Shown here: positions 1 to 64,000 of the stretch, piece by piece | Numbering within the stretch: position 1 is the first letter of the stretch | How the letters are laid out: each line of letters opens with the position of its first letter | IMG/VR virus record: IMGVR_UViG_3300030328_001638 | Coordinates: 3,140 to 67,139 of that record | Reading direction: 5' to 3' (one strand) | Source of the DNA: a virus | Length of the DNA stretch: 64,000 nucleotides | Made by a program: the position numbers and the translations under genes | Notes under the pieces: generated by a model | The model's database searches: none | What the model was told of the DNA's origin: nothing | Seen by the model: only the letters and a program-made list of their open reading frames with translations

Positions 1-123
1 CTCTTCAGCCGTAAGCTTCATCGCCTCCACTTGTGTTGGATTAGGCGTGTTGTCTATTCTTTTACGTTTTGCCGTATTTGAATGAATAGCTTCTGCGTAA
101 GTAATATGTTCGCTTATGGTCAT
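1..123 (-). CDS. Endolysin, peptidase M15A-like (partial, runs off window)
   Basis: Read manually: MTISEHITYAEAIHSNTAKRKRIDNTPNPTQVEAMK resembles the N-terminus of phage M15A D-Ala-D-Ala peptidases; ATGA overlap with upstream gene. Confidence 0.65.
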   Translation of the reverse strand, partial: MTISEHITYAEAIHSNTAKRKRIDNTPNPTQVEAMKLTAEE

Positions 124-1409
124 AATTCAATGTTTAGTCCTATAGTGGATTTAAATATTTCTGCGTCCCAAAACTTAGTATATTCTCCTTCTACAAATAT
201 ACCTAATTTTGAATTAATGTTCCAGCCCGCAATTATTCCAAACTGATAGTCCTCCCATTGTTCTAATTCAGAGTCTTCTATTAAACCTCCAAGCCCCCAA
301 TTGTTTCTGTTTAAATAGCTAAATGCCTCATCTCCTTTAAAATAGGAATGATAAGGTAATATATAATTTGCATATGCATGTACCCATAGCTTGTCAGTAT
401 AGGTATAATAATCTGCTCCGATGATAGGGGCGTATTCGGCAAACGCATCTAATAAATCCCATTGCTCTCTATTATATCTATTCATTAAATCAGCAAATAC
501 TGTTTCTCTAAATTCTAAATCGGTATTAGCTACTATGTTCCCTTCAGGGTCTACCCAATACCAATCCGATATATTATTTCCTAATGCATCTTGCTGGGTA
601 TAATATATATCGTCATAACCATATTCAAATCCTAAAGTGTACCAAGGATTTAATGCTTGCCCATCCTCATTTGTTTCATTTAACCAAATCTCCACTGGAT
701 TATATCCAAAAGCTTGCTGATGAGTTCGAGCAATAACACCTGCAGAAATACTAAACTTTTTTCCAATTGGAAGTCTTCCTCTTACTTCTGCAGAATTATA
801 TTCAAAACCTACATTTCCTTCAGCTCTTGATTCTATTTTAACAATGTGATACTTACCCGTATTCCTAAGAAAGTAGCGGTGATTAGTAAACACCTCACCT
901 CTCTCTCTTTCTTTCTCCCAATGAAATAAATATTCCCAACCATCAAATGCGGCTGTGGGAGATGATAATGCTACATTTTTTTCTGTACCATCATAATAAG
1001 CTTTTTCTTTATTTTCATAATCAAATCTGGCTATACGTCTAATTCCTAATCCATACCTATAATCAAATTCATGATACTCGGTAGCGTCTTCAACCACAGG
1101 TACATCATATAAGCTTCCGCTTGGATTAGTTCTTACTACATAATCTATGGATTGTTTTTGGTATGGATTACTTATATCTCCTGCTATATAAAAAGTTCCG
1201 TACCTTAAAAGGTTTTCGTAAATGTTTTTAAAAAATTTACTTTTCTTTTGTTTTTTTTCAAACCCTTCTATAAGTGTTTGTTCTTGTGCTGAGTCTAATT
1301 CTTGTACAACTTGCCCTTGTGCTGCTATACAAAACAAGGAAATAAGTATTATTATTATTATATATATTATTTTAGAAGCAAGCTCTTCGGTTTTTTCTTT
1401 TCTATTCAT
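120..1409 (-). CDS. Putative outer-membrane beta-barrel protein
   Basis: N-terminal signal peptide, aromatic-rich alternating strands, C-terminal strands resembling a beta-signal (GIFVEGEYTKFW...STIGLNIEL). Confidence 0.55.
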   Translation of the reverse strand: MNRKEKTEELASKIIYIIIIILISLFCIAAQGQVVQELDSAQEQTLIEGFEKKQKKSKFFKNIYENLLRYGTFYIAGDISNPYQKQSIDYVVRTNPSGSLYDVPVVEDATEYHEFDYRYGLGIRRIARFDYENKEKAYYDGTEKNVALSSPTAAFDGWEYLFHWEKERERGEVFTNHRYFLRNTGKYHIVKIESRAEGNVGFEYNSAEVRGRLPIGKKFSISAGVIARTHQQAFGYNPVEIWLNETNEDGQALNPWYTLGFEYGYDDIYYTQQDALGNNISDWYWVDPEGNIVANTDLEFRETVFADLMNRYNREQWDLLDAFAEYAPIIGADYYTYTDKLWVHAYANYILPYHSYFKGDEAFSYLNRNNWGLGGLIEDSELEQWEDYQFGIIAGWNINSKLGIFVEGEYTKFWDAEIFKSTIGLNIEL

Positions 1410-1412
1410 ATT

Positions 1413-1751
1413 TTAAAATTTACTTTTTACTATTTTATTTATATGCGTTTGTATTGTTTCTATAGAATTATCGGGTAATTTTAATGTTATATCGCTTTCC
1501 ACTTTTACTATCAACCTACGATTATGGTATAAGCATACTGTAGGTAAAAACTTTATTTCTTCTTTTTCAAAAATTTTGGGATGTTCAGTAAGAGCAAGAC
1601 GTAATAACTCAGCTCCTTCTAATTTGCTGATATCTATCTCGTTAGCTTTGACAAAGTCTGCTGAATATTGTATTACAACTAAGCCATCTTTATAAGATTG
1701 AGCAAATGTTAGAGTAGGTATTAAAAATAATATTATAATCCATAATCTCAT
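1413..1751 (-). CDS. Secreted thioredoxin-fold-like protein lacking CxxC
   Basis: Signal peptide (..TLTFAQ); VVIQYSADF and EIKFLPTVCLY resemble Trx strands and the cis-Pro motif. Confidence 0.45.
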   Translation of the reverse strand: MRLWIIILFLIPTLTFAQSYKDGLVVIQYSADFVKANEIDISKLEGAELLRLALTEHPKIFEKEEIKFLPTVCLYHNRRLIVKVESDITLKLPDNSIETIQTHINKIVKSKF

Positions 1752-2032
1752 CTTTCTCGTGTTAATTCAAATATTCGTTCTTCTAATTTCTCAAGAGTCG
1801 CTTTCATTTCCTTGACATCTTCTTGAGTTGTCATAATAGCGTCACGAATTATTTGATCTTTGTAAGTAAACTCAGTTTTAGTAACTTCAGGTTTGGGTAA
1901 TTCCATAGCTTTAGCTATATCAGCTTGGAGAACAAAATACATGCTCACAATAGAAATAGTGAACCCTACAATCATAGAAATGGTTTTAAGGTCTAAAGTA
2001 ACTTTAGTGTTTTCTCCTATTTCCTGTGCCAT
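1748..2032 (-). CDS. Single-TM coiled-coil membrane protein (lysis-region accessory)
   Basis: One hydrophobic helix followed by a C-terminal coiled coil; lies upstream of the endolysin. Confidence 0.45.
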   Translation of the reverse strand: MAQEIGENTKVTLDLKTISMIVGFTISIVSMYFVLQADIAKAMELPKPEVTKTEFTYKDQIIRDAIMTTQEDVKEMKATLEKLEERIFELTRER

Positions 2033-2033
2033 A

Positions 2034-2831
2034 TTACCAGATTGCTAAAAGTCCGTCACAGTTAGTTCCTGATGCCATAACTTGTACAACTTGTACAGGT
2101 AAGTAGGTTCCTACTTTAGCATTATAGAATGTCACTATATCTCCTGCTACTGTTCTTACGGTAACATTGTAATATTCAGTTGCATAAGTAGTAACTGCAG
2201 TCTGGTCGGATACATAAATTAAACAACCTTCTCCATTAGCTTCTGTTGCAACTCCTCCAAATGATCCACCATAAGCAGGATACCATTTCTCTCCTGTTCC
2301 ATTTTGTGAATAAATTCTAAAGTTGTCATTATATGTGGTGTCTGTTCCAAATATATTTGCGCTTAATGTTAACTGATCTGCATTTACGACAGCGGTTACT
2401 GACGCAATAGTTCGAGCATCTGTGTTTAAAACAATATCTCCTACTTGCACGCCTGTAGCAACAAAGTCTACTTCGTCATCTACTAAAGCATCTTGCCTTA
2501 CTATTAAATAGTTTTCGGGAGAAGCTGCAAATATATTAGATCCAAAGGCCAACTGTGTGGTAGAATCTACTGCGGTAACTGCCGCATTTGCAGGAGTTGT
2601 TGTGTTATAAGCTACATCACCAACAACTACAGGGAGTGGGGTAGTAGTGCTTTCAAATGTTGCTCCACTATCAACTAACTTGTTTGTTGTTACTGAGGTA
2701 TTAGCACCAGCGTCCACGCTGTTGCCGACTCCTGTGCATGCTAAGTATCCTGGGTTTGGAATAGGTATGGTGTCGCTGGGTACTACTACAACTACCTGAC
2801 CTGTGTTTACGGTAATTTTTGGGTATGCCAT
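2034..2831 (-). CDS. Head spike-base-like virion protein with two inserted beta modules
   Basis: VVPSDT...LIYV...VTF...GTYLPVQVVQVMASGT frame resembles the small RcGTA Rcc01079-type spike-base family, split by a large insertion. Confidence 0.55.
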   Translation of the reverse strand: MAYPKITVNTGQVVVVVPSDTIPIPNPGYLACTGVGNSVDAGANTSVTTNKLVDSGATFESTTTPLPVVVGDVAYNTTTPANAAVTAVDSTTQLAFGSNIFAASPENYLIVRQDALVDDEVDFVATGVQVGDIVLNTDARTIASVTAVVNADQLTLSANIFGTDTTYNDNFRIYSQNGTGEKWYPAYGGSFGGVATEANGEGCLIYVSDQTAVTTYATEYYNVTVRTVAGDIVTFYNAKVGTYLPVQVVQVMASGTNCDGLLAIW

Positions 2832-2859
2832 TTTTTTATTTTAGAGGGTTAAAAATCTC

Positions 2860-3033
2860 TTAATTCTTCCTGTACGGAAACATTCGATTAAGACTGTCAC
2901 GTCTGTCATTACAGCCACATCCTCCGTTAGATATAGTGTCTGCTATTTTTTTTATTCCTGTTGCTTGAGTAAACTTTTCTATTGTGTCACCAAGTCCTTT
3001 TGAAGGAGTGGAATTTATTTTAGTTCTTTTCAT
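2860..3033 (-). CDS. Conserved small phage protein (SKGLGDT...CGC..R...LN..FPY type), 57 aa
   Basis: Read manually: MKRTKINSTPSKGLGDTIEKFTQATGIKKIADTISNGGCGCNDRRDSLNRMFPYRKN. Confidence 0.7.
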   Translation of the reverse strand: MKRTKINSTPSKGLGDTIEKFTQATGIKKIADTISNGGCGCNDRRDSLNRMFPYRKN

Positions 3034-3034
3034 T

Positions 3035-3172
3035 TTACTTACAAGTACACATCTTGTTTGGGCAATTTTTAACTGAAAATAATAGTTTAGATACTAACCA
3101 ATTCCAACTACATTGAAATCTGCACCACCATCCTTGTATTTTTAGCCCTAACTTTTCTAATAATTTTCCCAT
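3035..3172 (-). CDS. Small Cys/Trp-rich hypothetical protein, 45 aa
   Basis: Read manually (MGKLLEKLGLKIQGWWCRFQCSW...CPNKMCTCK); fills the operon gap exactly. Confidence 0.6.
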   Translation of the reverse strand: MGKLLEKLGLKIQGWWCRFQCSWNWLVSKLLFSVKNCPNKMCTCK

Positions 3173-3178
3173 TCTTTT

Positions 3179-3427
3179 TTATTTTACTCCTTGTGCTTTT
3201 AAATAATTAAACTTTGGTTTTACATAAACTCTTTGTATCGCTTCATGATCCAAAGCTACCTCTATAACAGGAGGTTTTTCTTTTGTTTCTTTTGTTTCTT
3301 TTGTTTCTTTTTTGTCAATTACCTTTGCTTTAGAATCTTTAACTTCAATAACTACTGAGTCTTTGACTTCAATAGCTTCAGCTTTGACTTTTTTAGAAAC
3401 TTTCTTACGAGTTTTTCTTCTTGCCAT
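3179..3427 (-). CDS. Small basic protein with KET repeats
   Basis: ORF track; Lys/Arg-rich N-terminus; 9-bp tandem repeat at ~3281-3313. Confidence 0.65.
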   Translation of the reverse strand: MARRKTRKKVSKKVKAEAIEVKDSVVIEVKDSKAKVIDKKETKETKETKEKPPVIEVALDHEAIQRVYVKPKFNYLKAQGVK

Positions 3428-3459
3428 TAAATTAAATTTTAGTTAAACTTTATTTTGAC

Positions 3460-3648
3460 TTATTTATTTTTACAGCCAAAATTATTTGCGTAGTTAGCCA
3501 TTTCTCTTACATGAGTAGAATACTCATCAGTATTACTCATAACATGGGAAGCTGCACTACACGCATCTTTAAAACCGTTTTTCTTAGCCCATCTTGTGAA
3601 CTTGCCTCGGTTTTTCTTTTTTATTTGTGGAAAAGGTTTTTGAGCCAT
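3460..3648 (-). CDS. Small basic phage protein (KGKFT..AK...ANFA.N type)
   Basis: ORF track; operon context. Confidence 0.7.
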   Translation of the reverse strand: MAQKPFPQIKKKNRGKFTRWAKKNGFKDACSAASHVMSNTDEYSTHVREMANYANNFGCKNK

Positions 3649-3649
3649 T

Positions 3650-3856
3650 TTATGATTTTAAATGATCATGAGTTTTCCATGTAGAAGTATGTCTATATCC
3701 CATTCCTGAATCAGCACCATATGCGTGGCCCCAATCTTTTTTAGACATTGCTTTAGATTCATCTCTTCTATCTTTTAAAGATTGAGAGTGATGACCTCTG
3801 TGTCGTCCGCCTAATGACTCATCGAGTCTTGCGTTATATCCTTGCTTTTTTGCCAT
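3650..3856 (-). CDS. Small basic phage protein
   Basis: ORF track; -7 promoter element upstream. Confidence 0.7.
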   Translation of the reverse strand: MAKKQGYNARLDESLGGRHRGHHSQSLKDRRDESKAMSKKDWGHAYGADSGMGYRHTSTWKTHDHLKS

Positions 3857-3917
3857 AATATTATTTTTTTTATCTATTAATTAATATACAAATATATGAA
3901 TTTATTTTTTGGTTTTT

Positions 3918-4073
3918 TTAATACATTTTAGACCCCATAGTTTTTTCACTATGATATCCTGGATTGTTTTTTACTTTTCCTCCATTGCTTTTTGCGTAAG
4001 AATCTGCCTGAGCTTTCCCTACTGCATTATAAGGAAATTGTTTTTTCTTACCATTTACTATTACTGTAGGCAT
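3918..4073 (-). CDS. Small basic phage protein (MP.V...K.FPY type), 51 aa
   Basis: Read manually: MPTVIVNGKKKQFPYNAVGKAQADSYAKSNGGKVKNNPGYHSEKTMGSKMY. Confidence 0.65.
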   Translation of the reverse strand: MPTVIVNGKKKQFPYNAVGKAQADSYAKSNGGKVKNNPGYHSEKTMGSKMY

Positions 4074-4075
4074 AA

Positions 4076-4321
4076 TTATGATTTTAAATTTTTAATTTTT
4101 CTTTTTTTCCTCTCAATGGCGTCTTTCTTTCTCTTAATTATCTTCTCATAAGTTCCTGCGTGATAATCTTTAACAGGATTCCATCCTTTGCCTGTCATTT
4201 TAGACTCCGTCTTTAATGTTTCCTCCATAGCTTCTATTTTTTCTTCTTTTCTCCTTATAGCATCCTCTTTGTTTTTGATTCTACGCAGTTTTCCCGCACT
4301 CATCTTATTATTTGCGCCCAT
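4076..4321 (-). CDS. Small basic coiled-coil protein
   Basis: ORF track; promoter element at 4338-4345. Confidence 0.6.
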   Translation of the reverse strand: MGANNKMSAGKLRRIKNKEDAIRRKEEKIEAMEETLKTESKMTGKGWNPVKDYHAGTYEKIIKRKKDAIERKKRKIKNLKS

Positions 4322-4364
4322 AATTTTTGTATTTTAGCAAAGATACAAATTAAATTTAATTGAA

Positions 4365-4829
4365 TTGAGAAGAAAAAACTACGATCGTAAAGTTCCTACA
4401 CATAACTATTTAAAATATTGGCGCATTATAAGGTATTGGGCTAAAGCTAAATACGGATTTACTACACCTGATTTAGATATGATGCTGTTTTTATATAGTG
4501 AAGATTACTTTAATAAGACAAAATTTAAAGAATTTGAAGAAGTAATGTCGTGGGATATTAATCGGTTTAACTCATTGCTTAGAGATGGATGGATACATGT
4601 ATGGCGTAAAAGAAGTGGTAAACAAACTACATTATATGAGCTTTCGTTTAAGGGTAAGATGGCTATTAATACTATTTATAGAAAATTAAATGGGGAAGAG
4701 ATTGCGGAATCTCCTAATATAAATCCTTTATTTAAAACTAATGTTAGTTATATGGATAAGGTTTATAGACAAAAAATAATAGAAATGAATGAGTTTATAA
4801 AACAACAACGACATCACGCTCCTGAATAA
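4365..4829 (+). CDS. Winged-helix DNA-binding protein (putative regulator)
   Basis: MarR-like pattern FNSLLRDGWIHVW...LYELSFKGK; lone plus-strand gene within the late block; TTG start uncertain. Confidence 0.55.
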   Translation: MRRKNYDRKVPTHNYLKYWRIIRYWAKAKYGFTTPDLDMMLFLYSEDYFNKTKFKEFEEVMSWDINRFNSLLRDGWIHVWRKRSGKQTTLYELSFKGKMAINTIYRKLNGEEIAESPNINPLFKTNVSYMDKVYRQKIIEMNEFIKQQRHHAPE

Positions 4830-5052
4830 TAGTAACAGATTCGTTTCCTAATAACATTTCATGACCTGCGTTTCTATCGTAATAAATTACATCGCTGGTA
4901 TTTATAACCTCCACAGAAGATCCAGGAGTTATAACCTCTCCTTTTCTATATCTAAAACTACTCACATCTTCAGCTGAAAGTAATATTCCTGATTCTGTTT
5001 TTAATTCTTCTTCTATAGGTTTAACAACTATAAACTTTCCGATTGCTTTCAT
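4795..5052 (-). CDS. groS: Co-chaperonin GroES
   Basis: KAIGKFIVVKP, KTESGILL mobile loop, IIQERDVVVV. Confidence 0.9.
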   Translation of the reverse strand: MKAIGKFIVVKPIEEELKTESGILLSAEDVSSFRYRKGEVITPGSSVEVINTSDVIYYDRNAGHEMLLGNESVTIIQERDVVVVL

Positions 5053-5061
5053 TTTATTTTT

Positions 5062-6687
5062 TTATTTAGCTCTTTGATGAGTAACAATAGCGTTTGTACT
5101 TAAGATAGTAGTAGCTACACTTATAGCATTGCTTAATGCATGTTTAGTTACTTTAAGTGGATCAATAACTCCTAACTTAAACATATTCCCATACTTTTCA
5201 TTTTTTACATCATACCCTAAAAATTCTTCTTCTTCTAATATTTTTACAGGAATATTGCTTTCCTTAAGTATGTCTTTATAATCTAACCCTGCGTTATTTA
5301 AGATTTGGACAAGGGGGGCTTTCAGAGCTTCCATCAATATATGTTTCGCTGCTTTGTCATTTTTATTATTCTTGTTTCCGCAGTCACAGTCCTGTAATGA
5401 GGTAGAGGCATTCCATAAAGCGTATCCTCCTCCAGCGATAATACCTTCTTCAAGTGCTGACTTGACAGCACATACCGAGTCATCGACTCGGTCAAATTTT
5501 TCTTTTTGCTCTACATCACTATTACCTCCTACATATATACATCCTATTCCTCCTGATAGACTTGCTATTCTTTCATTTAAGAATGTTTTTTGATTTACAT
5601 CTGTAGTTGTTTGTTGTTGAACCTTAAGTTCTGCTATACGATTATCTATTTCTTCAGTACGAATATTCTCTTTTAATATAACTGTAGATTGTTGGCCTAC
5701 TATTATTTTGTTTGCATGTCCTAAATCATTAGGAGTAATTAAACTTAAGTCGTCTCCTGTCTTTTCAGAATAGTATTTAGCTCCTACTGCTAAAGCAATA
5801 TCTTGCATTAACTCATGTTGTTTGTATCCAAACTGCGGAGGTTGTATATTACAAAACTTTAAACCATTACGAACTACATTAGCTGCAAGGGTATTTATTA
5901 CATTGGTAGTACACGTTCCTATTATTAATAATTTTTGATTATTATTAATGACGGGTTTTAGTACATTTTCAATTTGAAGTATATTGCTTATTTCACTATC
6001 ACAAACTAAAACCTTAACATCATCTAATATACACTCATCTTTTCTTTGGTCATTAATAAATAAATTAGAAGTGTATCCTCTATTTATTTTAATTCCGTTT
6101 GTTATCTCAGAATAAGTTTCTGATGTCATAGATTTCTCTACCGTTACTACTCCGTCTTTTCCTACCTTGTTATATGCCTGGGCAATAATCTTTCCTAACT
6201 CTTTATCATTGTTAGCCGAAACAGAAGCTACATCTAAAAGTTTCTTTTTATTTACTTTCTGTGATCCTTCTTTTAAATACTTAAATACTCTTTCTTTGTT
6301 TTCATTAACAAACCTAATGACCTCAGTAATATTGTGGGTATCATTTATAATCTCTTGACCTGCTTTAATAATTGCTTCAGTCAATACAATAGCTGTAGTT
6401 GTTCCATCACCCGCTGAGTTAGCAGTTCTATTAGCTGCATCCTTCATCATCTGTATTGCAAGATTAGATACAGGGTCGTCTAACTCAATCGACCTCGCTA
6501 CCGTCACTCCGTCTTTGGTAACTGTAATATTATTAGTATGTTCTGGGGATTCTATTAAAACTGTATTACCCTCTGGGCCGAGTGTACTTTTTACAGCTTT
6601 AGATATTATGGAAATTCCTTCAATTAGTTTTTGTCTTCCTTCATCATCAAAGCAGACATCTTTTGGTATATAGCCTGAAACGCTCAT
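5062..6687 (-). CDS. groL: Chaperonin GroEL
   Basis: STLGPEG, VTKDGVTVA, AGDGTTTA, EEGIIAGGG, GVIDPLKVT motifs; no GGM tail. Confidence 0.97.
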   Translation of the reverse strand: MSVSGYIPKDVCFDDEGRQKLIEGISIISKAVKSTLGPEGNTVLIESPEHTNNITVTKDGVTVARSIELDDPVSNLAIQMMKDAANRTANSAGDGTTTAIVLTEAIIKAGQEIINDTHNITEVIRFVNENKERVFKYLKEGSQKVNKKKLLDVASVSANNDKELGKIIAQAYNKVGKDGVVTVEKSMTSETYSEITNGIKINRGYTSNLFINDQRKDECILDDVKVLVCDSEISNILQIENVLKPVINNNQKLLIIGTCTTNVINTLAANVVRNGLKFCNIQPPQFGYKQHELMQDIALAVGAKYYSEKTGDDLSLITPNDLGHANKIIVGQQSTVILKENIRTEEIDNRIAELKVQQQTTTDVNQKTFLNERIASLSGGIGCIYVGGNSDVEQKEKFDRVDDSVCAVKSALEEGIIAGGGYALWNASTSLQDCDCGNKNNKNDKAAKHILMEALKAPLVQILNNAGLDYKDILKESNIPVKILEEEEFLGYDVKNEKYGNMFKLGVIDPLKVTKHALSNAISVATTILSTNAIVTHQRAK

Positions 6688-6743
6688 AGTAAATTACATT
6701 TAATTTTATTAGCAAATATAATAAAATAATAATTATCTAAAAA

Positions 6744-6937
6744 GTGTTGAGTGTCGATTTTTATTAACTATTTACAACTATAGGTGTTTTATATTATTTT
6801 TATTTTTTACTATTTATATAATTATAGTATAAAATCTACACTAATTTATAAATAAAGATATAAAGATATAATAATCAATAACTTAAGAAAAAAAAAATCT
6901 ACACAAAATCAACACTAATTTATTAATAATCGAACAC
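6744..6937. promoter_or_regulatory. Origin-like element A (AATCNACAC iterons, AT-rich spacer, IHF-consensus site)
   Basis: GTGTTGA/GTGTCGATTT 6744-6760; AATCTACAC at 6833 and 6896; AATCAACAC at 6907; AATCGAACAC at 6928; AATCAAtaacTTA 6873-6885. Confidence 0.6.
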
Positions 6938-6944
6938 TAACTAC

Positions 6945-6976
6945 AAAAAAAAATAGGATTCTATAAAAGAACCCTA
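6945..6976 (-). terminator. Intrinsic terminator
   Basis: Minus-strand TAGGGTTCT-TTTAT-AGAATCCTA followed by T9. Confidence 0.8.
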
Positions 6977-7005
6977 CTTTTCAAAACAAAACAAAAGGAA
7001 AATTT

Positions 7006-7218
7006 TTAGTACTCGTATATATCACGATCGCCTTCCATGCGCATTTTAGCTCTTTCAATACCGTCTGCGATACAGTCTATCTTATATTGTTTTTTCATTT
7101 GTTTTCTATACATAGATGCTTGTTCAATTCCAGAAATTCCATCAGGTCTTGAGTTAATCAGCCTTCCGTCTTTCATATAAAGACCTTCTACGTAGTCGGA
7201 TATTTTATTTTCTGCCAT
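7006..7218 (-). CDS. Hypothetical protein
   Basis: ORF track; own promoter-like element (7233-7240) and terminator. Confidence 0.75.
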   Translation of the reverse strand: MAENKISDYVEGLYMKDGRLINSRPDGISGIEQASMYRKQMKKQYKIDCIADGIERAKMRMEGDRDIYEY

Positions 7219-7391
7219 AGCTTATTTTTTTGTAAAGATAATAAAAATTTTTCAGATACTCAGAGGTATAGGGTTATTATATAATATACGAGTGGCCCTC
7301 CCCCAAAAGAAAGTCATATTTTTTATCAGATTGAATAGGATTCCTTTCGGTTTCTCCAAACTTTTTACCTTTTTTTCTCAGGAAGGGATGA

Positions 7392-7524
7392 GTCCTGCTC
7401 TCCTCTCTCTGTCCTGCTCTCTCTCCTGCTCTTGCTCTCTTGATTGCATAGGTATAACTACCTTCCCTTACCCCATACCCCTTACCCCTACCTACCTTCC
7501 CTTAAAAGAAAGCAAGTTAATGAG
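7392..7524. repeat. Pyrimidine-skewed low-complexity tract with CCCC(T/A)TA repeats (G-quadruplex motif on minus strand)
   Basis: TCCTGCTCTC-like repeats, then CCC-TTA-CCCC-ATA-CCCC-TTA-CCCC at 7465-7488. Confidence 0.75.
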
Positions 7525-7699
7525 GGATGCTTAACCTTCCCTTAATCACACAACGACACACAAAAAGAATAAACAATTTCCAGTGTATATTATATCAAGA
7601 AAATAATACCTAAAATACTGATCCTGAATGCGTTGCAGAGGTTACAGCTCGGAAAAATATATGTGTGATAATATAGCATTGAAATTAGTGCGTAAAATG

Positions 7700-7731
7700 T
7701 TTGGTTATGTACATACAATTGCGTACTTTTA
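7700..7731 (+). promoter_or_regulatory. Putative early promoter (Bacteroidota sigma-A type)
   Basis: TTTG (-33) ... TACTTTTA (-7 variant) ahead of the first plus-strand gene. Confidence 0.5.
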
Positions 7732-7780
7732 CATCAGTTATGCACGAAGTATAACAGAAATATTAACAAAACAAACAAAA

Positions 7781-7996
7781 ATGACAACAAACGAAGTATC
7801 ATTACAAAGCAAACTTGCAGAAGGAATGCCCTTCATCAAGCAATCTAATTCAGAAGGATTAGTGAAACAAACAAACGAGTTAATCGTAATAGATAATTAC
7901 TCAAATATACCAACAATCAAATGTCCACCTGAAGTTCAGGTAGCATTACGATTTGTAGGTTTCAAAGGAATAACAGATTATATATTTAACTATTAA
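7781..7996 (+). CDS. Early hypothetical protein
   Basis: Start reassigned to ATG 7781, which follows the A-rich AAACAAACAAAA leader. Confidence 0.65.
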   Translation: MTTNEVSLQSKLAEGMPFIKQSNSEGLVKQTNELIVIDNYSNIPTIKCPPEVQVALRFVGFKGITDYIFNY

Positions 7997-8007
7997 AAAC
8001 AACAATT

Positions 8008-8508
8008 ATGAATACTAAAATGAACACTTTAATGACAAAAATTACGAATGGCGATATGGCAAGATTATCAATCATATTGCACAGACATATCGTTGTGAAT
8101 AATCCTCAAGATTGTACAGAGGGATTAGAAGAATTAAATTCTAAACTAAAACAGATGGTTGAGAGCAATACTCATTCTCACTACTCCCTTGATATTCAAG
8201 GTTGTTCTGATGCACACAAGTTGCACGAGGGACAAACCATATCATTGGGTTTAGGAGTGAATAGATTAGAGGAGTTAGAGAAGGAATTTGAAGAATGGAT
8301 GAATGAGAATGTTTATCAGAATGTGGATGGTAGTTTCTCAACACAAGATGCACAATGGAGAAATAGAATCCAAACAAAGAATGAGTTGAAAAAATACTTT
8401 CTACGAGAGTTTAGAGAGTTGGAAGAGATAAGCGATAGAGAGAAAAATTACAATCCTAATGAAAACTATATAAGGGGAGGATTTAATCCATTTAAAACTA
8501 AATTATAA
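8008..8508 (+). CDS. Early hypothetical protein
   Basis: ORF track; stop codon forms part of hammerhead 1 stem I. Confidence 0.7.
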   Translation: MNTKMNTLMTKITNGDMARLSIILHRHIVVNNPQDCTEGLEELNSKLKQMVESNTHSHYSLDIQGCSDAHKLHEGQTISLGLGVNRLEELEKEFEEWMNENVYQNVDGSFSTQDAQWRNRIQTKNELKKYFLREFRELEEISDREKNYNPNENYIRGGFNPFKTKL

Positions 8509-8565
8509 CTGATGAGGATTCAAAATCCGAAACAAGATGATTGTGAAATTCTCTTGTATTATAAT
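8502..8565 (+). ncRNA. Hammerhead ribozyme, type I (HH1)
   Basis: ATTATAA-CTGATGA-GGAT/ATCC-GAAA-CAAGA/TCTTG-TA-TTATAAT; predicted cleavage GUA after 8558. Confidence 0.88.
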
Positions 8566-8583
8566 AAAAATAAAACAATAATT

Positions 8584-8802
8584 ATGAAAACCGAACACTT
8601 AACTTATGAATGGGAAATCTCTCCTAACAATATTGTAGAGATTGACTATACCTACTCTCAAGAGAGTGGAGACTATCTACAACCACCTTACGAAGAAATT
8701 GAGATAGACAGAATGACTTTAAATGGAGATGATGTAACAGATAGATTACACGATACATTTGAGTATGAAATTATAGAAGAAATTACTAACCAAACACTTT
8801 AA
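8584..8802 (+). CDS. Acidic early hypothetical protein
   Basis: Start reassigned to 8584; the upstream extension is ribozyme sequence. Confidence 0.7.
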   Translation: MKTEHLTYEWEISPNNIVEIDYTYSQESGDYLQPPYEEIEIDRMTLNGDDVTDRLHDTFEYEIIEEITNQTL

Positions 8803-8805
8803 ATT

Positions 8806-9273
8806 ATGACAAAACAAGAATTTTTAAACAGGGCGAAAGCTATTAATGTAAAAGAATCACGAGGACACGATGCACCTTCTTATGAATGGGACATCAAATT
8901 TGACAATGTCAAAGTATGCAATTGTTGGGATGATTCTTATGGTGGAGAATTAGAAATAAATAATTATAGCCATCATTCTATTGAGAAGATTTATTCAACA
9001 ATAGACAAAGACTCTTTATGGGATGAAAAATACCAATGGACTACTACACTTGAGTTATTAATGTCTGAGTTGCTTGATAACCATTACCGAGACAAAGATG
9101 CTAAAAAAGGAGTAGTGTTCACTAATGGGAAAATTAGAGGATACAAACACACCATCCCAACATTAATAAAAAGAGGAGAAGGTTTCTTGATTCAGGACAT
9201 TATTGATTCTGTCAAGGATAAATCTACCATTGTAAATCACGAATATTTAACTAACCTAAAATTTAAAATATGA
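8806..9273 (+). CDS. Early hypothetical protein
   Basis: ORF track. Confidence 0.7.
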   Translation: MTKQEFLNRAKAINVKESRGHDAPSYEWDIKFDNVKVCNCWDDSYGGELEINNYSHHSIEKIYSTIDKDSLWDEKYQWTTTLELLMSELLDNHYRDKDAKKGVVFTNGKIRGYKHTIPTLIKRGEGFLIQDIIDSVKDKSTIVNHEYLTNLKFKI

Positions 9274-9503
9274 ATCCATTTAAAATAACACCGAGTAAAA
9301 TCTCAGATTCAGTACAGAAGAATATCTCAATTCAATTGGAGTTTGCTATCAATCAAATTGCAAGTGATTTGGATATAAATACTTTTGATGAGATTGATTT
9401 AGCATTGACTATTGTAAATGACATTGATGCCTTGAAAAAAACTATTGTTCACGAGATTATGAAGCAATGTCATCAAGAGTATAATAGGAGAAAAGGATTC
9501 TAA
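9270..9503 (+). CDS. Early hypothetical protein
   Basis: ORF track; ATGA overlap. Confidence 0.7.
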   Translation: MNPFKITPSKISDSVQKNISIQLEFAINQIASDLDINTFDEIDLALTIVNDIDALKKTIVHEIMKQCHQEYNRRKGF

Positions 9504-9519
9504 CAATCCCTTACTCAAC

Positions 9520-9559
9520 ACCTTGCCTTGCATAGAGATATGCGAGGTTTTGGTGGTAG
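9520..9559 (+). promoter_or_regulatory. Structured RNA motif copy 1 (9-bp GNRA hairpin + TTTTGGTGGTAG)
   Basis: ACC-ttg-CCTTGCATA-GAGA-TATGCGAGG-TTTT-GGTGGTAG. Confidence 0.65.
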
Positions 9560-9595
9560 TAGGCAATAGTGCCTTAACAATTAAATAACAAAACA

Positions 9596-10294
9596 ATGAA
9601 ACTATTAGAATTATTTAGTGGCTCTCGTTCAATCGGCAAAGTAGCTGAAGCAAGAGGACACGAGGTATTCTCGGTTGATAATGTAGCTTATCCAAAAACT
9701 AATTGGGTAGGAGACATTTTAGATTGGGACTACCGATTAAATGAAATGGAAGTAGGAGAATTAGATGAATTCTACATTCCTGATGTCATATGGGCATCTC
9801 CACCTTGCACCGACTTTTCGGTGGCTTGTATTGGTCGTAAATGGGTCAAAGGACACGAATTTATGCCGAAGGACAATCAGCTTTTAGGAATCAAGATCTT
9901 GGAAAAAACTTTAGAAATTATAAAATTTTACCTTGAGAAGAATCCTGAATTAATTTGGTACATAGAAAATCCAAGAGGTAAAATGCGTAAAGCACCTCAT
10001 TTCCAACATATTTATCATAAAAGAGAAACCATTACATATTGTCAATATGGGGACTCCAGAATGAAACCTACTGATATCTGGACCAATGATATTGGATGGA
10101 AACCAAAACCTATGTGTAAAAATGGGGACACTTGTCATACTCCTGCACCGAGAGGTTCACAGACAGGTACACAAGGACTTAAAGGTAATCACGAACGAAG
10201 CAAGATACCATCTGACTTATGTCAGGAGATTATAGAATCAGCAGAGTTTGAGGTTAACTTTAAGGAAAACATATTACTAACAAAAACTAAATAA
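9596..10294 (+). CDS. C5-cytosine DNA methyltransferase
   Basis: LELFSG (motif I), SPPC (IV), IENP (VI). Confidence 0.88.
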   Translation: MKLLELFSGSRSIGKVAEARGHEVFSVDNVAYPKTNWVGDILDWDYRLNEMEVGELDEFYIPDVIWASPPCTDFSVACIGRKWVKGHEFMPKDNQLLGIKILEKTLEIIKFYLEKNPELIWYIENPRGKMRKAPHFQHIYHKRETITYCQYGDSRMKPTDIWTNDIGWKPKPMCKNGDTCHTPAPRGSQTGTQGLKGNHERSKIPSDLCQEIIESAEFEVNFKENILLTKTK

Positions 10295-10296
10295 CT

Positions 10297-10497
10297 ATGA
10301 AAAAACCGAAATTTAGGTTGTGGTGGTTTACAGATTGCAATAAAAAAGATGAGAGATTGCATTCTAAAGACTTTAAAACTTTAATAGAAGCTAAACAATT
10401 TATCAAAGACAATCAAGATTGTGTGTTTGGTAAATCTATAAGAGATGTTGTAAATAAATCTTTTATCAAACCATCATTACTAACTAAAACTAAATAA
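10297..10497 (+). CDS. Early hypothetical protein
   Basis: ORF track. Confidence 0.65.
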   Translation: MKKPKFRLWWFTDCNKKDERLHSKDFKTLIEAKQFIKDNQDCVFGKSIRDVVNKSFIKPSLLTKTK

Positions 10498-10499
10498 CT

Positions 10500-10880
10500 A
10501 TGAAGAATACAATAAAAGATGTTCAACAAGCTGAATGCAATTTAGAGCCATTACATTGTCTCAATTGTGATAGTACAGAAGTTACATATCATCAATATAT
10601 AGGAGATGCATATTGTTCTGATTGTGGAGAGTGGCAAGAGGACATAAGCGATAGAGAGAGATTAAGAAAAGAAAACTTAATTGAAGCTATTGTAAGTTTA
10701 AATGATGAGGATAGCGTACATTTTTGCAATAAATGGGATTTAGCTCATTATGGCGAAGAAGTTAGTGCGACAGACCATTTATATAACTATGCAACAAATG
10801 TTGTAGAGGGAGAGTGCAAAACTCTTGAAGATATAAAGGAAATGGAAAACTATTTAAAGAAATATAAATCACTTAACTAA
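10500..10880 (+). CDS. Zinc-ribbon-containing early protein
   Basis: CxxC-x15-CxxC. Confidence 0.7.
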   Translation: MKNTIKDVQQAECNLEPLHCLNCDSTEVTYHQYIGDAYCSDCGEWQEDISDRERLRKENLIEAIVSLNDEDSVHFCNKWDLAHYGEEVSATDHLYNYATNVVEGECKTLEDIKEMENYLKKYKSLN

Positions 10881-10892
10881 AACTAAATAATT

Positions 10893-11012
10893 ATGAAAAT
10901 CAGAGAATTCATACAACATATTATCAACAATCCTTTTCAGGTATTTGCTGAAGTATGTTTTTTAATCATATTGTTTTTATGCTTACTATGTGTATTGCAT
11001 ATATTTCAATAG
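10893..11012 (+). CDS. Small membrane protein, 39 aa
   Basis: Read manually; preceded by the junction repeat; hydrophobic C-terminal half. Confidence 0.6.
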   Translation: MKIREFIQHIINNPFQVFAEVCFLIILFLCLLCVLHIFQ

Positions 11013-11033
11013 TGGAGTGGGGACTTTGTCCCC

Positions 11034-11082
11034 TCTGTCGTAAGGTGTGTGCCTTGCCTGATGAAGCGAAAGCAGAAACAGA
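11034..11082 (+). ncRNA. Hammerhead ribozyme, type III, short variant stem II (HH2)
   Basis: TCTG-TC-GTAAGGT/GCCTTGC-CTGATGA-A-GC-GAAA-GC-A-GAAA-CAGA; predicted cleavage GUC after 11039. Confidence 0.75.
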
Positions 11083-11107
11083 AATAAAAACTTAAAACTA
11101 AATAATT

Positions 11108-11605
11108 ATGGGACAATATTATATGCCGATAAACAAGACCAAAAAAGAGTATCTAAATCCTCATACTTTTGGCAATGGACTTAAACTAATGGAATTCACA
11201 AGTGATGGAAGAGGAGTGTTACAAGGACTATCTCTACTACTTGCTAATGGTAATGGTAGAGGGGGTGGAGACCATCCAAGTGGAGACAAGCTGATAGGAT
11301 CATGGAGTGGAGACAACATCACAATTGAAGGAGATTATGCTGACAATTCACTATGGGATGTTATAGCTAAAGATGAGGACAAGAAGAAACCACAATGGAA
11401 AGATGTAAGCATACCTACATACAGACTCTTACTGCAAAATACTTGGGTTGGTAGAGAGATGGAAGAAAGAATACTTAAAAGTGGTACACAATTTATGATG
11501 CAAGATGAGAAAAAGTTAATGGAAGAGTTATTTCCAAAAGCTTGTGTAGAAGGAGATTTGCGACAGAAATTTGACTTTGTAGAAAAAGGACAATCTGATG
11601 AGTAA
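11108..11605 (+). CDS. Conserved phage hypothetical protein (MGQYY...GLKLME...G.WAGD...GDY type)
   Basis: ORF track; bracketed by HH2 and HH3. Confidence 0.8.
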   Translation: MGQYYMPINKTKKEYLNPHTFGNGLKLMEFTSDGRGVLQGLSLLLANGNGRGGGDHPSGDKLIGSWSGDNITIEGDYADNSLWDVIAKDEDKKKPQWKDVSIPTYRLLLQNTWVGREMEERILKSGTQFMMQDEKKLMEELFPKACVEGDLRQKFDFVEKGQSDE

Positions 11606-11651
11606 AGGTTTAAACACCTACGAAACACCTCAATTTGAGGTGTAATTGTTT
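11588..11651 (+). ncRNA. Hammerhead ribozyme, type I (HH3)
   Basis: ACAAT-CTGATGA-GTA..GGT/ACC-TAC-GAAA-CACCTCA/TGAGGTG-TA-ATTGT; predicted cleavage GUA after 11644. Confidence 0.88.
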
Positions 11652-11668
11652 AATTTAAAAATAAAATT

Positions 11669-11872
11669 ATGAGTAATTTAAGCTATTGCAGATTTCAAAA
11701 TACTGCACGAGATTTAAGAGATTGCCTAAACGCAATTGAAGATGGTCAGATAGATGACTTATCATTTGAGGAATTCAAAGGAATACAACAAATTCTGCAG
11801 GATTGCGAAACCTTAATGTTTATGAAGGAAGAGATTGAAGATGAGATAGGAGTAGAGCCATCCAGAAACTAA
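11669..11872 (+). CDS. Conserved small phage protein (M.N.SYCRF.NT..DL.DC type)
   Basis: ORF track; recognisable N-terminal pattern. Confidence 0.75.
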   Translation: MSNLSYCRFQNTARDLRDCLNAIEDGQIDDLSFEEFKGIQQILQDCETLMFMKEEIEDEIGVEPSRN

Positions 11873-11894
11873 TAAATAACTAAAATAAATAACT

Positions 11895-12224
11895 ATGAAA
11901 AAAGATTTAAATTATGAATCAGTAGGAGAGTATTTTGAAGATGAGTTAGGTACTCTTATGGACAAGTATATAATGGAAACAAGTAAATATCAATATGTCA
12001 ATGAGGATGGGGAATTATTTTTTGAAGATAACGACAGGATGGATAGATATTATGAGACTGCGTTAGCTAACTTAATCTATCTGCTAAAAAAGACATATAA
12101 TTCTCCTAAACTTGCTTGTAAAACGACAGGTAAAGTTATAAATAATCCTGACTATGTTGAAGATAAAGAAAAAGAGGTTTTTCAAAATTTTGGACAAGGA
12201 TATTTATACAGGATCACAAACTAA
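11895..12224 (+). CDS. Early hypothetical protein
   Basis: ORF track. Confidence 0.65.
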   Translation: MKKDLNYESVGEYFEDELGTLMDKYIMETSKYQYVNEDGELFFEDNDRMDRYYETALANLIYLLKKTYNSPKLACKTTGKVINNPDYVEDKEKEVFQNFGQGYLYRITN

Positions 12225-12325
12225 ATATGCGAATTTATGTTTCGCATTAATATTTTAAGTTTGTACTATTATTAATTTAAATAGTAGAAATTTTCAATAA
12301 ATACATTACAAACAAAAAAATTGAT

Positions 12326-12586
12326 TTGCGAAAAATAGTAACAAATCAAGATGCAGAAATAGTTTTAGACATATTTCAAATTAGAGATTTCCTCACAGAA
12401 GTAGCTGAAGGAAATTATCAGATACATAATGAGTATGGAGAATATAATCATTATGCAAATAGCTATTGTATGGCTATGGTAGAAAAATTTGATTATCTAA
12501 ATGGATTAAATATTCCTCATTCAGAAAAAAGGAGTATAGAAAAATATTGTTTAAAATTACATTTGAAACATAAATTCGGTAAATAA
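12326..12586 (+). CDS. Hypothetical protein
   Basis: ORF track; TTG start; TAAGTTTG element at ~12256. Confidence 0.5.
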   Translation: MRKIVTNQDAEIVLDIFQIRDFLTEVAEGNYQIHNEYGEYNHYANSYCMAMVEKFDYLNGLNIPHSEKRSIEKYCLKLHLKHKFGK

Positions 12587-12592
12587 AACAAT

Positions 12593-12667
12593 TGCGAGGT
12601 AGAGCAGTCAGGTCAGCTCGTTGGGTTCATATCCCAAAGGTCGCAGGTTCAAATCCTGCCCTCGCAC
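12593..12667 (+). tRNA. tRNA-Met(CAT), initiator-like
   Basis: TGCGAGG/CCTCGCA acceptor stem, GAGC/GCTC D stem, TTGGG/CCCAA anticodon stem with CAT, GCAGG-TTCAAAT-CCTGC T arm; no encoded CCA. Confidence 0.92.
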
Positions 12668-12914
12668 CTAAAGGCAAAAAGTTTTTTATATTAATTAGCT
12701 ATGAAGTATACGAAGCTGATATGTGAGCCATAGGTTTAACTCATAGAAGTTGCAAATTCTTGTTAAACCTAAAATATTTATTAACCTAAACCTATATCAA
12801 TATGAGTAAGTACGAAGATAAAATCAAAGCATCTTTTTATTCCTTTCTGGTCATGATCCTAATATTAATTTATTTAATTATGAGTAATTATTAGGATTTA
12901 AGGATTTTTTTAAC

Positions 12915-12922
12915 TATATTTG
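12915..12922 (+). promoter_or_regulatory. Bacteroidota -7 promoter element
   Basis: TATATTTG. Confidence 0.6.
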
Positions 12923-12953
12923 CACAAGATGTAAACATTATATTGTTTTGTTG

Positions 12954-12994
12954 ACCTCTACCTCACTATGAAAATAGTGGGGTTTTGGTGGTAG
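12954..12994 (+). promoter_or_regulatory. Structured RNA motif copy 2 (9-bp GNRA hairpin + TTTTGGTGGTAG)
   Basis: ACC-tcta-CCTCACTAT-GAAA-ATAGTGGGG-TTTT-GGTGGTAG. Confidence 0.65.
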
Positions 12995-13029
12995 AAACGA
13001 AAATTTATTATTAACTTAAAATTAAAATT

Positions 13030-13848
13030 ATGCCAAATCATTGCTTTTGTAATATCCAAGTTTACGACAAAAAGGATATTAAATTATTAAAACAAATCGA
13101 ACAAATAGACACTGGACTTGCAGGATTTATTAAGCCAATGCCTGAATGTTTAAACAACACTACAATGCCTGTCAATATTATTTCTCAAAAGGAATATGAT
13201 GAGCAAGAACTGAAAAGAAAAAACAATCCTGAAGAGAGAATCTTTTCATCAGGAATTACTAAAGAGATGCAAACAGAATACAAGGATAAATTTAAATTTG
13301 ACAATTGGTACAATTGGGCATCATTCAATTGGGGAACAAAATGGGGGTGCTATGAGAATGAGGTTAATTTAGACTCTTATACCTTTACTACTGCGTGGTC
13401 TCCACTTGATGATGATATTCTCGAAGCTTTTGCTAAACTAACCACTAAAGGATTCTTTTATACTTTTGAGGAAGAAACAGGATGGGGTGGAGTGAGAGAA
13501 TATGATGAAAATGGAGTATGTAAATCCTATTTTAATTATGAAGAACCTAATTGGGAGGAGATGAGACAATTTTGGATTAACAAGGAAGGGGTTATTAAGG
13601 AAGTTCCTTATGAAGAACATTTAGAAGAGCCTGCAGAAGATTTTGAATATCTATGTGAGGTCTCAGAACTTAAAGAGGATCATGACAATGGATCAGACCA
13701 ATATTCTGTAGGATTTTATGAATGTTATAACCTTCAGGAATACTATGGAAAAACCCTTGCAGATGTTTTTAATGAGGTGTGTAAGGATAAGAATATAGAC
13801 TCTTGGGTTTTTCATTCCCTTCAACAATCCATATCAAGCTTAATTTAA
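13030..13848 (+). CDS. DUF1281/YubB-like ferredoxin-fold protein
   Basis: MPNHC.., NWYNW...NWGTKW, FTTAWSP motifs. Confidence 0.75.
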   Translation: MPNHCFCNIQVYDKKDIKLLKQIEQIDTGLAGFIKPMPECLNNTTMPVNIISQKEYDEQELKRKNNPEERIFSSGITKEMQTEYKDKFKFDNWYNWASFNWGTKWGCYENEVNLDSYTFTTAWSPLDDDILEAFAKLTTKGFFYTFEEETGWGGVREYDENGVCKSYFNYEEPNWEEMRQFWINKEGVIKEVPYEEHLEEPAEDFEYLCEVSELKEDHDNGSDQYSVGFYECYNLQEYYGKTLADVFNEVCKDKNIDSWVFHSLQQSISSLI

Positions 13849-13928
13849 ATAATAACAATAATGGGGGGGGGAGAAAGTTTAAGATTGCACTTCTATCATC
13901 CCCCTTCTATTATTATAACCCAACAATT

Positions 13929-14183
13929 ATGAACAAAATAGATACAATACAGATGATTTTAGAGACTGCACCTTTAGACCAAATTACACCTCATACTTTA
14001 TATGAAGTAATAATGGAAGTAATAGAATCTGAAGAAAAAGCAAATGAAATCGGATTAAAGGAAATAAGACGCATAACAAAACAATTAGATTGGAGTAATG
14101 ACTTTATAGATTATGTAGAAGATCAAATGCCTAATATATATAATGAAGCGTGTGCGTGGGCAGATAAAATGGAAATACAATAA
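13929..14183 (+). CDS. Early hypothetical protein
   Basis: Start reassigned to ATG 13929. Confidence 0.65.
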   Translation: MNKIDTIQMILETAPLDQITPHTLYEVIMEVIESEEKANEIGLKEIRRITKQLDWSNDFIDYVEDQMPNIYNEACAWADKMEIQ

Positions 14184-14196
14184 CAAATAAATAACT

Positions 14197-14421
14197 ATGA
14201 AAAATAAATTAACTCCTTTTCAAGAGGAACAAATGATTCACTTATGCAATAAACTTTTAGAGTATATGTATGAGCCTGAATATACTGATTTTAATGAACG
14301 ACATTTGTCAGATATAGTTGGTTTAAAAAATTTTAGCCAAGAGTATCAAGATGAACTAAACAAAAGCGACCATATATTTAAATACATATATGCGTTAGAA
14401 AAACTAATAAATCAATTATGA
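14197..14421 (+). CDS. Early hypothetical protein
   Basis: ORF track. Confidence 0.65.
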   Translation: MKNKLTPFQEEQMIHLCNKLLEYMYEPEYTDFNERHLSDIVGLKNFSQEYQDELNKSDHIFKYIYALEKLINQL

Positions 14422-14663
14422 AAAAATATAAATTAAAAAAATCAAGGTTTTTGGATTGGATGTTCAGCGACTTTGATGACCAACAATATTGGGGTGGATA
14501 TTTCCTTAAGGAATTAAAACAAAATGGGAGAATTGAGTACACTATCGACCAGATGTTAGCTGAAAGAGATGAACTACCTATGTGGATCATGGAAGGATTT
14601 CAGTTTCAATATATGGATGAGGAGATGGTGTCAGATATGAACGAAGTAGAATTAATAGATTAA
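14418..14663 (+). CDS. Early hypothetical protein
   Basis: ORF track; ATGA overlap. Confidence 0.65.
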   Translation: MKKYKLKKSRFLDWMFSDFDDQQYWGGYFLKELKQNGRIEYTIDQMLAERDELPMWIMEGFQFQYMDEEMVSDMNEVELID

Positions 14664-14664
14664 A

Positions 14665-14844
14665 ATGGATATAGCAATAATAAGATTTACGGAAAACACA
14701 GGGAGAGAGTATATAGTAGAAATTACTAACGATCCTGACAAGTGGCTAATAGAAAACAACACTTTTAGAGATGAGCCTGAAAAATTATCGGACTTTGATA
14801 TAGAATGGACTACATTAAAACACTATGACAATGGAACTATATAG
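14665..14844 (+). CDS. Small hypothetical protein, 59 aa
   Basis: Read manually (MDIAIIRFTENTGREY...). Confidence 0.55.
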   Translation: MDIAIIRFTENTGREYIVEITNDPDKWLIENNTFRDEPEKLSDFDIEWTTLKHYDNGTI

Positions 14845-15001
14845 ATACGAGGAAACAGATGATGATGTTATGTATTTCATTACAGACATTAGAGAGTTTA
14901 TACAAGATCATAATGAGTGTATGGAAACCGAATACACTTCAGTAAAAGAATATAATAAGGGAGAGCCACACAGAATAATAACACAAATTAATTTAAACTA
15001 A
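14831..15001 (+). CDS. Small hypothetical protein, 56 aa
   Basis: Read manually (MELYRYEETDDD...). Confidence 0.55.
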   Translation: MELYRYEETDDDVMYFITDIREFIQDHNECMETEYTSVKEYNKGEPHRIITQINLN

Positions 15002-15004
15002 CCT

Positions 15005-15160
15005 ATGAATGAATTAGAAAGAATTATCTTGAAAGAAAAACTAAAACCAATGCCTAACTTCGACTATATTAGGTGGTTACAGCAACTAAATTTAGAGCAA
15101 TATAAAAAATCTTCTGTCTTTAAAAATAAAGACAATAATAGTTTGTTTATACCAAAGTAA
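15005..15160 (+). CDS. Small hypothetical protein, 51 aa
   Basis: Read manually (MNELERIILKEKLKP...). Confidence 0.5.
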   Translation: MNELERIILKEKLKPMPNFDYIRWLQQLNLEQYKKSSVFKNKDNNSLFIPK

Positions 15161-15178
15161 TTGATTATTTTTACCCAA

Positions 15179-15304
15179 GTTATCATAATAGTTTGTTTTT
15201 GTTTGAGAGAGGGGGCGATCGGTTAATAATGCCAAATAATTTTAATGGGTGTAAAAAGAACATCCTTTTAATATTAAATGTTTTGATGCCCCCTCTTTTT
15301 TTTT
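15179..15304 (+). ncRNA. Candidate small RNA with long closing stem and U tail
   Basis: Promoter-like TTTG...TATTTTTA upstream; AGAGGGGGC...GCCCCCTCT followed by a T-run. Confidence 0.4.
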
Positions 15305-15311
15305 ATTCCCT

Positions 15312-15524
15312 ATGTCACATTACTTAATACAACAATTAAAGCAAAGCAACGATCTAAATAAATTTTATAAGGAAATTTATATAGAACTTGATTGTTATTT
15401 TAAATATAGTGGAATGATTGAATATAAAAACCGATTTACTGCCCAGCATCCTGTTCATGATCCTGTGGTAAAAGAAAAGATTAACAATGATATGTCTAAA
15501 TATAAATTAAAAAAAAATAAATGA
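15312..15524 (+). CDS. Hypothetical protein
   Basis: ORF track. Confidence 0.6.
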   Translation: MSHYLIQQLKQSNDLNKFYKEIYIELDCYFKYSGMIEYKNRFTAQHPVHDPVVKEKINNDMSKYKLKKNK

Positions 15525-15745
15525 CTAAAGATGATAGAGTCCCTCATTATTATGTAGGGCAAAATAAAGAAAGAAATTACCAAGCACGATATGTAGTAAG
15601 CGATTTTGATTGCACATATAATATTGGTACTGCTGTGACTTACTGCCTACGCAGTTCACGAAAACACGACACTCCTATTCAAGATTTATATAAAGCAATA
15701 GCACATTTAGAATTTGAAATAGAGAGATTAAAGGAGATTAATTAA
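15521..15745 (+). CDS. DUF3310-like (SaV/T7 gp1.7-like) protein
   Basis: PHYY...YNIGTAVTYCLRS.RK....DLYKA...LEFEI pattern. Confidence 0.75.
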   Translation: MTKDDRVPHYYVGQNKERNYQARYVVSDFDCTYNIGTAVTYCLRSSRKHDTPIQDLYKAIAHLEFEIERLKEIN

Positions 15746-15755
15746 AATAAATAAA

Positions 15756-16052
15756 ATGAAAAAAGCAATTTTTGACAAGTACGCATACGCAATAGCAGAA
15801 CAATTTCATCTAAAGTTAGATGAGATGTTTGATAAAAGTAGAAGAAGAGATTTAGTAGATGCAAGGCAACTACTATTTTATCTTTGTTTAGAAAGACCGA
15901 TTAGAGTATCTTATGTTCAAAAGTTTATGGAAGATAATGGATGCAAAGTTGCTCATTCTACTATAATTCATGGATACAAACAAGCCAAAGCATTAATTGA
16001 CTCAGACTCAGATTATAGTGAGATGATAGAGAAAATTAATAATGAAGTATAA
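15756..16052 (+). CDS. Stand-alone DnaA domain-IV-like HTH protein
   Basis: KSRRRDLVDARQLLFYLC...HSTIIHG matches the Bac_DnaA_C signature. Confidence 0.75.
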   Translation: MKKAIFDKYAYAIAEQFHLKLDEMFDKSRRRDLVDARQLLFYLCLERPIRVSYVQKFMEDNGCKVAHSTIIHGYKQAKALIDSDSDYSEMIEKINNEV

Positions 16053-16450
16053 TGAGATACACCTTAAAAGAAGTTTATAATCAAGCGATTACCGATACTA
16101 ACTCTACCATTAATAAAATGGGTAGAGGAGTGTTTGTTATAAGCTTGGGAGTAAAGCTTCAACACTTTCCAAGTAAAACTGAAATCCTCAATTGTTCAAA
16201 GGGTGGAGATTACTATAGAGAGTTAGATGACCAGGAGTATGAGTTTTTTTTTGAGTTCGGTTGGAAGAAAGGAGTTTTATTAATTGCATTAAGCAATTGT
16301 AATTACAAACTCCAACTAATTGAAGATCGAATGAAAACAGAAATGAATACTCGGAAAAACGACAAGCATATACAGAATCTCAAAACACGAAGAGACAATG
16401 TGTTAAAAAAATATGCTAAATATAAAATTAAATTAAATCAATTAAATTAA
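16052..16450 (+). CDS. Hypothetical protein
   Basis: ORF track. Confidence 0.7.
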   Translation: MRYTLKEVYNQAITDTNSTINKMGRGVFVISLGVKLQHFPSKTEILNCSKGGDYYRELDDQEYEFFFEFGWKKGVLLIALSNCNYKLQLIEDRMKTEMNTRKNDKHIQNLKTRRDNVLKKYAKYKIKLNQLN

Positions 16451-16456
16451 AACATT

Positions 16457-17083
16457 ATGGAAAAGAAAAACATTTTTAAAGCGTTAGCTGAATTTCAGCA
16501 AGAAGTACCTGTTCTATTAAAAGGAACAGATGGTTATGGATATAAATATGTTCAGCTTGAACACATTATAGCACAGATTAATCCAATATTAAAAAAACAT
16601 GATCTCGGTTTTACCCAACTTGTAGAGGGTAATGGGCTAAAAACAATTTTGTTTCACACTATTAGTGGAGAAACAATTGAATCTCATTCTTTTATTCCTG
16701 AATGCGATATGAAAGGTATGAACGCATACCAATCAGCAGGTGCAGGTATCACATATTTTAGAAGATATGCCTTATCTTCAATGCTTGGGATTATAGCTGA
16801 TGCTGATACTGATGCAAAGGTTTATACTGCTACACCTAAAAGAACTGATTCTAAAAAAGCATTAAATAAATTAATAGATGCTTTTGATCTTGAAGTTACT
16901 AATGTAAAACAATTAATTACTTTAAAAGAAAATGATGAGAATTGGGAGAGAGTAATTGAGTATATGAACAATCATCCAAAGGCCAAAGGAAAAAGCCTGG
17001 ACAAGATTGTAAAGGATCTTCAAGAAAAGTATGTGATAACATCAGCAGTTAAGAAAAAGCTGTCTAAACATTTAGATTTATAA
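16457..17083 (+). CDS. ERF-family single-strand annealing protein
   Basis: YKYVQL, QSAGAGITYFRRYALSSMLGI..D.D.DA. Confidence 0.9.
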   Translation: MEKKNIFKALAEFQQEVPVLLKGTDGYGYKYVQLEHIIAQINPILKKHDLGFTQLVEGNGLKTILFHTISGETIESHSFIPECDMKGMNAYQSAGAGITYFRRYALSSMLGIIADADTDAKVYTATPKRTDSKKALNKLIDAFDLEVTNVKQLITLKENDENWERVIEYMNNHPKAKGKSLDKIVKDLQEKYVITSAVKKKLSKHLDL

Positions 17084-17187
17084 TACCTTAAATTCAAAGG
17101 TAGTTAGGTATCAAGAGGGTGGAGATAGTTCATTAGAACGCATCTATGGAGGTCAAAATTATAAAAAAACTAAAAAAAAAGCATAAA

Positions 17188-17922
17188 ATGAGTGAAATAG
17201 GAGATTTAGAGAAATTAAAGGATGATAAGAATTACTATGGAGAATTTGGAAAAAAATGGTTATCAAATTCAGATATTTATTCTTTGCTTAATGATCCATT
17301 ATCTTTTCGTGTAGCCAAAGAACAAACCAAAGCAATGATAGAGGGTAGGTATTTTCATACTGCTTTATTAGAGCCACATAAAATTAAAAACTATAAAGTG
17401 GTGGATATGTCAAGTAGAAATACTAAAGCATACAAAGATTTGTTAGAGGATCATGGAGAGATTATGTTGTTAAAAAAAGAACAATCTAACTTGGACCAGA
17501 TGGTTTCAGTTATTAAAAACAACAAGGAAATGATTAAACAAATCTATGATATGGATAATCAATATGAAATTCCTGGTGTTAAAGAGATTATGGGGGTTAT
17601 GTGGAAAGGCAAAGCTGATATAATTTGTGAAGATAAAATAATTGACATCAAAAGTTCTGCTGACATTTCAAGATTTAAATGGTCAGCTTCTAAATATAAT
17701 TATGATAGCCAAGCTTATATTTACCAAAAGTTATTTGGAAAGCCTGTAGAGTTCTTTGTGATTGATAAAACAACACATCAATTAGCTATCTTTACTCCAT
17801 CTTTAGATTTTTTAGAAAGAGGTCAGGAAAAGGTAGGACAAGCTGTTGAGATTTATAATACTTTTTTTACACCTGAATCTACTGAAGATATAAATCAATA
17901 TGTACATTACGAAACTTTATAG
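17188..17922 (+). CDS. RecE/DUF3799-like PD-(D/E)XK exonuclease
   Basis: LSNSDI, G..FH..LLEP, KGKADI, IIDIKS, Y..QA.IY; start reassigned from 17146. Confidence 0.85.
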   Translation: MSEIGDLEKLKDDKNYYGEFGKKWLSNSDIYSLLNDPLSFRVAKEQTKAMIEGRYFHTALLEPHKIKNYKVVDMSSRNTKAYKDLLEDHGEIMLLKKEQSNLDQMVSVIKNNKEMIKQIYDMDNQYEIPGVKEIMGVMWKGKADIICEDKIIDIKSSADISRFKWSASKYNYDSQAYIYQKLFGKPVEFFVIDKTTHQLAIFTPSLDFLERGQEKVGQAVEIYNTFFTPESTEDINQYVHYETL

Positions 17923-17924
17923 CA

Positions 17925-18077
17925 ATGAAGAAAAGAAAATTAAATAGCAAGAATCCTAAATATAAAAAAGAGGAAGAAAAAGAAAAAAAGAAACTAACTA
18001 AAATACTAATAAATGAAAAAAAGAATTTTAAAATTTATGCAGTCTTTGAAGAACATCTTTCCGAAAAGAACGCCTAA
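17925..18077 (+). CDS. Small Lys-rich hypothetical protein
   Basis: Read manually (MKKRKLNSKNPKY...). Confidence 0.45.
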   Translation: MKKRKLNSKNPKYKKEEEKEKKKLTKILINEKKNFKIYAVFEEHLSEKNA

Positions 18078-18190
18078 AGGTACTATTATGTGGATAAGAG
18101 TTCCAATGTCCGTTAATAGTAAGGTCGAAAAAGAAGATTTAATCTTTGAGACAATGAATCATTTGGAACGAACAATTAAAATTATATAAT
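18038..18190 (+). CDS. Small hypothetical protein
   Basis: Read manually (MQSLKNIFPKRTPKG...); abuts the next ATG. Confidence 0.45.
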
Positions 18191-18442
18191 ATGAGTGAAG
18201 AAAAAATCTATGTAGGATCAGGAACATCTAAATTTGATGGAGATCAAGTTGCGTGTTCTGTTTGTTTAACAGACTTACCTCAAGAACATATGTTTGAATA
18301 TAGTGGTAAAAAATACATTAAGCTAATCGTTCAAAAGAAACGAGAGGTTGATCAGTATGGTAAAAGCCACTATGTCGCAGTTGACACTTGGAAGCCTGAA
18401 GAACAAAGCAAAGCAAAGGTAGAGAAAGATCTACCCTTTTAG
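18191..18442 (+). CDS. Putative single-stranded DNA-binding protein
   Basis: Small beta-rich protein ending in DLPF (SSB-type C-terminal tip); recombination cluster context. Confidence 0.55.
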   Translation: MSEEKIYVGSGTSKFDGDQVACSVCLTDLPQEHMFEYSGKKYIKLIVQKKREVDQYGKSHYVAVDTWKPEEQSKAKVEKDLPF

Positions 18443-18459
18443 TGTTTGATTGTTAAATT

Positions 18460-18487
18460 AAGGGGGGCAATCGCCCCTCTTTTTTTT
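18460..18487 (+). terminator. Intrinsic terminator
   Basis: AGGGGGGC-AATC-GCCCCTCT followed by T-run. Confidence 0.85.
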
Positions 18488-18503
18488 GGCCTTTTTTAAA
18501 AAG

Positions 18504-18679
18504 GTGTTGATTTTAGTTGGGTTTTATAAGCTTTTATATAATTTTCTACTCTTAATATTTTTATATATCATATTTATTAACTAATTTTCAACACTAAAAT
18601 GAAGAAAAATAGATAAGTAACTAATAATTAAATAGTTACAAAAAAAATAATCAACACAAAATCAACACAAAATCGACAC
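18504..18679. promoter_or_regulatory. Origin-like element B (iterons, AT-rich spacer, IHF-like site) directly upstream of primase
   Basis: GTGTTGATTT 18504; TCAACAC ending 18594; AATTAAatagTTA 18626-18638; AATCAACAC 18649 and 18660; AATCGACAC 18671 (11-bp phasing). Confidence 0.65.
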
Positions 18680-18682
18680 CAA

Positions 18683-21094
18683 ATGGAGATAACTATATTT
18701 AAAGACATTAAAAATACCTCTCAACCCTTCTATAGAGAGGTCGAAGTAGTATTAAAAAGGATACAAGAAGGAGCATCAAAAGATACTGTAAAAAGTATAC
18801 GACAAGAAAAAGACAAGTCAGAAAGAAACGTAATAAAGCAATCATTACCAGCTATATGTTTTTCTGGACAATTTACAAAAAGAAATGATTCCTCTTTAAG
18901 CGAACATTCAGGATTGATATGTTTGGATTTTGATGGGTATAATTCTACAAAGGATTTACTCCAAGAGAAAGAAAGATTATCTAAAGACAAGTATGTTTTT
19001 TCTACCTTCATAAGCCCAAGTGGACAAGGCCTGAAAGTGTTAGTAAAGATACCAAAGGAAGCAGAAAATCATAAGAATTATTTTTCTTCTTTAGAAAAAC
19101 ATTTTAATTCCCCATACTTTGATACTACATCTAAAAATATATCAAGAGTATGTTACGAATCTTATGATCCTCTAATTCATATCAATGTCAATTCAAGTCT
19201 TTGGGATACCATAATAGACCAAGAGTATACTGAGGTAACAAAAAATCAAGGGGTAGTGACTATTCCTGTAAGCGATGAAAATAAAATTGTAGAAATTTTA
19301 ATGAAATGGTGGGAATCAAAGTATGGTTTAAAGTCAGGAGAAAGAAACAATAATGTATATATTTTAGCATCTGCGTTTAATGACTTTGGTGTTAATCAAA
19401 ATTTAGCTGAATATGTAATGAGTCAATTTTCCTCTAAAGATTTTCCCTCTGCAGAAGTAAAGAGAACAATACAATCTGCTTATTCTAATAAACAAAATTT
19501 TGGTACTAAATTTTATGAGGATGAAGAGAAGGTAAATCAAATAAAGCAAAAATTAAGAAGTGGAGTAACAAAAAAAGAAATTAGATCTCAATTAGTAGAT
19601 GAAAATATTGAGGTCGGTATAATTGATAATGTCATCAACAAGTTAGAAGAGGAATCAGCTAATCATATTTTTTGGAGTAAAAATGAAAAAGGAGTAATTA
19701 AAATTGTACATATACTTTTTAAAAATTTCCTGGAAGAAAATGGGTTCTACAAGTTTAACCCTGAAGGAAGTAAATCTTATGTATTTGTCAAAGTAACCAA
19801 CAATTTAATTGACCATACCTCTGAAAAAGAAATTAAAGATTTCATTCTAAATTACCTCTTACAAGTAGAGGACTACACTATCTATAACTACTTTGCAGAA
19901 CACACACGATATTTTAGAGAAGAGTTTCTTACCCTACTATCTTCTATTAATGTATATTTTATAGAGGATACAAAGGATACAGCTTATTTATATTATAAAA
20001 ACTGCGCTGTTCAGTTGACTAAAGACCAAATTACTACAATAGATTATATAGATTTAGGTGGGTATGTATGGAAGGATCATGTAATAGACAGAACATTTAC
20101 TTTATGTGATGTAGGGGGTTGTGAATACAAAACCTTTATCTCAAATATTTGTGGTGCTGATGAGTCAAGAATCAAATCTATGGAAACCACCATAGGATAT
20201 TTATTGCATGGATGGAAAAATTTAGCTTATTGTCCCGCAGTTATTTTAAATGATGAAGTGATTACAGACAATCCAGAAGGTGGTACAGGAAAAGGACTTT
20301 TTATGAATGCATTAAGTCATATGAAAAAATTAGTTTTTATTGATGGAAAATCTTTTAATTTTGAAAGATCCTTCGCTTACCAAACAGTATCTGCTGATAC
20401 TCAAATTTTATGTTTTGATGATGTAAAGAAGTATTTTGATTTTGAAAGACTCTTTAGTGTTATTACAGAAGGATTAACTTTAGAGAAGAAAAACAAAGAT
20501 GCTATTAAGATTCCTTTTAGCAAGTCGCCTAAGATTGCTATAACTACCAACTATGCAATAAGTGGAGAAGGGACAAGTTTTGAAAGAAGGAAGTGGGAGT
20601 TAGAACTTGCTCAATACTATACCAAAGATTTTACACCCCTTGTAGAATTTGGAAGATTAATGTTTGGAGAATGGAATGATGATGAATGGTGTCAGTTTGA
20701 CAACTATATGATAAAGAACTTACAAAACTATTTAGGATCAGGATTATTAAAGAGTGAATTTGTTAATCTTAGAATTAGAAAACTTTCTGCTAAGACAGGG
20801 CATGATTTTATAGAATGGTGTGGGATAATTGGTACAACTCCATATCAAGATAAACTAAAGTATAATCAAAAGATATATAAAAATGATTTGTATATAGATT
20901 TTGTTGAAGAAAATCCTGACAGATCCATAAGAGGTAAGATGACTATTAGTAGGACCAGGTTTTATAAATGGTTAATATCTTATGGAATATTTCAATATGG
21001 AATTGCTCCAGATGAAGGAAGAGATAATTCAGGAAAATGGATAAAGTTTGTGAGTAAGCAATCTAAAGAAGTAAATGGAAGATTAGACTTATGA
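18683..21094 (+). CDS. Primase-helicase (VirE-N/BT4734-like primase, PriCT, P-loop helicase)
   Basis: SGLICLDFD, FISPSGQGLK, GERNN, Walker A GGTGKG, Walker B LCFDD. Confidence 0.88.
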   Translation: MEITIFKDIKNTSQPFYREVEVVLKRIQEGASKDTVKSIRQEKDKSERNVIKQSLPAICFSGQFTKRNDSSLSEHSGLICLDFDGYNSTKDLLQEKERLSKDKYVFSTFISPSGQGLKVLVKIPKEAENHKNYFSSLEKHFNSPYFDTTSKNISRVCYESYDPLIHINVNSSLWDTIIDQEYTEVTKNQGVVTIPVSDENKIVEILMKWWESKYGLKSGERNNNVYILASAFNDFGVNQNLAEYVMSQFSSKDFPSAEVKRTIQSAYSNKQNFGTKFYEDEEKVNQIKQKLRSGVTKKEIRSQLVDENIEVGIIDNVINKLEEESANHIFWSKNEKGVIKIVHILFKNFLEENGFYKFNPEGSKSYVFVKVTNNLIDHTSEKEIKDFILNYLLQVEDYTIYNYFAEHTRYFREEFLTLLSSINVYFIEDTKDTAYLYYKNCAVQLTKDQITTIDYIDLGGYVWKDHVIDRTFTLCDVGGCEYKTFISNICGADESRIKSMETTIGYLLHGWKNLAYCPAVILNDEVITDNPEGGTGKGLFMNALSHMKKLVFIDGKSFNFERSFAYQTVSADTQILCFDDVKKYFDFERLFSVITEGLTLEKKNKDAIKIPFSKSPKIAITTNYAISGEGTSFERRKWELELAQYYTKDFTPLVEFGRLMFGEWNDDEWCQFDNYMIKNLQNYLGSGLLKSEFVNLRIRKLSAKTGHDFIEWCGIIGTTPYQDKLKYNQKIYKNDLYIDFVEENPDRSIRGKMTISRTRFYKWLISYGIFQYGIAPDEGRDNSGKWIKFVSKQSKEVNGRLDL

Positions 21095-21714
21095 AAATTT
21101 TAATTGCTTGTGAGGAGTCTCAAACTATAACTAATCTATTTAGAGCTAAAGGATATGAAGCTTATTCTTGTGATCTGTTGGATTGTAGCGGGGGTAATCC
21201 TCAATACCATTACAAAGGAGATGCTTTAGTTTATGCTTATAGTGGTCAATTTGATATGATGATTGCTCATCCCCCTTGTACATTTTTAGCAGTTAGTGGA
21301 GCGAGATGGATGTATAATAAAGATGGGAGTGTTAATCAAGAACGCTTATTAAATCAAAGGAAAGCTTTAGAGTTTGTCAGGTTATTAATGAATGCACCGA
21401 TTGAAAAAATTGCTATAGAGAACCCTGTTAGCGTTATCTCCACTAAAATAAGAAAGCCTGATCAGATAGTACAACCTTATTGGTTTGGAGATGAAGCTCG
21501 TAAAACCACTTGTCTATGGTTAAAAAATTTACCCTTACTTAAGCCTACTAACATAGTAGGGAAGGGAGAGCAGGTAGTTTATAAAAGTGGAAAATCACAC
21601 CCTAAATGGTATGCTGAAGCTTTAACCAAAGCTAAAACTCCTGAAGAGAGGAGAAGATTAAGAAGTAAAACTTTTCCAGGAATGGCTAATGCAATAGTTG
21701 AGCAATGGGTATAG
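21091..21714 (+). CDS. C5-cytosine DNA methyltransferase (ACEES..HPPC type)
   Basis: LIACEESQ, AHPPCT, IENP, RSKTFPG.A.A...QW. Confidence 0.85.
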   Translation: MKILIACEESQTITNLFRAKGYEAYSCDLLDCSGGNPQYHYKGDALVYAYSGQFDMMIAHPPCTFLAVSGARWMYNKDGSVNQERLLNQRKALEFVRLLMNAPIEKIAIENPVSVISTKIRKPDQIVQPYWFGDEARKTTCLWLKNLPLLKPTNIVGKGEQVVYKSGKSHPKWYAEALTKAKTPEERRRLRSKTFPGMANAIVEQWV

Positions 21715-22961
21715 AACTACGGCCATATCAACAAGATATTATAACACGAGGTGTTACTGTGTTACAAAACCATAAATTTATTTATTTAGCTATGGAAGTT
21801 AGGACAGGTAAAACTATTACATCATTAAAAATGCTAACTTATTTATGGGCGAAGCTTGTTAATTCAGATGAGAAAAAAGTTTTATTTATTACCAAGAAAA
21901 AAGCTATCTCAAGTATTGAAAGAGATTACGACTTATCTCATTCTAATTTTGACATAATGATTACTAACTACGAATCTTTACATAAAGTGCCGACAAAAGG
22001 ATGGGACGGGGTAATTTTAGATGAAGCTCATTCTATGGGAAAATACCCTAAACCAAGTAAGAGAGCTAAGCAGGTAAAGGAATTGCTTTACAAGTCTAAA
22101 CCCTATGTTATCTTATTGTCAGGTACGCCTACACCAGAATCTTATAGTCAAATGTATCACCAAGTATATGGGATAGAAAGAAATCCTTTTATTCAATATA
22201 AAAACTTTTATGCATTCTCTAAACGATATGTTAATGTTACTCAAAAAAAATTTGGTGGAATGGTGGTTAATGATTATTCAAATGGATCAGAATTAATTCT
22301 ACACCATATGAAACCTTTTACTATTTCTTATACGCAAAAATTAGCAGGATTTGAAACAGATATAGAAGAAGAGATCATGTATGTAAACCTTCAAGAAAAA
22401 ACTACTCAGCTAATTAAAAGATTAAAGAAAAATTTAGTAATAGAAGGAAAAGGAGAAGTTATTCTTGGAGATACTGCAGTAAAATTAATGATGAAAATAC
22501 ATCAGCTATGCTCGGGTACAGTAAAATTTGAATCAGGTAACTCTATGGTTTTGGATTATAATAAAGCACATATTATATACAATAAGTTTAAGGATGTTAA
22601 AATAGCTATGTTTTATAAATTTAAAAAAGAGTTAGAAGCTATACAACACATCTACAAAGAGCAGGTTACAACTGAATTAGATGAGTTTAACAATACAGAT
22701 AAGTCTATTGCTTTACAGATTGTTAGTGGGCGTGAAGGTATAAGTTTAAAGAATGCTAAATTTTTAATTTATTATAATATAGATTTTAGTGCCACATCGT
22801 ATTGGCAGTCAAGAGATAGAATGACTACTAAAGACAGGAAGTATAATAAAATCTATTGGATTTTCAGTAAAAACGGTATTGAAGATAAAATTTATAAAGC
22901 AGTAATTAAGAAAAAAGACTATACTCTTAATCATTTTAGAAGAGATTTATTAGATTTGTAA
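21705..22961 (+). CDS. SNF2-like SF2 helicase
   Basis: LRPYQ, RTGKT, LDEAH, LSGTP, SGREGISL, QSRDR. Confidence 0.88.
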   Translation: MGIELRPYQQDIITRGVTVLQNHKFIYLAMEVRTGKTITSLKMLTYLWAKLVNSDEKKVLFITKKKAISSIERDYDLSHSNFDIMITNYESLHKVPTKGWDGVILDEAHSMGKYPKPSKRAKQVKELLYKSKPYVILLSGTPTPESYSQMYHQVYGIERNPFIQYKNFYAFSKRYVNVTQKKFGGMVVNDYSNGSELILHHMKPFTISYTQKLAGFETDIEEEIMYVNLQEKTTQLIKRLKKNLVIEGKGEVILGDTAVKLMMKIHQLCSGTVKFESGNSMVLDYNKAHIIYNKFKDVKIAMFYKFKKELEAIQHIYKEQVTTELDEFNNTDKSIALQIVSGREGISLKNAKFLIYYNIDFSATSYWQSRDRMTTKDRKYNKIYWIFSKNGIEDKIYKAVIKKKDYTLNHFRRDLLDL

Positions 22962-22962
22962 T

Positions 22963-23202
22963 ATGACAGAACAACAAATACAAGCTAAGCGAATAAAGCA
23001 ATTAGAAAATCAAGGATACTATGTAATAAAGCTTATTAAAACAAATAAAAATGGGATACCTGATCTTATTGCTATACCCCACAATTGTGGAGTAGTGTTT
23101 AGTGAAATTAAAAAACCTAAAGGAAAGGTTTCTGCAATTCAGCAGTTTAGAATAAATGAATTAAAAAAACATGGAATCGAGACTGAAATTTATAGAGGAT
23201 AA
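22963..23202 (+). CDS. VRR-NUC nuclease
   Basis: EQQIQ, GIPDL, EIKKPKG.VS..Q. Confidence 0.85.
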   Translation: MTEQQIQAKRIKQLENQGYYVIKLIKTNKNGIPDLIAIPHNCGVVFSEIKKPKGKVSAIQQFRINELKKHGIETEIYRG

Positions 23203-23545
23203 TGAATTTGATGTAGATGATTTTTTTATAGAAGCAATGTTGGAAATTGAAATGCCTGTTGCTTTGAAGATTGCTATGTTTTTAAATGAAAATAATATAG
23301 AAGTAACAACAAATAATTTAGTGTCCCACGTGTTAGGCGGATTGATTATGTATAATAAAAAACCTATAACATTTGCAGTAGAAATCATAAAAGCTGATTC
23401 AGAATATATGACCTTTACAGATATTACTTTAATTTCTATAGATGAGTACTTAGACTTAATGAACTTAAATTTATATATAAAATCCAATGAACGTACTAAA
23501 AGTAAATCGTTTAAAAACGATAGTCAACAATGTCTTCAATGTTAA
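23171..23545 (+). CDS. Hypothetical protein
   Basis: ORF track. Confidence 0.6.
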   Translation: MESRLKFIEDNEFDVDDFFIEAMLEIEMPVALKIAMFLNENNIEVTTNNLVSHVLGGLIMYNKKPITFAVEIIKADSEYMTFTDITLISIDEYLDLMNLNLYIKSNERTKSKSFKNDSQQCLQC

Positions 23546-23915
23546 TGTGGACAGTAAAAACCGAGAAACAAACACTATAGAGGCTCGAGCTACCTGCTAT
23601 ACCATCCTTCGCAAAGAGTGTCATATAAGCTATCAGGAGATAGGAAAATACTTTTTAAAAAACCATGCCACAGTAATACATGGGGTTAATGAATTTCCTT
23701 ACATGCTTAAATATAATCCTCGTTTATCGATTAATTATGAATTGTGCAGAAAAATGTTCAAAGAAAATAATGAGTTGTTTGATGATAGTTTAGATGTTGT
23801 TGATATGATGTTAATAAAAAAAAGTGTGGATAAGTTAGAAAAAGCCAATTGTGTTTTATCTTTAGCTATAACTAAACTTGAGGAAGAATTAGATAAATTA
23901 AAGAACCCATTATAA
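23487..23915 (+). CDS. Second DnaA domain-IV-like HTH protein with C-terminal coiled coil
   Basis: KNRE...IEAR...SYQEIGKYF.KNHATVIHG. Confidence 0.75.
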   Translation: MNVLKVNRLKTIVNNVFNVNVDSKNRETNTIEARATCYTILRKECHISYQEIGKYFLKNHATVIHGVNEFPYMLKYNPRLSINYELCRKMFKENNELFDDSLDVVDMMLIKKSVDKLEKANCVLSLAITKLEEELDKLKNPL

Positions 23916-24107
23916 ATGTCCCGTATTGCTAAAGAAGATGTCAATGCTATTAATCACATCAACTATGTGGCTAATAACATTCACGACTTTGGAGATGATA
24001 TTTATGAGGATTTAATGGAAAGAGATCATGAAGAAGCAAAAAAGAAGGCGCAAAAATTAATTCAAATTCTCGCTGAACTTATTCAATCCCTTACCGATGA
24101 AATATAA
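23916..24107 (+). CDS. Hypothetical protein
   Basis: ORF track. Confidence 0.65.
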   Translation: MSRIAKEDVNAINHINYVANNIHDFGDDIYEDLMERDHEEAKKKAQKLIQILAELIQSLTDEI

Positions 24108-24855
24108 TACCCCCGACCTTATTCCTGGAGACAAAAACACTATAGACGAAATTAGACCTCGTCTTTCAGGGAATAAAAGAAAAGCTTTTGAAAACCTCAA
24201 TAAAAAAGAACGTAGAATTTTAATTATAGGAGATTTACACGCTCCTTTTGTATTATCTGGATACTTAGAGCATTGTCAAGAAGTGTACGCTAATTATAAC
24301 TGCAATCAAGTAATCTACATAGGGGATATTTTAGATAATCACGCTTTTTCATATCACGAACCAGATCCTGACGGTCTTTCTCCAGGCTCAGAACTTAAGA
24401 TGGCTAAAAAGTTTGTAAAAGAATGGTATGCTGCCTTTCCTAAAGCTGATGTGCTAATTGGAAATCATGATCGTATGGCTTCCAGGAAGGCCATGACAGG
24501 GGGAGTACCTTCAGCGTGGATAAGATCATATAACGATGTCTTAGGCACTCCTAAGTGGAATTGGGTAGAAAATATAGTGTATGATAATGTTCTTTATGAG
24601 CATGGAGAGGGAGGACAGGCTCGTACTAAAGCTAAAAACAATATGATGTCAAGCGTTTGCGGTCACACCCACACAGAAGCTTATGTTCATTGGTTTGTGG
24701 GAAAGAGGTTTAGAGTGTTTGCAATGCAGGTAGGGTGTGGAGTAGATGCTAAATCTTATGCTGCTGCTTATGCTAAGAATTTTAAAAAACAAAGTATATC
24801 TTGTGGGGTGGTTATAGGAGGCCATACTGCTATAAATTGTATGATGGAGTTATGA
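24097..24855 (+). CDS. Calcineurin-like metallophosphoesterase
   Basis: GDLH, GDILD, GNHD, EHG, GHTH. Confidence 0.9.
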   Translation: MKYNTPDLIPGDKNTIDEIRPRLSGNKRKAFENLNKKERRILIIGDLHAPFVLSGYLEHCQEVYANYNCNQVIYIGDILDNHAFSYHEPDPDGLSPGSELKMAKKFVKEWYAAFPKADVLIGNHDRMASRKAMTGGVPSAWIRSYNDVLGTPKWNWVENIVYDNVLYEHGEGGQARTKAKNNMMSSVCGHTHTEAYVHWFVGKRFRVFAMQVGCGVDAKSYAAAYAKNFKKQSISCGVVIGGHTAINCMMEL

Positions 24856-25241
24856 AGCACCCTAAAGGCGATTATTTAGAAATGCTCAAAAAAATAGGAG
24901 TAACTGAGGAAGAAATGACTGAGATAACTCATAACTGCAAGGTGATTAAGTTTCCTAACGACTCTGTAAAAAGAAAGAAATCTAAGATTCATGGCTATGG
25001 TATGTTTGCGAAAGTTAATATAAAATCAGGGGAGATTATAGGCTTAGCTTCTATTAATGCTTTACATAAAACTTATATAGGGAGATATACTAATCATTCT
25101 TCTATCCCAAATGTCGAATTTTTATATTTAGATAATTACGATACCATTGCGCTGGCTAAAAGAAAAATAAAAAAAGGAGAAGAATTGCTGGTAGATTATA
25201 GCAACCATCTCTTAAATCCAAAATTTTATATTTTAAAATAA
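24852..25241 (+). CDS. SET-domain protein-lysine methyltransferase
   Basis: SKIHGYGMFA, RYTNHS..PN, IKKGEELLVDY; start reassigned to ATGA overlap at 24852. Confidence 0.85.
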   Translation: MKHPKGDYLEMLKKIGVTEEEMTEITHNCKVIKFPNDSVKRKKSKIHGYGMFAKVNIKSGEIIGLASINALHKTYIGRYTNHSSIPNVEFLYLDNYDTIALAKRKIKKGEELLVDYSNHLLNPKFYILK

Positions 25242-25645
25242 TGAATAAAACAATAGCTCAAGAATTAAAAGTGTTTGCAACGGTTGTTGCTAATAGGTTT
25301 TCTCAAACTAAGAGAGAAGGAAATGTTTCAGATGAAACTTTTGAAGTTTATGAAATAATACCTACCTCTGATCAGACAGCTATCGTATTTTTTAAAAAGA
25401 ATACCGCTAAGTTAGGCATGGGATTTTTTTATTATATAGCTCGTGGAGTTTCGCAAGGGTGGAAATATTTTTTTCCTACTGATTCTCATATTGTTGGAAT
25501 GATGGCATCCCATTATTATAAATTAGAGGTTGAAAGAAAAAATTATGGAAAAAACTTTATTGATCCCAATTCTTTAGTAGATCAGTATAATAGAAACCGA
25601 TCTCCTGAAGACCATATATCTTCTCCTGAAGAGATTAAAAGATAA
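25241..25645 (+). CDS. Hypothetical protein
   Basis: ORF track; last plus-strand gene. Confidence 0.7.
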   Translation: MNKTIAQELKVFATVVANRFSQTKREGNVSDETFEVYEIIPTSDQTAIVFFKKNTAKLGMGFFYYIARGVSQGWKYFFPTDSHIVGMMASHYYKLEVERKNYGKNFIDPNSLVDQYNRNRSPEDHISSPEEIKR

Positions 25646-25871
25646 ATTTATTTAACTCTTTCATTTGCAACAGCTCGTGGCATTTTTCATATTCTTCTGT
25701 GGAGATATAGTAATCTATCAAACAATCGTATGCATCGCCTTCCATTACTTTTATAGGTTGGTACGGATTAAAAATAACAGCTAACTCTTCTTCAGTTTCT
25801 AATATCTCTTCAAATGTCTTACGGCCTGTTATTAATAAATAACTATCTTCCATTAACTTTCTATCATCCAT
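25635..25871 (-). CDS. Hypothetical protein (UVR-like C-terminus)
   Basis: EEYEKCHELL. Confidence 0.65.
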   Translation of the reverse strand: MDDRKLMEDSYLLITGRKTFEEILETEEELAVIFNPYQPIKVMEGDAYDCLIDYYISTEEYEKCHELLQMKELNKFIF

Positions 25872-25872
25872 A

Positions 25873-28800
25873 TTAATTATTATATCGTTGGTTTAAATAC
25901 TGCTGTCTACGCTGTTTCTCTAAATCTTTTAATCTTTGTCGCTCTCTATATTGCGGACTATTTCTTATAGCGTCTTGCTGTTGCTTGTATCTGAAATAAG
26001 CTTCAGGGTTATATCTTTTCATCTCCTCCACACTCAGCTTGTCTGCCTTTTTTTCTTTTGTTCTCTTAGCTTTTCTATCAGCGTCACTTTCCACGACATA
26101 CTCTGAATATTGTAATGCTAATAAAATAAATTCTTGTGGAGAAACATTTCCGTTTAATATTTTATCTGAATTTTTTATTAATCTATCTATCTGTCTGGTA
26201 GGTAACCCCAATGAGTTTAGTAAATCAAAAATAGCTTTTTTGTACAGCTCTTCTTTGGCTGCCTTACTTTTAGCTATAGCTTCAGGTTTACGAGGCTTTC
26301 CATTTTTATCAAATGGTGTTACATTATATTTGTCCGCTTTTTGCAATTCTTTGAAAAATTTAGCAGACACTTCTAATATAGGAATACCCCCCGAGGTTTC
26401 TCCTGTCCAAGGTTTTCCTGTCCACTTATCTCCGTAATAAGTAACTATTTCACCGAGTATAAACATTGCATTTAAATTGCCTAATACTCCTGCTCTCATT
26501 AGGTCTAAGTTATCTTCCTCATCCCATGGGGCTAATATTCCTGGTAAACCTGCGGCAACATATTGAAAGGCTATTGGTAATAAAGAATGGTAAACCATTA
26601 ATCTTCTTGCATTTTCCTTATATGTTCCTTTTCCTTCTTTACTTCCTGACATTGCTTTTCTATATATATTTATCGCAGCCATTAATTCTTGTCTAAAATA
26701 CTGTTTGATAGAAGTTTGAAACATATTTAAACCTCTTGCGTACCATGCGCCTGTTTGAAACTCATCTCTGTCTTGTAGGTCACTTGACTGCTGAGTCATC
26801 TTTGTGTCTCTTTCAAAAAGTCTTACCGCATGCTCGATAGCCTCTTGTTCGGTGGCTTGAGGATTGGCAGCTTTAAATTTATTTTTATAGTGAATATAGT
26901 TAGGTACTCCCCCTATTACTATTGCCCCTTTATCTCCTTGTTTTACCAACCACATCATGACATCTATAAATCTACCTTTCGCTCCTGCAGGAATAACACT
27001 TTTTACATTGCTTTCAGAATAAGACTCTAAAGTTCTTAATATACTCTCCCCATATCTATCTTGGATGTATACAGAATTATTTGATATTTCTTTCCATATC
27101 TTTGAGTATTGAGTAGCATTCATTGCCGCAAGTTTAGACCAATTTCTAAACCCAATAAATGCAGCGTATGCGGGAGCGGATGTTAACTGCTTGATAAATA
27201 TAGTAGGATTAATAGATAATTTACCTATGACAAAAGCAGTAGTTATGTTGTTTACCCATTCCATAGATTTCTCATTACTAACACCTCTATTACCTAATTT
27301 TGTTATCATATTCATAATGCTCTCGTACGGAGTTTTACCAAAATTAAATACAATTTGAGATTTAATATCTTTGTTCTTAAATAATTTACTCATATCATTT
27401 ATCACTTCACCCATTGAAGCAAAATAATTCATATCATTAACATAGGATATTAAAGTAGACATTTGATCCATATCGGCTATAGCCAGAGCATTATTCATCC
27501 TTACTTTTGTGGAAGCAGGAGCGGCAAAGTTTTTAAAAGCATTAGTTCCTGAAGACATTAACTGCATTATATCAGTTTCAGGATTTCTTCCTTCTCTATA
27601 TATTCTCCCTGCGTAATATTGATTCCAAGGCATTGAAGTTCGGTATATCTTTTTATAAGCCTCATTATACCCCTCATATAGTGATGGGAAAAATTCTTCC
27701 ACCTGCCAACGAGATAACTCTTTAACCTCATCGTTTAGCTTAGCTTCCATTTCCGCCATTATTCTTTTATAACCCTTCCCATATTTAGTTTCAAAAGATA
27801 ATTCATTGGCAGGGTCTTTATATTGTGCTACTAAATAAGCCATTTGATTTTGGCTTAACGGAGGCAGTTCTACTCCTGAATCAGTAAATATTCCTGTCGG
27901 CTGTATACTACTATCGTTTTGTGCTTTTGTTTGCCAATTTTTTCCATATACTTCTTCCAGCTTATTATTTATAGCTAAAGTGGTCATCATTTTTCGAGCT
28001 TTATATTCTCGTGTACCTTCGTTTACTTTAACAGAAGTAATTTTTTGTGTTTCATTTCCTAATATATCACCAGGCATTTTTCCAATAACACCCATCCATG
28101 TGGCTAAATCGGAGTTCATATATATAAAATTTCGTGTCGCTATTCCTAAATTCCTAAATGCCTGTACAGCTCTATTTCGTACCTTATTTTTTCTGGCTTC
28201 AGATATTAACCTTGTATCACGCAATAAAACCTCCACTTCTGGATTTTTAATTAGTCGTGGGTTTGCATTTGATTCAGGGAGAAGTTCATTAAAATCAGGG
28301 TTTTCTATATAAGACTTAACTCGCAATCCTGTAATATCATAATACAAAGTTTCAAATTCAGCCACATACTGTAAGTGTTTATCGAATAATTCTTTTTGCA
28401 ATTGAGTTTTCCCTGTCTCAACTAAAGAATTAAGATTATTCAACACATCGTCTAATGCTTCAGTTTTAGAAGTCTCTACATCTTGAGATAATTGAGCATT
28501 TAAAAAATCAATTACAATATTCAAATCAGCTATACTATTTCTATCTTTAGGTGTTAAGTCTGTTTGACTTTCTAATTTAGCTATTTCATCTAAAATTGCC
28601 TGCACTTTATCGTCTATTTGAGTGGTATCATTGAAATTAATTTCATTAATCATTGCTTTGATACCTTTAAGCCTTTTATGAACCTCATGACTTACCTTAT
28701 AGCCTTTTGGTCTACCTGCCTGTATATCTTCATACTTTCCATTAAGAATCTCTTCAATCTTGTTTGTTAAAGCTTGATTTGTTTTCTTATTAACAAACTC

Positions 28801-31800
28801 TACAACCTCAGCTTTTTTATTTTCTATATTTTCTAAATTCGCATTAGTTATACTTCTAATAAGCTTTACAACTTCAGGTCGAGAAAATACATAGTTAGGT
28901 AAAGCTTGTCTTATAAAGTTTCTTAAATCTCGCTTTACTTCATCTAATTCTTTTCTTCCTTTTACTCTTTGTGTTAATATTTGTTTAGCTCTTTTAATTC
29001 TTCCTCCAACATCTTGCAATACTGTACCTGAAAAGGCAGTTTTCATTTGCGCTATCATTTGAGCTTGTTGAGTACTGAATCCATTTTCAAAAGTTTCACC
29101 CTGATATTCAGGAGTACTTTCTAAAAACTCGACTGTCATTTCATCTATTTGACCTTGAGTATATTTATAAAGCTTTTTACCATCCTTCTGAGCTTTATCT
29201 TGAAGAGTATTAATTTGTTTTTGAATCTTTTTAATTTCATTATTTATCTTCTCAACTCTTTTTTTGTTTTTAAAAATTGTAGGTTGATCTAAATCTATTT
29301 TAAGCTTGTCTATTTTACTTAATAGGTTAGTTATTTTTTTACCCACAGGGGTAAGATTATTATTCATTAACTTATTTCTATAAGCCACAACCTTATCAAA
29401 TAGCTTTAAACCATTCATCATACCTCCTGCAATATTTCCAAAAGCCTTTGGTACATTCTCTAAAGTATATCCGCTTATTTTCATAAGAGGATTTATCTCA
29501 CTCATCTTATATTTTAATCCTTTTAAATAAGTAATAATCGTATTTTCTTTTATATTATTCATACGTCCTAATCTCACGATATCAATAATATTTTTAGACT
29601 CTCGTCCAATTTCATTAATAGATTTTTGTTTACGTACCGTTTTAAACGGATTAAAAAATCTACCATTTCTTTTAAAATAATGCCCTACTAATTCTCCACT
29701 TCTATACCCTTCTCTTATGTAAGCAGCATGTACTGTTAAACCTAATTCTGCTGCCGCTCTTTTTAAGTTTTGAATATTATAAATATTAGCGGGCATAAAT
29801 CCTTTAAAATTCATGTTGTAGTTACTTCCTAAATTTTGTGCGCTTTTTTGTTTACGCACACTAATAGTTCCTACTTTAGGTATTGCTCCTGCAGAACTCG
29901 ATACATTACTTTGTTTAAACTTCGTATCTCCTACTAACTTTTTAACTGATGTAGCAGGGGTTGATCCTTTATTAAATTTAGTGTAAGAATTAGTTACCTC
30001 AGTAGACTGATAAAATTCAGTTGGCTGATAAATACCTTCAATTTTTGCTTTTATCGTCCAACCAAAAGACGGGTGATAATCCACATCCCCTGGCTTAGGT
30101 TGTGAAATAACCATACTCTCAGGAACAAATTCTGTTATACCTATTAAATCAAATGCTTGACTATTTTTATTAGCAGGGTCTTCTAAACGGCCTGCAAATT
30201 CATTTTTGTTTTTTACACCTATTGCTTCTTGATATGCTTTGTTTGCTGATAGTTTATCATTTAATGCTTTTCTTAAATTAGGTGAAAAATTGTTTTCTAT
30301 ATTTAATCCTTCAACTATTTCTTTAATAGTTAAATCATTAAAACTTTTTATATCATTTCTCCCTGATTTCTTTTTGTATTGCTCAAAAGCTTTTTTCCCT
30401 ACCTCATTAGTCAATACTTCATTAAATACATTTTTCATTTCTTGTTCGGTCAAAATCTTGTTGTCTAAAGCTACATTTACCAAGCCTTCAAATATAGCTT
30501 GTTGAAATTGCCAAGAGTTTTGATCCGTCCCTCTATGAGGTATAAATAAATTAGCATCTCCTTGTAAGACATTACGAATAAAAGTGGCAGCCTGACTTTC
30601 AGTATTGAACGCAGCTAAATTAGATATATCCCCTAAATTTTTCCCTGCTCTTTCCATCATATCAGCTACATAGTTTTTTCCTCCATACAGCGTCATGCTT
30701 AGACCATTACCTAATTCAGTAAGTCCTGACATAGTAAAGTCATACATATTAGTAACAAAATTTCTTCCTGCAAAATCAGCTAAAGATTTATCTTTTATAT
30801 GTTTTGCAAAAGGTCTTTGGTCATTAGATATAGGAGGGGCTTTTCTTCCTTTTTGTTTTCTTTGTTGATTAATATTTATATCCGTACCAACTTGACCTCC
30901 TGTCCCTTGTTCTTGTTTTTGATTAAATTTAGTTTTCATATCCAAAGCTGCTATATCTGATTCAGTTATAGTCTCTCCTGTTTGAATTTTACCTGCTAAT
31001 CTATTGAGTAAATTAATTACATCTTGAGAAGATTGACCCACCTCTATACCTAATTTTTCTGCAATAGCCTCTATCCATTTTCTTATTTTACTTTTAGTAG
31101 GAGCATCAAACTGAGTATAGTTATCTGCTATCATTCCAAATATTTCTGCAAGTCTTTCTTCATTCTGTATTTCACTATCGTAATTTTTAATAAATTTCCT
31201 TAACTCCCCTCTTACTTCCTTTGGTATACTTCTACTTCTTACTAAAGCTTGAACCATACGTTTTGTAACTGCTTGAGCTAATTTGTCATTAAATTTTAAT
31301 TTATTAATTAATACTGCATGAAATATTTCATGACCTACGGTTCTTCCTGTAGCGTTTGCAAGATTAATATGAATAGTGTTGTCCAGTCTTTGATAAAATG
31401 CATTATCATTATCTTTATCTAATTTAGTATAAGAGTCCTCATCTCGATGTACTACTATTTTTAAACTTGGAAATATTTTAGCTACAGCTCGAGCTGCCAT
31501 TTTAGCTTGCTCTACAATACTTTGCTTGCCTTTAACTCTATTGTTAGGAGATGATGTAAAAGATAAGTTTTCACTTACTTCATTTACTTCTATATCGCTT
31601 TCTTTATTTTCGACATTAAATACTTTCTTTTTAGAAGTAGGGTTAGAGTCTATATCTTGATCTGATTTAGATTCAGGGTCTACCATAGCTTCAAAGTCAG
31701 ATAGCTCTTGACTATCTACTTCCTCTTCGGTCTGTACCCTGTCTTGACTCTCTGTTTCGGCTTCGTTCTGGTTTCCGATGTCACCTTCTCTGGTAGGATC

Positions 31801-34539
31801 TGATTGGGATTCCTGTTCTTCCACAGGTGATATATTTGAGGCAGATTCTTTTTTAGCCAATTCTTCTGCCTTTCGCTTTTGAAGCTCATTTAATTTCGTG
31901 TTTATTTGTTCTGGAGTGGGATTTTCCACACCCTCTTCTTTTAATTGATTTATAGCGTCTTCTTCAGTTATCTCATCTTCTTCTACTCTCCCTCTTGTGG
32001 TCTCTTGATTTTGTTGATAAGCTTTATAACTTAATGAAGCTAACTCTGAGGCTATAGTTTTTAACTGATCCATTTGTCTGGTAACAGAACTTGGGTCTTT
32101 ACCTGCAATTTCTTGTTCTATTCTTTGTTTGTTTAACAACAATCCTAATGCTTCCTTTTTTTGTTGAGTACTATAATCTTCAGGTATTTGTGAATAAACT
32201 CCTTTAATTTCATTAAACATAGCCTCTTGTTCTTTGGCTTCTTCCAGAGTCAGTTTACCTTGATTAACTTGGTCTTTTAACCACAATGTATATATTCGTG
32301 AAGACTTACCATCATTCTTATCATCATTAGCCATATCTTCAAAAACCTCAAACATACCATCATCCATACGAGTAAAATCCTTACTCGCTGCCATATTACT
32401 CATTGCTCCTGGTACACCCATAATCCAACCACCAACCATCTCTTGCGCACCTGCTCTTAAAGTTTGTAATACAGCATCTCCAAAGGTCTCTGGAAGAACA
32501 AACATGTCTTTATTTTTTATAAGTTCGTTATAAACATATTTACCTCCAAGGTCAGCAATTTCTTGAGCAAAACCTGTTTCAAATTCAGCAAAACCTGCGG
32601 CACCTACAGTTAAAACTCCACGAGCCACCATGTTATCTACTTCGTTTCTAACTACTTCTGAAAAATTTCTTCCTCTTACTTGTGCCACGTTACGGTACTT
32701 CCCTATAGACCTTAATAAAACTGCATTTAAAATTCCTTTTTGGCTCAGTACATTTCTTAACCCTATAGCTTCTAAAGTTGCTACTACCGCACCTATAGGA
32801 AGCATAATAGCTTGCCTTTCATTTTCAGATATATCTGCAAACTGAGGGTTATTCTCCATTTCTTCATTTAAATGATCTGAAACTTGCGAATACATTTGTG
32901 CTGTACGTTGCGCCCAACCTGCAGGGTTATTACCCCCTATCATTGCAGGAAGAGATTCTACTAAACCTAAATAGGCTCCTCCCCAAAATCCTTGCTTTGT
33001 TAAATCATTATATTCTTTTGTAGCACCGCTTGATCCTAATACTTCTCTTGCTCCCGCTCTTTGAAAATCTATCATCCCCATATTTTCAGGTAACTCTTTC
33101 CATTGTTTAAGTGATTCTTTAGAATAATAAGTTCCTAAAGGAGCTGTTTTTTTAACCGCCACCCCTCTATCATCATAATCATAAGTATTGTATTTTAAAT
33201 CCTTTTTTAAAATATCTTGAACCTTATCAGTTACTTCTTGTTGTTGTTCAGCTGTAAGCTGCTCAAGATATTCTTCCCAAGTTCTGCTATCATTTTTACC
33301 AGGGAAGGGTATCTGATACATCTCTTCAGCAACTCCTGCAAACATTTTTCTAAAATTTTGCTCACCCGCACCTCCAGAAGGAAGGGCTTCTACCGCCATA
33401 TCTATTATTGCATTCATTCCCCCTGCACCCATCCGAGCTACTCCATCCCAAAATGCATTTTGAGTTGCTGCTGATGTCTCTCCTTGCTCAGTTTGCATTT
33501 GATTGTACTCACCCATTACTCTATCAATTTCACCACCTCTTGTTTTTAACTTACTATCTCTCACCATTAATTCGGCTTGCATAGTATTTAATTGCTGCTT
33601 TTTCTGTATATATTGGTTATATAAAGGACGAGTAGAAGGTTCATTAATTTGTTCTTGAGTTAAACCTCCAAAGACTGCATCTAATGCATCAACCTCAGTT
33701 TTAAATCGAAGGAAGCTTTCAATATCTTTATTAAAATAATTAGCGTCTTTATTTAACAGGGTTATAGTAGCATCAATTTTTTTATCAGTTAGGATTTTTC
33801 GTTCCAACTTAGAATAACCTTCTTCAGCTAATTTTAATCTTCTACTTTCCTTTTTATTTTCTATAAGAAAATCAGCAAGTTTATTTCTTTGTTTTTTCTT
33901 TCCGCCTGAAAACCATTGAGGTACATCTATTATAGCTGTGATGTCTCTAAATAAACTGTCACCTCCAATTAAATCTAAATTAACATTAATTGATTCTCCA
34001 TTAGCTGCTGTAACAGTCATAGCATCACCTAACCCTCCTGCCTCTTCAAAAGTAAATCCATATTGATTAAAATGATAATTTAATAAAGGAACAACATATT
34101 GTTCTTCGTGAGTCATTAAGTCTTGACTAACAGCCTGCATAGAGTGAAGAAATGGGTCGTCTTCTTGTTTTTTTACTTCTTCATGTGCCGCACTATATTC
34201 TTGAAATTCTTGTTGAGTTACCTCTTGGCCATCGATAGTATAAGTTTCAGTCTCTTCATCATATTGAGCTGTTTCTTGACCTTCTGAAAAATCACCACCT
34301 TCTGGAGTGACGGGTTTATCAATCTTAAACCACCCTTCGTAATCAGGCTGACTACGCTCCCTTGCAGTTGATTGTGTGAGTAAACTTTTTAAACCTCCCC
34401 AACTCTCTCTTCCTGATGTTTGGGAAGGTGTTAGTCCAGCATCAAAATATTCTTGGTCAAGAGTTGTGGTGCTTTGATCTGTGGTTTGAGTGGTAGATTG
34501 GGAAGTATCCGAAGGTGAAGTTGTCTGACCTGTACCCAA
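25873..34539 (-). CDS. Giant polyvalent ejection protein with zincin-like metallopeptidase (probably fused to the upstream ORF via -1 shift)
   Basis: 2888 aa, helical; GHEIFH...EERLAE; follows tail and ejection genes; only a weak TTG start. Confidence 0.8.
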   Translation of the reverse strand: MGTGQTTSPSDTSQSTTQTTDQSTTTLDQEYFDAGLTPSQTSGRESWGGLKSLLTQSTARERSQPDYEGWFKIDKPVTPEGGDFSEGQETAQYDEETETYTIDGQEVTQQEFQEYSAAHEEVKKQEDDPFLHSMQAVSQDLMTHEEQYVVPLLNYHFNQYGFTFEEAGGLGDAMTVTAANGESINVNLDLIGGDSLFRDITAIIDVPQWFSGGKKKQRNKLADFLIENKKESRRLKLAEEGYSKLERKILTDKKIDATITLLNKDANYFNKDIESFLRFKTEVDALDAVFGGLTQEQINEPSTRPLYNQYIQKKQQLNTMQAELMVRDSKLKTRGGEIDRVMGEYNQMQTEQGETSAATQNAFWDGVARMGAGGMNAIIDMAVEALPSGGAGEQNFRKMFAGVAEEMYQIPFPGKNDSRTWEEYLEQLTAEQQQEVTDKVQDILKKDLKYNTYDYDDRGVAVKKTAPLGTYYSKESLKQWKELPENMGMIDFQRAGAREVLGSSGATKEYNDLTKQGFWGGAYLGLVESLPAMIGGNNPAGWAQRTAQMYSQVSDHLNEEMENNPQFADISENERQAIMLPIGAVVATLEAIGLRNVLSQKGILNAVLLRSIGKYRNVAQVRGRNFSEVVRNEVDNMVARGVLTVGAAGFAEFETGFAQEIADLGGKYVYNELIKNKDMFVLPETFGDAVLQTLRAGAQEMVGGWIMGVPGAMSNMAASKDFTRMDDGMFEVFEDMANDDKNDGKSSRIYTLWLKDQVNQGKLTLEEAKEQEAMFNEIKGVYSQIPEDYSTQQKKEALGLLLNKQRIEQEIAGKDPSSVTRQMDQLKTIASELASLSYKAYQQNQETTRGRVEEDEITEEDAINQLKEEGVENPTPEQINTKLNELQKRKAEELAKKESASNISPVEEQESQSDPTREGDIGNQNEAETESQDRVQTEEEVDSQELSDFEAMVDPESKSDQDIDSNPTSKKKVFNVENKESDIEVNEVSENLSFTSSPNNRVKGKQSIVEQAKMAARAVAKIFPSLKIVVHRDEDSYTKLDKDNDNAFYQRLDNTIHINLANATGRTVGHEIFHAVLINKLKFNDKLAQAVTKRMVQALVRSRSIPKEVRGELRKFIKNYDSEIQNEERLAEIFGMIADNYTQFDAPTKSKIRKWIEAIAEKLGIEVGQSSQDVINLLNRLAGKIQTGETITESDIAALDMKTKFNQKQEQGTGGQVGTDININQQRKQKGRKAPPISNDQRPFAKHIKDKSLADFAGRNFVTNMYDFTMSGLTELGNGLSMTLYGGKNYVADMMERAGKNLGDISNLAAFNTESQAATFIRNVLQGDANLFIPHRGTDQNSWQFQQAIFEGLVNVALDNKILTEQEMKNVFNEVLTNEVGKKAFEQYKKKSGRNDIKSFNDLTIKEIVEGLNIENNFSPNLRKALNDKLSANKAYQEAIGVKNKNEFAGRLEDPANKNSQAFDLIGITEFVPESMVISQPKPGDVDYHPSFGWTIKAKIEGIYQPTEFYQSTEVTNSYTKFNKGSTPATSVKKLVGDTKFKQSNVSSSAGAIPKVGTISVRKQKSAQNLGSNYNMNFKGFMPANIYNIQNLKRAAAELGLTVHAAYIREGYRSGELVGHYFKRNGRFFNPFKTVRKQKSINEIGRESKNIIDIVRLGRMNNIKENTIITYLKGLKYKMSEINPLMKISGYTLENVPKAFGNIAGGMMNGLKLFDKVVAYRNKLMNNNLTPVGKKITNLLSKIDKLKIDLDQPTIFKNKKRVEKINNEIKKIQKQINTLQDKAQKDGKKLYKYTQGQIDEMTVEFLESTPEYQGETFENGFSTQQAQMIAQMKTAFSGTVLQDVGGRIKRAKQILTQRVKGRKELDEVKRDLRNFIRQALPNYVFSRPEVVKLIRSITNANLENIENKKAEVVEFVNKKTNQALTNKIEEILNGKYEDIQAGRPKGYKVSHEVHKRLKGIKAMINEINFNDTTQIDDKVQAILDEIAKLESQTDLTPKDRNSIADLNIVIDFLNAQLSQDVETSKTEALDDVLNNLNSLVETGKTQLQKELFDKHLQYVAEFETLYYDITGLRVKSYIENPDFNELLPESNANPRLIKNPEVEVLLRDTRLISEARKNKVRNRAVQAFRNLGIATRNFIYMNSDLATWMGVIGKMPGDILGNETQKITSVKVNEGTREYKARKMMTTLAINNKLEEVYGKNWQTKAQNDSSIQPTGIFTDSGVELPPLSQNQMAYLVAQYKDPANELSFETKYGKGYKRIMAEMEAKLNDEVKELSRWQVEEFFPSLYEGYNEAYKKIYRTSMPWNQYYAGRIYREGRNPETDIMQLMSSGTNAFKNFAAPASTKVRMNNALAIADMDQMSTLISYVNDMNYFASMGEVINDMSKLFKNKDIKSQIVFNFGKTPYESIMNMITKLGNRGVSNEKSMEWVNNITTAFVIGKLSINPTIFIKQLTSAPAYAAFIGFRNWSKLAAMNATQYSKIWKEISNNSVYIQDRYGESILRTLESYSESNVKSVIPAGAKGRFIDVMMWLVKQGDKGAIVIGGVPNYIHYKNKFKAANPQATEQEAIEHAVRLFERDTKMTQQSSDLQDRDEFQTGAWYARGLNMFQTSIKQYFRQELMAAINIYRKAMSGSKEGKGTYKENARRLMVYHSLLPIAFQYVAAGLPGILAPWDEEDNLDLMRAGVLGNLNAMFILGEIVTYYGDKWTGKPWTGETSGGIPILEVSAKFFKELQKADKYNVTPFDKNGKPRKPEAIAKSKAAKEELYKKAIFDLLNSLGLPTRQIDRLIKNSDKILNGNVSPQEFILLALQYSEYVVESDADRKAKRTKEKKADKLSVEEMKRYNPEAYFRYKQQQDAIRNSPQYRERQRLKDLEKQRRQQYLNQRYNN

Positions 34540-34772
34540 AGCCTCTTCTCGAGAAGTGCCAAAATCTTTTTTTTTTTTATTTTCTCAGTCCATAAACTAA
34601 TAGGTTCTCTCTTGGCAAAAGTAGCATCTTTAGAGGCTATCCATTGATACATTTCATCTGCATACTGAAGATCCTGCATGTTGTTTTCAAAATCCTCATA
34701 GCTATACCTTTGATTAAAAGTGCTGTCTTGAGTTTGAATCCAGTTAAATAATTCTACTAAATATTCATTCAT
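34431..34772 (-). CDS. N-terminal segment of the giant protein (pre-frameshift ORF)
   Basis: ATG coupled to upstream stop; reads into the A12G run (KKKK). Confidence 0.7.
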   Translation of the reverse strand: MNEYLVELFNWIQTQDSTFNQRYSYEDFENNMQDLQYADEMYQWIASKDATFAKREPISLWTEKIKKKKILALLEKRLWVQVRQLHLRILPNLPLKPQIKAPQLLTKNILMLD

Positions 34773-34773
34773 A

Positions 34774-37080
34774 CTATGAAATTTTATTAAAATCTACATC
34801 TACTTTATTGTAATCTACAAATAAATAATCACCTACAGATACAGTAGCCCAAGGAACTTCTTGAGCAATTACGCCAGAGAAATTACCCTCCCCATATTTA
34901 TCAGGGTTTATATAATTCCAGGAATATATATTTATGCCATTAGGTGATTGCCCTACTAATTTAATGTTTTCTTTTAATCTTTTGTCAGAGGGTGCGCCTC
35001 CGCCTCCGCCTCCGCCTCCGCCTTGACGCCTTTTAGTGTTTAATTTATCAATAAGCTCATTAATATGACGAGTAACTTCTCCTTGTAATTTAACAGTATC
35101 GTCATCAAATACAAAAACTTTACGCATATCTCTATTAGTAGTAGGGTCTTTATAGGTAACTATAACTTTGTTGTCCCCACTCATCGTTACATCAACACCC
35201 TCTACACTTACAGGTAAGCCATGTTGGTTTAATGCGTTTGTATAAGCTTGATTTACAGCCTCAGCCGCCTTATTTATCTCCCCACCTGCACCCGTCAGAG
35301 CTTTAAATAAAGTAGCGGTTTCAGCACCTTGAAGACCATCCAGAGCTGGGTTATATGGTGCTATATCAGTTATTATTTCTGTAGTTTCAAACACCTCTTC
35401 ACCTTTATAGTTTGGATTAGGAATCATTTTTTTAGGGTTATTCGGGTCTTTAATCATCCTTGGTTCTAAACTAAAATTTTCTTCTTCTTTTAATAAGTTA
35501 ATAAACCCATCATATGCATAATTATCTAATATTTCTTTAGGCACTATAACTCTATAAAGTTTTCTTGCTATATCGTCTTGTGATAATGCACCTGTGTTGT
35601 CAATAGTAACAGATATATCTGTTTGTCGATTATATTGATCTGTCATAGTTCGCTTAATAACAATCTTTTCACCATCTCTTTTTATAGAGTGTATTTTGAT
35701 ACCATCTTTATTAAGACGCATATTCATATCTTCAATACGGTCATCCGATACAGCTCCTGCAGTTCCGCTTGCGGCTTCCATAATATTTTTAATATCACTA
35801 CCTATACCTGAGATTGCACTTACTTTATCAGCTTTAGCATCATCATAAACTTTTTTGTTTAAACGATAATTTAACATTGCAACATTTGGCCCTGTTTTTT
35901 CTACCTTCAAATCAATCTGAGAATTTACCGCTTCATCTATTTCTAACTTAGCGTTTTCCTTCAGTTTGTCTATGTCACTTACAACACTCACCTCTCCATT
36001 CTCTATATTCAATATAATTACATCACCACCTTCGTCAACCGTTTTAGCATCTGCCCCATATTTTGTTTTCATATCTGATAATGAGGTAGCAATTTTTTTA
36101 CCTCCAATCTCTGTCATTACTTGAACAATTCCATTAGGAGTAGACAATAATGAATTTTGTAAGTCTTCTAAAATCTCATCATAAGCTGTTGAACCTGGTG
36201 TAACTCCTGGCATCTTTCTAAAATCATAAGTAGTAGTTTTTGATCCGTCATAAGAACTTACCTCTGTAGTTACATAGGCTGCTAAAGCATCAACTTGATC
36301 TGAAATTGCACCACCTACATCCACCGTAGTTGAATCATCTCCACTATACATAAATAACTGAGCTAATTGGTCAACTCCAATAAAATCGTCTCTGTTAGTG
36401 CTAAACTCTGTGCCGTATCCTGAGTTTTGTTGTATGTATTTTTCTACCTCTTCTTGAGGAATATCCTCTTTCTGGTAAACTTTGTTTTCGGATCCCTGAT
36501 GTCGTAGTTTAACAATCGCAGCTCGAGCCTCTTCTTCAGTCATTTTGTATTTTAACTTTCCTATTTGAATCATACCATCTTTTCCTTGAACGATATTATG
36601 CCCTTTAAGGCCTCCAAATCCTTGTAGATAATCATATACGGCTAAATCCATATTAGTCGCTGAATCATTATCAATTCTCTCTTTAATGGCTTGTGTCCAT
36701 CCTCCAATATTTTTTAAGATTGCTCCAGTGGTTTTGTATTGAGATTTTTGATTTACTTGAAATAGAGAGAAATCTTCTGGAGATATTATCCCATCCTTTA
36801 CTTGTTGATATCTATCCTGTAAAGTTGCCATAGATATCTGAGAAGCTTTAATTAATTTAGCCTGTACATTTAAATCATCTGTTTCAGGGATGTCCCCTAA
36901 CTTTTCTGCGGAAGCTTCAAATTCTTTTTTTACTTTTTCTCGCTCATCAAGTTTTCTTTTTCTGGCATCCATAAGCTGTCCGCTAAAATCAGACGCTACT
37001 TCACCCCAATTTATTGACTGATTCTCTCCTTTTGTAGGAGTTAAATCATAATCTGATACTGATCTTCTTGTTAATGCCAT
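34774..37080 (-). CDS. Ejection/internal virion protein with C-terminal peptidase S74-like chaperone domain
   Basis: Helical body, Gly9 linker, SDKRLKENI...IYSWNY...GVIAQEV...VDY. Confidence 0.7.
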   Translation of the reverse strand: MALTRRSVSDYDLTPTKGENQSINWGEVASDFSGQLMDARKRKLDEREKVKKEFEASAEKLGDIPETDDLNVQAKLIKASQISMATLQDRYQQVKDGIISPEDFSLFQVNQKSQYKTTGAILKNIGGWTQAIKERIDNDSATNMDLAVYDYLQGFGGLKGHNIVQGKDGMIQIGKLKYKMTEEEARAAIVKLRHQGSENKVYQKEDIPQEEVEKYIQQNSGYGTEFSTNRDDFIGVDQLAQLFMYSGDDSTTVDVGGAISDQVDALAAYVTTEVSSYDGSKTTTYDFRKMPGVTPGSTAYDEILEDLQNSLLSTPNGIVQVMTEIGGKKIATSLSDMKTKYGADAKTVDEGGDVIILNIENGEVSVVSDIDKLKENAKLEIDEAVNSQIDLKVEKTGPNVAMLNYRLNKKVYDDAKADKVSAISGIGSDIKNIMEAASGTAGAVSDDRIEDMNMRLNKDGIKIHSIKRDGEKIVIKRTMTDQYNRQTDISVTIDNTGALSQDDIARKLYRVIVPKEILDNYAYDGFINLLKEEENFSLEPRMIKDPNNPKKMIPNPNYKGEEVFETTEIITDIAPYNPALDGLQGAETATLFKALTGAGGEINKAAEAVNQAYTNALNQHGLPVSVEGVDVTMSGDNKVIVTYKDPTTNRDMRKVFVFDDDTVKLQGEVTRHINELIDKLNTKRRQGGGGGGGGGAPSDKRLKENIKLVGQSPNGINIYSWNYINPDKYGEGNFSGVIAQEVPWATVSVGDYLFVDYNKVDVDFNKIS

Positions 37081-37083
37081 AAT

Positions 37084-37848
37084 TTATGATTTTCTTTTAA
37101 ACACCATCTCCCCATCTATAACGGAAAAATCAAATAAACTTGAGTCTTGCTGATAATCATATAAGTCTTGTTGTGAAACATTCTTTTTCAAGAAACTTGA
37201 AATATCCCCTTTACTGAAGTTTTCAAAAGGTTTTGTTGTGGCGATATCAGTTGACACATCTGTAATAGCTTTAGCTTGTTTTCCTTTTCCAAATGTTGAA
37301 GAGGCATCTGACATCGTTGCTGCAGCAGAGCCAATACTTTGAACTCCTGATATAACAGCTTGGTTGGCTGATTCTTCTAAGTCTTGTGATTCTTGGAATA
37401 AACCTTTTGCCTCACCTAATCCCATAGTAATTAACTCATCATCAACTTCCATTTTCTTTTCTAATTTCCACTTTCTATGGTCGTATAAATCTTTAGCTTT
37501 ATCTGTTCTTATTGTCTCTAAAGAATCTACACCAACTTGATTAACTGCTCCAATACCTGCGGCTAAATTTCTTGGGTCACCTTCTTGAAGTGCTTGAATA
37601 GACATTTTTTGGGTTAAGCTTACAGAGTCTTCAGCTTGTTTATATACATCTAAAGGAATATTTAGTTCGTCAAAAGAGTATTTTAATTTTTCTAAATTTC
37701 TTCTTGCTTCTGCTCTTAGCTTTTCTGCTCTTATTTTAGCGGTTTTAGCATCTTTCCTTGCTTTTTTAGCTTGGCTAAATGACATACCTGCACTTGTAAG
37801 TGCGCCTGCTGCGGCTACTGCTGCTAATATTGTTGCTGCTCCTGACAT
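37084..37848 (-). CDS. Small ejection (pilot-like) protein
   Basis: Ala/Gly-rich hydrophobic N-terminus plus coiled coil; position after tail genes. Confidence 0.65.
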   Translation of the reverse strand: MSGAATILAAVAAAGALTSAGMSFSQAKKARKDAKTAKIRAEKLRAEARRNLEKLKYSFDELNIPLDVYKQAEDSVSLTQKMSIQALQEGDPRNLAAGIGAVNQVGVDSLETIRTDKAKDLYDHRKWKLEKKMEVDDELITMGLGEAKGLFQESQDLEESANQAVISGVQSIGSAAATMSDASSTFGKGKQAKAITDVSTDIATTKPFENFSKGDISSFLKKNVSQQDLYDYQQDSSLFDFSVIDGEMVFKRKS

Positions 37849-38360
37849 ATTTTTTTATTTTTATTTATCACCTCTATTGGTAATTCCATATATTTATCCG
37901 CATATATCTCTAACTCTGCCTCTTCTACTGTAGTTGCATCTGTTTTATACACGCAAGTCCATACACTTTCTTGATGCACATAAAAAACTCTTTGAGTTCC
38001 TTCTTGTGTAAAAACAGTATGCGGTGCTTTAATTCTTTTTACCTCACCTTCATCTGTTAAATATGACAACTCCCCTTTTAATAAAAAAGAAGGATGTTGT
38101 TGTCTATGTATCATACTTACTATTATAGACCCTTTAGGCATATACATTGTTCTGGTGTATAATCCTCCTTCAAAATTATGTTTTAAAGGAGCTATTTTTT
38201 TAAGCCCTTTGCTTTGTACTTCTCCTGCTTTGTGGGTTAATACCCCTTCAACCTCTTCTAATTGAGATTGAAATTCAGCTATTTTTTCCCACAATACCCC
38301 TTTTTTTGTCGATATTCCTCCTAATATCTTTTGAGCTATAACTGCTTCCTCTTTATTCAT
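37824..38360 (-). CDS. Cupin-fold protein
   Basis: HNFEGGLYTR...PKG..IVSMIH...H..FLLKG. Confidence 0.7.
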   Translation of the reverse strand: MNKEEAVIAQKILGGISTKKGVLWEKIAEFQSQLEEVEGVLTHKAGEVQSKGLKKIAPLKHNFEGGLYTRTMYMPKGSIIVSMIHRQQHPSFLLKGELSYLTDEGEVKRIKAPHTVFTQEGTQRVFYVHQESVWTCVYKTDATTVEEAELEIYADKYMELPIEVINKNKKICQEQQQY

Positions 38361-38375
38361 TTAATTAAATATGAA

Positions 38376-38383
38376 CAAAGATA
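38376..38383 (-). promoter_or_regulatory. Bacteroidota -7 element TAnnTTTG (representative of a late-gene set)
   Basis: Same motif on the minus strand at 3889, 4338, 6713, 47623, 49248, 52715, 55228, 59338 and 63225, each just upstream of a gene start. Confidence 0.75.
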
Positions 38384-38391
38384 CAAAAATT

Positions 38392-39225
38392 CTATGGAAA
38401 ACTTTTCATTACACTTCCCGATACAGCAAAAAGTTCTACAGGACGGAGAGAGTTATTACTAAGTTTAAATTCTAAATAATATCCTCTTGCTCCAAATGAT
38501 TCTGCAACACTATTTTTATAATATAATATAAGTTCTCCAGGAACTGGTGTAGGATAAGTAGGGGGAGGTGCAGCATTTACATTATTTATGGTAATACTGT
38601 AATCTCCAACTACATTACTAATAGCTGTAACTAATCCTAAAGCATCTGTAACTGCTCCGTTTAATCTATAAGCCATATCTCCTACGCTAATTATATATCC
38701 TGGAGGTGTGGCAAAAGTTATTATCATTGTCGCAGTTCCTCCTCCTGTTACGGTAACGGCAGGAGCAAGACCATGAGCTGATCTTAATTTCCAATTTACT
38801 GTTGAAGCATCCGACCTAATATATGAATACCATTCTCCCTCTTTTTCTACAAAATTATCTTCAGGAATAGTAGGTGTAGTTGGGTCTGTATTAGGAAAAG
38901 CAATTAAATCTGTATTTAACGATTCTACAGCCCATCTGGCTTCTGTAGATGCATATAATCCTATATTAGTGTTAGCTTCATAAGAAATAGTTTTGTATAA
39001 TTTTATTTCTAAAGGCTTGTCATTTAACACCCCTGTTACCGTAGATATACCTTGAATTCCATAAAAGTTATTTCTTGATACAGTACTTGAATTATGCCTG
39101 TATAAATTACCACCTTTAAAAGTGTATAAATAAGCATTCATCCCTCTAATAAATTCAGGATAAAAAGAGTAGAAGGAGGGCCATCCTTGACTATCTGGGT
39201 TGTATGTTAATGTATAATTTGCCAT
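38392..39225 (-). CDS. Tail nozzle C-terminal segment (separate gene)
   Basis: TLTY....GWPSFYSF.PE, F..KEGEWY, GARGYY...L....ELFAV. Confidence 0.6.
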   Translation of the reverse strand: MANYTLTYNPDSQGWPSFYSFYPEFIRGMNAYLYTFKGGNLYRHNSSTVSRNNFYGIQGISTVTGVLNDKPLEIKLYKTISYEANTNIGLYASTEARWAVESLNTDLIAFPNTDPTTPTIPEDNFVEKEGEWYSYIRSDASTVNWKLRSAHGLAPAVTVTGGGTATMIITFATPPGYIISVGDMAYRLNGAVTDALGLVTAISNVVGDYSITINNVNAAPPPTYPTPVPGELILYYKNSVAESFGARGYYLEFKLSNNSLRPVELFAVSGSVMKSFP

Positions 39226-39235
39226 AATTTTTATT

Positions 39236-40627
39236 TTAAAGTACTACGCATAATGGGCCTGAGCATTGTCTTAAACTTATTACTTCATTGTTAGAATCTA
39301 TTTCCATTATTCTATAAGTTCCTACAGTAGTGTCTGTGCTGGTAGCAGCATATGCATACCATCCTGCAGCTATTGATGCTCCTGCTATTATACTTCCTAT
39401 AGTAACTGACCCATAAGTTTCACATGAAATAGTTTGTTTTTGACTATTAATAAGATAGTTTGTTCCATCACAGAAATCAGTACAAGCGGCTCTCATAGTT
39501 GATATATATATGTCGTTACTACATGCAGGACATCCTTTAATCTGAGTTATAACTCCATTAGTGGATACAAATATAAGATTCTCCACAAGATTAGTAGATA
39601 TTAAGTTAGTTATACTATACCACCCTGTTGCTAATGCAGTAACCCCATAAGCATCTGTGTAAGCCCAATCATGTAAGCCTACTTGTGTAGCTGGTGTAGC
39701 TGCAATTGGGCCTCCTTGTCCTGCAGGTCTTAATGGATTACCTTTTGTATTTACTGCAGCATTATAGTAAGTATTTACTTTAGCTTTTCCACAAGCATCT
39801 GCCTCAAGAGCCTCAACATTAGAACATCTAAATCCATTTAAAAGACTTGGACATTGAACTTCAAATGTAAAAAAAGTACTTACACATGGTGCAGTTATTT
39901 CAAAATCTACCACCGAGCTACCCGCTCCAACAGGTACAGGAACTACCATAGTGGCATTATATGAGGCATAACCTACTGTAGGTACGGTGGAAGAGCATAC
40001 CGTTAAAGTTTGATCTCCTCCTCCATCATTAACTCCTGTTTGGGTAGCGTTTCCTCCCCAAGCAGGGATAGTAGTAGTTGCTCCTGAGTTTACAAATGCT
40101 CCATTAGTATATGTGTATATACTTACACCTGTAAATGAATTTCCATTTGTACCATTACTTACTGTTAAACCTCCTGATCCTAACACAGTTACATCACAAT
40201 CTTGGCAACATACACAAGCATCAGGAGAACCAATATATCCTGTCATATATCCTCCTAAATAAGAAGAATATTCAGAAGCTGTTGTGCCGTCAAACGTCCA
40301 AGTCATTTTATCAGGCACAGGATTCTGTGAATTTGCATCTGTCCCTGGGTTAAAAGTTACAATAGACGCCCCTGTATCTGTACCAAAATCAAAAGATATT
40401 CTGTAAACTCCTGTATTTCCTGATCCTGAAACAGGAGAGCCACAAGGTACTTGGCAGGTAGGACAATTTACAGGAGCCATTAACACTCCACCTGAAACTT
40501 CTCTAAAAATACCGTTTTGTGAATACCATCCATCTGCCGCATGAATACTTAACGCTGCGTCTGTATATATACCAGTGGATGATAAAAAATCTAATCCATC
40601 ATAATAATATTGTCCGTATGTAGCCAT
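39236..40627 (-). CDS. Cys/Gly/Thr-rich tail-associated beta protein
   Basis: Repeated GWY...G.I....C modules. Confidence 0.65.
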   Translation of the reverse strand: MATYGQYYYDGLDFLSSTGIYTDAALSIHAADGWYSQNGIFREVSGGVLMAPVNCPTCQVPCGSPVSGSGNTGVYRISFDFGTDTGASIVTFNPGTDANSQNPVPDKMTWTFDGTTASEYSSYLGGYMTGYIGSPDACVCCQDCDVTVLGSGGLTVSNGTNGNSFTGVSIYTYTNGAFVNSGATTTIPAWGGNATQTGVNDGGGDQTLTVCSSTVPTVGYASYNATMVVPVPVGAGSSVVDFEITAPCVSTFFTFEVQCPSLLNGFRCSNVEALEADACGKAKVNTYYNAAVNTKGNPLRPAGQGGPIAATPATQVGLHDWAYTDAYGVTALATGWYSITNLISTNLVENLIFVSTNGVITQIKGCPACSNDIYISTMRAACTDFCDGTNYLINSQKQTISCETYGSVTIGSIIAGASIAAGWYAYAATSTDTTVGTYRIMEIDSNNEVISLRQCSGPLCVVL

Positions 40628-40639
40628 ATAATTTAAATT

Positions 40640-43600
40640 TTAACAATTACTAATTTGAGTTATTACTCCATTTGCATCTACAACAAGATATGTTCCTGAG
40701 TTTGTTCCATAATATCCTGAAATCGCTGTTGCGGATGATTCACAACCTGCTGCATTAAATAATAAATCTCCTACTACAGGAGTAGCTCCTTGACCTATAA
40801 AATAATAAGTCTGATTTCTTACCATATTACACGCAAGTAGAGATGAAGTTTGAGGTTCAGAAAGGGTGATTGATGTACAAGGAATTGTGCAATTACAACA
40901 CGCATCACTTAAACTTATATTACTATAACATAAATATTGATCAGCAATAGTCCTAAAGTCATATATTAAATATAAATACTCATTCGCATCAGGAATGGTT
41001 GCGCTATTTTGTATCCCTCTAAATACATTAGTAGAAGGTTGGGTTACAACTAAAGAGTTTAAAGATTGACCTAATAAAGCTGCAATATCTGTAGCATTAT
41101 TCCCATATAAAGTGTTGCTTGAAAACCATTTCAGCGTATCAGTTGCTGTGTCAAAATCATAATTATCTTGAAATATTTTATTAGTCTGTACAATTAAATT
41201 AGCCCCATCATAAGGAAAATATCCTGTTGACCGAATCCCTTGCTCTAAGTAATATAAAGAAGCTATAGTGGAATCAGAACCAAAAATCATTTGGTTACTT
41301 AATATAGGAGAAGTACTTTGTGCATTAGACCAACCCATTTGACAATGTAATAATTTATTTGCATCGTTAATTGTATTTAAACCGACTTGCACGATAGTTA
41401 TGGTTTTCTCTACAGGACAATCTACTACAATCTCATAATTACAAATTCCTGAAGGAGTAAGCTCTAAGCTAATGGTATCAGGAGTAGCTGATGTTTTATT
41501 AATTGTTATAGTGTAAACACCTGCTCCTGTAGGGCTGATAGTTTGAGGAACTCCATTCCACACCGCTGTTAAAGAACAACCACCACTTCCTGTAAATAAA
41601 GTTAATGTTACAACAACACTTCCAATAATAGACCCTACATCTACAGTATAAGAAGTTATCCCCGAACAGTCTATATCAGCTATAATTGTTCCACAAGGAA
41701 CAGGTGGGTCTGGAAAAGGTACTTGGATATCGTTTGTTCCCAATACATATTCATCCATATATGGGTCAAAACCTCCTAATTTTTGCGTAGTTAAAGAAAC
41801 TTGAAACTGATCCCTAAACCATGAACGCATTCCTTCACTCGAAATTACCACTAACTCATCTGTATTAAAAGACGAACCACGTAGTTTTAATACCGCTCCT
41901 CTTTTAGCATCTGTAAAATACATATCGTAACCATATGATATAAAACTTTCAGGATTAAAACTATTTCCATATTCTTCTAATCTTGCAACTTGCTCTCCTA
42001 AAACTTCAGGTACAGAAGTTACTGTTCCACCTCCTACTGCATCTGTTAATATATTTTTTCCCGCTAAGACATAGCTTATTCTATCTTCTTGTAAAACTAA
42101 TATGTCAGTTTTTCTTGCATGTAATACTTGGATTTCTCCAAAATGAGTTTCTAAATCTTTAAAATTAACTAACCCTAAATTAAACTCATTTAAGTTATTT
42201 TGATTGGATTCACCGCTAAATATTCCACTATAAGTTACTCCTGCAAATCTATTAGCTTCTTTAAAATCTTGATTTGATACAGCTAATGCTCGTTCTCCTA
42301 ATTGAAAAGACATTCCATCTAATCGGTCTTGTATCTTATAACTTTCCACTCCATTTCCAAAGCTATAGCAGTTAAAAAATGGAATTGTCAGTATAGATGG
42401 ACTTCCTGCTGCTGTTTGATTTTGATCCGCACTATTGTCGGTATGGATAATTACATAAGCCTCCCCTGGGGTTGTAAATATAGGTGTATCTAAAGTTAAT
42501 TGAATATTGCTATTAACTACTGTTACAGTTGCAGTTGCACCTGTAGTTGTGTTATAAACAAAATCACCTACCTGTACTGAAACTGAAAATATTCCTGTAG
42601 TGTCATTTAACTCTGAACCGTTTACACTTGTTACAGTTCCATTAGCTACTTCTGATCCTGACGCATGTTGCCCTGCAACAATCGGGTAGCTAACTGATGA
42701 ATCATAAAAAATCTCTGAATTAGCTTCATTTGGTTCAGTCTCAAAAACTATTAAATCCCCTCCTTGTGTTACGTCCACGCTTAATCTTGAACGAGCTGTT
42801 CGGGCTGCTGTTCCTGAAAGTCCTGGTCTATAACAGAGATATATAGGCGAACCATCAACCAATGGGTTGTCTGCGACAAACTGAATATTACCATACCATT
42901 GGCCTTGGGGACAGTTAGCTGAAGTCATTGGGTTATTATTATCCCTACAAGGTGGTACGTATATGTTTAATCCAAATGCCCCCGTACAGGAACTACCTAA
43001 ATCGTAAGCAGCCTTGGACGATAAAGTTGTCTCAAAGAAAACATCGTCATAATCCCCGTTCCCTGTATTTGTACCACTACCTAAATCTGGTTGTGCGGCT
43101 ACCCACCATAGATATAAATTGGCAAAATTTTGAGCAGCGGTAAAAGTTTGTTTATAATTATATTCTATAGATTCAGTATTTCCGCTATTACTTTCATTTC
43201 TCCATACATGAAGCGTGATAGTAATTTGTGCGCCTGCATTAATAGGTATATTAGTTTTTACGCCATTATTACCTTCTATTACATAATCCTCATCATACCA
43301 CCACCCTTGTGCTGTGGTTGAGCCTGGCGTACAAACATTACCGCTGGTGGTTTTTCCAAACCCATTTGGATTCCACCAAGTCTGTGGTACAGCGTCATCA
43401 CTAACTCTCCATTGTTGAGGAACCATATTCATATAAAAACCTGCAGGACTTTTTACTGTTGAATCAGCAGGGTCAGGGCGAGGGTCAATAAAGTTTATTT
43501 CTTGTGCTTCAGCCGCCAATACCTCAGCTTTTATTTCGTTATTTTGCGCACCATCTGCGTCAATCTTTACTATTAATTGTTGACCAACTTTAACTTTTTC

Positions 43601-45730
43601 AGTATTATCCCCACGTAATAAAAACCATATACTTCCATCTAATGCTTTTACAAAAAAGTTTGTGTATATAGTTTCATAATTAGTTGCACTTGGTTTTACT
43701 ACATACTTCCATCTTTTTGCCCACGATGGTGGTCGACTGAATAACTCAACTTTAATTTTATTTATTAAATCTGAACCTGAAGGCGGAATAAATATGGTAT
43801 TAAATTGAGCCACTAATACTGTTGATGCTCGTGCATACTCATCCATATACACTAATCCTACCTCATAATCTCTATTACTATGCAGACTTCCTTGTTCTGT
43901 TACATTTATTATATCTATATCAGTAGAGGTAATAGTAAAGTATTCAAAACTATGAATAGTATAGCCAGTCCCTACATTGTTATACTGATATTCTATTGCT
44001 AAATTTTGAAGCCCAAAAGTAGTATCAGTAGTAGTAGCAGGAGGAGTTATTCTTACTCCTTGCTGATTTGAAGAATTATCTATAGAGCTGTTATATTTTG
44101 TATAATTAACAGGAGCAATAGTTTCGGTATTAAAACTATCAGTTAAAGAAAACCCTTGTGCAGCATTTGCCATAGTCTCAATATTAGCATTAGGAGTTGG
44201 AGGAGCAATAGTCCCTATAGCATTAGCAAACTCTGTAGAATTTATAAAATCAAACACAGCAGTTGGCCCTGTGTAGTCTTGAGATAAATCAATAAAACAC
44301 TCTATATCAACATTAGTAGTAACGGCTTCTTGTTCCCAACCTGTACATCCTGTGGCAGGGTCATTATCACCTACACATGTTACAATTGTACCCAAAGCAT
44401 TATCTACAGCATAAGCTTGAACTTGGTAAGTTGTTAGGCTCATACGTAAAGAAAACTGCGAACCTGCTGTTAAATTTCCAGCTATACTTGCTAAATCCCA
44501 AGTAGCTTTGGAGTTAGGTATGGTGACAGGAGAAACATTAGTATTAATCTGATAAGTAATTCCAGAGGACAATACAGGAAAATCCACACTATATACACCC
44601 ACAGACGATGTTACTCTTTGTAGATAATATTCTAAATCTAAAACTTGACCTGTAGCGTTTGTTATATTGTATCCATCTGTGTAATTTCCATATATAAGCC
44701 TATTAGCCATAATGGTTTGTGCTTTAGCTAATTTAGGAACATTGTCGTATAGCCTTAATATTTCATCATTACCTAAAACAGTATAAATTTTACTGTTAGT
44801 AAACGTAATAGTATGAGTAGTATTATCAGCCCAACCTTCATTAACCTTATCAAATCTTTCAATTAAAAAGATAGTTGTGCTATTAGTGTATTTAAACAAA
44901 ATATCCACAGCTATAACCCTTCGTGATCCTGTATTGAAAGATACTTCTGCTGCATTATATTTGTTTTGCATGGATTCGTTAGAAAAATTTTCATAACTAA
45001 ACTCAAAAACCCCAGGCTCAAATGCAGGAGTGGTAAATAAAGATGTAGCACTATATTCTTGATCTTCATATCTATAACGATAAGCAAAACTTAAAAACCT
45101 ATCTTCCATATAGTTTTCTTCAGACGCAAGATTAATCAGCTTAACCGTTGGGGAAGTTATATTGTCTAAATCTTGAAATCCAGGAGGTTTTCTAACAACA
45201 CTTACATCTTCTTCCACTAACTGATCAAACCCACCTGAAGGTGTTGGGTAATTTCTTCTTACATCAATTTTTCGTGGAGGATTTTTATCGTCTGTCCAAA
45301 ATAATAGATTATCTATTAGATTAACTCCTGTTATTAAATACGCAGGGTCAAAGTTCAACACACTCACACTTTCTACGTGATAAGTAACTTGATTAGTAAC
45401 GGTATTATAGGAAACAACTAAATCTACTTTATCGGTTTCTGGAGATTGAGGATTGGCAGGGTCGTGAACAAACCAATACATAGTTTCATTCATTGAGTCT
45501 TCATAAGCCCCTATACATTTAGCTTGATTAGAAAGAAGAACAGAATTAAAACGTAATTGAGTAATTTGTTCATTTCCACGAGTATTTTCTACAGCTCCAA
45601 TCTCTGTGGTTTCAGTTGCACCAAGACGTACATTCATTGCGTCAATATACTCACCCTGTGGTATAAGACGCTCATCAACGCTTTTATTCATCCTACCTTT
45701 TATAAAGGTAGCAACTGATTTTATATCCAT
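40640..45730 (-). CDS. Tail nozzle/stabilization (muzzle-like) protein
   Basis: GRMNKSVDERL...GEYIDAMN, LLFWTD..NPPRKI, FAYRYRY, GVES..I.D, GGFDPY. Confidence 0.8.
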   Translation of the reverse strand: MDIKSVATFIKGRMNKSVDERLIPQGEYIDAMNVRLGATETTEIGAVENTRGNEQITQLRFNSVLLSNQAKCIGAYEDSMNETMYWFVHDPANPQSPETDKVDLVVSYNTVTNQVTYHVESVSVLNFDPAYLITGVNLIDNLLFWTDDKNPPRKIDVRRNYPTPSGGFDQLVEEDVSVVRKPPGFQDLDNITSPTVKLINLASEENYMEDRFLSFAYRYRYEDQEYSATSLFTTPAFEPGVFEFSYENFSNESMQNKYNAAEVSFNTGSRRVIAVDILFKYTNSTTIFLIERFDKVNEGWADNTTHTITFTNSKIYTVLGNDEILRLYDNVPKLAKAQTIMANRLIYGNYTDGYNITNATGQVLDLEYYLQRVTSSVGVYSVDFPVLSSGITYQINTNVSPVTIPNSKATWDLASIAGNLTAGSQFSLRMSLTTYQVQAYAVDNALGTIVTCVGDNDPATGCTGWEQEAVTTNVDIECFIDLSQDYTGPTAVFDFINSTEFANAIGTIAPPTPNANIETMANAAQGFSLTDSFNTETIAPVNYTKYNSSIDNSSNQQGVRITPPATTTDTTFGLQNLAIEYQYNNVGTGYTIHSFEYFTITSTDIDIINVTEQGSLHSNRDYEVGLVYMDEYARASTVLVAQFNTIFIPPSGSDLINKIKVELFSRPPSWAKRWKYVVKPSATNYETIYTNFFVKALDGSIWFLLRGDNTEKVKVGQQLIVKIDADGAQNNEIKAEVLAAEAQEINFIDPRPDPADSTVKSPAGFYMNMVPQQWRVSDDAVPQTWWNPNGFGKTTSGNVCTPGSTTAQGWWYDEDYVIEGNNGVKTNIPINAGAQITITLHVWRNESNSGNTESIEYNYKQTFTAAQNFANLYLWWVAAQPDLGSGTNTGNGDYDDVFFETTLSSKAAYDLGSSCTGAFGLNIYVPPCRDNNNPMTSANCPQGQWYGNIQFVADNPLVDGSPIYLCYRPGLSGTAARTARSRLSVDVTQGGDLIVFETEPNEANSEIFYDSSVSYPIVAGQHASGSEVANGTVTSVNGSELNDTTGIFSVSVQVGDFVYNTTTGATATVTVVNSNIQLTLDTPIFTTPGEAYVIIHTDNSADQNQTAAGSPSILTIPFFNCYSFGNGVESYKIQDRLDGMSFQLGERALAVSNQDFKEANRFAGVTYSGIFSGESNQNNLNEFNLGLVNFKDLETHFGEIQVLHARKTDILVLQEDRISYVLAGKNILTDAVGGGTVTSVPEVLGEQVARLEEYGNSFNPESFISYGYDMYFTDAKRGAVLKLRGSSFNTDELVVISSEGMRSWFRDQFQVSLTTQKLGGFDPYMDEYVLGTNDIQVPFPDPPVPCGTIIADIDCSGITSYTVDVGSIIGSVVVTLTLFTGSGGCSLTAVWNGVPQTISPTGAGVYTITINKTSATPDTISLELTPSGICNYEIVVDCPVEKTITIVQVGLNTINDANKLLHCQMGWSNAQSTSPILSNQMIFGSDSTIASLYYLEQGIRSTGYFPYDGANLIVQTNKIFQDNYDFDTATDTLKWFSSNTLYGNNATDIAALLGQSLNSLVVTQPSTNVFRGIQNSATIPDANEYLYLIYDFRTIADQYLCYSNISLSDACCNCTIPCTSITLSEPQTSSLLACNMVRNQTYYFIGQGATPVVGDLLFNAAGCESSATAISGYYGTNSGTYLVVDANGVITQISNC

Positions 45731-45731
45731 A

Positions 45732-46655
45732 TTATTTTATCCACTTATCCTGACCTCTTAAATTTTGTAAAAGCCTGCCAGGATGTATATTACTTAATCT
45801 AATTTTTGCATTTCTTAATAAAGAAGCTTTGTCTTTTCTTGCTCTATTAACAATGTATTCCTGAACACCTAATCTGCCATTTAATAAAGAATAACGAATA
45901 AATGAATATAAATAATCTTCAAATAATTTATTTACGCTTATATTAGCATTGTCGCCATTTTCCATTCCATCAGAAACATATTCTAAAACGGCTGTTCGCC
46001 CAGACATTGTTGAGTCAAAATTAATAACCCCTCCTTTTTTGTTTACACTAAATGTTGGATTAGCATTTGCAGTTTCAGTATTTAAACCGAATCTTTGTCC
46101 TAAATTATAATCAAAATACCAACCTCCATCTAAAAAATATCCTAATGAATTATTATAAGGACTGTTAGCATTTAAATATAAAGTTTTTTTAGTACCTTTT
46201 ATTCTGTCATAAGTTACTGTAGAAAATTCTGGTTTTAAAACATTTCCGTCCTGGTCAAATAAAATTTTTGCATTATTGTCTTGTAAATACGCCCCTGCCC
46301 AATTAGCCTGTATGTTTTCTGTTAATGGATATAAAATTCCATTCTGATACATAGAAACTCTAACCCAATTTACATAATCTTGAGGTAAAATAAATCTTAA
46401 ATCTTCTCCTATTTCGAGTTCTAATATTTTTATTTCTTTCATAGCATCATAGTTTAACTCTTGAATGCCTCGTTTAGCATAAAATAAAACTTGATATCTA
46501 CTTATATTATTTAATAATTCGTTATTGCCTTGATAGATAAGCATAAAATTATTTACAATTTCTTGTAAACTCACATACTGATACGAACCCCAATTTTCAT
46601 TTTCGGGATTTGCTCCACTATTTTCGTAATATTGATAATCGGTTATATATGCCAT
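45732..46655 (-). CDS. Tail ring/adaptor protein
   Basis: LPQDYVNWVR motif; position between capsid and nozzle genes. Confidence 0.65.
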   Translation of the reverse strand: MAYITDYQYYENSGANPENENWGSYQYVSLQEIVNNFMLIYQGNNELLNNISRYQVLFYAKRGIQELNYDAMKEIKILELEIGEDLRFILPQDYVNWVRVSMYQNGILYPLTENIQANWAGAYLQDNNAKILFDQDGNVLKPEFSTVTYDRIKGTKKTLYLNANSPYNNSLGYFLDGGWYFDYNLGQRFGLNTETANANPTFSVNKKGGVINFDSTMSGRTAVLEYVSDGMENGDNANISVNKLFEDYLYSFIRYSLLNGRLGVQEYIVNRARKDKASLLRNAKIRLSNIHPGRLLQNLRGQDKWIK

Positions 46656-46656
46656 C

Positions 46657-47604
46657 TTACTTTATTTGTTGTATATCTGTTGCTTGTTCTGTTGCTCCGA
46701 ACTTATAAACGTCCGCTTCTCTAATTTCTATCCCTACATATTGACAAATCTTTGCAATTAAGCCTGGTTGGTCAGAAGCGGGTAATTCAAAATTCTGATA
46801 ATCTACTTGCCCTGGATTAAATACAGGCTCACCTGCCGTTATTGTACTAAATGTCCAATTAGGTGCTAATGGGTATCTAATATATTGCGTTTTAATGCTT
46901 GTAGCCCCTAATATAGTAGAGGGGTATACAGTAACATTATTGCCGCTTAAAACGTAAGCAGGATATGTATTTGAAGGTGCTGTTAACGGAGAGCTTGTTA
47001 AATAAAATAATTTATTTTGACTTACTCTTTCTACCTCTACAATATTCGTGTTAGTATAAATAACATATGCATCGTTTAAGTTCATTATATTCGCACTAAT
47101 AGATAATGTGGTACTATTATCTACCGCTGTTACATAGCATTGTTGCTGTGTAGTGGTATTAACAATAATACTACCTACAGGCGGTGTAGTAGGGTTGGTT
47201 AGTACTGAAAAAGATGCGGCCGAATCAGTCAATTTAAATGCAGCTACAAAAGTATTTGTTCCTGTAGCAATAGAATCAGGATAATAAAATAATTTGTTTA
47301 TTAAATAGTAATCCGCTGGTAATGCGTAAGTATTGTCAGCTCCTACTTGCGCCAAAAAAGCTTCCACAGAAAAAGAGTCCATAACTTCCTCTAAGTTTTT
47401 TACAATATCTGCATATCCTGCTCCTGATACTCGTTGATTTTGTTTTGTTACCCAACTATTGTATTGATAAAAATAATCTTCAAACATATCCATTTGCGCC
47501 TGCTCTGCATATAAATTAAAATCTTGAGGTGTTATATAGCCATAGTTATTTTTATTAGCTATTGCTAAAACTGTTGTTCTTACCTCATTTATATTTGCTG
47601 GCAT
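46657..47604 (-). CDS. Tail ring/adaptor protein with inserted beta module
   Basis: NKNNYGYITPQDFN, LPADYY, YIRYP..P.W. Confidence 0.65.
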   Translation of the reverse strand: MPANINEVRTTVLAIANKNNYGYITPQDFNLYAEQAQMDMFEDYFYQYNSWVTKQNQRVSGAGYADIVKNLEEVMDSFSVEAFLAQVGADNTYALPADYYLINKLFYYPDSIATGTNTFVAAFKLTDSAASFSVLTNPTTPPVGSIIVNTTTQQQCYVTAVDNSTTLSISANIMNLNDAYVIYTNTNIVEVERVSQNKLFYLTSSPLTAPSNTYPAYVLSGNNVTVYPSTILGATSIKTQYIRYPLAPNWTFSTITAGEPVFNPGQVDYQNFELPASDQPGLIAKICQYVGIEIREADVYKFGATEQATDIQQIK

Positions 47605-47632
47605 TGTTTAAAATTATTTTAACAAAGATAAG

Positions 47633-47677
47633 AAAAAAAAAAGGAGCTACTTTTTTTGTAACTCCTTCTCCTTCTTA
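47633..47677 (-). terminator. Intrinsic terminator
   Basis: AAGGAGTTAC/GTAGCTCCTT followed by T-run on the minus strand. Confidence 0.75.
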
Positions 47678-47688
47678 GTTTAATTTAC

Positions 47689-48543
47689 CTACTGAACTCG
47701 TAGAATAAAGTAATTTTGTCCTCCTAACCAAGTAGTGTTAGTGGTACATGGATCAGAACTACATGCATTATACTCCCCTGGGAAGTCATATACAGGTTCT
47801 GACCAATCTTGCTCTAAAGAAGCTTGAATTGCATCTTGAATTGCATTTCTCATTAATTCTACACCTACAGCCCCCGAATCTGAGTAAGCATACACAAGGT
47901 CACTTGCTGATGAAGCAGCATCATATGTAATATCCACTCTACTATTGTTAGCTGCAAGAGCGTTGTTCTCTACAAGACCAACTCCTTGAGACCTCATTAG
48001 TTTGTCATGGTCATCAGGCTTAATAGCAGAGATTAAATAATTTTCTGCACTTGCCATTATATCTGCGCTTAAACTTAACTGAGTAGCTGAATCTATAGCG
48101 GTAACCGTAGCAACTGTATCGTCTGTAACATTATTTACTTGGTCTCCAACAGCAATTCCTTGATATAAAAAGTTTTCAGTACTATCCACAAGTTTGTTTG
48201 CTGCTACACCATCTGTAGTTCCATATATTTTTTTAGTTAACTCAGGCATATAAATATGATATGCTGTCGCATCAGGCACACCGCCTCCTTGCGCTCCTGT
48301 CGGCCCTATAGCCACAAGAGATAACTGAGTGTCACTATCTACTGCAGTAACAATATACATTTCACCTCCTGCGGAAGCGTTAGTAGCTCTATCCCATACA
48401 ATCGCATTAGGAAGAACTGTTTGTGTAAAGTTTGCGCCCGTCTGAATAAGCTTCAAAGAAGCAGATCCATTTGATGTAGAAGTACCTGTCTTGACTACAT
48501 TTAATTGTTTAAATCTTATAAATTTTTCCATTTTCTGTATCAT
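47689..48543 (-). CDS. Virion decoration-like paralog 3 with two inserted beta modules
   Basis: MEKFI..., C-terminal IQDAIQASLEQDW matches the two neighbours. Confidence 0.6.
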   Translation of the reverse strand: MIQKMEKFIRFKQLNVVKTGTSTSNGSASLKLIQTGANFTQTVLPNAIVWDRATNASAGGEMYIVTAVDSDTQLSLVAIGPTGAQGGGVPDATAYHIYMPELTKKIYGTTDGVAANKLVDSTENFLYQGIAVGDQVNNVTDDTVATVTAIDSATQLSLSADIMASAENYLISAIKPDDHDKLMRSQGVGLVENNALAANNSRVDITYDAASSASDLVYAYSDSGAVGVELMRNAIQDAIQASLEQDWSEPVYDFPGEYNACSSDPCTTNTTWLGGQNYFILRVQ

Positions 48544-48545
48544 TT

Positions 48546-48875
48546 TTATGCTACTACAATTGAAGCGAGCGGGTTAGTAATTGGGTCAGAAGACGTAGCT
48601 CCTGGAACAGATCCTTTAGGGTCGTATTCGTGAGCTATATTTGTCCATCCTGAAGACAATGCGTCTACAATTGCTGATTCTACTGACTCTAATAAAAGAG
48701 GAGAAGCGTAAGCATTTGGCCACGTTAATGTTGCTGTTTTTCCATCAAGATATTTCAATAACACAGTTGTTGTAGTGGCTTGAGAAACAATTCTCAAACC
48801 TGAAATTGAAACTAATTGATCTTGACTATTAGTACCATGTGCATCTATCACAGGTATACTTAAATATTTTTCCAT
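48546..48875 (-). CDS. Virion decoration-like paralog 2
   Basis: MEKYLSIPV...AL..GWTN. Confidence 0.6.
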   Translation of the reverse strand: MEKYLSIPVIDAHGTNSQDQLVSISGLRIVSQATTTTVLLKYLDGKTATLTWPNAYASPLLLESVESAIVDALSSGWTNIAHEYDPKGSVPGATSSDPITNPLASIVVA

Positions 48876-48897
48876 AATAATAAAAGGTTTTAATTAG

Positions 48898-49215
48898 TTA
48901 ATAAGTTGCAATCACAATTCCAGACACAGCATATTTAGGTTCAACTGAATTAACTACATTAGTCCAATCAGTACCTAATGCACTAATCATGTTGTCTTGT
49001 AACCATGTTCTAAACTGTGTTGCAGAGTTAGATGCAGTTGCTGCACCTACTGTTGCGTGAGTAATAGTTACAACTTTTCCTGATTGATAAAATAAAGATG
49101 TATTGGTAGCATCGTTTGCTCCAGCAGCATCTCCTACATTAATTGCTTTAACGCCTGTCATTGGAACTAATTGGTTTCCTTCATTAGTTACAGGTATGCT
49201 TAAAAATTTGTCCAT
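48898..49215 (-). CDS. Virion decoration-like paralog 1
   Basis: MDKFLSIPV...AL..DWTN. Confidence 0.6.
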   Translation of the reverse strand: MDKFLSIPVTNEGNQLVPMTGVKAINVGDAAGANDATNTSLFYQSGKVVTITHATVGAATASNSATQFRTWLQDNMISALGTDWTNVVNSVEPKYAVSGIVIATY

Positions 49216-49258
49216 AATAATAATATGATTTATGAGTTAATAAAGTACAAAGATAAGA

Positions 49259-50017
49259 TTATTTTTTGTCTTTATTTAAGAGGCTTTTTAACATTTTAAA
49301 AGCTTCCACTCCTTCATCAGATTGAAAGTATGAGGCTACAATATAGATAGAATCTTGTCCATAAGGAACAGTTAGCATTTTTTGCTTATTCTTTTTTAAA
49401 TTATAGTACACATCTTTATTAGAATTTCGCATAGTTAATAAATTAGCTTCAAAAAATCTATATACCATATCTTGTAAATCTAACATAGGGTCATTTAAAA
49501 CACTCATAAATTCTTGAGGTTCGTTTTTAGAATACACTAAAATATCTCTTTTTAATTCTTGTGTTGACATTTTATCTACACGAGAACCCATTAAAACTCG
49601 GGATACCATAAGTAATTTTTCTAACGATAAATTTTTAGCCATTATCTGCGCATCTAATGCTTTTTCTACATATTCTAATTCTCGTGCAGCATCTTTCTGA
49701 TGGTTTACTTCAGCGAATATACTGCCATTACCAGGATGATAATGTAAAAACTTTTGTAAAGACTGATCTTGTTTATTAACTATTAACATTCCGTCTTCAA
49801 AGATTATAGGCTCTAAAACTGCATTTCCATCTTGCTCTTCTTCAAAAGGAGAACGCTGGTTTCTTGCATATCTAAGTGCTTTATTTTGACCTGTTTCTTC
49901 GTCAAACCATAATAATGGAGAACGGGATGAATGTCTTGAGGATAACATATAAGAAAGTGGCGATCTGCCATTAAGAAGTCTATATGTTTTGTCGGTAAAT
50001 TGTTGTTTCTTTTTCAT
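49259..50017 (-). CDS. Conserved hypothetical protein downstream of the major capsid gene
   Basis: ORF track. Confidence 0.75.
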   Translation of the reverse strand: MKKKQQFTDKTYRLLNGRSPLSYMLSSRHSSRSPLLWFDEETGQNKALRYARNQRSPFEEEQDGNAVLEPIIFEDGMLIVNKQDQSLQKFLHYHPGNGSIFAEVNHQKDAARELEYVEKALDAQIMAKNLSLEKLLMVSRVLMGSRVDKMSTQELKRDILVYSKNEPQEFMSVLNDPMLDLQDMVYRFFEANLLTMRNSNKDVYYNLKKNKQKMLTVPYGQDSIYIVASYFQSDEGVEAFKMLKSLLNKDKK

Positions 50018-50042
50018 GATTATATTTTAATTTAAGTTGATT

Positions 50043-50073
50043 TATAAAAATAAGAGGGGAGGCGAACCTCCCC
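50043..50073 (-). terminator. Intrinsic terminator after the major capsid gene
   Basis: GGGGAGG-TTCG-CCTCCCC followed by a U-rich tail. Confidence 0.85.
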
Positions 50074-50090
50074 TATTATTGTGTTACTTC

Positions 50091-51539
50091 TTAGTTTTCA
50101 AATAAGAAGAAGTTGTTTGCACCTAAAGTACATACTGCTCTTTCAGATAAGAAGTTAACTTCCATTGCATCTAAAGAAGATGTTCTTGCTCCACCAGCTG
50201 AACCAGTAATCCAAGTTTTATATCTTCTATCTTCAGTTTCAGAAGCTCTATATCTTACGTGTAAGAATGGTCTCTTAGCGTTTTTACCTAAGATTTGGTC
50301 ATATACAGTAGTTGAACCAGCTGGAACTAATAGTCCGTTAACTGCTCCTGCATTAATTCCGCCTCTCATCGTAGGGTCGTTAAGATATTTCCAATCAGAC
50401 TTATAAAAGTCATAACCTCTTCTAAATCCTGTAAATCCAAGATTTAAAGCCATGTCTTTATCATTGTCAAATAGACCATATGAAGTTCCACCTGCTCCGT
50501 AAGAGTTTTGGGCTGCTAACATATCATCAATATCAAATGAGAATTGTCTGTTTACAAATATTACATTTTCTTCGATTGAACCTTGCTTATCAAGTCTCTG
50601 AATTACATCGTCAAACTGAGAAAGTACTACAGGGTTTCCACCACCGAATACATTACCTCTATTTTTAACAACGTAGAAAATTCCTTCAGAACCTGCATTT
50701 ACAATTCCTGCTCCACCTGCTGCAGAACTTAATGCACTTTCTGCACCAGAACCTTGAGCTGCAGGAACAGCTTCAATCATAGAAGTTTCCATATAATCTT
50801 CAAAACGTAATCTTGTGTCATGCTCAGACTTTAGATACCAAAGGTATCCTGTCGCACCATTTTCACTTTGTACTTCAACCCAACCAATTTGAGCCATATC
50901 TGATCCAGAAACTGAATACTTATCTTTTAAGATAATAGGCTTGTTTTGGAAGAAAAAGTCGTCTGACTCCATTGAGCCAACCATTCCTGATTCTCCTTTT
51001 TTGAATTCAGATCCATATACAAATATTGTACAATTAGTTGCATCAGGAATAAGCTGAGTAGCTTCGTAGAAAGCAATTGTTAAAGTGTTTGCAGCACCTA
51101 CAGGAGCTACAGTTACTACTGCTTTATTACTTAATGAAGAACCAGCTGTGTTGTCTGATAACATAATTGTTTGACCTTTTCTTAATGCTAATCCTGTTTG
51201 GTTCGCAACTAATGTCGGATCCATAGTGTCATTAACAGTTAAAGTCGCTGTTGTCGCTACACCTGCGCCACCACCTGCCGATAATTGACAAGATGTGTAT
51301 TTAGTGTGTAATCTACCTTGCTCAGCCCATTTAATCATATCTGAGTTAGTAGGCATTTCTGCACCAACCATTCTTAAGAATGATGCTACAGTTCTATTTC
51401 CATAACGCTCAAATTCCTTTTCATACGTATCTGGAAGATACTGATTCAAGAAATCAAAATTTGTTATGTAGTTTGTTTCTAAGACTTGTTGTTGCGCACT
51501 TGGCTGCAACTGAAAGCCTGGAGATGGTAATACTGCCAT
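50091..51539 (-). CDS. Major capsid protein
   Basis: 482 aa; follows the acidic scaffold gene and precedes a strong terminator; W.EQGRLH motif. Confidence 0.85.
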   Translation of the reverse strand: MAVLPSPGFQLQPSAQQQVLETNYITNFDFLNQYLPDTYEKEFERYGNRTVASFLRMVGAEMPTNSDMIKWAEQGRLHTKYTSCQLSAGGGAGVATTATLTVNDTMDPTLVANQTGLALRKGQTIMLSDNTAGSSLSNKAVVTVAPVGAANTLTIAFYEATQLIPDATNCTIFVYGSEFKKGESGMVGSMESDDFFFQNKPIILKDKYSVSGSDMAQIGWVEVQSENGATGYLWYLKSEHDTRLRFEDYMETSMIEAVPAAQGSGAESALSSAAGGAGIVNAGSEGIFYVVKNRGNVFGGGNPVVLSQFDDVIQRLDKQGSIEENVIFVNRQFSFDIDDMLAAQNSYGAGGTSYGLFDNDKDMALNLGFTGFRRGYDFYKSDWKYLNDPTMRGGINAGAVNGLLVPAGSTTVYDQILGKNAKRPFLHVRYRASETEDRRYKTWITGSAGGARTSSLDAMEVNFLSERAVCTLGANNFFLFEN

Positions 51540-51558
51540 AATTTTATAATTTTTTTAG

Positions 51559-52698
51559 TTAAACTTTTTTAATACTTCTAATTTTGAGACCTCTTCCGCT
51601 TGTTGTGTTTCCTACTGACCTAATCTTTAATCCGTCTTTGTTGTAAGATGTGTTTGTTTGTCTAACATCCATATCGATATTTTTAGACTTTTTTGCCACA
51701 TTTTCAACTGCCGCAGTAACTCCTTGGTCATAAAAAAACTGTGCAAATTTCTCAGGATTCATTGCTGCCGCTAATGCTTTATGGTAGCCCTTTGCATCCG
51801 TCATAAAACCATCTTTGTCTACATAGTTATTTACAAAATTTCTAACTATATCACTCTGACGATTATTTAATTCTTTTGCATCTCCTGGTTTAAAAGTAAA
51901 AGTGTTTTCTCCTACGGTGTACTCAAAACCTTTGAATTCATCGCTAAAAACCTCATTGGTTTTTTCCAGAAACCACTTGTGCTTTTTTGCAGTTTTTTCT
52001 CTTGCAGAATCAGTTTCATCTATATAACTTTTATAAGCATTAAGTTGTTTTTCTTGATCTTCCGATAATCCACCCCCACTTGACTCAAGAGGAATTTTAT
52101 ACTTATCTTTTTGTTCATTCAAAAACTTCTTTGCTTTCGCAAGTTCTCTTTTTTTAGCTAACTTGATTTTCTTAATTTGTTTGGCATCATCTAAATCCTC
52201 ATCCCATGAGAATTTATCCTCCATTAAATCCTGTATATCTATAGCATCCAAACCTTCTTCGGTACTACTATAATAGTTAGCTAACAGTTGGTCGTCATCC
52301 ATAGAACTATAATCTTTTTGTAATGCTACAAAATCTTCTATGCCACGCCCTGTTTCTTTTTTATACTTAAAATATGCAGAAACATCTTCTGGCAATTCTT
52401 CATTTGCTTCTTGTTGAGCAAATAAATCATCTACTGAATTTATTTCTTTATCATATCTATTTTTAATATATGAAAGAACATCTTCGTCACTTAACTCTGA
52501 CGAGGGAGTTTCTTTTTCTGAGGCTTCTACAGTAGTTTCTTCAGCGGGAGCTGGAGGAGCTTCTGTTTGTTCTGCCTCTACCTTTTCGTTTTGAGGGGTC
52601 TCTTCTAACTTTTCCTCGTGTTTTTTTAATAAATCCGCCTCAATCTCTTGGGCCGACTTTTCTTCTACTAAGTTTACTTCTTTTACTTTTATTTCCAT
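51559..52698 (-). CDS. Capsid scaffolding protein
   Basis: Highly acidic and helical; between portal and capsid genes. Confidence 0.7.
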   Translation of the reverse strand: MEIKVKEVNLVEEKSAQEIEADLLKKHEEKLEETPQNEKVEAEQTEAPPAPAEETTVEASEKETPSSELSDEDVLSYIKNRYDKEINSVDDLFAQQEANEELPEDVSAYFKYKKETGRGIEDFVALQKDYSSMDDDQLLANYYSSTEEGLDAIDIQDLMEDKFSWDEDLDDAKQIKKIKLAKKRELAKAKKFLNEQKDKYKIPLESSGGGLSEDQEKQLNAYKSYIDETDSAREKTAKKHKWFLEKTNEVFSDEFKGFEYTVGENTFTFKPGDAKELNNRQSDIVRNFVNNYVDKDGFMTDAKGYHKALAAAMNPEKFAQFFYDQGVTAAVENVAKKSKNIDMDVRQTNTSYNKDGLKIRSVGNTTSGRGLKIRSIKKV

Positions 52699-52748
52699 TA
52701 GATTAAATTTTTTACAAAGTTAATATTTATTTATTTAAATTTTTTAGG

Positions 52749-55184
52749 CTACCTTGGGTCAAACTCAGCCAAGTCAAAACCATCTAAACTATCTTCGTTA
52801 GATTCAAAATTTATAGATGGTAAATCTCTTTTCCTTTGCTCAATCATTTTTGATTGCTGAGTAGCCTGAAGTTTAGTTCTAAAATCTTTAGCGTCTTCTT
52901 TTTTCTGCTCTCTGGCGTCTAATTGGGATTGCTCCACTCCTTTTAATTGCATTTGATACTGAAACTCAGTTTGCATTAATTCACCTTTTAACCTGGCTTC
53001 TGCTGTTAGTTTTTCTATTTCAAACGCTATATCAGCTTGCCTGTACTGCATTTTAGCCTGAGCTTCCATTTGTATTCTTTGAGCATCTAATTGAGCAGTA
53101 GCTTCCGCTTGCTGCATGTCCATTTGAGCTTTCATTTGAAGCTGCATTTCTTGCTGCTCACTTTCTCTTTCTTGTTGCTTTTTACGTTTTAACTTAAGGA
53201 GTTCATTAGCCATTTTCAAATTCCTAATATTCCTAACATCAATCGCATCCTCTAAACTTATATCATTTTTAGATAGGGCCATTTGAATATTAGCTTCCAA
53301 CATCGCTTTTTCTTCTTCATCAGGATGTAATTCTATGAAAATACCAAAACTATGTAAATATAAATTTTTTATATCACTTAGTAACTTTACATTATATTTT
53401 CCTATTTGCATAGCAAACTCATCCGCAAACTCCGAATATTCTAAAATATCTGCAACTCTAATTGAAATAGCTTCTGCTAATTTTTTAGTTATATATAGGC
53501 TTGATTGTAGTATGTGACGAGTTGCAGTATTAGAATTTAATGCCGCTAATTTTTGAACTCCAACTAAAGAATTTGGATCAGGTGTAGATCCGTCTCTTGC
53601 TTCATTTAATCCTGTGACTTGTCTAATCATATCTAAATAATGATTATAGTTTTGAATTAACATTTGCATTTTATTAGCACCACTTGACGCAGTTAGTTGT
53701 TGAATAGGAACTCGAGCATTATTAAATTCACCATCTTGAGTATAACTTCTACCCACAACACTACCTGTTTGGAAATATAATCTTAAAGCGTCTTCAGGAT
53801 TATATGCATTTCCTGTACCTAAATCAACTTCATTTAATCCATCAGCGTCAATAAACACACCGTCAGGAACAACTCTGGATACAACTTGTTGTATTTTTAA
53901 ATGAGTCATCTGTATTAAATCGGCAAAAGGAATCATTCTTCTTACTAAAGACTCAATATTTCCTTTATACATACGAGGAGCGCAAGCTATATAATTAGGT
54001 AATGCATATTGTGAAGCTGCTGCAGGTCTAACCATATTTTTAGCAAGCTCCCATTTTAACATAATATTTGTACCCATTACCATAACACCTTCATACCACA
54101 CATCTATTTTCTTCTCTATTCTTTCAAACTTACCTTCTTTTTGCATTTCTTCAGGAGGATTAAACTGATCATCTTTTTCAACGGTTTTAAAATTTCCTGA
54201 AGGTGTTGATTTTTTCTTGTAAACAAAACTATTAGTAGTTTTATAATTAAAATACATCAAGGTGCAGGTATCTCGAGCAAACATGCTGTTCTCATAAAAC
54301 TGAGCTACATTAAAGTAATTATACCACGCTTGACTATATTTAGCAATAGTCGATAAGTCATCATTAGTTATATTAGGATCAATTTTAACCAATTCCGTAA
54401 TAGGAACAGTTTTAATTTCTCCCCAATAAAAACAATCTTTAAAATAAGGATCTTCTGTATAACTATACACCACATTAGCTGGATCTACATAATCTAAAAC
54501 AACACCTTGTCCAAGTTGAAACTGATGTCTTGCGATTCCAATACCTATTGTAGTAATATCATAGTCTACTCTTTTTCTAATATCGTTATAATGGTTTTGA
54601 GCTAATACAGTATTTAAAGCCTCTTCTTCTGCGATTTCAATAGCAGGTTTGTATTTTAAATTCATATATAAAGCTAATTCCTCGTCATTTTCAGGAATAT
54701 CATCTTCATTCATGGTAAATACATCTATCCCGAAATCATCCTGTATTTGTTTAAATAAAGGTTGAGCTAACATATTCCCTCTTACATTGTCTTCAAACTC
54801 TCCACGCCTTTCTGCTGATAAAGCATCTTCAGCGTAAACATTTATATCAAACAAACGGTCAGACATGCCGTTCACCACTATATCTACAAATTTTGGAATA
54901 ATTGCAATAGGAGTCCAATCTAAGTTTAAATAACTTAAATCTCCATCTACAGCTAATTCATTTTTATATTTAGCTATTGACTGTTCTCCTCTGGCATATA
55001 AACGTAGTTTGTTAAATTGTTGCCATTGACTGTAAAACCTGCATTGGTTATTATCTTTTCTAAACCACTCGTATTGAATAGCCTGTCCTATTTGTAACCC
55101 GTAAGCATCTGTTTCTTTAGTGGCATCAGAGACAAATTGATTAGGAAATGCTGCAGACTGTAAATTTATTTCTACTTCTTTCAT
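52749..55184 (-). CDS. Portal protein
   Basis: 811 aa after terminase; PIAIIPKFVDIVV; Gln-rich coiled-coil C-terminus. Confidence 0.85.
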   Translation of the reverse strand: MKEVEINLQSAAFPNQFVSDATKETDAYGLQIGQAIQYEWFRKDNNQCRFYSQWQQFNKLRLYARGEQSIAKYKNELAVDGDLSYLNLDWTPIAIIPKFVDIVVNGMSDRLFDINVYAEDALSAERRGEFEDNVRGNMLAQPLFKQIQDDFGIDVFTMNEDDIPENDEELALYMNLKYKPAIEIAEEEALNTVLAQNHYNDIRKRVDYDITTIGIGIARHQFQLGQGVVLDYVDPANVVYSYTEDPYFKDCFYWGEIKTVPITELVKIDPNITNDDLSTIAKYSQAWYNYFNVAQFYENSMFARDTCTLMYFNYKTTNSFVYKKKSTPSGNFKTVEKDDQFNPPEEMQKEGKFERIEKKIDVWYEGVMVMGTNIMLKWELAKNMVRPAAASQYALPNYIACAPRMYKGNIESLVRRMIPFADLIQMTHLKIQQVVSRVVPDGVFIDADGLNEVDLGTGNAYNPEDALRLYFQTGSVVGRSYTQDGEFNNARVPIQQLTASSGANKMQMLIQNYNHYLDMIRQVTGLNEARDGSTPDPNSLVGVQKLAALNSNTATRHILQSSLYITKKLAEAISIRVADILEYSEFADEFAMQIGKYNVKLLSDIKNLYLHSFGIFIELHPDEEEKAMLEANIQMALSKNDISLEDAIDVRNIRNLKMANELLKLKRKKQQERESEQQEMQLQMKAQMDMQQAEATAQLDAQRIQMEAQAKMQYRQADIAFEIEKLTAEARLKGELMQTEFQYQMQLKGVEQSQLDAREQKKEDAKDFRTKLQATQQSKMIEQRKRDLPSINFESNEDSLDGFDLAEFDPR

Positions 55185-57424
55185 TTATTAAGTAATTGAC
55201 TTACTGAGCTTTTATTATTATATCTTGCAAAGTTAATGCTTATTTTTGATTGTTTTTGAATAGGAGTGTATAAATGCTTTTGATTACCCATAATAGCTAA
55301 ACCAGAACTAATAGAAGCATCGAATTTAGTTCGATTGCTAATATCAAATCTTGCCCAATCAGCTAAGGTTCTACCAAAAAACATTTCTCCCATATCATCT
55401 TTCGTTCTATATTCTCCTGTCAAATCCAATCCTATATGTTTTTCTATATAAGATTCAATGGCTGACGCATGTGACTGTTTCACATCTTCCGAAGTATTAG
55501 GTATTCCCCCTAATTCTCTTTCGGTTCGAGATAATTTATTATATTTTTTATCAGGTCTATTCATGCAAAATCCTCGATACCCTCTGTTTTTAAAATGATA
55601 TAATAAACGAGGTTTATTATTTTCGCAAAGAATAGGCATTCCATAAAAAATGCAAGCCATCAAAACTTCTTCAAAAAATATCTCAGCCGTTTGTGGTCGT
55701 GCTATATACTCTAAAAAAAAGTGATTAGAAGGGGCTTCATCCATATTAAATTTAGTAAGTCCATGCAAAGATCCGTTAGATCCTTTGCCCACAACTACTC
55801 CTGAAATATCATATGAATCACATCCAAAAGTTCCTAAATGCTCATTGCCTGGATACTTCCTTCCACCTTTTTCTATTATCCTATTTTGTAATTCTTTTCT
55901 CGGTGTCCAAGTTACAAAAAATCTTCCATTTTTATTTGGACTCCAAATAACCTTAGTATCTTTAACTCCATCCTGCCATCTGAATGAACCTTGAGTAACA
56001 AAATGATCAATAATTAAAGAGTCATTATAATCTATTTGTTGATAAATTTTAGTTAAATTAAATAAAGATTGTTTACTCTCATCTCTAAATGCATGAGATT
56101 CAGAGCGAGGAAATTGTCGGTAAAATTCATTTAATGCGTCAGGGTCTTGAGCTAAAGAATCAACTTCATTTTTCCAATAATTAATTGCCCCTATTCTTAC
56201 ATCTTCTCCGTCAATACCTACAAGAGGCGTGTTAGGAGTATTTAATACAGGCATACCAAACTTATCTATATAGCCTTCAAAATTCCATTCCATAGGAATA
56301 AATAAACTATAAAGACCAGATTTTGTTTGTCCATTTTGATTTCTTTTAGTAACATCTGAATCTTCAAATAATTTTTTAAAATTACCACCTCCTTTATCTA
56401 AAGCATTAGAGGTTGAACCCATCATACATTTACCTATAATTTTACTACCTAATCGTAGACATGTTTTTGTTACCCTCCAATTGTTTAAAATATTTTCAGG
56501 CCTCTCCCATTTACCGCTTTCATCATGTAATAGTAATTGTAGTTTTTCTCCATCATAAGAGTTATCAGAAGTATTTTTCCAATCTATAGTAGTATCTAAC
56601 CCTTCTAACTCTTCATCTCCAATATCATACATGTTCTTTTTTGTAATTTTAGATGCTGGGACTCTGTAAGCTAATTCAGTTTTAGGTTTATCCATCCCGT
56701 CTTGTATAGGTTTAAAAAAGAAAGGATAATTGTTAGATATAGGAACAACCTTGTCAGTAAACATTTTTTTAGCATCAGCACCTGTTTTAGACAGTATGCC
56801 TATACGGGAATCTTTAGAAATAGTAGCTCTATTTACACCTTCAGCTGACGCCATGAAAGAAAATCCTGAACGCCTAATTTTTAAATAGCACATTCCAAAA
56901 CTCCTTTTATCTGCTTTACATGCCTCCCAAAATATAAAAAATATTCTATTAGCTTCTCTGAAATCAGGATGCCCTACATCAATTTTTGTCCATTGCAAAT
57001 ACATATAATGTGTTCCTGTAATATAGGTAGGGATACCATTGTTTAAAAACCAGTGACCTTGTTCTCTTCTATCAAATTCTTCTTCTATATAATCAACCCA
57101 TTTTGATTTAAAAGCAGGAGGAGTGTCATGCCATTGAAATATGCTTTGAATTCTTTTAAGTTCTTTAGGTAAGTTTTTTACTTCCCAAACTTGATTTTCT
57201 TTTTTTAATGTAGAAGTTAATTTAGGAGTTTGAGGTAGAGCTACGTTTAAGCCACTAATATTATATATATCACCTATTGTTCCATTATTAGATATAATTG
57301 TTATATCATATTTTTCATTATAACCATACTTCCAAGAACGGGAACGATTTTTTATTGTCCTAACTTTATTAGGAACAATTTTATTATTTATATAATATAT
57401 TTTATTTTGATCTTGATTCAGCAA
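55181..57424 (-). CDS. terL: Terminase large subunit
   Basis: KIRRSGFS Walker A variant, LLLHDESGK Walker B, GCDSYD and FDASISSG nuclease motifs. Confidence 0.9.
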   Translation of the reverse strand: MLNQDQNKIYYINNKIVPNKVRTIKNRSRSWKYGYNEKYDITIISNNGTIGDIYNISGLNVALPQTPKLTSTLKKENQVWEVKNLPKELKRIQSIFQWHDTPPAFKSKWVDYIEEEFDRREQGHWFLNNGIPTYITGTHYMYLQWTKIDVGHPDFREANRIFFIFWEACKADKRSFGMCYLKIRRSGFSFMASAEGVNRATISKDSRIGILSKTGADAKKMFTDKVVPISNNYPFFFKPIQDGMDKPKTELAYRVPASKITKKNMYDIGDEELEGLDTTIDWKNTSDNSYDGEKLQLLLHDESGKWERPENILNNWRVTKTCLRLGSKIIGKCMMGSTSNALDKGGGNFKKLFEDSDVTKRNQNGQTKSGLYSLFIPMEWNFEGYIDKFGMPVLNTPNTPLVGIDGEDVRIGAINYWKNEVDSLAQDPDALNEFYRQFPRSESHAFRDESKQSLFNLTKIYQQIDYNDSLIIDHFVTQGSFRWQDGVKDTKVIWSPNKNGRFFVTWTPRKELQNRIIEKGGRKYPGNEHLGTFGCDSYDISGVVVGKGSNGSLHGLTKFNMDEAPSNHFFLEYIARPQTAEIFFEEVLMACIFYGMPILCENNKPRLLYHFKNRGYRGFCMNRPDKKYNKLSRTERELGGIPNTSEDVKQSHASAIESYIEKHIGLDLTGEYRTKDDMGEMFFGRTLADWARFDISNRTKFDASISSGLAIMGNQKHLYTPIQKQSKISINFARYNNKSSVSQLLNK

Positions 57425-57677
57425 ATCCTTTAGGGGTATTATTAACTTTTACATCTTTTCCTTGTATAATATTTTCCTCTTCTTCAATTCTTTTAAGTAT
57501 TTCAAAAGCGTCAAAAATAGCCAGCTTTTTTGTAGCTGCAGCATTTTTTAATCTATCTGCAGCTAACTCATCGTCTTTGTCATATTTTATTATATCTTCT
57601 TTTGCTACTTTAATTAGTTGAATTACGGCAAGTTCCCCTGCTTTAATAATCTGTTCTTTTATTTCTTTGGAATTCAT
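57402..57677 (-). CDS. Putative terminase small subunit
   Basis: Small helical protein overlapping the terL start. Confidence 0.45.
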   Translation of the reverse strand: MNSKEIKEQIIKAGELAVIQLIKVAKEDIIKYDKDDELAADRLKNAAATKKLAIFDAFEILKRIEEEENIIQGKDVKVNNTPKGFAESRSK

Positions 57678-57678
57678 A

Positions 57679-58242
57679 TTAAATTGCTAAAGTTATATTA
57701 CGAGTGTACATGCGATAAAGTTTTTCTCCCTCTATTGTAAACTCATATTCAGAATTTGGTTGATAACTCACTTCATCCCCTATATTTAAACCTAAAGATA
57801 ACAACTCATCGTTAATATACTTTATAGTACCGAATAAAGCTTCTTCTTTAGAAAATTTTTCAATAATATATTTTTTTTCTTTTGAAGGTTTTATAAAGCA
57901 ATAAGGGTTAAATGCTTTCCATTTATCAAGATGTTTGTATAAAAAAAACTGATCAGGGTCTACAAAAAATAAATCGTCCTTAAAATAGCTTTTACCACTT
58001 TTTCTTCGTCCATACATATCATTATAAAATTTAAATACATTATGATGGACTAATAATGTGTCTCCAACTTGAATATCTCCTGAGTAATTTAAGGGTAGGG
58101 CTACTACTTGAGCGTAGCGATTAGAAGATTTAAAATCTTCTTCAGACGTACTTGTTATAAAATCCACTTCTCCATAAGATTTTATATTATCGTATCGTCT
58201 GTTGTTAAAGGGCTTAACAATAAACGAAAAAGGTGATTGCAT
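57679..58242 (-). CDS. Tandem GroES-like two-domain protein
   Basis: FIVKP...VVALP...IQVGD.LL and FIKP...G.IKY...L.IGDEV.Y.......IEGEKLYRM. Confidence 0.55.
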   Translation of the reverse strand: MQSPFSFIVKPFNNRRYDNIKSYGEVDFITSTSEEDFKSSNRYAQVVALPLNYSGDIQVGDTLLVHHNVFKFYNDMYGRRKSGKSYFKDDLFFVDPDQFFLYKHLDKWKAFNPYCFIKPSKEKKYIIEKFSKEEALFGTIKYINDELLSLGLNIGDEVSYQPNSEYEFTIEGEKLYRMYTRNITLAI

Positions 58243-58472
58243 TAAAAATTTATATTATATTCGACTGATATAGGTAAAGTCAACTTAAACTCTTTCCATA
58301 GAACAACCTCATTTTTATTGTCTGATTTTATCCAAATTTTATAAGATTCGTCTCTGTGGTCATTTTGAATTAAATGAATATGGTAATTACCATTTAAAAC
58401 ATCTTGCCCCGCAATATAATGCATTGCGCCAGACTTATAATCTGCCCCTATAGAAATTTTTCTTATATCCAT
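58242..58472 (-). CDS. Conserved hypothetical protein
   Basis: ORF track. Confidence 0.75.
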   Translation of the reverse strand: MDIRKISIGADYKSGAMHYIAGQDVLNGNYHIHLIQNDHRDESYKIWIKSDNKNEVVLWKEFKLTLPISVEYNINF

Positions 58473-58476
58473 TTAA

Positions 58477-59010
58477 TTAAAATGATGCGCCTACATTGAG
58501 AACTCTATAAAATACATTTGCATATAAAACCCCGTCTCCTTGTGTTGGGTTTGCAAGAGCCTCTAAGGTAAGTGCGGTATTCTGAGCTATAATTTCATTA
58601 CTCGTAGGTACTTCAGGTTTAAATACGGCATCAGCAGCTGAGTTAATAGCACTACCACTATTTGGTATACTTGCTACTTGTTCACTTCCTATTTTTATAG
58701 GTAATGCTCCTGTACCAAAATCATACACAGTTAAACCAGCGTTTAAATAAAACATGATGCTTATCACATCAATTACTTTGGAAACCCCAGGTGCAGCAAC
58801 TAAATCTATTGGTGTGTCTGCTAATGTTAAAAGTGAGGCTGATGGTATTGCAACTTTCGCCACCTTTGTATCTCCGTCAAATAAATCTTGTAAAGCACTT
58901 AGAGTACAGGTTTTTGTTGCTAAGTCACTATCAGAATCAGTTAATACAAAATAATCATCTAATACAGGAGCTATAGCTGGGTATGCGGTTTTGTTGCTTA
59001 TTTTTGACAT
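58477..59010 (-). CDS. Putative tail-associated structural protein
   Basis: Fibre-anchor-like N-terminus followed by a beta domain. Confidence 0.5.
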   Translation of the reverse strand: MSKISNKTAYPAIAPVLDDYFVLTDSDSDLATKTCTLSALQDLFDGDTKVAKVAIPSASLLTLADTPIDLVAAPGVSKVIDVISIMFYLNAGLTVYDFGTGALPIKIGSEQVASIPNSGSAINSAADAVFKPEVPTSNEIIAQNTALTLEALANPTQGDGVLYANVFYRVLNVGASF

Positions 59011-59294
59011 TATGCTTTTTTAAGTTCGTTAGGTTTTTCTACCTCGGTTTTTTCTTTTTCTTTTTCTACCTCTTCTTTTGTTTTAACTTCTCCTGTTTGT
59101 AAATTAATTACAGAATCTTGTCCAAACTCTTCTATTAAAGCAGCTTCCATTGCAGTAAACTGATCTTTTAATTGATCAATTTTTTTTACCAATAATGATT
59201 GCTTATAAACTAAATCTCCTAAATGTAATTTACTGTTAGAAAATTCGTTTTGTAATTCTTGAACGTTTTTTAATTGCTCTTCATTTAATTTCAT
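59010..59294 (-). CDS. Small coiled-coil protein (tail-fibre chaperone-like)
   Basis: Coiled coil plus E.FG....INL.TG motif. Confidence 0.55.
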   Translation of the reverse strand: MKLNEEQLKNVQELQNEFSNSKLHLGDLVYKQSLLVKKIDQLKDQFTAMEAALIEEFGQDSVINLQTGEVKTKEEVEKEKEKTEVEKPNELKKA

Positions 59295-59363
59295 TTGATT
59301 TTTTTTTATTAATTAAACTTTTTTTAGTAATTAACCACAAAGATAGTTATTTTTTTTTTAATA

Positions 59364-60059
59364 TCACACACCTATAACCTTGCCAATATTAGCTGAAGCT
59401 ACATTAATTACTTCACCAACATTAGAAGAAGAGACTCCAACAATATCATTACCATATCCACTTGCGACAGCGGTAAAACTTATATAAGGCGTGAATCCAC
59501 TTGTACTAACTTGAGCATTCATATACCCATAATTATTAAAAGCAATACTACCAGGGTTGGTGTTTTCATAGTCATACTCATACTCTACAACAGCTATTCT
59601 TAAATAACTATTGCTAAACTGACTTACAGCCGTTGAGTTTAAATCTACCTCTATATCAGAATCTGAATCTGGCCAATTAAAATTACTACTATAAGCTGTA
59701 GCAAAATCTACATCTGAATAAAAATCACTGGTAGATAAATCAGTATCCGCCTCTCCTTGAGCTGTAGATTTTACTACGATTCCTCCTACAGATCCAGCCC
59801 CCACATCATCCGATCTAAAATTAAAGGTTAAATCTGATATGGTATATCCGCTTGCATAAGCGGAAACATCAAAAGCTGCAAAAAATCTTCTTACCCAATA
59901 GCTTGTTCCCCCTCTACCAGTGCTTACTCTAACTTGTGTAGGGAAGAAATTTGTAGGAGGTTGATTATAAGCTGTGGCTCCAGAGGTTCTGGCGGTAGCC
60001 CATGAACCATCAACAGTACCCACAATATATCCGTATTTTCCTGCGTCAACTGTTGGCAT
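59364..60059 (-). CDS. Putative virion beta-sandwich protein
   Basis: R.F.AFDVS pattern; Ser/Thr/Gly-rich. Confidence 0.55.
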   Translation of the reverse strand: MPTVDAGKYGYIVGTVDGSWATARTSGATAYNQPPTNFFPTQVRVSTGRGGTSYWVRRFFAAFDVSAYASGYTISDLTFNFRSDDVGAGSVGGIVVKSTAQGEADTDLSTSDFYSDVDFATAYSSNFNWPDSDSDIEVDLNSTAVSQFSNSYLRIAVVEYEYDYENTNPGSIAFNNYGYMNAQVSTSGFTPYISFTAVASGYGNDIVGVSSSNVGEVINVASANIGKVIGV

Positions 60060-60622
60060 TAATATTCTTTTTTAGGTAAATAATAATATTCGTGATTAAA
60101 ATAAGTATTGAATGGAGGGTTTATTGCTATTTTTTCATAAGTGACCTCACTTATCCCTAAAGAGTTATTTTCTTCACTAAGGTTATTCCACCATGTTACT
60201 TTACATCCACTCTTAGTTAAATTCTCAAGAGCGTCTTTAAGATGAGAAAGATTAGTGTCTCCAAAGGCATCATAAAATATTCCATCATAAGTAGATAAGC
60301 TGTCTTTAACGGTATACCAATCTCCCGCCATAATATTTACGTTTGATTTTCCTTCAGCCCACGTATAAGCTTTGTTTAGAACATCAGGATGTATTTCTAC
60401 TATAGTGTGTGAGTTAATATTATTGGCCTGTATATAGTTTGCACTTATCCCCATTCCAAATCCTATTTCTAAAATATCACCACCATTCTCACATACATAG
60501 TTTGCTGATGCTTGCATAATAGAATCTTCCCAATCCATCATTACCTCTTCTCTATCATGCTCTGCTTCACCAAAGTATATTTCATTTTCAGTAAAGATTA
60601 ATGTTTCATCTTTGTATGCCAT
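60059..60622 (-). CDS. GAMT/RMT2-like class I SAM methyltransferase
   Basis: VMMDWE..IM, GGDILEIGFGMGISA, HTIVEIHP, YDGIFYD. Confidence 0.85.
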   Translation of the reverse strand: MAYKDETLIFTENEIYFGEAEHDREEVMMDWEDSIMQASANYVCENGGDILEIGFGMGISANYIQANNINSHTIVEIHPDVLNKAYTWAEGKSNVNIMAGDWYTVKDSLSTYDGIFYDAFGDTNLSHLKDALENLTKSGCKVTWWNNLSEENNSLGISEVTYEKIAINPPFNTYFNHEYYYLPKKEY

Positions 60623-60632
60623 AATATAGTTA

Positions 60633-63218
60633 TTAAGCTGTTACTTTAACCCAAGTATTATCTGGGTTAAAATATATTTCATCTGTTGTTATTGCATATC
60701 CCACTACTCTTGCAACATCATTATTTCCACTTGGTGCAGTAGTAGTAAGGTCGCCATTAGTAGCGGTAGATAAATATAAAGGTGCGCCAATTGTAAAACC
60801 ATGACCTGAATCAAATACTATTCCGCTTAATACCATACGATTACTACTTGAAGATCCTGAGTTGGCTGCATACGCTATAAGGCCTGTACTTGTTGCCTCT
60901 GCATTAGGGTTGGTTAATTCCCACACGCTTGTAGATTTCCAATAATAAACCTTATTTACAGTAACAGTTGTACTTCCAAGAGGTAATACTGTACCTGAAG
61001 ATTGATTTGCTGCTATTGAAGTGTCTAATAATATATTAGCATCTCCTTGTAGTATGATGTCAAACCCTGTGGTCATTCTAAAATTTGCATACGAAAAAAT
61101 ATCTCCATCATCTACTGTCATTTGGTTGGTAGCCATTGAATGAAACTCTATCTGGCTAAGAGTATCATTTCCATCAACATCTCCTATAACCAGTGTACCT
61201 GAAGTCGAAGCATTACTTATAGTTTTTACACCATTAGTAGTTATATCTCCTCCAGTCACCGTTAAGTCTCCGCCAATAGTTAAATCACTTCCGTCAAATG
61301 TTAAATCGGCATCCGATGTTATTGTATCCGTATCTGACCAATATGCTACTCTATTTGCTGAACCTGAACCATCAACAAATGGTAAATCACTAATTGTTTT
61401 AAGTGTACCATCCCCTGCTATAACTTGAGAAGAACTTCCTGTTAATGTCACAGCAATAGTGCCTGATCCTGTAACTGGTTGACCTGCTACGGAAAAAGCA
61501 CTTCCTGCATGAGTAAATCCTACACTTGTTACTGTACCATCATATTGGTCAGTTGAGTTTATTGTTACAGTACTACCAGTGGCTGAAGTAGTTACATTAG
61601 TACCACCAGCTATATCAATTGTTCCTGTGCTTGTTATAGCAGTTGTACTGCCTGAGTCTGAATCAAATGTTATAGAGGTAACCCCTTGTGCATCACTTCC
61701 CGTAGATGCAGCGGTAAGTCTACCTTGTGCGTCTACTGTTATTGAAGCATTAGTATACGAGCCTGCACTAACAGCTGTATCATCCAGATTTACAGTAAGA
61801 GTGTCTGTGGCACTTGCAACAGTACTTATAGCAGTACCTCCTGCTATAGTAGCTGTATTTGTGCTGGATATGGTTTGACTTGGCCCACTATCTCCAGCTA
61901 AAGTCCAAGATTGATAATTATCAGATGTAGGAACAGTAGGCATTGTTACTGTTTTAAGGTTTAAAGCCGTAATATGACCTGTAGTGTCGGTTGTAACAGA
62001 ATCCACCGCTGTAAACGTTCCAGCTGAACCTGGAGATGCTGAGGAGGAAGTATCAGTTCTTGAAGTAGTGTCGTGACCGATTGTTATAGTATCTGTTGCC
62101 GATGCAACTGTACTTATTTTTGTGCCTCCTAATATACTAAGAGTGTTGCCATTTGTAATAGCTTGTGCAGAACCGCTATCACCTGCTGCTTCAAAAGAAG
62201 ACATTGTTCCGCCTCCCGAGCCGCTACTTGCTGATGTGATTCTACCTTGAGCATCTACAGTTATACTGGCTAAAGTATACGAGCCTGCACTAACAGCTGT
62301 ATCATCTAAGTTAAATGTTATATTTTCATTCCCTGAATCAAGAACAGATGTAATTGCTGTTCCTCCTATTAAAGTCAAGGTTTCTCCGTTACTAATAGTA
62401 AAAGAAGATCCTGATTCAACTGCTGCTACACCGAAACCTGTCATATCCCCTGTTGCGCCTGTTGATACTGCGGTTACCCGACCATAAGCATCAAGTGTTA
62501 TTTCGTCTATTTTAACAGTATTTGAAGTAGATCCGTAACTTCCTGCACCTGCACCACCAGCATCCATATTTATAGTTACTGTATCAGTTGCTCCTACTAC
62601 TGTAGATATATTCGTGCCACCAGCTATATCTAATGTATTTCCGTTTTCAATAGTTTGGTCAGAGCCTGAATCTGCAGTTAAAGTAAAAGAAGACATTGTA
62701 CCACTTCCTGTACCAGCTCCAATATAACTTCTAAGATTTGCACCAGTCACATATTTGACTGTACCACTATCTGACATTAAGAATTGATCAGTATCACTAC
62801 CTATTTGGTCAATTGTGGTAATCGTTACGCTGCCTGAAGTAGTTGCCGTAGTAGAAGTAAGACTTAAGGCTTGTGTACCACCAGCAATTAAAGAAAGAGT
62901 ATTAGATCCATCTCCTCCAATTCCAGTGTCTGGATCATTTCTATAGGGAATTACTGTAGGATTGGTGGTTGTTGAAGTTTCATTATTGAAGTGTCCATTT
63001 CCTGCATTAACACCACCCATGCAATTTGATGAAAACTCCCAAATACTTGATCCTGCTATAGAAACTCTTATATCGTCATCACTTCTTTCAAAAAATCCTG
63101 AGTCGCCATCTCCAAAACTAATCGTTGGAGCTGCATTGTCAGCTGCAGGAGTTGCTTCCAATATTATCCTGCTTCCATCACTTACTGTTAAATCAGTATA
63201 AAAATCATTATTAGCCAT
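60633..63218 (-). CDS. Tail fibre protein with internal repeats
   Basis: Repeated GDSG..QTI.NG.TL.I.GGT.IST and AGSYT.ASITVDAQGR units; 33-bp exact DNA repeat at 61752 and 62274. Confidence 0.8.
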   Translation of the reverse strand: MANNDFYTDLTVSDGSRIILEATPAADNAAPTISFGDGDSGFFERSDDDIRVSIAGSSIWEFSSNCMGGVNAGNGHFNNETSTTTNPTVIPYRNDPDTGIGGDGSNTLSLIAGGTQALSLTSTTATTSGSVTITTIDQIGSDTDQFLMSDSGTVKYVTGANLRSYIGAGTGSGTMSSFTLTADSGSDQTIENGNTLDIAGGTNISTVVGATDTVTINMDAGGAGAGSYGSTSNTVKIDEITLDAYGRVTAVSTGATGDMTGFGVAAVESGSSFTISNGETLTLIGGTAITSVLDSGNENITFNLDDTAVSAGSYTLASITVDAQGRITSASSGSGGGTMSSFEAAGDSGSAQAITNGNTLSILGGTKISTVASATDTITIGHDTTSRTDTSSSASPGSAGTFTAVDSVTTDTTGHITALNLKTVTMPTVPTSDNYQSWTLAGDSGPSQTISSTNTATIAGGTAISTVASATDTLTVNLDDTAVSAGSYTNASITVDAQGRLTAASTGSDAQGVTSITFDSDSGSTTAITSTGTIDIAGGTNVTTSATGSTVTINSTDQYDGTVTSVGFTHAGSAFSVAGQPVTGSGTIAVTLTGSSSQVIAGDGTLKTISDLPFVDGSGSANRVAYWSDTDTITSDADLTFDGSDLTIGGDLTVTGGDITTNGVKTISNASTSGTLVIGDVDGNDTLSQIEFHSMATNQMTVDDGDIFSYANFRMTTGFDIILQGDANILLDTSIAANQSSGTVLPLGSTTVTVNKVYYWKSTSVWELTNPNAEATSTGLIAYAANSGSSSSNRMVLSGIVFDSGHGFTIGAPLYLSTATNGDLTTTAPSGNNDVARVVGYAITTDEIYFNPDNTWVKVTA

Positions 63219-63247
63219 ATATTACAAATATAAGCAAATAGGCTAAA

Positions 63248-64000
63248 TTAGGATACTTTCTGTATGTATACTTTCGCTCCGTTATTAGCTATTGGCGTAT
63301 TAGTTAAAATTCTTACGTTAGTTGCTGATGTTCTTTGTATCTCAGGGAAAATCTGCGCATAGTTATTATTTACATCTACAACCTGTACTATTACATCTTG
63401 CCCTAAAGAATGAGTTACGTCAATTGTATTTAAAGCACCATTTCCAATTGTAGCTACTGCTGATTCATCTGCAACACATGTTGCAACTGCTGTACAGAAA
63501 TCACTTACTTGGGAAGCTGTAATTGAAATAGATTGCTCTGCTGCTGCTTGCGCTACACCATATTTGTCAAACTCTATAGTTAAAGACTTACTTGCACCAC
63601 CGTAAGATTGTGCGGTTATACTTTGGTCAATTAATTGAATCCAACCATTTGCGGTAGCTGTAAAGAGTGCGTTATCAAAACCTGATACACCTTTTTCAGT
63701 TGCTCCATCAGTTGCTCCAACTCCCGCTACATTGTCGTCTTGTTTTACTACCGTATAAGCTGAAACTGCTGGTGAAGAACTTGCAGCAATATCGGATACT
63801 GCATAAATCATATCACCTGGCTCAAGAGTTTCACTAAAGAAAGCAGTACCTGCAACAGTTACAGCGAAGAAGTCACCTCCATCTAAAGCAATGTTACTTG
63901 CTCCGTCTAACGAACCATTAGGTGACATATTAACTGTATTACCTGTGTTTGCGTTATATCCTCCTTTAAATAAACCTACACCCGCAGCTATCGCTTGTAC
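63248..64000 (-). CDS. Tail fibre/structural protein (partial; frame open to window edge)
   Basis: No stop between 63928 and 64000; FKGGYNA, VTHSLG.DVIVQV. Confidence 0.7.
   Translation of the reverse strand, partial: VQAIAAGVGLFKGGYNANTGNTVNMSPNGSLDGASNIALDGGDFFAVTVAGTAFFSETLEPGDMIYAVSDIAASSSPAVSAYTVVKQDDNVAGVGATDGATEKGVSGFDNALFTATANGWIQLIDQSITAQSYGGASKSLTIEFDKYGVAQAAAEQSISITASQVSDFCTAVATCVADESAVATIGNGALNTIDVTHSLGQDVIVQVVDVNNNYAQIFPEIQRTSATNVRILTNTPIANNGAKVYIQKVS

What the first reader, a model, noticed from the sequence alone, without database searches (positions are those of the whole stretch)
6744..18679. Twin origin-like elements with base-exact spacing flank the early region
Seen: elements at 6744-6937 and 18504-18679 share one blueprint at a constant offset of 11,753 bp, although the spacers differ. 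The order is an inverted GTGTYGATTT box (6751/18504), an ~80-bp AT-rich spacer, an ..ACAC box ending 90 bp later (6841/18594), an IHF-consensus-like WATCAANNNNTTR 32 bp further (6873 exact; 18626 one mismatch), then AATCNACAC iterons 23 bp later at 11-bp phasing (6896, 6907 / 18649, 18660, 18671). Each adjoins an intrinsic terminator, and B abuts the primase-helicase start. Inference: dual replication origins, or paired nucleoprotein sites for looping or recombination. Direct orientation would allow excision of the early region, but no recombinase is visible in the window.
Basis: partly seen in the sequence, partly recalled or inferred. Interest (0 to 1): 0.8.

Follow-up and report, generated by a model that had tools for sequence, protein, structure and literature searches.

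The report
Twin iteron origin-like modules in phage
An uncultured marine phage carries two copies of a conserved non-coding module, short repeated DNA words around an easily melted stretch, which most likely mark where its own primase-helicase starts DNA replication.

Summary
AATCNACAC occurs 11 times in the window (1.9 expected), 8 of them in the two elements, with the parts of the two elements at one offset of 11,753 bp. A profile built only from relatives' primase-upstream regions hits this 67-kb phage genome exactly twice, at A and B, same strand.

The module is: inverted boxes, AT-rich tract, direct box(es), IHF-like site, 11-bp phased boxes. It lies upstream of primase-helicase in 60 of 74 related loci and upstream of groEL in 47 of 73. 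The box word differs between phages but matches between A and B within a genome. A and B hold the two least stable 80-bp stretches of the window.

Box identity tracks the predicted C-terminal winged helix of the primase-helicase, not the phage's DnaA-domain-IV proteins.

Best reading (0.52): two origin-type modules read by the primase-helicase, as in SaPI Rep-ori and P4 alpha-ori/crr, with regulatory side roles. Excision of the early region is not supported.

This scan noted the same twin module earlier on another genome (e1-3258545).

No function was tested; no cultured member carries it.

The parts
6744..6937 (+). Module A. Inverted boxes 6744-6750 and 6751-6759; AT-rich tract 6760-6832; middle box 6833-6841; IHF-like site 6873-6885; phased boxes 6896-6904 and 6907-6915; degenerate box with a 1-nt insertion at 6928-6937.
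   Evidence: Read; motif statistics. A profile built only from relatives' B elements hits here at E 5e-14, + strand. TRF finds an 11-bp array at 6894-6915.
6790..6869 (.). Least stable 80-bp duplex segment of the whole 64-kb window (candidate DNA-unwinding element of A).
   Evidence: Nearest-neighbour dG -73.4, rank 1 of all 80-bp windows.
6713..6720 (-). Host-type (Bacteroidota) -7 promoter box TAnnTTTG of the groEL operon. The inverted boxes of A lie just upstream of its -33 region.
   Evidence: The same box is conserved in relatives (seen as caaatata or caaagata after the groEL start). That TAnnTTTG is the -7 consensus is recalled knowledge.
5062..6687 (-). Phage groEL (groES at 4795-5052), the leftward operon that starts beside A.
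   Evidence: phrog_5725, E 3.9e-133.
6948..6982 (-). Intrinsic terminator of the small leftward ORF 7006-7218, on the right flank of A.
   Evidence: 15-pair stem followed by a T run.
18460..18482 (+). Intrinsic terminator of the rightward early/recombination genes, on the left flank of B.
   Evidence: 9-pair stem with 6 GC pairs followed by a T run.
18504..18679 (+). Module B. Inverted box 18504-18512; AT-rich tract 18513-18585; middle box 18586-18594; IHF-like site 18626-18638 (1 mismatch); three phased boxes 18649-18657, 18660-18668 and 18671-18679.
   Evidence: Read; motif statistics. Profile hit at E 1e-21, + strand. TRF finds an 11-bp array of 3.3 copies.
18554..18633 (.). Second least stable 80-bp duplex segment of the window (candidate DNA-unwinding element of B).
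   Evidence: dG -78.7, rank 2.
18683..21094 (+). Primase-helicase, 803 aa: BT4734-like_N, PriCT_1 and a DUF5906 P-loop. The proposed reader of the boxes.
   Evidence: Pfam and PHROGs. No DNA polymerase was found in any ORF scanned.
20639..21091 (+). C-terminal domain of the primase-helicase, a predicted winged helix. Recognition helix about residues 757-772; wing about residues 777-789.
   Evidence: AF2 mean pLDDT 82. Winged-helix matches include the P4 origin-binding domain 1ka8_A at Z 4.8. The best box co-variation windows are 755-769 and 775-789.
18191..18442 (+). 83-aa protein ending in DLPF, a tail like that of single-strand-binding proteins. It is the last gene before B.
   Evidence: Translation. 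The SSB-tail reading is recalled knowledge; there was no family hit.
15756..16052 (+). Stand-alone DnaA domain IV protein (98 aa). Considered as the box reader and not supported.
   Evidence: PF08299, E 1.9e-9. It aligns to DnaA residues 361-442 of 8btg. No co-variation with the box.
23487..23915 (+). Second DnaA domain IV protein (142 aa). Considered as the box reader; no support, but weakly tested.
   Evidence: PF08299, E 2e-10. Co-variation scan negative, with only 1 unusual-box genome in the set.

Best explanation
A and B are two paralogous copies of one origin-type nucleoprotein module.

Short boxes point towards each other across an ~80-bp, very easily melted AT-rich tract. On the right side follow a bend site that matches the IHF consensus and then two or three more boxes in 11-bp phase.

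Inferred mechanism. The phage's own primase-helicase binds the boxes through its C-terminal winged-helix domain, opens the AT-rich tract, loads itself and primes. The host polymerase then takes over, since no phage DNA polymerase was found. This is how the SaPI Rep/PriRep and P4 alpha initiators work.

Because the last boxes of B end 3 bp before the primase-helicase start codon, the same binding probably also auto-regulates that gene. Because the inverted boxes of A abut the groEL promoter, it probably also tunes that operon.

Whether A and B are two independent origins, or an origin plus a helper site as in P4 ori plus crr, is open. A is the copy kept in the one examined relative that lacks B (L049 with its groEL-side locus L178).

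Shown: module homology, conservation, within-genome matching of the box word, duplex instability, and the predicted fold. Inferred: binding, melting, initiation and regulation.
For: 1. Homology of A and B. A profile built from 35 non-identical B elements of relatives, with the window left out, hits the 67,139-bp genome at E<=1e-3 exactly twice. The hits are window 18476-18679 (E 1e-21) and 6744-6918 (E 5e-14), both on the + strand.

2. Conservation. With a cleaned 32-sequence profile, 60 of 74 primase-upstream regions match, 58 of them in gene orientation. This count is partly circular, because 32 of those regions built the profile. Independently, 47 of 73 groEL-upstream regions match, all 47 in the window's orientation. 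Many of the 26 misses show the same layout with other box words.

3. The box word differs between phages (TCAACAC, TCGACAT, TTGGAAT, AATCGTCA, TGAGCAT, T..TCAT and others) but is shared by A and B of one genome. Over 14 genome pairs the own-pair score is 215 against 99 +/- 20 for shuffled pairs, reached by 0 of 20,000 permutations. In 4 of 5 genomes with unusual boxes, B uses the box of its own A.

4. Spacing. One diagonal joins the inverted boxes to the phased boxes in 4 of 14 genomes, including this one, although the spacers differ.

5. Melting. The two least stable 80-bp stretches of the window lie in A (rank 1) and B (rank 2). In relatives: G001 ranks 1 and 2; G011, which has a single module, rank 1; G009 ranks 1 and 11; G008 ranks 3 and 6; G012, whose module match is weak, rank 19.

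6. IHF consensus on the + strand: 24 of 62 non-identical B regions (shuffles give a mean of 1.8, maximum 6) and 22 of 60 A regions (shuffles 2.6), at fixed positions.

7. Reader. The C-terminal 151 aa of the primase-helicase are predicted (pLDDT 82) as helix-turn-helix plus a beta hairpin. The best structural matches are winged helices: RFX at Z 5.5, the P4 origin-binding domain 1ka8_A at Z 4.8 (rmsd 3.4, 73 aligned), and ORC/Cdc6/Cdt1 winged helices. In a sliding-window scan of 53 primase-helicases, the windows that best follow box identity after removing whole-protein distance are residues 755-769 (recognition helix), 775-789 (wing), 616-630 and 750-764. Their partial r is 0.36-0.37, and 19 of 1000 label permutations reach that maximum. 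The DnaA-domain-IV proteins show nothing: dC1 maximum 0.07 (reached by 755 of 1000 permutations) and dC2 maximum 0.16 (531 of 1000).

8. Context. The genes just left of B are Erf, an exonuclease and an SSB-like protein. No DNA polymerase was found.

9. The layout matches the SaPI ori as described in PMC9371898 (passages read): a C-terminal winged helix reads short iterons, the centre is AT-rich, and at least two iterons on each side point in opposite directions.
Against: No experiment and no replication data exist. The phage is uncultured, and the public runs that hold it are kept only as contigs, so coverage gradients could not be read.

The cumulative GC skew turns near A, but that point is also where transcription direction switches, so it says nothing.

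14 of 74 relatives have no B upstream of primase. One complete relative has a single strong module hit (G011) and another only a weak one (G012). A second module is therefore dispensable.

The winged-helix matches are generic: Z is 4.3-5.5, all tied, and Foldseek found nothing at E<=1e-3. Sequence searches against solved structures found neither P4 alpha nor PriRep5.

The co-variation scan used box strings that I curated by eye. It rests largely on about 7 unusual-box genomes and does not fully remove relatedness. A third top window (616-630) lies outside the winged helix.

The primase operon needs a promoter, and B has no exact host-type -7 box. Part of the module may therefore simply be an activator-dependent promoter.

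SaPI origins lie downstream of rep. This module lies upstream of the gene.
Confidence: 0.52

Rival explanations
1. The modules are purely transcriptional control regions. A phage-encoded regulator binds the box arrays, helped by an IHF/HU-type bend. It times two operons, groEL-groES leftward from A and primase-helicase rightward from B, without any role in starting replication.
For: - The inverted boxes of A abut the -33 region of a conserved host-type groEL promoter.
- The phased boxes of B end 3 bp before the primase ATG.
- Each module sits just after a terminator, that is, at the start of a transcription unit.
- B has no exact host-type -7 box, so an activator-dependent promoter is plausible.
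- B is missing in 14 of 74 relatives, as expected if promoters evolve independently.
- AT-rich DNA is also typical of promoters.
Against: The whole module is kept at both places, although at A only the left end faces a gene and at B only the right end does. Its orientation is fixed relative to the genome, not relative to the local gene: all 47 A hits, and both modules on one strand in the 4 genomes with two modules.

The AT-rich tracts are the two least stable stretches of the entire window, not merely AT-rich.

The box co-varies with the primase-helicase winged helix, and no dedicated regulator that co-varies was found.

The two readings are not exclusive. Initiators commonly auto-regulate through their iterons (recalled knowledge).
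Confidence: 0.27
2. The modules are sites for another DNA transaction: a packaging recognition site like lambda cosB, a centromere-like partition site like R1 parC, or a pair of sites that loop out and silence the early region.
For: Repeated boxes plus an IHF site resemble lambda cosB, and 11-bp phased direct repeats resemble R1 parC (both recalled knowledge). Two like modules on one strand bracket the early region.
Against: - The terminase gene lies about 36 kb away, at 55181-57004.
- No partition ATPase or ParR-like family was found in the ORFs scanned.
- Some relatives have one module only.
- Box co-variation points to the primase-helicase.
Confidence: 0.1
3. A and B are direct-repeat recombination sites that allow the early region to be excised as a circle.
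For: They lie in direct orientation and share short boxes.
Against: - Exact identity between A and B is at most about 11 bp, and the spacers differ.
- No site-specific recombinase family was found.
- Contigs of 4 runs gave only one candidate joint (6516 to 18649). It has 22 nt on its shorter side and starts inside groEL, not in A.
- The module is equally conserved where it occurs singly.
Confidence: 0.03

Closest known systems
SaPI/PICI replication module: Rep, or the fused primase-helicase PriRep5, with its iteron ori
   Same: As described in PMC9371898 (passages read), a C-terminal winged-helix domain of a self-loading helicase reads short iterons. The origin has an AT-rich centre, with at least two iterons on each side pointing in opposite directions, and lies right next to the initiator gene. 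In SaPI5, primase and helicase are one polypeptide.

Here, inverted boxes face direct boxes across an AT-rich tract. The module abuts a fused primase-helicase with a predicted C-terminal winged helix, and the box word is lineage-specific.
   Different: - The module lies upstream of the gene, not downstream.
- There are two copies per genome, 10-17 kb apart.
- It has an added IHF-like site and an 11-bp phased array on one side.
- The boxes are 7-9 nt.
- No sequence similarity to solved Rep/PriRep chains was found.
- The helicase core could not be modelled well (pLDDT under 50), so the fold was not compared.
- It belongs to a 67-kb lytic-type phage, not a satellite.
Satellite phage P4: alpha protein (primase, helicase, C-terminal origin-binding winged helix) with ori and crr
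   Same: One primase-helicase with a C-terminal winged-helix origin-binding domain (the title of Yeo et al. 2002 was seen in the reference list of PMC2777425). It has two separate iteron-bearing cis sites some kilobases apart, and replication uses the host polymerase. The ori/crr details are recalled, because the P4 review was not held.

The model of the C-terminal domain aligns to the P4 origin-binding domain 1ka8_A at Z 4.8, rmsd 3.4, 73 residues.
   Different: - The match to 1ka8 is no better than to other winged helices, and there is no sequence match.
- Here the two sites are full copies of one stereotyped module with an IHF-like site.
- Some relatives manage with one module.
Iteron origins of theta plasmids and phage-plasmids (P1 oriR with incC/incA, R6K, pPS10)
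   Same: Iterons, an AT-rich tract and an IHF site next to the initiator gene; iterons over the initiator's own promoter give auto-regulation; second iteron arrays act in control by pairing (all recalled knowledge).
   Different: Plasmid iterons are about 17-22 bp and are read by Rep_3/RepA-type initiators. Here the boxes are 7-9 nt at 11-bp phase, and no such initiator family was found in the ORFs scanned.
Bacterial oriC with DnaA
   Same: The order 'unwinding element, box, IHF site, array of 9-mers with 2-bp gaps (11-bp period)' resembles the left half of E. coli oriC (recalled knowledge). The phage also encodes two DnaA domain IV proteins.
   Different: The host-type DnaA box TTATNCACA is not enriched (5 found, 4.1 expected) and none lies in A or B. 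The DnaA-domain proteins lack the ATPase part and do not co-vary with the boxes.

Membership tests
Self-loading primase-helicase origins (SaPI Rep/PriRep-ori, P4 alpha-ori/crr): functional class | Iterons on both sides of an AT-rich, easily melted centre, pointing in opposite directions | tested here: met
   Window: A has 2 inverted boxes, an AT-rich tract, 1 middle box and 2-3 phased boxes. B has 1 inverted box, an AT-rich tract, 1 middle box and 3 phased boxes. Most relatives have 2 inverted plus 2 direct boxes around the tract. The tracts are the two least stable 80-bp stretches of the window.
Self-loading primase-helicase origins (SaPI Rep/PriRep-ori, P4 alpha-ori/crr): functional class | Origin directly beside the initiator gene | tested here: met
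   B ends 3 bp before the primase-helicase ATG, and 60 of 74 relatives have the module there. It is upstream of the gene, not downstream as in SaPIs. A is 11.7 kb away.
Self-loading primase-helicase origins (SaPI Rep/PriRep-ori, P4 alpha-ori/crr): functional class | Initiator combines primase, helicase and a C-terminal winged-helix DNA-binding domain | tested here: met
   Pfam finds BT4734-like_N, PriCT_1 and DUF5906. The C-terminal 151 aa are predicted as a winged helix (pLDDT 82) and match winged helices at Z 4.3-5.5, including P4 1ka8_A. The fold match is generic.
Self-loading primase-helicase origins (SaPI Rep/PriRep-ori, P4 alpha-ori/crr): functional class | Iteron word is matched to the initiator's winged helix (cognate specificity) | tested here: inconclusive
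   The top co-variation windows are the recognition helix and the wing, with partial r 0.37 and 19 of 1000 permutations reaching it. The boxes were curated by eye, there are few unusual-box genomes, and relatedness is only partly removed.
Self-loading primase-helicase origins (SaPI Rep/PriRep-ori, P4 alpha-ori/crr): functional class | Specific binding, melting and initiator-dependent replication of the site | not testable with these tools
   Needs EMSA or footprinting, permanganate probing and a plasmid replication assay.
P4 alpha / SaPI Rep protein families (homology) | Detectable sequence similarity to P4 alpha origin-binding domain or SaPI Rep/PriRep | tested here: not met
   phmmer of the whole protein and a profile of the C-terminal domain against all PDB chains gave no such hit at E<=1 and E<=10 respectively. 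I therefore say 'works like', not 'is a member of'.
DnaA-oriC type origin | Clusters of DnaA boxes TTATNCACA read by a DnaA protein | tested here: not met
   5 matches in the window against 4.07 expected, none in A or B. The phage's DnaA-domain-IV proteins do not co-vary with the boxes.
Plasmid iteron origins with Rep_3/RepA initiators | 17-22-bp iterons and a Rep_3/RepA-type initiator gene | tested here: not met
   The boxes are 7-9 nt with an 11-bp period. No such family appeared in the Pfam or PHROG scans of the ORFs.
Packaging site of the lambda cosB type | Lies beside the terminase genes / at the genome end | tested here: not met
   The terminase large subunit is at 55181-57004, about 36 kb from B. 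The physical genome ends are unknown.

The most novel reading that the evidence does not exclude
The two modules are a coupled pair: an origin plus a distant helper or pairing site, as in P4 ori/crr or plasmid handcuffing. Their box word and the winged helix of the primase-helicase have diversified together into many private 'replicon codes' across an abundant family of marine phages. Related phages that co-infect one cell would then not fire or titrate each other's origins. This would be a phage counterpart of plasmid incompatibility groups, and a natural series of specificity swaps for a winged helix.
Probability: 0.22. Interest if true: 0.75.

Novelty: new variant of a known kind. Interest (0 to 1): 0.55.

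Why it matters
If this reading is right, it gives a candidate replication origin and initiator for a large family of uncultured marine phages. The family is large: 284 primase relatives and 414 groEL relatives were found in IMG/VR. Its relatives, and its host-type promoter boxes, point to Bacteroidota hosts. Nothing is known about how these phages replicate.

The family offers dozens of natural box/protein pairs in one fixed scaffold. That makes the recognition code of a winged-helix initiator directly testable by swapping. It also poses a concrete question: why keep two full modules when some relatives need only one?

I found no paper on this. A search for 'Flavobacterium phage' with 'iterons' gave 0 papers, and a search for 'elemo', 'Flavobacterium', 'phage' and 'primase' gave 1 paper, not about this. 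The library lacks most subscription journals.

Tried and rejected
DnaA-domain-IV proteins as the box reader. This was my first idea, from the Pfam hits. It is rejected for dC1. Its recognition region is the same in genomes with different boxes (window versus G016, and L012 versus L013), and no window of it co-varies with the box. dC2 is only weakly tested: it was not found in the 5 unusual-box genomes by the genome search (0 of 5, which shows nothing).

Unsupervised exact 6-mer cluster scan of 6 genomes. Too noisy: it did not recover even A and B.

Elemovirus phages, the cultured relatives with 38-41% identity. Their gene layout differs, with a replication protein directly before the primase and only 74 bp before groEL. 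I saw no module in the one intergenic stretch I read.

RNA families. Rfam gave only a tRNA between A and B and nothing in A or B.

Public runs. No RNA holder is listed. Contigs of 4 runs gave no credible A/B junction. The joint 6516 to 18649 has only 22 nt on its shorter side.

Structure of the helicase plus C-terminal part (475 aa). pLDDT was 61 overall and under 50 across the helicase core, so no fold search was made with it.

Foldseek against PDB with the C-terminal model gave nothing at E<=1e-3.

My guess that a tRNA replaces B in G018 and L024. ARAGORN finds none.

Host-type DnaA boxes are not enriched.

Megablast of 6000-19500 against the phage collection gave no match.

The P4 review PMC372931 is not held, so the P4 ori/crr details are recalled. 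A paper search for the P4 terms found nothing usable.

The sigma-70 style promoter scan is no better than shuffles (77 found against 73 expected).

Full report
**What the window is.** The window is bases 3140-67139 of a single 67,139-bp viral contig. GC content is about 33%.

The gene map comes:
- A leftward block at 120-6687 ends with groES (4795-5052) and groEL (5062-6687).
- A small leftward ORF lies at 7006-7218.
- A rightward block at about 7290-25645 holds small early genes, a tRNA-Met, two DNA methyltransferases, an Erf annealing protein, a PDDEXK exonuclease and an 83-aa protein ending in DLPF. It continues with an 803-aa primase-helicase (18683-21094), an SNF2 helicase, a VRR-NUC nuclease, a phosphoesterase and a SET-domain protein.
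- A leftward structural block begins at 25635 and holds portal, terminase and ORFs of 2755 and 1696 aa.

No DNA polymerase was found in any ORF scanned. The closest named relatives are an uncultured 'Caudoviricetes sp.' (MW202828.1; primase 68% identical) and, more remotely, Flavobacterium, Cellulophaga, Polaribacter and Nonlabens phages. Host-type Bacteroidota -7 boxes (TAnnTTTG; the consensus is recalled) precede many leftward operons.

- AATCNACAC occurs 11 times in the window against 1.87 expected. None of 100 shuffles reached 11. Eight of the 11 lie in A and B, and there are none in the rest of the genome.
- Tandem Repeats Finder reports the 11-bp arrays on its own.
- Both terminators exist, but on opposite flanks: right of A on the minus strand, left of B on the plus strand.
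- B ends 3 bp before the primase-helicase ATG.

**A and B are copies of one module.** I built an nhmmer profile from the 200 nt upstream of primase in relatives only (35 non-identical sequences, window excluded; three were later seen to be false inclusions). It hits the whole genome at E<=1e-3 exactly twice, on the same strand: at B (E 1e-21) and at A (E 5e-14). Three complete relatives also give two same-strand hits, 9.9-17 kb apart. One (G011) gives a single hit, the groEL-side copy, and one (G012) gives only weak hits.

**The module is a family trait.**
- IMG/VR holds 284 relatives of the primase-helicase and 414 of the groEL. The best 80 loci of each were kept.
- With a cleaned 32-sequence profile, 60 of 74 primase-upstream regions match. 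This is partly circular, because 32 of them built the profile.
- Independently, 47 of 73 groEL-upstream regions match, all 47 in the orientation seen in the window.
- These counts include identical duplicates: 62 B-side and 60 A-side sequences are non-identical.
- Many of the 26 A-side misses show the same layout with other words when read by eye or with a box finder that assumes no word. The layout is two inverted boxes 7-8 bp apart, then two direct boxes about 85-92 bp further on and 8-9 bp apart, then more boxes about 45 bp beyond.
- The 14 B-side misses form a group with a different short hairpin motif before the primase. For one of them (L049) the groEL-side module is present (L178).

**The box word is private to each genome.** Between phages the word changes: TCAACAC, TCAACAT, TCGACAT, ACGACAT, TTGACAT, TTAACAC, TGAGCAT, T..TCAT, TTGGAAT, AATCGTCA, ACGACAA, CGACG. 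Within a genome, A and B use the same word. Over 14 genomes with both modules, the sharing of repeated 6-mers between a genome's own A and B sums to 215, against 99 +/- 20 for shuffled partners. None of 20,000 permutations reached 215. In four of five genomes with unusual words, B carries the word of its own A; the fifth has no B. Related genomes share words, so this test shows concordance, not independent events.

**Spacing.** In 4 of 14 genomes, this one included, a single ungapped diagonal joins A to B from the inverted boxes to the phased boxes, although the spacers are unalike. In most of the others a diagonal covers about half of the module. So spacing, not spacer sequence, is constrained.

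**IHF-like site.** The strict consensus WATCAANNNNTTR lies on the + strand at fixed positions in 24 of 62 B regions (shuffles give a mean of 1.8, maximum 6; only 2 of 62 on the minus strand). It is found in 22 of 60 A regions (shuffles 2.6). Whether Bacteroidota hosts have a protein with this preference is not known to me.

**The AT-rich tract is exceptional.** By nearest-neighbour stability, the least stable 80-bp stretch of the whole window is 6790-6869, in A. The second least stable is 18554-18633, in B.

| Genome | Rank of module(s) among least stable 80-bp windows |
|---|---|
| G001 | 1 and 2 |
| G011 (single module) | 1 |
| G009 | B 1, A 11 |
| G008 | A 3, B 6 |
| G012 (weak module match) | 19 |

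**Who reads the boxes?**
- The two stand-alone DnaA domain IV proteins (15756-16052 and 23487-23915) were my first candidates.
- They fail. The recognition region of the first is the same in genomes with different words. A sliding-window scan found no part of either that follows the box (maximum partial r 0.07 and 0.16; 755 and 531 of 1000 permutations do as well). The second protein was tested with only one unusual-box genome.
- Host-type DnaA boxes are not enriched.
- The primase-helicase is the better candidate. Its last 151 residues fold, in an AlphaFold2 model with mean pLDDT 82, into helices followed by a beta hairpin.
- Foldseek gave nothing at E<=1e-3, but its weak list is mostly winged helices.
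- The search that does not depend on Foldseek gave winged helices at Z 4.3-5.5: RFX, the P4 origin-binding domain 1ka8_A (Z 4.8, rmsd 3.4, 73 residues), and ORC, Cdc6 and Cdt1. All of these are tied, so the match is generic.
- In a scan of 53 primase-helicases (15-column windows, whole-protein distance partialled out), the four best windows are residues 755-769 (the predicted recognition helix), 616-630, 775-789 (the wing) and 750-764. Their partial r is 0.36-0.37, and 19 of 1000 label permutations reach that maximum.
- The box strings were curated by me, the signal leans on a handful of unusual-box genomes, and relatedness is only partly removed. I call this suggestive.

**Comparison with known systems.**
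- The closest described layout is the SaPI origin. According to passages of PMC9371898, the C-terminal winged helix of the self-loading Rep helicase reads 5-6-nt iterons. The origin has an AT-rich centre, with at least two iterons on each side pointing in opposite directions, and sits right beside rep. In SaPI5, primase and helicase are fused.
- P4 alpha with ori and crr is the closest case of two separate iteron sites for one primase-helicase. Those details are recalled, because the review was not held.
- Differences here: the module is upstream of the gene; there are two full copies; one side has an added IHF-like site and phased array; and there is no sequence similarity to solved P4 or SaPI proteins.
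- I therefore say it works like these systems, not that it is a member of their protein families.

**What stays open.**
- The modules surely touch transcription. The inverted boxes of A abut the groEL promoter, the phased boxes of B abut the primase start, and B must hold a promoter, since a strong terminator precedes it and no exact host -7 box is present.
- A purely regulatory reading cannot be excluded (0.27). It does not explain why the whole module is kept in one genomic orientation at both places, nor why the tracts are the least stable DNA in the genome.
- Packaging, partition or looping roles (0.10) and recombination (0.03) have little support. No site-specific recombinase was found, and there is no credible A/B junction in contigs of four runs.

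**Earlier notes of this scan.** After my analysis I found that another window from a different genome had been reported with the same twin module before primase and groEL (e1-3258545). It was read as an origin that also carries a promoter, with SaPI as the closest system. That agrees with my reading but is not independent evidence. It gave me the SaPI comparison. The paper, whose id came from note e1-5534483 in the same listing, I then checked myself.

**Verdict.** The finding is real, conserved and interpretable. It is a new variant of a known kind of system (iteron origins read by a self-loading primase-helicase) in a large uncultured phage family. It has an unusual duplicated, stereotyped module and a fast-changing box word. 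No function has been tested.

Noticed in passing
window 15756-16052 and 23487-23915: Two stand-alone DnaA domain IV (PF08299) proteins of 98 and 142 aa, conserved across the family. They do not track the module boxes. A role against the host's own DnaA/oriC is a guess.
   Followed up: partly
window 12593-12668: A tRNA-Met (anticodon CAT) in the middle of the early region (Rfam 66 bits; ARAGORN).
   Followed up: no
window 7290-7560 (repeats at 7398-7432 and 7465-7492); L001 9140-9460: A non-coding, pyrimidine-rich low-complexity stretch with 12-nt and 7-nt repeats, between the small leftward ORF and the first rightward early gene. The relative MW202828.1 has a GC-rich repeat tract at the same place. 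It could mark early promoters or a genome end.
   Followed up: no
window 18191-18442: An 83-aa protein ending in DLPF, like the tail of single-strand-binding proteins, encoded just before B. It has no family hit. In relatives without module B, many primase-helicases themselves end in ...PF.
   Followed up: no
window 25873-34140: A 2755-aa ORF with no Pfam or PHROG match, at the head of the structural block.
   Followed up: no
window 4795-6687 and 57679-58242: Phage groEL-groES pair, plus a second, distant GroES-like hit (phrog_13932) in the structural block.
   Followed up: no
L049, L050, L054, L057, L059, L060, L066, L068, L071, L074, L080 (about 100 nt upstream of primase): Relatives without module B share a motif, TTCATATTAATTGGTT (with variants), beside a hairpin directly before the primase-helicase gene.
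   Followed up: no
L206 and L024, about 130 nt upstream of primase: Two relatives without module B share a less AT-rich conserved stretch there that looked tRNA-like to me. ARAGORN finds no tRNA. Unexplained.
   Followed up: partly
groEL-side loci L086-L110 and others, just right of the terminator that follows module A: A conserved non-coding word, cacaacagaacaaatggga, between the terminator and the stop codon of the small leftward ORF. In the window the stretch reads caaaacaaaacaaaagga.
   Followed up: no
window 9596-10294, 21091-21714, 24852-25241: Two DNA methyltransferases of one PHROG family and a SET-domain protein in the early/replication block.
   Followed up: no

What the first reader, a model, noticed from the sequence alone, without database searches (positions are those of the whole stretch)
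8502..11651. Three hammerhead ribozymes punctuate the early transcript
Seen: three sense-strand CUGAUGA...GAAA cores, each with all three stems and a GUH triplet. They are HH1 8502-8565 (type I), HH2 11034-11082 (type III) and HH3 11588-11651 (type I). Their stems share no sequence, so they are not a recent duplication. All sit at gene junctions. HH1 and HH3 absorb the upstream stop codon and would cut 25 and 24 nt before the next ATG. Known: hammerheads occur in phage genomes, but their role is largely unexplained. Inference: a protein-free mRNA segmentation system, playing the role RNase III sites play in the T7 early mRNA, that unmasks A-rich start regions and sets per-gene stability.
Basis: partly seen in the sequence, partly recalled or inferred. 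Interest (0 to 1): 0.9.

Follow-up and report, generated by a model that had tools for sequence, protein, structure and literature searches.

The report
Three hammerhead ribozymes between phage genes
Three small self-cutting RNA motifs (hammerhead ribozymes) sit between early genes of an uncultured marine phage and are conserved in its relatives, but this layout has been known in phages since 2011 and its purpose is still untested.

Summary
A descriptor scan of both strands finds exactly three complete hammerhead motifs, at the stated coordinates. In 1000 dinucleotide shuffles none had three; the strict descriptor hit nothing. Each belongs to a sequence class found in other viral contigs whose stems change compensatorily: 98.6% of cells paired with 12 of 15 pairs covarying, and 99.1% with 9 of 13. 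One complete relative carries nine in about 5 kb.

Rfam models miss all three, so they would go unannotated.

Cutting the polycistronic RNA into gene-length pieces is plausible, but it is the hypothesis already printed by Perreault et al. 2011 (PMC3088659). No RNA data exist for this phage. Predicted openness of the start regions is the same before and after cutting, so "unmasking" is not supported. Terminator-like hairpins also divide the region.

This scan has noted such arrays before on other DNA: 603 notes in at least 508 genomes.

Verdict: real ribozyme motifs, a new member of a known kind, moderate interest.

The parts
8008..8508 (+). 166-aa ORF upstream of HH1. Its stop codon UAA (8506-8508) is the last three bases of HH1 stem I.
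   Evidence: No Pfam or PHROG family. A partial homolog in relative G004 is also followed by an AUUAUAA-type hammerhead.
8502..8565 (+). HH1, type I hammerhead motif. Predicted cut between 8558 and 8559 (GUA|U).
   Evidence: Member of a multi-copy class in related viral contigs. It is part of the seed of model R1, so its 64.1 bits are by construction. Class covariation.
8584..8802 (+). 72-aa ORF whose ATG lies 25 nt after the HH1 cut. The longer reading from ATG 8512 starts inside the ribozyme core.
10893..11012 (+). 39-aa ORF upstream of HH2.
   Evidence: A weak homolog in G004 is also followed by a hammerhead.
11019..11033 (+). Hairpin GGGGAC-UUU-GUCCCC that abuts the 5' strand of HH2 stem III. 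After the cut it would sit 6 nt from the 3' end of the upstream fragment.
   Evidence: In 10 of 17 distinct HH2-class copies the best upstream hairpin ends within -1 to 3 nt of the ribozyme. The control is weak: mean best stem 6.9 against 5.0 in shuffles.
11034..11082 (+). HH2, type III hammerhead motif with a minimal stem II (A.A, G-C, C-G, GAAA loop). Predicted cut between 11039 and 11040 (GUC|G).
   Evidence: Its 21-nt core plus stem II occurs in 63 viral-contig stretches, 104 metagenome stretches and 6 MAG contigs. Covariation of stems I and III. The minimum-energy fold is the hammerhead fold.
11108..11605 (+). 165-aa ORF bracketed by HH2 and HH3. Its last codons (S D E stop) are the HH3 core and the start of stem II.
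   Evidence: 1364 homologs at E<=0.001, none named. No Pfam or PHROG family. Model pLDDT 82 with no PDB fold match at E<=0.001. Homologs in relatives are also flanked by hammerheads.
11588..11651 (+). HH3, type I hammerhead motif. Predicted cut between 11644 and 11645 (GUA|A).
   Evidence: Found independently by model R1, whose seed holds no HH3-class sequence: 37.3 bits, E 1.5e-8. Orthologs keep stem II and change stems I and III compensatorily. The minimum-energy fold is the hammerhead fold.
11669..11872 (+). 67-aa ORF (phrog_8760, unknown function) whose ATG lies 24 nt after the HH3 cut.

Best explanation
The three elements are genuine, selectively maintained hammerhead self-cleaving ribozymes, transcribed as part of the plus-strand early-gene messages of an uncultured marine phage. 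Its nearest cultured relatives infect Flavobacteriia.

Inferred mechanism. As each ribozyme emerges from RNA polymerase it folds into the three-helix junction and cuts its own backbone after position H17, at 8558/8559, 11039/11040 and 11644/11645. The upstream piece is left with a 2',3'-cyclic phosphate and the downstream piece with a 5'-hydroxyl. Neighbouring cistrons therefore become separate RNA molecules.

Where the ribozyme body ends up:
- With type I (HH1, HH3) the folded body stays on the 3' end of the upstream message. The next message starts about 25 nt before its ATG.
- With type III (HH2) the body stays on the 5' end of the downstream message. A separate hairpin (11019-11033) caps the upstream piece.

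The likely consequence is that each gene's stability and translation become independent of what lies next to it.

What is shown and what is inferred:
- Shown here: motif, statistics, conservation, covariation, regular gene-junction geometry.
- Inferred from the family's established chemistry and from Perreault et al. 2011, who saw cleavage of other clustered phage-type hammerheads in vitro and in E. coli: that these copies cut.
- Inferred only: the benefit.
For: 1. Exactly three complete motifs, all on the coding strand. None of 1000 shuffles had three, and the strict descriptor hit nothing in them.

2. HH3 is found by a covariance model built only from HH1-class sequences of other contigs plus HH1: 37.3 bits, E 1.5e-8.

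3. Covariation.
- 31 model hits from 12 sources (29 distinct rows, 14 of them seed sequences): 98.6% of 419 cells paired, 12 of 15 pairs changed on both sides, slid controls 29-42% paired.
- HH2 class, gapless alignment of 17 distinct sequences: 99.1% of 221 cells paired, 9 of 13 pairs changed on both sides, 0 of 500 shuffles reach this.
- HH3 orthologs keep the 20-nt stem II and swap stem I (GGACAAU, UAAAAUU, GAUUAAU) and stem III (CACCUC, CUCCCA, CCCCUC) together with their partners.

4. Recurrence.
- Relative G004 (64,683 bases, CheckV 100%) has 8 model hits plus one HH3-class copy. That makes nine on one strand within about 5.1 kb if the record's two ends are joined.
- Of the 8 loci holding a homolog of the 165-aa gene, 6 have a hammerhead within about 100 nt upstream and 6 have one at or just after the stop. 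L003, L004 and L006 are near-identical, and L005 is cut off upstream.

5. Geometry over 91 distinct motifs in the fetched loci.
- Type I: 50 of 54 have a downstream ORF, the median distance from cut to ATG is 27.5 nt, and 37 of 50 lie at 10-39 nt. In 35 of the 46 with an upstream ORF, its stop ends 0-29 nt inside the ribozyme.
- Type III: the median is 75 nt, and 31 of 37 lie at 60-89 nt.

6. Literature. Perreault et al. 2011 (PMC3088659, passages) report the following:
- clustered hammerheads flanking single genes in prophages
- cleavage of three tandem arrangements in vitro and of one in E. coli
- stem II of only two base pairs as common
- an active U.U mismatch at 10.1/11.1
- a halovirus hammerhead 13 nt before an early-gene start, with the transcript's 5' end mapped within 3 nt of the cut
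Against: - No RNA evidence for this phage.
- No Rfam hammerhead model reaches its cut-off, or even E<=10 over 3.6 kb. Relatives reach only 21.9-28.4 bits against cut-offs of 34 and 48.5.
- HH2 lacks the usually conserved G10.1-C11.1 pair and has a 2-bp stem II.
- HH1 stem I is seven A-U pairs and is absent from the minimum-energy fold. Folding z-scores are -1.3 to -2.1.
- HH1 and HH3 have GUA where most relatives have GUC.
- No loop-loop or pseudoknot contact, which fast natural hammerheads need, was identified.
- The alignment was fitted to the model and includes its seeds.
- The loci were fetched through ribozyme cores or the bracketed gene, so they are not an unbiased sample.
- Cutting does not change the predicted openness of the start regions, so one proposed benefit fails.
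- HH3 stem III with its tail also matches a terminator pattern.
Confidence: 0.6

Rival explanations
1. The ribozymes are portable junction modules for shuffling accessory-gene cassettes. Each one supplies stop codons, a structured end and a standard short 5'-OH leader, so a gene dropped between two ribozymes is expressed independently of its new neighbours, like a natural version of the synthetic RiboJ insulator. The repeated ribozyme sequences may also be where cassettes recombine. This extends the best explanation rather than excluding it.
For: - The same 165-aa gene is bracketed by a type III plus a type I ribozyme here, but by two type I ribozymes of different sequence in relatives.
- Genes shared by the window and G004 stand in a different order, and the methyltransferase is ribozyme-bracketed in G004 but not here.
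- HH2-class copies stand before both GGAGG-type and A-rich leaders, and in MAG contigs labelled Bacteroidota, Rhizobiales and Coprobacillus.
- In DNA contigs of the same marine samples, likeness to the window starts at 11034-11035 and stops at 11084-11085, the edges of HH2, with unrelated flanks (table 7).
- Within G004 the copies share stems I and II almost exactly and differ in stem III.
Against: - No recombination junction was mapped inside a ribozyme.
- Likeness limited to the ribozyme is also what strong purifying selection on a short RNA alone would give.
- Gene-order differences between mosaic phages are common without any special element.
- RiboJ is known to me from recall and from a search listing only.
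Confidence: 0.25
2. HH2 and HH3 together release a 605-nt RNA (11040-11644) with 5'-OH and 2',3'-cyclic phosphate ends. A host RtcB-type ligase circularises it, giving a circular mRNA for the 165-aa protein.
For: - The bracket is exact here and recurs in relatives.
- Both ribozyme bodies stay on the released piece.
- That these end chemistries are RtcB substrates is established knowledge (recalled).
Against: - Perreault et al. 2011 looked for circular or spliced products of clustered hammerheads and write that they detected neither (data not shown).
- In relatives the upstream ribozyme is type I, so its body is not retained on the released piece.
- No RtcB gene and no RNA data were examined here.
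Confidence: 0.07
3. The motifs are repeats that spread and persist in phage intergenic spacers without benefit to the phage. Some copies, notably the AU-rich HH1 and the minimal HH2, may no longer cut.
For: - The classes are multi-copy within genomes and shared among otherwise unrelated contigs.
- The number per genome varies from 0 to 9 model hits among relatives.
- Perreault et al. 2011 also allow that some copies may not be functional.
Against: - Compensatory change in all three stems with an invariant core shows selection on the fold, not mere copying.
- Position relative to the stop and the start is tightly regular.
- All copies are on the coding strand.
Confidence: 0.08
4. Chance resemblance, or (for HH3) an ordinary intrinsic terminator hairpin that happens to lie after CUGAUGA.
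For: HH3 stem III plus its tail is listed by the terminator scan. Rfam reports none of the three.
Against: - None of 1000 shuffles gives three hits.
- Stem I, which a terminator does not need, covaries.
- The core is invariant across relatives.
Confidence: 0.01

Closest known systems
Clustered hammerhead ribozymes flanking single genes in prophages (Perreault et al. 2011, PMC3088659; triple arrangement around ardA in Agrobacterium tumefaciens)
   Same: Several hammerheads of mixed types lie on the coding strand within a few kb. They flank single genes or short blocks whose identity is not constant. The same proposed role: cutting long phage transcripts into gene-length mRNAs. Short stem II and a 10.1/11.1 mismatch are also reported there.
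   Different: Those copies were shown to cut in vitro and in E. coli, whereas these were not tested. Here the carrier looks like a virulent marine phage with Flavobacteriia-phage relatives, not a prophage. The copies fall below Rfam cut-offs. The stop codon is built into the ribozyme and the cut falls about 25 nt before the next ATG. I did not find these regularities in the passages I read, and I could not see the paper's figures or supplements.
Halovirus HF1/HF2 hammerhead variant before the early helicase gene (described in Perreault et al. 2011)
   Same: A hammerhead lies immediately upstream of a phage early gene (13 nt before its start codon). The 5' end of the transcript was mapped within 3 nt of the cleavage site.
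   Different: That ribozyme has atypical core insertions and is a single copy. The three here have the consensus core.
RAGATH-1 hammerhead (Rfam RF03152)
   Same: It is the best Rfam match to HH1. The consensus is a type I motif with a short AU-rich stem I, a small stem II, a longer stem III and a GUC triplet (alignment).
   Different: The score is 22.5 bits against a cut-off of 56.3, and only model positions 22-77 match, so the 5' part of that family's model is absent. HH1 is therefore not a member by Rfam's test.
RNase III processing sites of the phage T7 early mRNA (recalled, not checked in a paper here)
   Same: Works like: cuts between cistrons of a polycistronic early message, leaving structured ends.
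   Different: Those are protein-dependent cuts in long double-stranded hairpins. Here the RNA cuts itself at a three-way junction and gives different end chemistry. A functional analogy only.
RiboJ and other synthetic ribozyme insulators (recalled; seen here only in the search listing)
   Same: A hammerhead in the 5' leader removes upstream sequence, so expression no longer depends on context. HH2, with its body retained on the 5' end of the downstream message, has that layout.
   Different: RiboJ is engineered from a plant satellite RNA ribozyme. No natural insulating role has been shown for phage copies.

Membership tests
Hammerhead ribozyme (Rfam clan CL00010) | Conserved core: C3 U4 G5 A6 N7 G8 A9 on one strand and G12 A13 A14 on the other | tested here: met
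   CUGAUGA and GAA are present in all three, at 8509-8515/8529-8531, 11058-11064/11075-11077 and 11595-11601/11622-11624. These columns are invariant across relatives, apart from position 7.
Hammerhead ribozyme (Rfam clan CL00010) | Three helices around the core, with the A15.1-U16.1 pair and a non-G nucleotide (H17) at the cleavage site | tested here: met
   Stems I/II/III have 7/5/6, 7/2/5 and 7/3(+3 after a bulge)/8 pairs. The triplets are GUA, GUC and GUA. Compensatory changes in relatives are shown.
Hammerhead ribozyme (Rfam clan CL00010) | G10.1-C11.1 pair closing stem II | tested here: inconclusive
   Met in HH1 and HH3. HH2 has A.A there. The same arrangement recurs in 63 viral-contig stretches. 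Perreault et al. 2011 report an active natural U.U mismatch at this position. A.A was not among the passages I read.
Hammerhead ribozyme (Rfam clan CL00010) | Score at or above the gathering cut-off of an Rfam hammerhead covariance model | tested here: not met
   No hit at gathering score or at E<=10 over 3.6 kb. RF00163 on the whole genome gives 0 matches. Best small-region scores are 22.5 bits (RF03152, cut-off 56.3) and 15.1 bits (RF02275, cut-off 52) for HH1, and none for HH2 or HH3. The relatives' clear copies also stay below cut-off, so this reflects model coverage rather than absence of the motif.
Hammerhead ribozyme (Rfam clan CL00010) | Tertiary contact between stems I and II (loop-loop or pseudoknot) needed for fast cleavage at cellular Mg2+ | tested here: inconclusive
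   No complementary partner was found by eye. Loop 1 of the HH2 class (UGUGU) is invariant in 17 of 17 distinct copies, and stem II of the HH3 class is nearly invariant in 6 of 6. This fits a tertiary role but does not show one.
Hammerhead ribozyme (Rfam clan CL00010) | Self-cleavage giving 5'-OH and 2',3'-cyclic phosphate ends | not testable with these tools
   No run on record as RNA holds the stretch, and the runs laid were DNA contigs.
Intrinsic (rho-independent) terminator, considered for HH3 stem III | G+C-rich hairpin followed directly by a run of U | tested here: inconclusive
   The scan lists 11625-11643 with the tail AATTGTTTAA. The tail is interrupted, and it is the covarying 3' strand of stem I.

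The most novel reading that the evidence does not exclude
Phage hammerheads are standard junction parts of a cassette system. Accessory early genes can then be swapped between phages of different hosts at the ribozyme borders and still be expressed predictably.

A sharper corollary follows from the stop codon lying inside stem I or II. A terminating ribosome must unfold the ribozyme, so cutting would be gated by translation of the upstream gene.
Probability: 0.2. Interest if true: 0.7.

Novelty: new member of a known kind. Interest (0 to 1): 0.4.

Why it matters
What clustered hammerheads do in phages has been open since 2011. This case does not answer that question, but it sharpens it in four ways.

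- Three sequence classes, common in marine viral contigs, escape Rfam annotation.
- The layout is highly regular: the stop codon lies inside the ribozyme, the cut falls about 25 nt before the next start, and a capping hairpin precedes type III copies.
- One gene family is repeatedly bracketed by ribozymes of different types.
- A cultured phage-host pair offers a place to test the idea: Flavobacterium phage vB_FspP_elemoE_10-3D on Flavobacterium sp. BAL314. It carries one model hit, whose stem II pairs poorly by eye, and one descriptor motif in its small-gene region.

If the cassette-insulator reading were true, it would explain how phages keep shuffled accessory genes expressible. It would also supply natural insulator parts for Bacteroidota.

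Tried and rejected
- Rfam: gathering scan of the window, permissive scan of 8300-11900, RF00163 on the whole genome and small-region scans. None reported a hammerhead above cut-off. I do not take this as evidence against the motifs, because the relatives' canonical copies also stay below cut-off.
- Nucleotide search of the phage collection with 8000-12000 found no match. tblastn with the 165-aa protein found no match.
- RNA evidence: no RNA holder was listed among the 20 runs that hold the stretch or part of it. The four runs laid were DNA contigs and show no starts or ends. This says nothing about expression.
- Metagenome scan for contigs that begin at the HH2 cut: of the 80 stretches listed (104 found), none placed the core at the expected offset from a contig end. 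The scan was therefore uninformative.
- Start-site unmasking: tested by partition-function folding and rejected. Accessibility is unchanged by the cut.
- Function of the bracketed 165-aa protein remains unknown. There is no Pfam or PHROG family. The AlphaFold model has pLDDT 82.1. Foldseek found no PDB match at E<=0.001 and only two uncharacterised phage proteins in BFVD.
- Type II permutation and core variants: none in the genome.
- The next-best R1 hit in the window (3629-3678, minus strand, 19.3 bits) lacks the core and was dismissed.
- The MAFFT alignment of mixed classes (A1) misaligned the 3' halves and was not used for counts.
- Pair counts were not run on the HH3-class alignment (A6), because gaps misplace the 3' strands. 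The covariation there was read by eye.
- The hairpin 5' of the HH2 class is only weakly above shuffles: mean best stem 6.9 against 5.0.
- Literature: four searches gave no paper that tests the function of phage hammerhead clusters. Subscription journals are not covered, and the supplements and figures of PMC3088659 were not seen. They may list copies like these.

Full report
WHAT IS THERE. The window is bases 3140-67139 of a 67,139-base viral record that CheckV rates 100% complete. From about 7600 onward the plus strand carries a run of small genes, followed by recombination and replication genes. The primase/helicase-like protein finds its best named matches in phages of Flavobacterium, Nonlabens, Polaribacter, Cellulophaga and Maribacter. 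The DNA holders are marine and hydrothermal-vent metagenomes. A marine phage of a Flavobacteriia-type host is therefore likely. That is an inference.

THE OBSERVATION. Reading the sequence and scanning both strands with a hammerhead descriptor gives exactly three hits. The descriptor asks for the core CUGAUGA, a stem II hairpin, GAAA, an A15.1-U16.1 pair, a non-G H17 and a stem I, in type I or type III order. The hits are HH1 8502-8565 (type I), HH2 11034-11082 (type III) and HH3 11588-11651 (type I).

- The stems have 7/5/6, 7/2/5 and 7/3(+3)/8 pairs.
- The triplets are GUA, GUC and GUA.
- The cuts fall at 8558/8559, 11039/11040 and 11644/11645.
- The stop of the 166-aa ORF (8506-8508) is the end of HH1 stem I.
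- The last codons of the 165-aa ORF (S, D, E, stop) are the HH3 core and the start of its stem II.
- The next ATGs follow the cuts by 25, 68 and 24 nt.
- No further copy exists in the whole genome, including core variants and type II order.

CHANCE. CTGATGA occurs 12 times in the window against 7.3 expected. In 1000 dinucleotide-preserving shuffles the strict descriptor never hit (observed 2). The version allowing a mismatch at the base of stem II hit once in 2 shuffles (observed 3). The loosest version hit in 28 shuffles, and never three times.

WHY RFAM IS SILENT. No hammerhead family is reported at gathering score, at E<=10 over 3.6 kb, or by RF00163 over the genome. In a 101-nt search HH1 reaches 22.5 bits with RAGATH-1-hammerhead (cut-off 56.3) and 15.1 bits with Hammerhead_HH9. 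HH2 and HH3 get nothing. The relatives' textbook-looking copies also reach only 21.9-28.4 bits. The models therefore cover these AU-rich, variable-loop phage copies poorly.

RELATIVES AND COVARIATION. The 165-aa protein found eight related viral loci. These carry hammerhead motifs beside the homolog.

- Six of the eight have a hammerhead within about 100 nt upstream, one shows none, and one is cut off.
- Six of the eight have one at or just after the stop.
- L003, L004 and L006 are near-identical.

Exact-core scans of viral contigs gave 6 stretches for HH3, 2 for HH1 and 63 for HH2. The HH2 core also occurs in 104 metagenome stretches and in 6 MAG contigs of several phyla. Of the 63 viral copies, 51 complete all three stems under the loose descriptor.

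A covariance model was built from 14 HH1-class sequences, the window's HH1 among them. It finds HH3 at 37.3 bits, E 1.5e-8. Nothing else convincing turns up in the window.

- On 31 hits from 12 sources, 98.6% of cells pair, 12 of 15 pairs change on both sides, and slid controls pair 29-42%. This alignment is fitted to the model and includes its seeds.
- The HH2 class aligns without gaps. In 17 distinct sequences 99.1% of cells pair, 9 of 13 pairs change on both sides, and 0 of 500 shuffles reach this. Stem II and the core were fixed by the search. Loop 1 (UGUGU) is invariant.
- HH3 orthologs keep a 20-nt stem II and exchange stems I and III compensatorily.

ARRAYS. Relative G004 (64,683 bases, CheckV 100%) has eight model hits plus one HH3-class copy. 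All are on one strand and lie within about 5.1 kb if its two ends are joined. In six of the nine the upstream stop lies 6-20 nt inside the ribozyme. In eight of the nine the next ATG follows the cut by 13-29 nt.

Over 91 distinct motifs in the loci held at that point, the pattern is as follows.

- Type I copies cut a median 27.5 nt before the next ATG, with 37 of 50 at 10-39 nt.
- In 35 of the 46 type I copies that have an upstream ORF, its stop ends 0-29 nt inside the ribozyme.
- Type III copies cut a median 75 nt before the ATG, with 31 of 37 at 60-89 nt.
- These loci were fetched through the ribozymes or the bracketed gene, so the sample is biased.

MECHANISM. By the family's established chemistry, each copy should cut after H17. 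With type I, the folded ribozyme stays on the 3' end of the upstream message, and the downstream message begins with a 5'-OH and a short A-rich leader. With type III, the body stays on the 5' end of the downstream message. A hairpin (11019-11033) abuts HH2 on its 5' side. In 10 of 17 distinct class members the best upstream hairpin ends within -1 to 3 nt of the ribozyme, though the shuffle control is weak.

The message of the 165-aa gene would thus keep a ribozyme body at both ends. I infer that the benefit is to uncouple the fates of neighbouring cistrons.

The region is also not one uninterrupted transcript on the face of it. Two hairpin-UUUUGGUGGUAG elements (9548 and 12983) look like terminators.

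WHAT IS KNOWN. Perreault et al. 2011 (PMC3088659; passages read) report the following.

- Three tandem arrangements cut in vitro and one cut in E. coli.
- Circular or spliced products were not detected.
- Two-base-pair stems II are common.
- A halovirus copy lies 13 nt before an early gene's start.

The 2019 review PMC6765202 (passages) still treats the role as a suggestion. Four literature searches gave no functional test. This scan has itself noted such arrays many times on other DNA: 603 notes in at least 508 genomes, some with 17-30 copies.

WHAT GOES BEYOND THE KNOWN. All of the following is inference.

- The same gene family is bracketed by ribozymes of different type and sequence in different phages.
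- Genes shared with G004 stand in a different order, and the methyltransferase is bracketed there but not here.
- HH2-class copies precede both GGAGG-type and A-rich leaders.
- In marine DNA contigs, likeness to the window starts and stops at the edges of HH2.

These points fit ribozymes acting as portable, context-insulating junction parts. They do not prove it.

VERDICT. The case is a new member of a known kind. I put about 0.95 on the motifs being real and under selection, about 0.8 on their cutting in vivo, and about 0.5 on the stated benefit. Overall confidence in the explanation is 0.6. Interest is 0.4.

Noticed in passing
window 9520-9560 and 12955-12994: Two copies of a 9-bp GNRA-loop hairpin followed by the identical 12-mer TTTTGGTGGTAG, each about 35-40 nt before the next ATG. 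The hairpin stems differ between the copies. They look like terminators, or terminator-promoter junctions, that divide the early region.
   Followed up: partly
window 8512-8514: The AUG inside the HH1 core (CUG AUG A) is in frame with the downstream 72-aa gene, giving a 96-aa ORF 8512-8802. An uncut transcript could in principle yield an N-terminally extended protein, and the cut removes that start.
   Followed up: no
window 12593-12667: A tRNA gene (66.2 bits) lies in the same plus-strand gene run, about 1 kb after HH3. Relatives L003, L004 and L006 also carry a tRNA about 1.2 kb before their ribozyme pair.
   Followed up: no
L079/L080 (relative G004, record positions 60232-64683 and 249-669, minus strand): Nine hammerhead motifs lie within about 5.1 kb, one per junction of small genes. 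Copies share stems I and II almost exactly and differ in stem III.
   Followed up: partly
L084 (MT497078.1, Flavobacterium phage vB_FspP_elemoE_10-3D), record 27080-27187 and about 28913-28967: A small annotated plus-strand CDS (phanotate41) overlies a model hit on the minus strand (30 bits, E 2.6e-6) and may be a spurious call. That hit's stem II pairs poorly by eye. A type III-like motif with core CUGAAGA lies just upstream of the first gene of the leftward small-gene run. Neither is annotated in the record.
   Followed up: partly
window 11108-11605: The ribozyme-bracketed 165-aa protein belongs to a large unnamed family: 1364 proteins at E<=0.001, with invariant N-terminal MGQ and GDYA-like motifs. 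The predicted fold is confident, but Foldseek finds no PDB match.
   Followed up: partly
window 11034-11085, contigs of runs X3, X5 and X6: DNA contigs from the same kinds of marine sample match the window only across HH2 and have unrelated sequence on both sides. The ribozyme is therefore shared among otherwise unrelated phages (table 7).
   Followed up: partly

Follow-up and report, generated by a model that had tools for sequence, protein, structure and literature searches.

The stretch of DNA analysed here, referred to as the window, is 64,000 bases long and corresponds to bases 3140-67139 of a 67,139-base virus record in IMG/VR. Domain scans detected genes for a portal protein, the large terminase, a crAss muzzle domain, a BT4734-type primase and GroEL/GroES, and we read the source of the window as a marine crAss-like phage. 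Approximately 45 mostly small genes are arranged rightward in a block from about 7.6 to 25.6 kb, and the first quarter of this block contains three hammerhead motifs (designated HH1, HH2 and HH3), all on the gene strand. The last two of these stand on either side of a gene for a 165-aa protein, designated MGQYY. The features of the locus are as follows:

8502-8565, + strand: HH1, a type I hammerhead found with the descriptor, its MFE structure being the hammerhead fold; cut after A8558.
11019-11033, + strand: G+C-rich hairpin found by MFE folding, adjoining the 5' side of HH2.
11034-11082, + strand: HH2, a type III hammerhead identified by descriptor, covariance model and covariation; cut after C11039.
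11040-11644, + strand: predicted product of double cleavage, 605 nt, inferred from the two cut sites.
11083-11107, + strand: A-rich leader just 5' of the ATG, with a motif common to neighbouring genes (motif scan).
11108-11605, + strand: MGQYY-family ORF, 165 aa, with 1364 homologs at E<=0.001.
11588-11651, + strand: HH3, a type I hammerhead identified by descriptor, covariation and MFE structure; cut after A11644.
11669-11872, + strand: downstream gene, 67 aa (ORF call; PHROG match, phrog_8760).
12593-12668, + strand: tRNA-Met, on the same strand as the genes.

The hammerhead consensus comprises the core letters C3-U4-G5-A6-N7-G8-A9 and G12-A13-A14, an A15.1-U16.1 pair and a residue other than G at position 17. 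All 11 core letters and the A15.1-U16.1-H17 site are found in each of HH1, HH2 and HH3, residue 17 being A in HH1, C in HH2 and A in HH3. The Watson-Crick pair at 10.1/11.1 that closes stem II is present in HH1 and HH3 and absent in HH2, where the two positions form an A.A mismatch. According to the descriptor, stems I, II and III have 7, 5 and 6 pairs in HH1, 7, 2 and 5 pairs in HH2, and 7, 3 and 8 pairs in HH3, whose stem II gains four more beyond a 2-nt bulge. Stem I of HH1 contains the stop codon of the ORF at 8008-8508, and the next ATG (8584) follows 26 nt past the cut. In HH2, the two strands of stem III (5' strand 11034-11038, 3' strand 11078-11082) enclose C17 (11039, with the cut at 11039/11040), the hairpin of stem I (11040-11057), the core CUGAUGA (11058-11064), stem II (11065-11074, two G-C pairs and a GAAA loop) and GAA (11075-11077). 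In HH3, it is stem I (5' strand 11588-11594, 3' strand 11645-11651) that encloses the remainder, namely the core (11595-11601), stem II (11602-11621), GAA (11622-11624), the stem III hairpin (11625-11643) and A17 (11644); the cut is positioned 39 nt past the ORF stop and 25 nt ahead of the next ATG.

The plain core pattern is over-represented in the window (18 matches against 5.3 expected), and most of these matches are not ribozymes. The full descriptor, which requires the core together with three helices, was satisfied at exactly three sites, all on the + strand and with 14-18 stem pairs, against a mean of 0.02 and a maximum of one such site in 200 dinucleotide-preserving shuffles. Without constraints, the MFE structure of each of the three elements was a three-way junction. 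Covariation was tested for the HH3 lineage and for the type III family. In the former (five sequences), seven of 21 pairs had changed on both sides with 98.1% of cells paired, and in the latter (six sequences), nine of 15 pairs had changed on both sides with 94.3% of cells paired; for both alignments, none of 500 shuffles reached the observed covariation and slid controls were at most 46% paired. Four type III hammerheads, taken from three other phages, served to derive a covariance model (R1), with the window and a near-identical copy in a related locus (L016) left out. Searched against the 64 kb, it retrieved 11034-11082 at 53.1 bits (E=5.4e-12), with the second-best match at 11.5 bits. The identification of HH1 is based on the descriptor, shuffles and folding, and that of HH3 on these and on covariation; the variable stems of type I elements were not alignable in register by MAFFT, and there is no general type I model. 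Taken as predictions, HH2 and HH3 both look real as hammerheads.

Rfam gave no hammerhead in the window at gathering score, none at E<=10 in segments of 5 kb and 721 bases, and none with RF00163 and RF00008 over the whole genome. Since the clear hammerheads of related phages also remained below the Rfam cut-offs, with 21.9-28.4 bits against 34 and 48.5 (RF00163 and RF00008), we read this silence as an effect of narrow models, which are limited here because these hammerheads have long stems II or III. A relaxed descriptor (one mismatch per stem, U3-A8 cores and long loops permitted) returned 16 extra weak matches genome-wide, which we regarded as noise; all 16 have long loops, and those compared with ORF lists fall inside ORFs.

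Cleavage at HH2 and HH3 would release nucleotides 11040-11644. The initial annotation had given the coordinates of both ribozymes and of this 605-nt piece, and these proved exact as a prediction from the cut sites. The piece would consist of a 68-nt 5' part (the HH2 body and the A-rich leader), the whole ORF and a 39-nt tail, with the ORF making up 82% of its length. The sequence evidence likewise supports the view that this fragment contains one complete cistron (leader, 165-aa ORF and stop codon), and we predict it to be monocistronic. The leader motif stands exactly ahead of the genes starting at 10297, 10500, 10893 and 11108, and with up to two mismatches it has six matches against 0.73 expected. 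At its other end, the ORF terminates in G-Q-S-D-E-stop, and the last codons and the stop do lie inside HH3, as had been noticed at the outset: G-Q forms the stem I strand and S-D-E the core, so that five codons account for both, and TAA is placed in stem II. The C-terminus QS[DE]E, the footprint of an HH3-type core used as coding sequence, recurs in 18 of the 120 best homologs out of 1364, and the overlap of an HH3-type ribozyme with the ORF is therefore old within a subclade.

The initial annotation had also raised the question of whether homologs of this gene in other phages are flanked by ribozymes. Across 74 loci with MGQYY homologs in IMG/VR (372,049 bases), all 34 hammerheads identified by the descriptor run with the genes and the other strand has none, one of the 34 being an artefact that overlaps a real type I site in L017. 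They are confined to the closer relatives (L009-L017, L021, L022, L025, L028 and L046), with none near distant homologs, and collapsing near-duplicates left 10 distinct phage loci, the window included. In seven of these 10, a hammerhead cut lies 27-72 nt 5' of the MGQYY ATG. The upstream element is of type III in the window and L016, belongs to one type I lineage in L009, L012 and L025, and takes other type I forms in L022 and L017, giving at least three lineages that are unrelated in sequence and include both types. On the 3' side, a cut was found 39-53 nt past the MGQYY stop in five of the 10 loci (window, L010, L012, L021 and L022). The homologs are thus indeed ribozyme-flanked: both borders are occupied in the window, the L012 group and L022, and a single border in five more of the 10 loci, with L010 and L021 having the downstream ribozyme only. 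L015 has no hammerhead at either border; a tRNA-Arg is located there 21 nt 3' of the stop, at the position taken by a hammerhead in relatives. By a count uncorrected for phylogeny, about 22 of 110 junctions between genes are occupied across these mutually related loci, so that the two junctions of the MGQYY gene appear favoured. A pattern for canonical cores, applied to the entire records of five relatives (26-64 kb), matched solely the hammerheads within about 2.6 kb of the MGQYY gene and one further site at G001:49108, and the canonical cores in the window's own genome are just those of the three hammerheads.

The position of the ribozymes relative to the next start codon was compared for 28 distinct hammerheads, 22 of type I and six of type III. 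The cut lies 21-33 nt ahead of the next ATG in 19 of 21 type I elements and 66-85 nt ahead of it in all six of type III, and the distance from the 3' edge of the ribozyme to the ATG is 15-27 nt in 24 of 27. As hammerheads are positioned relative to the next ATG, HH3 belongs to the downstream 67-aa gene as much as to MGQYY, and the exact bracketing of MGQYY, judged from this placement, is the outcome of two adjacent junctions both being occupied. A scan of IMG/VR for HH2-type ribozymes found at least 100 stretches, 82 of them unique, with a stem I of four or more pairs in 78 and a median cut-to-ATG distance of 71 nt (n=75). A stable hairpin adjoins the 5' side of 43 of 80 HH2-type ribozymes, as compared with five of 80 control segments, and the hairpin next to HH2 has a counterpart with covarying stems in all six type III hammerheads of the close set. 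Once HH2 cuts, the upstream fragment would have this as its 3'-terminal hairpin; of the ribozyme it would otherwise keep only five nucleotides.

We consider it probable that HH1, HH2 and HH3 are active hammerheads that punctuate a long rightward early transcript of this phage. Motifs, covariation, conservation and placement are observed here. Every such junction has the same order, with a stop codon, the ribozyme, an A-rich leader of 15-27 nt and the next ATG, and self-cleavage would divide the RNA into a piece up to 8558, a piece with seven small genes (8559-11039), the MGQYY message alone (11040-11644) and the remainder from 11645 onwards. The MGQYY message would have a 5'-OH and then the folded HH2 body at its start, and would end 39 nt past the stop codon with two ribozyme hairpins (stems II and III of HH3) and a 2',3'-cyclic phosphate; the message of the 67-aa gene would begin at the HH3 cut. 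In bacterial RNA decay, such ends should slow both 5'-monophosphate-dependent and 3'-exonucleolytic degradation. The purpose may be to uncouple the mRNA stability and translation of the MGQYY gene from those of its neighbours, and to provide every downstream gene with a defined, context-independent 5' end without host enzymes. Transcription as one RNA, cleavage in vivo and an effect on expression are what we infer.

Punctuation is supported by the strict co-orientation with genes, the fixed distance to the ATG, the occupation of the gene borders and the interchange with a tRNA. Repeated bracketing, the fixed ATG distance and the core fixed as last codons argue for selection on transcript punctuation rather than accident. 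Counting against it are the terminator-like appearance of HH3 stem III with its tail and the fact that Rfam calls none of the three elements. Folding of HH3 would face competition from translating or terminating ribosomes, since the ORF extends through its stem I strand and core and into its stem II, and HH2 may be slow or inactive, given a stem II of two pairs and an A.A where most hammerheads have G-C. The tRNA-Met downstream of the 67-aa gene is a likely further processing point of the same transcript. A scan for sigma-70-type promoters was no better than shuffles (53 against 48.1 expected) and does not delimit the transcription unit.

Several other explanations were weighed against punctuation. 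The terminator-like pattern of HH3 stem III and its tail, along with the missing Rfam match, would suit the view that HH1-HH3 are ordinary intergenic hairpins or terminators which agree with the hammerhead consensus by chance; however, with three strong matches seen where 0.02 were expected, complete core letters and cleavage-site residues in each element, covariation in all three helices and an E value of 5e-12 from an independent model, we find this barely credible. A narrower doubt concerns HH2 alone. Were it inactive or very slow, only HH1 and HH3 would cut, and the MGQYY gene would be the final cistron in a 3.1-kb fragment of eight genes (8559-11644). The mismatch at 10.1/11.1 and the mere two pairs of stem II point in this direction, and slow core variants of phage hammerheads are on record (PMC3088659); the same paper describes a two-pair stem II as common. 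Against inactivity, HH2 shares 48 of 49 nt with the L016 copy although the MGQYY protein of L016 is only 61% identical, and the sole difference converts a G.U pair into an A-U pair; furthermore, the A-GC-loop-GC-A form is present in 10 of the 82 unique family members with three different loops, and the remainder of the core is intact. An inactive HH2 thus appears quite unlikely to us. Another possible explanation is that the hammerheads are mainly selfish, dispersed intergenic repeats or recombination hot spots that shuffle genes, with cleavage being tolerated and not selected for the expression of this gene. Among the contigs listed for four metagenome runs, seven with unrelated flanks match only 11033/35-11082/89, and depth over HH2 rises to 80.7 as compared with 5.7 beside it. 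The HH2-type copies in IMG/VR, at least 100 in number, stand 5' of many different genes. The elements also have a modular look (L012c shares stems I and III with L012b and stem II with L012d), gene order around MGQYY varies between relatives, and in place of the window's single type III copy L016 has two, together with an extra ORF. The initial annotation had considered a ribozyme-bounded mobile gene cassette, and this found no support: the gene and its ribozymes are not moving as a unit, and what is dispersed is the ribozyme itself, of about 50 nt. On the other hand, the cores, helices and loop letters are retained under covariation, orientation is always with the genes (34 to 0), the spacing to the next ATG is narrowly constrained, and the same junctions are taken by unrelated lineages of hammerheads and by a tRNA, all of which argues for selection on RNA function. 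As the main explanation, selfish spread therefore seems unlikely to us, albeit worth keeping in mind. It is compatible with punctuation and does not exclude it, and recombination at hammerhead repeats may shuffle genes in a manner compatible with a processing role.

The initial annotation had further suggested a circularised mRNA. In this reading, the ends of the 605-nt piece would be joined by host RtcB or by hammerhead-catalysed ligation into an exonuclease-resistant circle. A 5'-OH and a 2',3'-cyclic phosphate are the right end chemistry for RtcB. In both the MFE and the centroid structure, the first nine nucleotides of the piece pair with the 3' strand of HH3 stem II, which would place the ends close together; HH2 stem I and HH3 stem II are look-alike hairpins, and in the window this could let the ends meet. 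The two flanking hammerheads of L012-type relatives share the same 5-pair stem I; there the 5'-OH end set free by cleavage could fit into the ribozyme on the 3' side, and host RtcB or a reversal of cleavage could then join it. In E. coli, circles of 83-103 nt produced through hammerheads have been obtained at 6.7-9.5%, as cited in PMC11592204. Against circularisation, HH2 and HH3 differ in type and have no common strand or stem, so that no hammerhead would be restored at the junction; the fold of the 605-nt piece does not stand out (z=-1.0, with five of 20 shuffles folding as well); the pairing of the ends arises from those same look-alike local hairpins; and of the 12 nucleotides shared in the L012 type, seven are the general leader motif. 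Scanning 76 of the window's 78 ORFs of at least 50 aa detected no RtcB or RNA-ligase family, and Perreault et al., who searched for circles and spliced RNAs arising from arrangements of this kind, reportedly saw none (PMC3088659). The suggestion was accordingly set aside as very unlikely, and that MGQYY should be expressed from a ribozyme-excised message turned protein-coding circular RNA we hold to be a still more improbable outcome. Should it be true, MGQYY would provide the first example of a natural circular mRNA from a DNA phage.

Returning to punctuation, the closest precedent is that of clustered prophage hammerheads, which cleave in vitro and in E. coli and for which single-gene mRNAs were proposed, as stated in Perreault 2011 (PMC3088659). 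There, as here, several co-oriented intergenic hammerheads bracket one gene and the same processing role was put forward, with circular and spliced products also considered; three + strand hammerheads inside 3.2 kb of a phage record constitute the clustered, gene-flanking arrangement of that study, and the same holds for the relatives. In contrast to those prophages, the present case is found in an uncultured marine crAss-like phage with a mixed pair of type III and type I elements, and one ribozyme overlaps the end of the gene, with the last codons in its core and the stop codon in its stem II. Where the flanked genes of the prophages were, according to PMC3088659, not constant, here one family is flanked repeatedly by unrelated hammerhead lineages; the earlier ribozymes were tested at the bench, whereas the present ones are known from sequence alone. 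A 2019 review describes the purpose of bacterial and phage hammerheads as still undefined (PMC6765202), and a full-text literature search returned no paper on hammerheads of crAss-like phages, nor any that proves what phage hammerheads do.

A second comparison is with retrozymes and viroid-like RNAs (PMC4918200, PMC7229834), in which two hammerheads in direct orientation likewise release a unit-length RNA with ligatable ends; their ribozymes are copies of one motif which the circle rebuilds, the units are non-coding, and circles have been observed. Here, by contrast, the ribozymes differ in type and sequence, and the unit is a predicted mRNA of a DNA phage. Neither of the retrozyme hallmarks, i.e. 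flanking ribozymes of the same motif and a highly self-paired non-coding unit, is seen at this locus. In the early RNA of T7, RNase III sites, and in mitochondria, tRNAs that punctuate the transcript, convert a long RNA into defined mRNAs with stable end structures. The hammerheads resemble both in being structured intercistronic elements, and in L015 a tRNA replaces the hammerhead; the difference is that in T7 and mitochondria the cutting is done by host or organelle RNases, whereas here the RNA itself would cut, leaving a 5'-OH and a cyclic phosphate. RiboJ, a synthetic insulator, is a type III hammerhead placed ahead of a ribosome-binding site. HH2 and its relatives are comparable in being type III hammerheads at a fixed short distance 5' of the start codon, which would yield a uniform leader after cutting, and differ in being natural and in having the accessory hairpin on the 5' side, where it stays with the upstream fragment, and not downstream of the ribozyme.

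The general arrangement is thus already published, and the present case adds detail and no new principle. The additions are the marine crAss-like group, the mixed type III/type I pair, the ribozyme core fixed as coding sequence, the borders of one gene repeatedly taken by unrelated hammerheads and a tRNA, and the accessory 5' hairpin of the type III family; moreover, a whole set of marine phage hammerheads is missed by the Rfam models. This phage group is an unusually clean case, and it names constructs with which to test if self-cleavage sets mRNA stability and translation.

With regard to cultured relatives, blastn of 8000-13000 had the tRNA as its sole match, and tblastn of the 165-aa protein against 50,697 phage records gave nothing. 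No family was assigned to this protein by Pfam, PHROG or NCBIfam, and comparison with the sequences of solved structures yielded nothing below E=0.47. Its AF2 model (pLDDT 81.1, pTM 0.77) had no match in the PDB with E<=0.001 by Foldseek; the best VIA Z of 4.5 was restricted to the C-terminal helices and gave no convincing structural neighbour, and searches of BFVD and ESM Atlas matched only unnamed members of the MGQYY family. Within this family, 106 of the 120 best homologs start with MGQY, the N-terminal MGQY and a glycine-rich loop are the invariant parts, and a C-terminal SWIM zinc finger is present in four of 22 homologs.

The type III hammerhead HH2, which lies upstream of the 165-aa ORF designated the MGQYY gene, is directly abutted on its 5' side by a stable hairpin of variable sequence:

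11019–11033, stable hairpin 5' of HH2

Stable hairpins in the same position were also found at the type III hammerheads of three loci from related phages (L015, L016 and L025) and among the stretches that hold the wider type III family (L083–L162), with 43 of the 80 family members possessing one, as against 5 of 80 control segments. After cleavage, the fragment upstream of the cut would carry this element as its 3' hairpin. A second hairpin could be the end of the RNA that begins at the cut of HH3, the type I hammerhead at the 3' side of the MGQYY gene:

12227–12247, 7-pair hairpin 3' of ORF 11895–12224, flagged as terminator-like on both strands

Type I hammerheads were detected around MGQYY homologues in related phages, as follows:

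L012 2414–2477 and 2960–3017, hammerheads on either side of the MGQYY gene (likewise in L009, L011 and L014)
L017 2376–2480 and L022 2424–2474, type I hammerheads closely upstream of the gene

The two flanking copies in L012 are the same in stem I and at the base of stem III but differ in stem II, and the downstream copy has an identical stem II to a third hammerhead in this locus (3872–3953). This is suggestive of modular exchange among the copies. The hammerheads of L017 and L022 both possess a U.U mismatch at 10.1/11.1, the usually G-C pair closing stem II, and one of the two carries an insertion of approximately 60 nt in stem III.

A third hammerhead, HH1, is located further upstream in the window:

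8502–8565, type I hammerhead, predicted cut after A8558

The stop codon of the preceding ORF (8008–8508) falls within its stem I. The longer version of the following ORF, called from 8512, would start within the HH1 core; most likely, the start of this gene is ATG 8584, not 8512. Elsewhere, the ATGs of four consecutive genes are directly preceded by a 13-nt A-rich motif:

10284–10299, 10487–10502, 10880–10895 and 11095–11110, A-rich leader motif
11882–11897 and 14184–14199, copies with mismatches

Six matches at ≤2 mismatches were observed (0.73 expected). The motif probably serves these genes as a common leader for the initiation of translation, in a host that lacks a Shine-Dalgarno sequence.

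Other genes of the region comprise the following:

25873–34539, − strand, ORF of approximately 2,888 aa adjoining crAss-type structural genes
9596–10294 and 21091–21714, paralogous DNA methyltransferase genes (phrog_757), same early block
12593–12668, tRNA-Met, same strand
L015 3004–3078, tRNA-Arg(tct), 21 nt 3' of the MGQYY stop
L012 1227–1299, tRNA of the same kind

The large ORF, with no match in Pfam or PHROG, may encode an RNA polymerase packaged in the virion, as is known from crAss-like phages. The first phrog_757 copy, upstream of the MGQYY gene in the window, is downstream of it in the related phages L021 and L022. The tRNA-Arg(tct) of L015 occupies the position held by a hammerhead in other phages.
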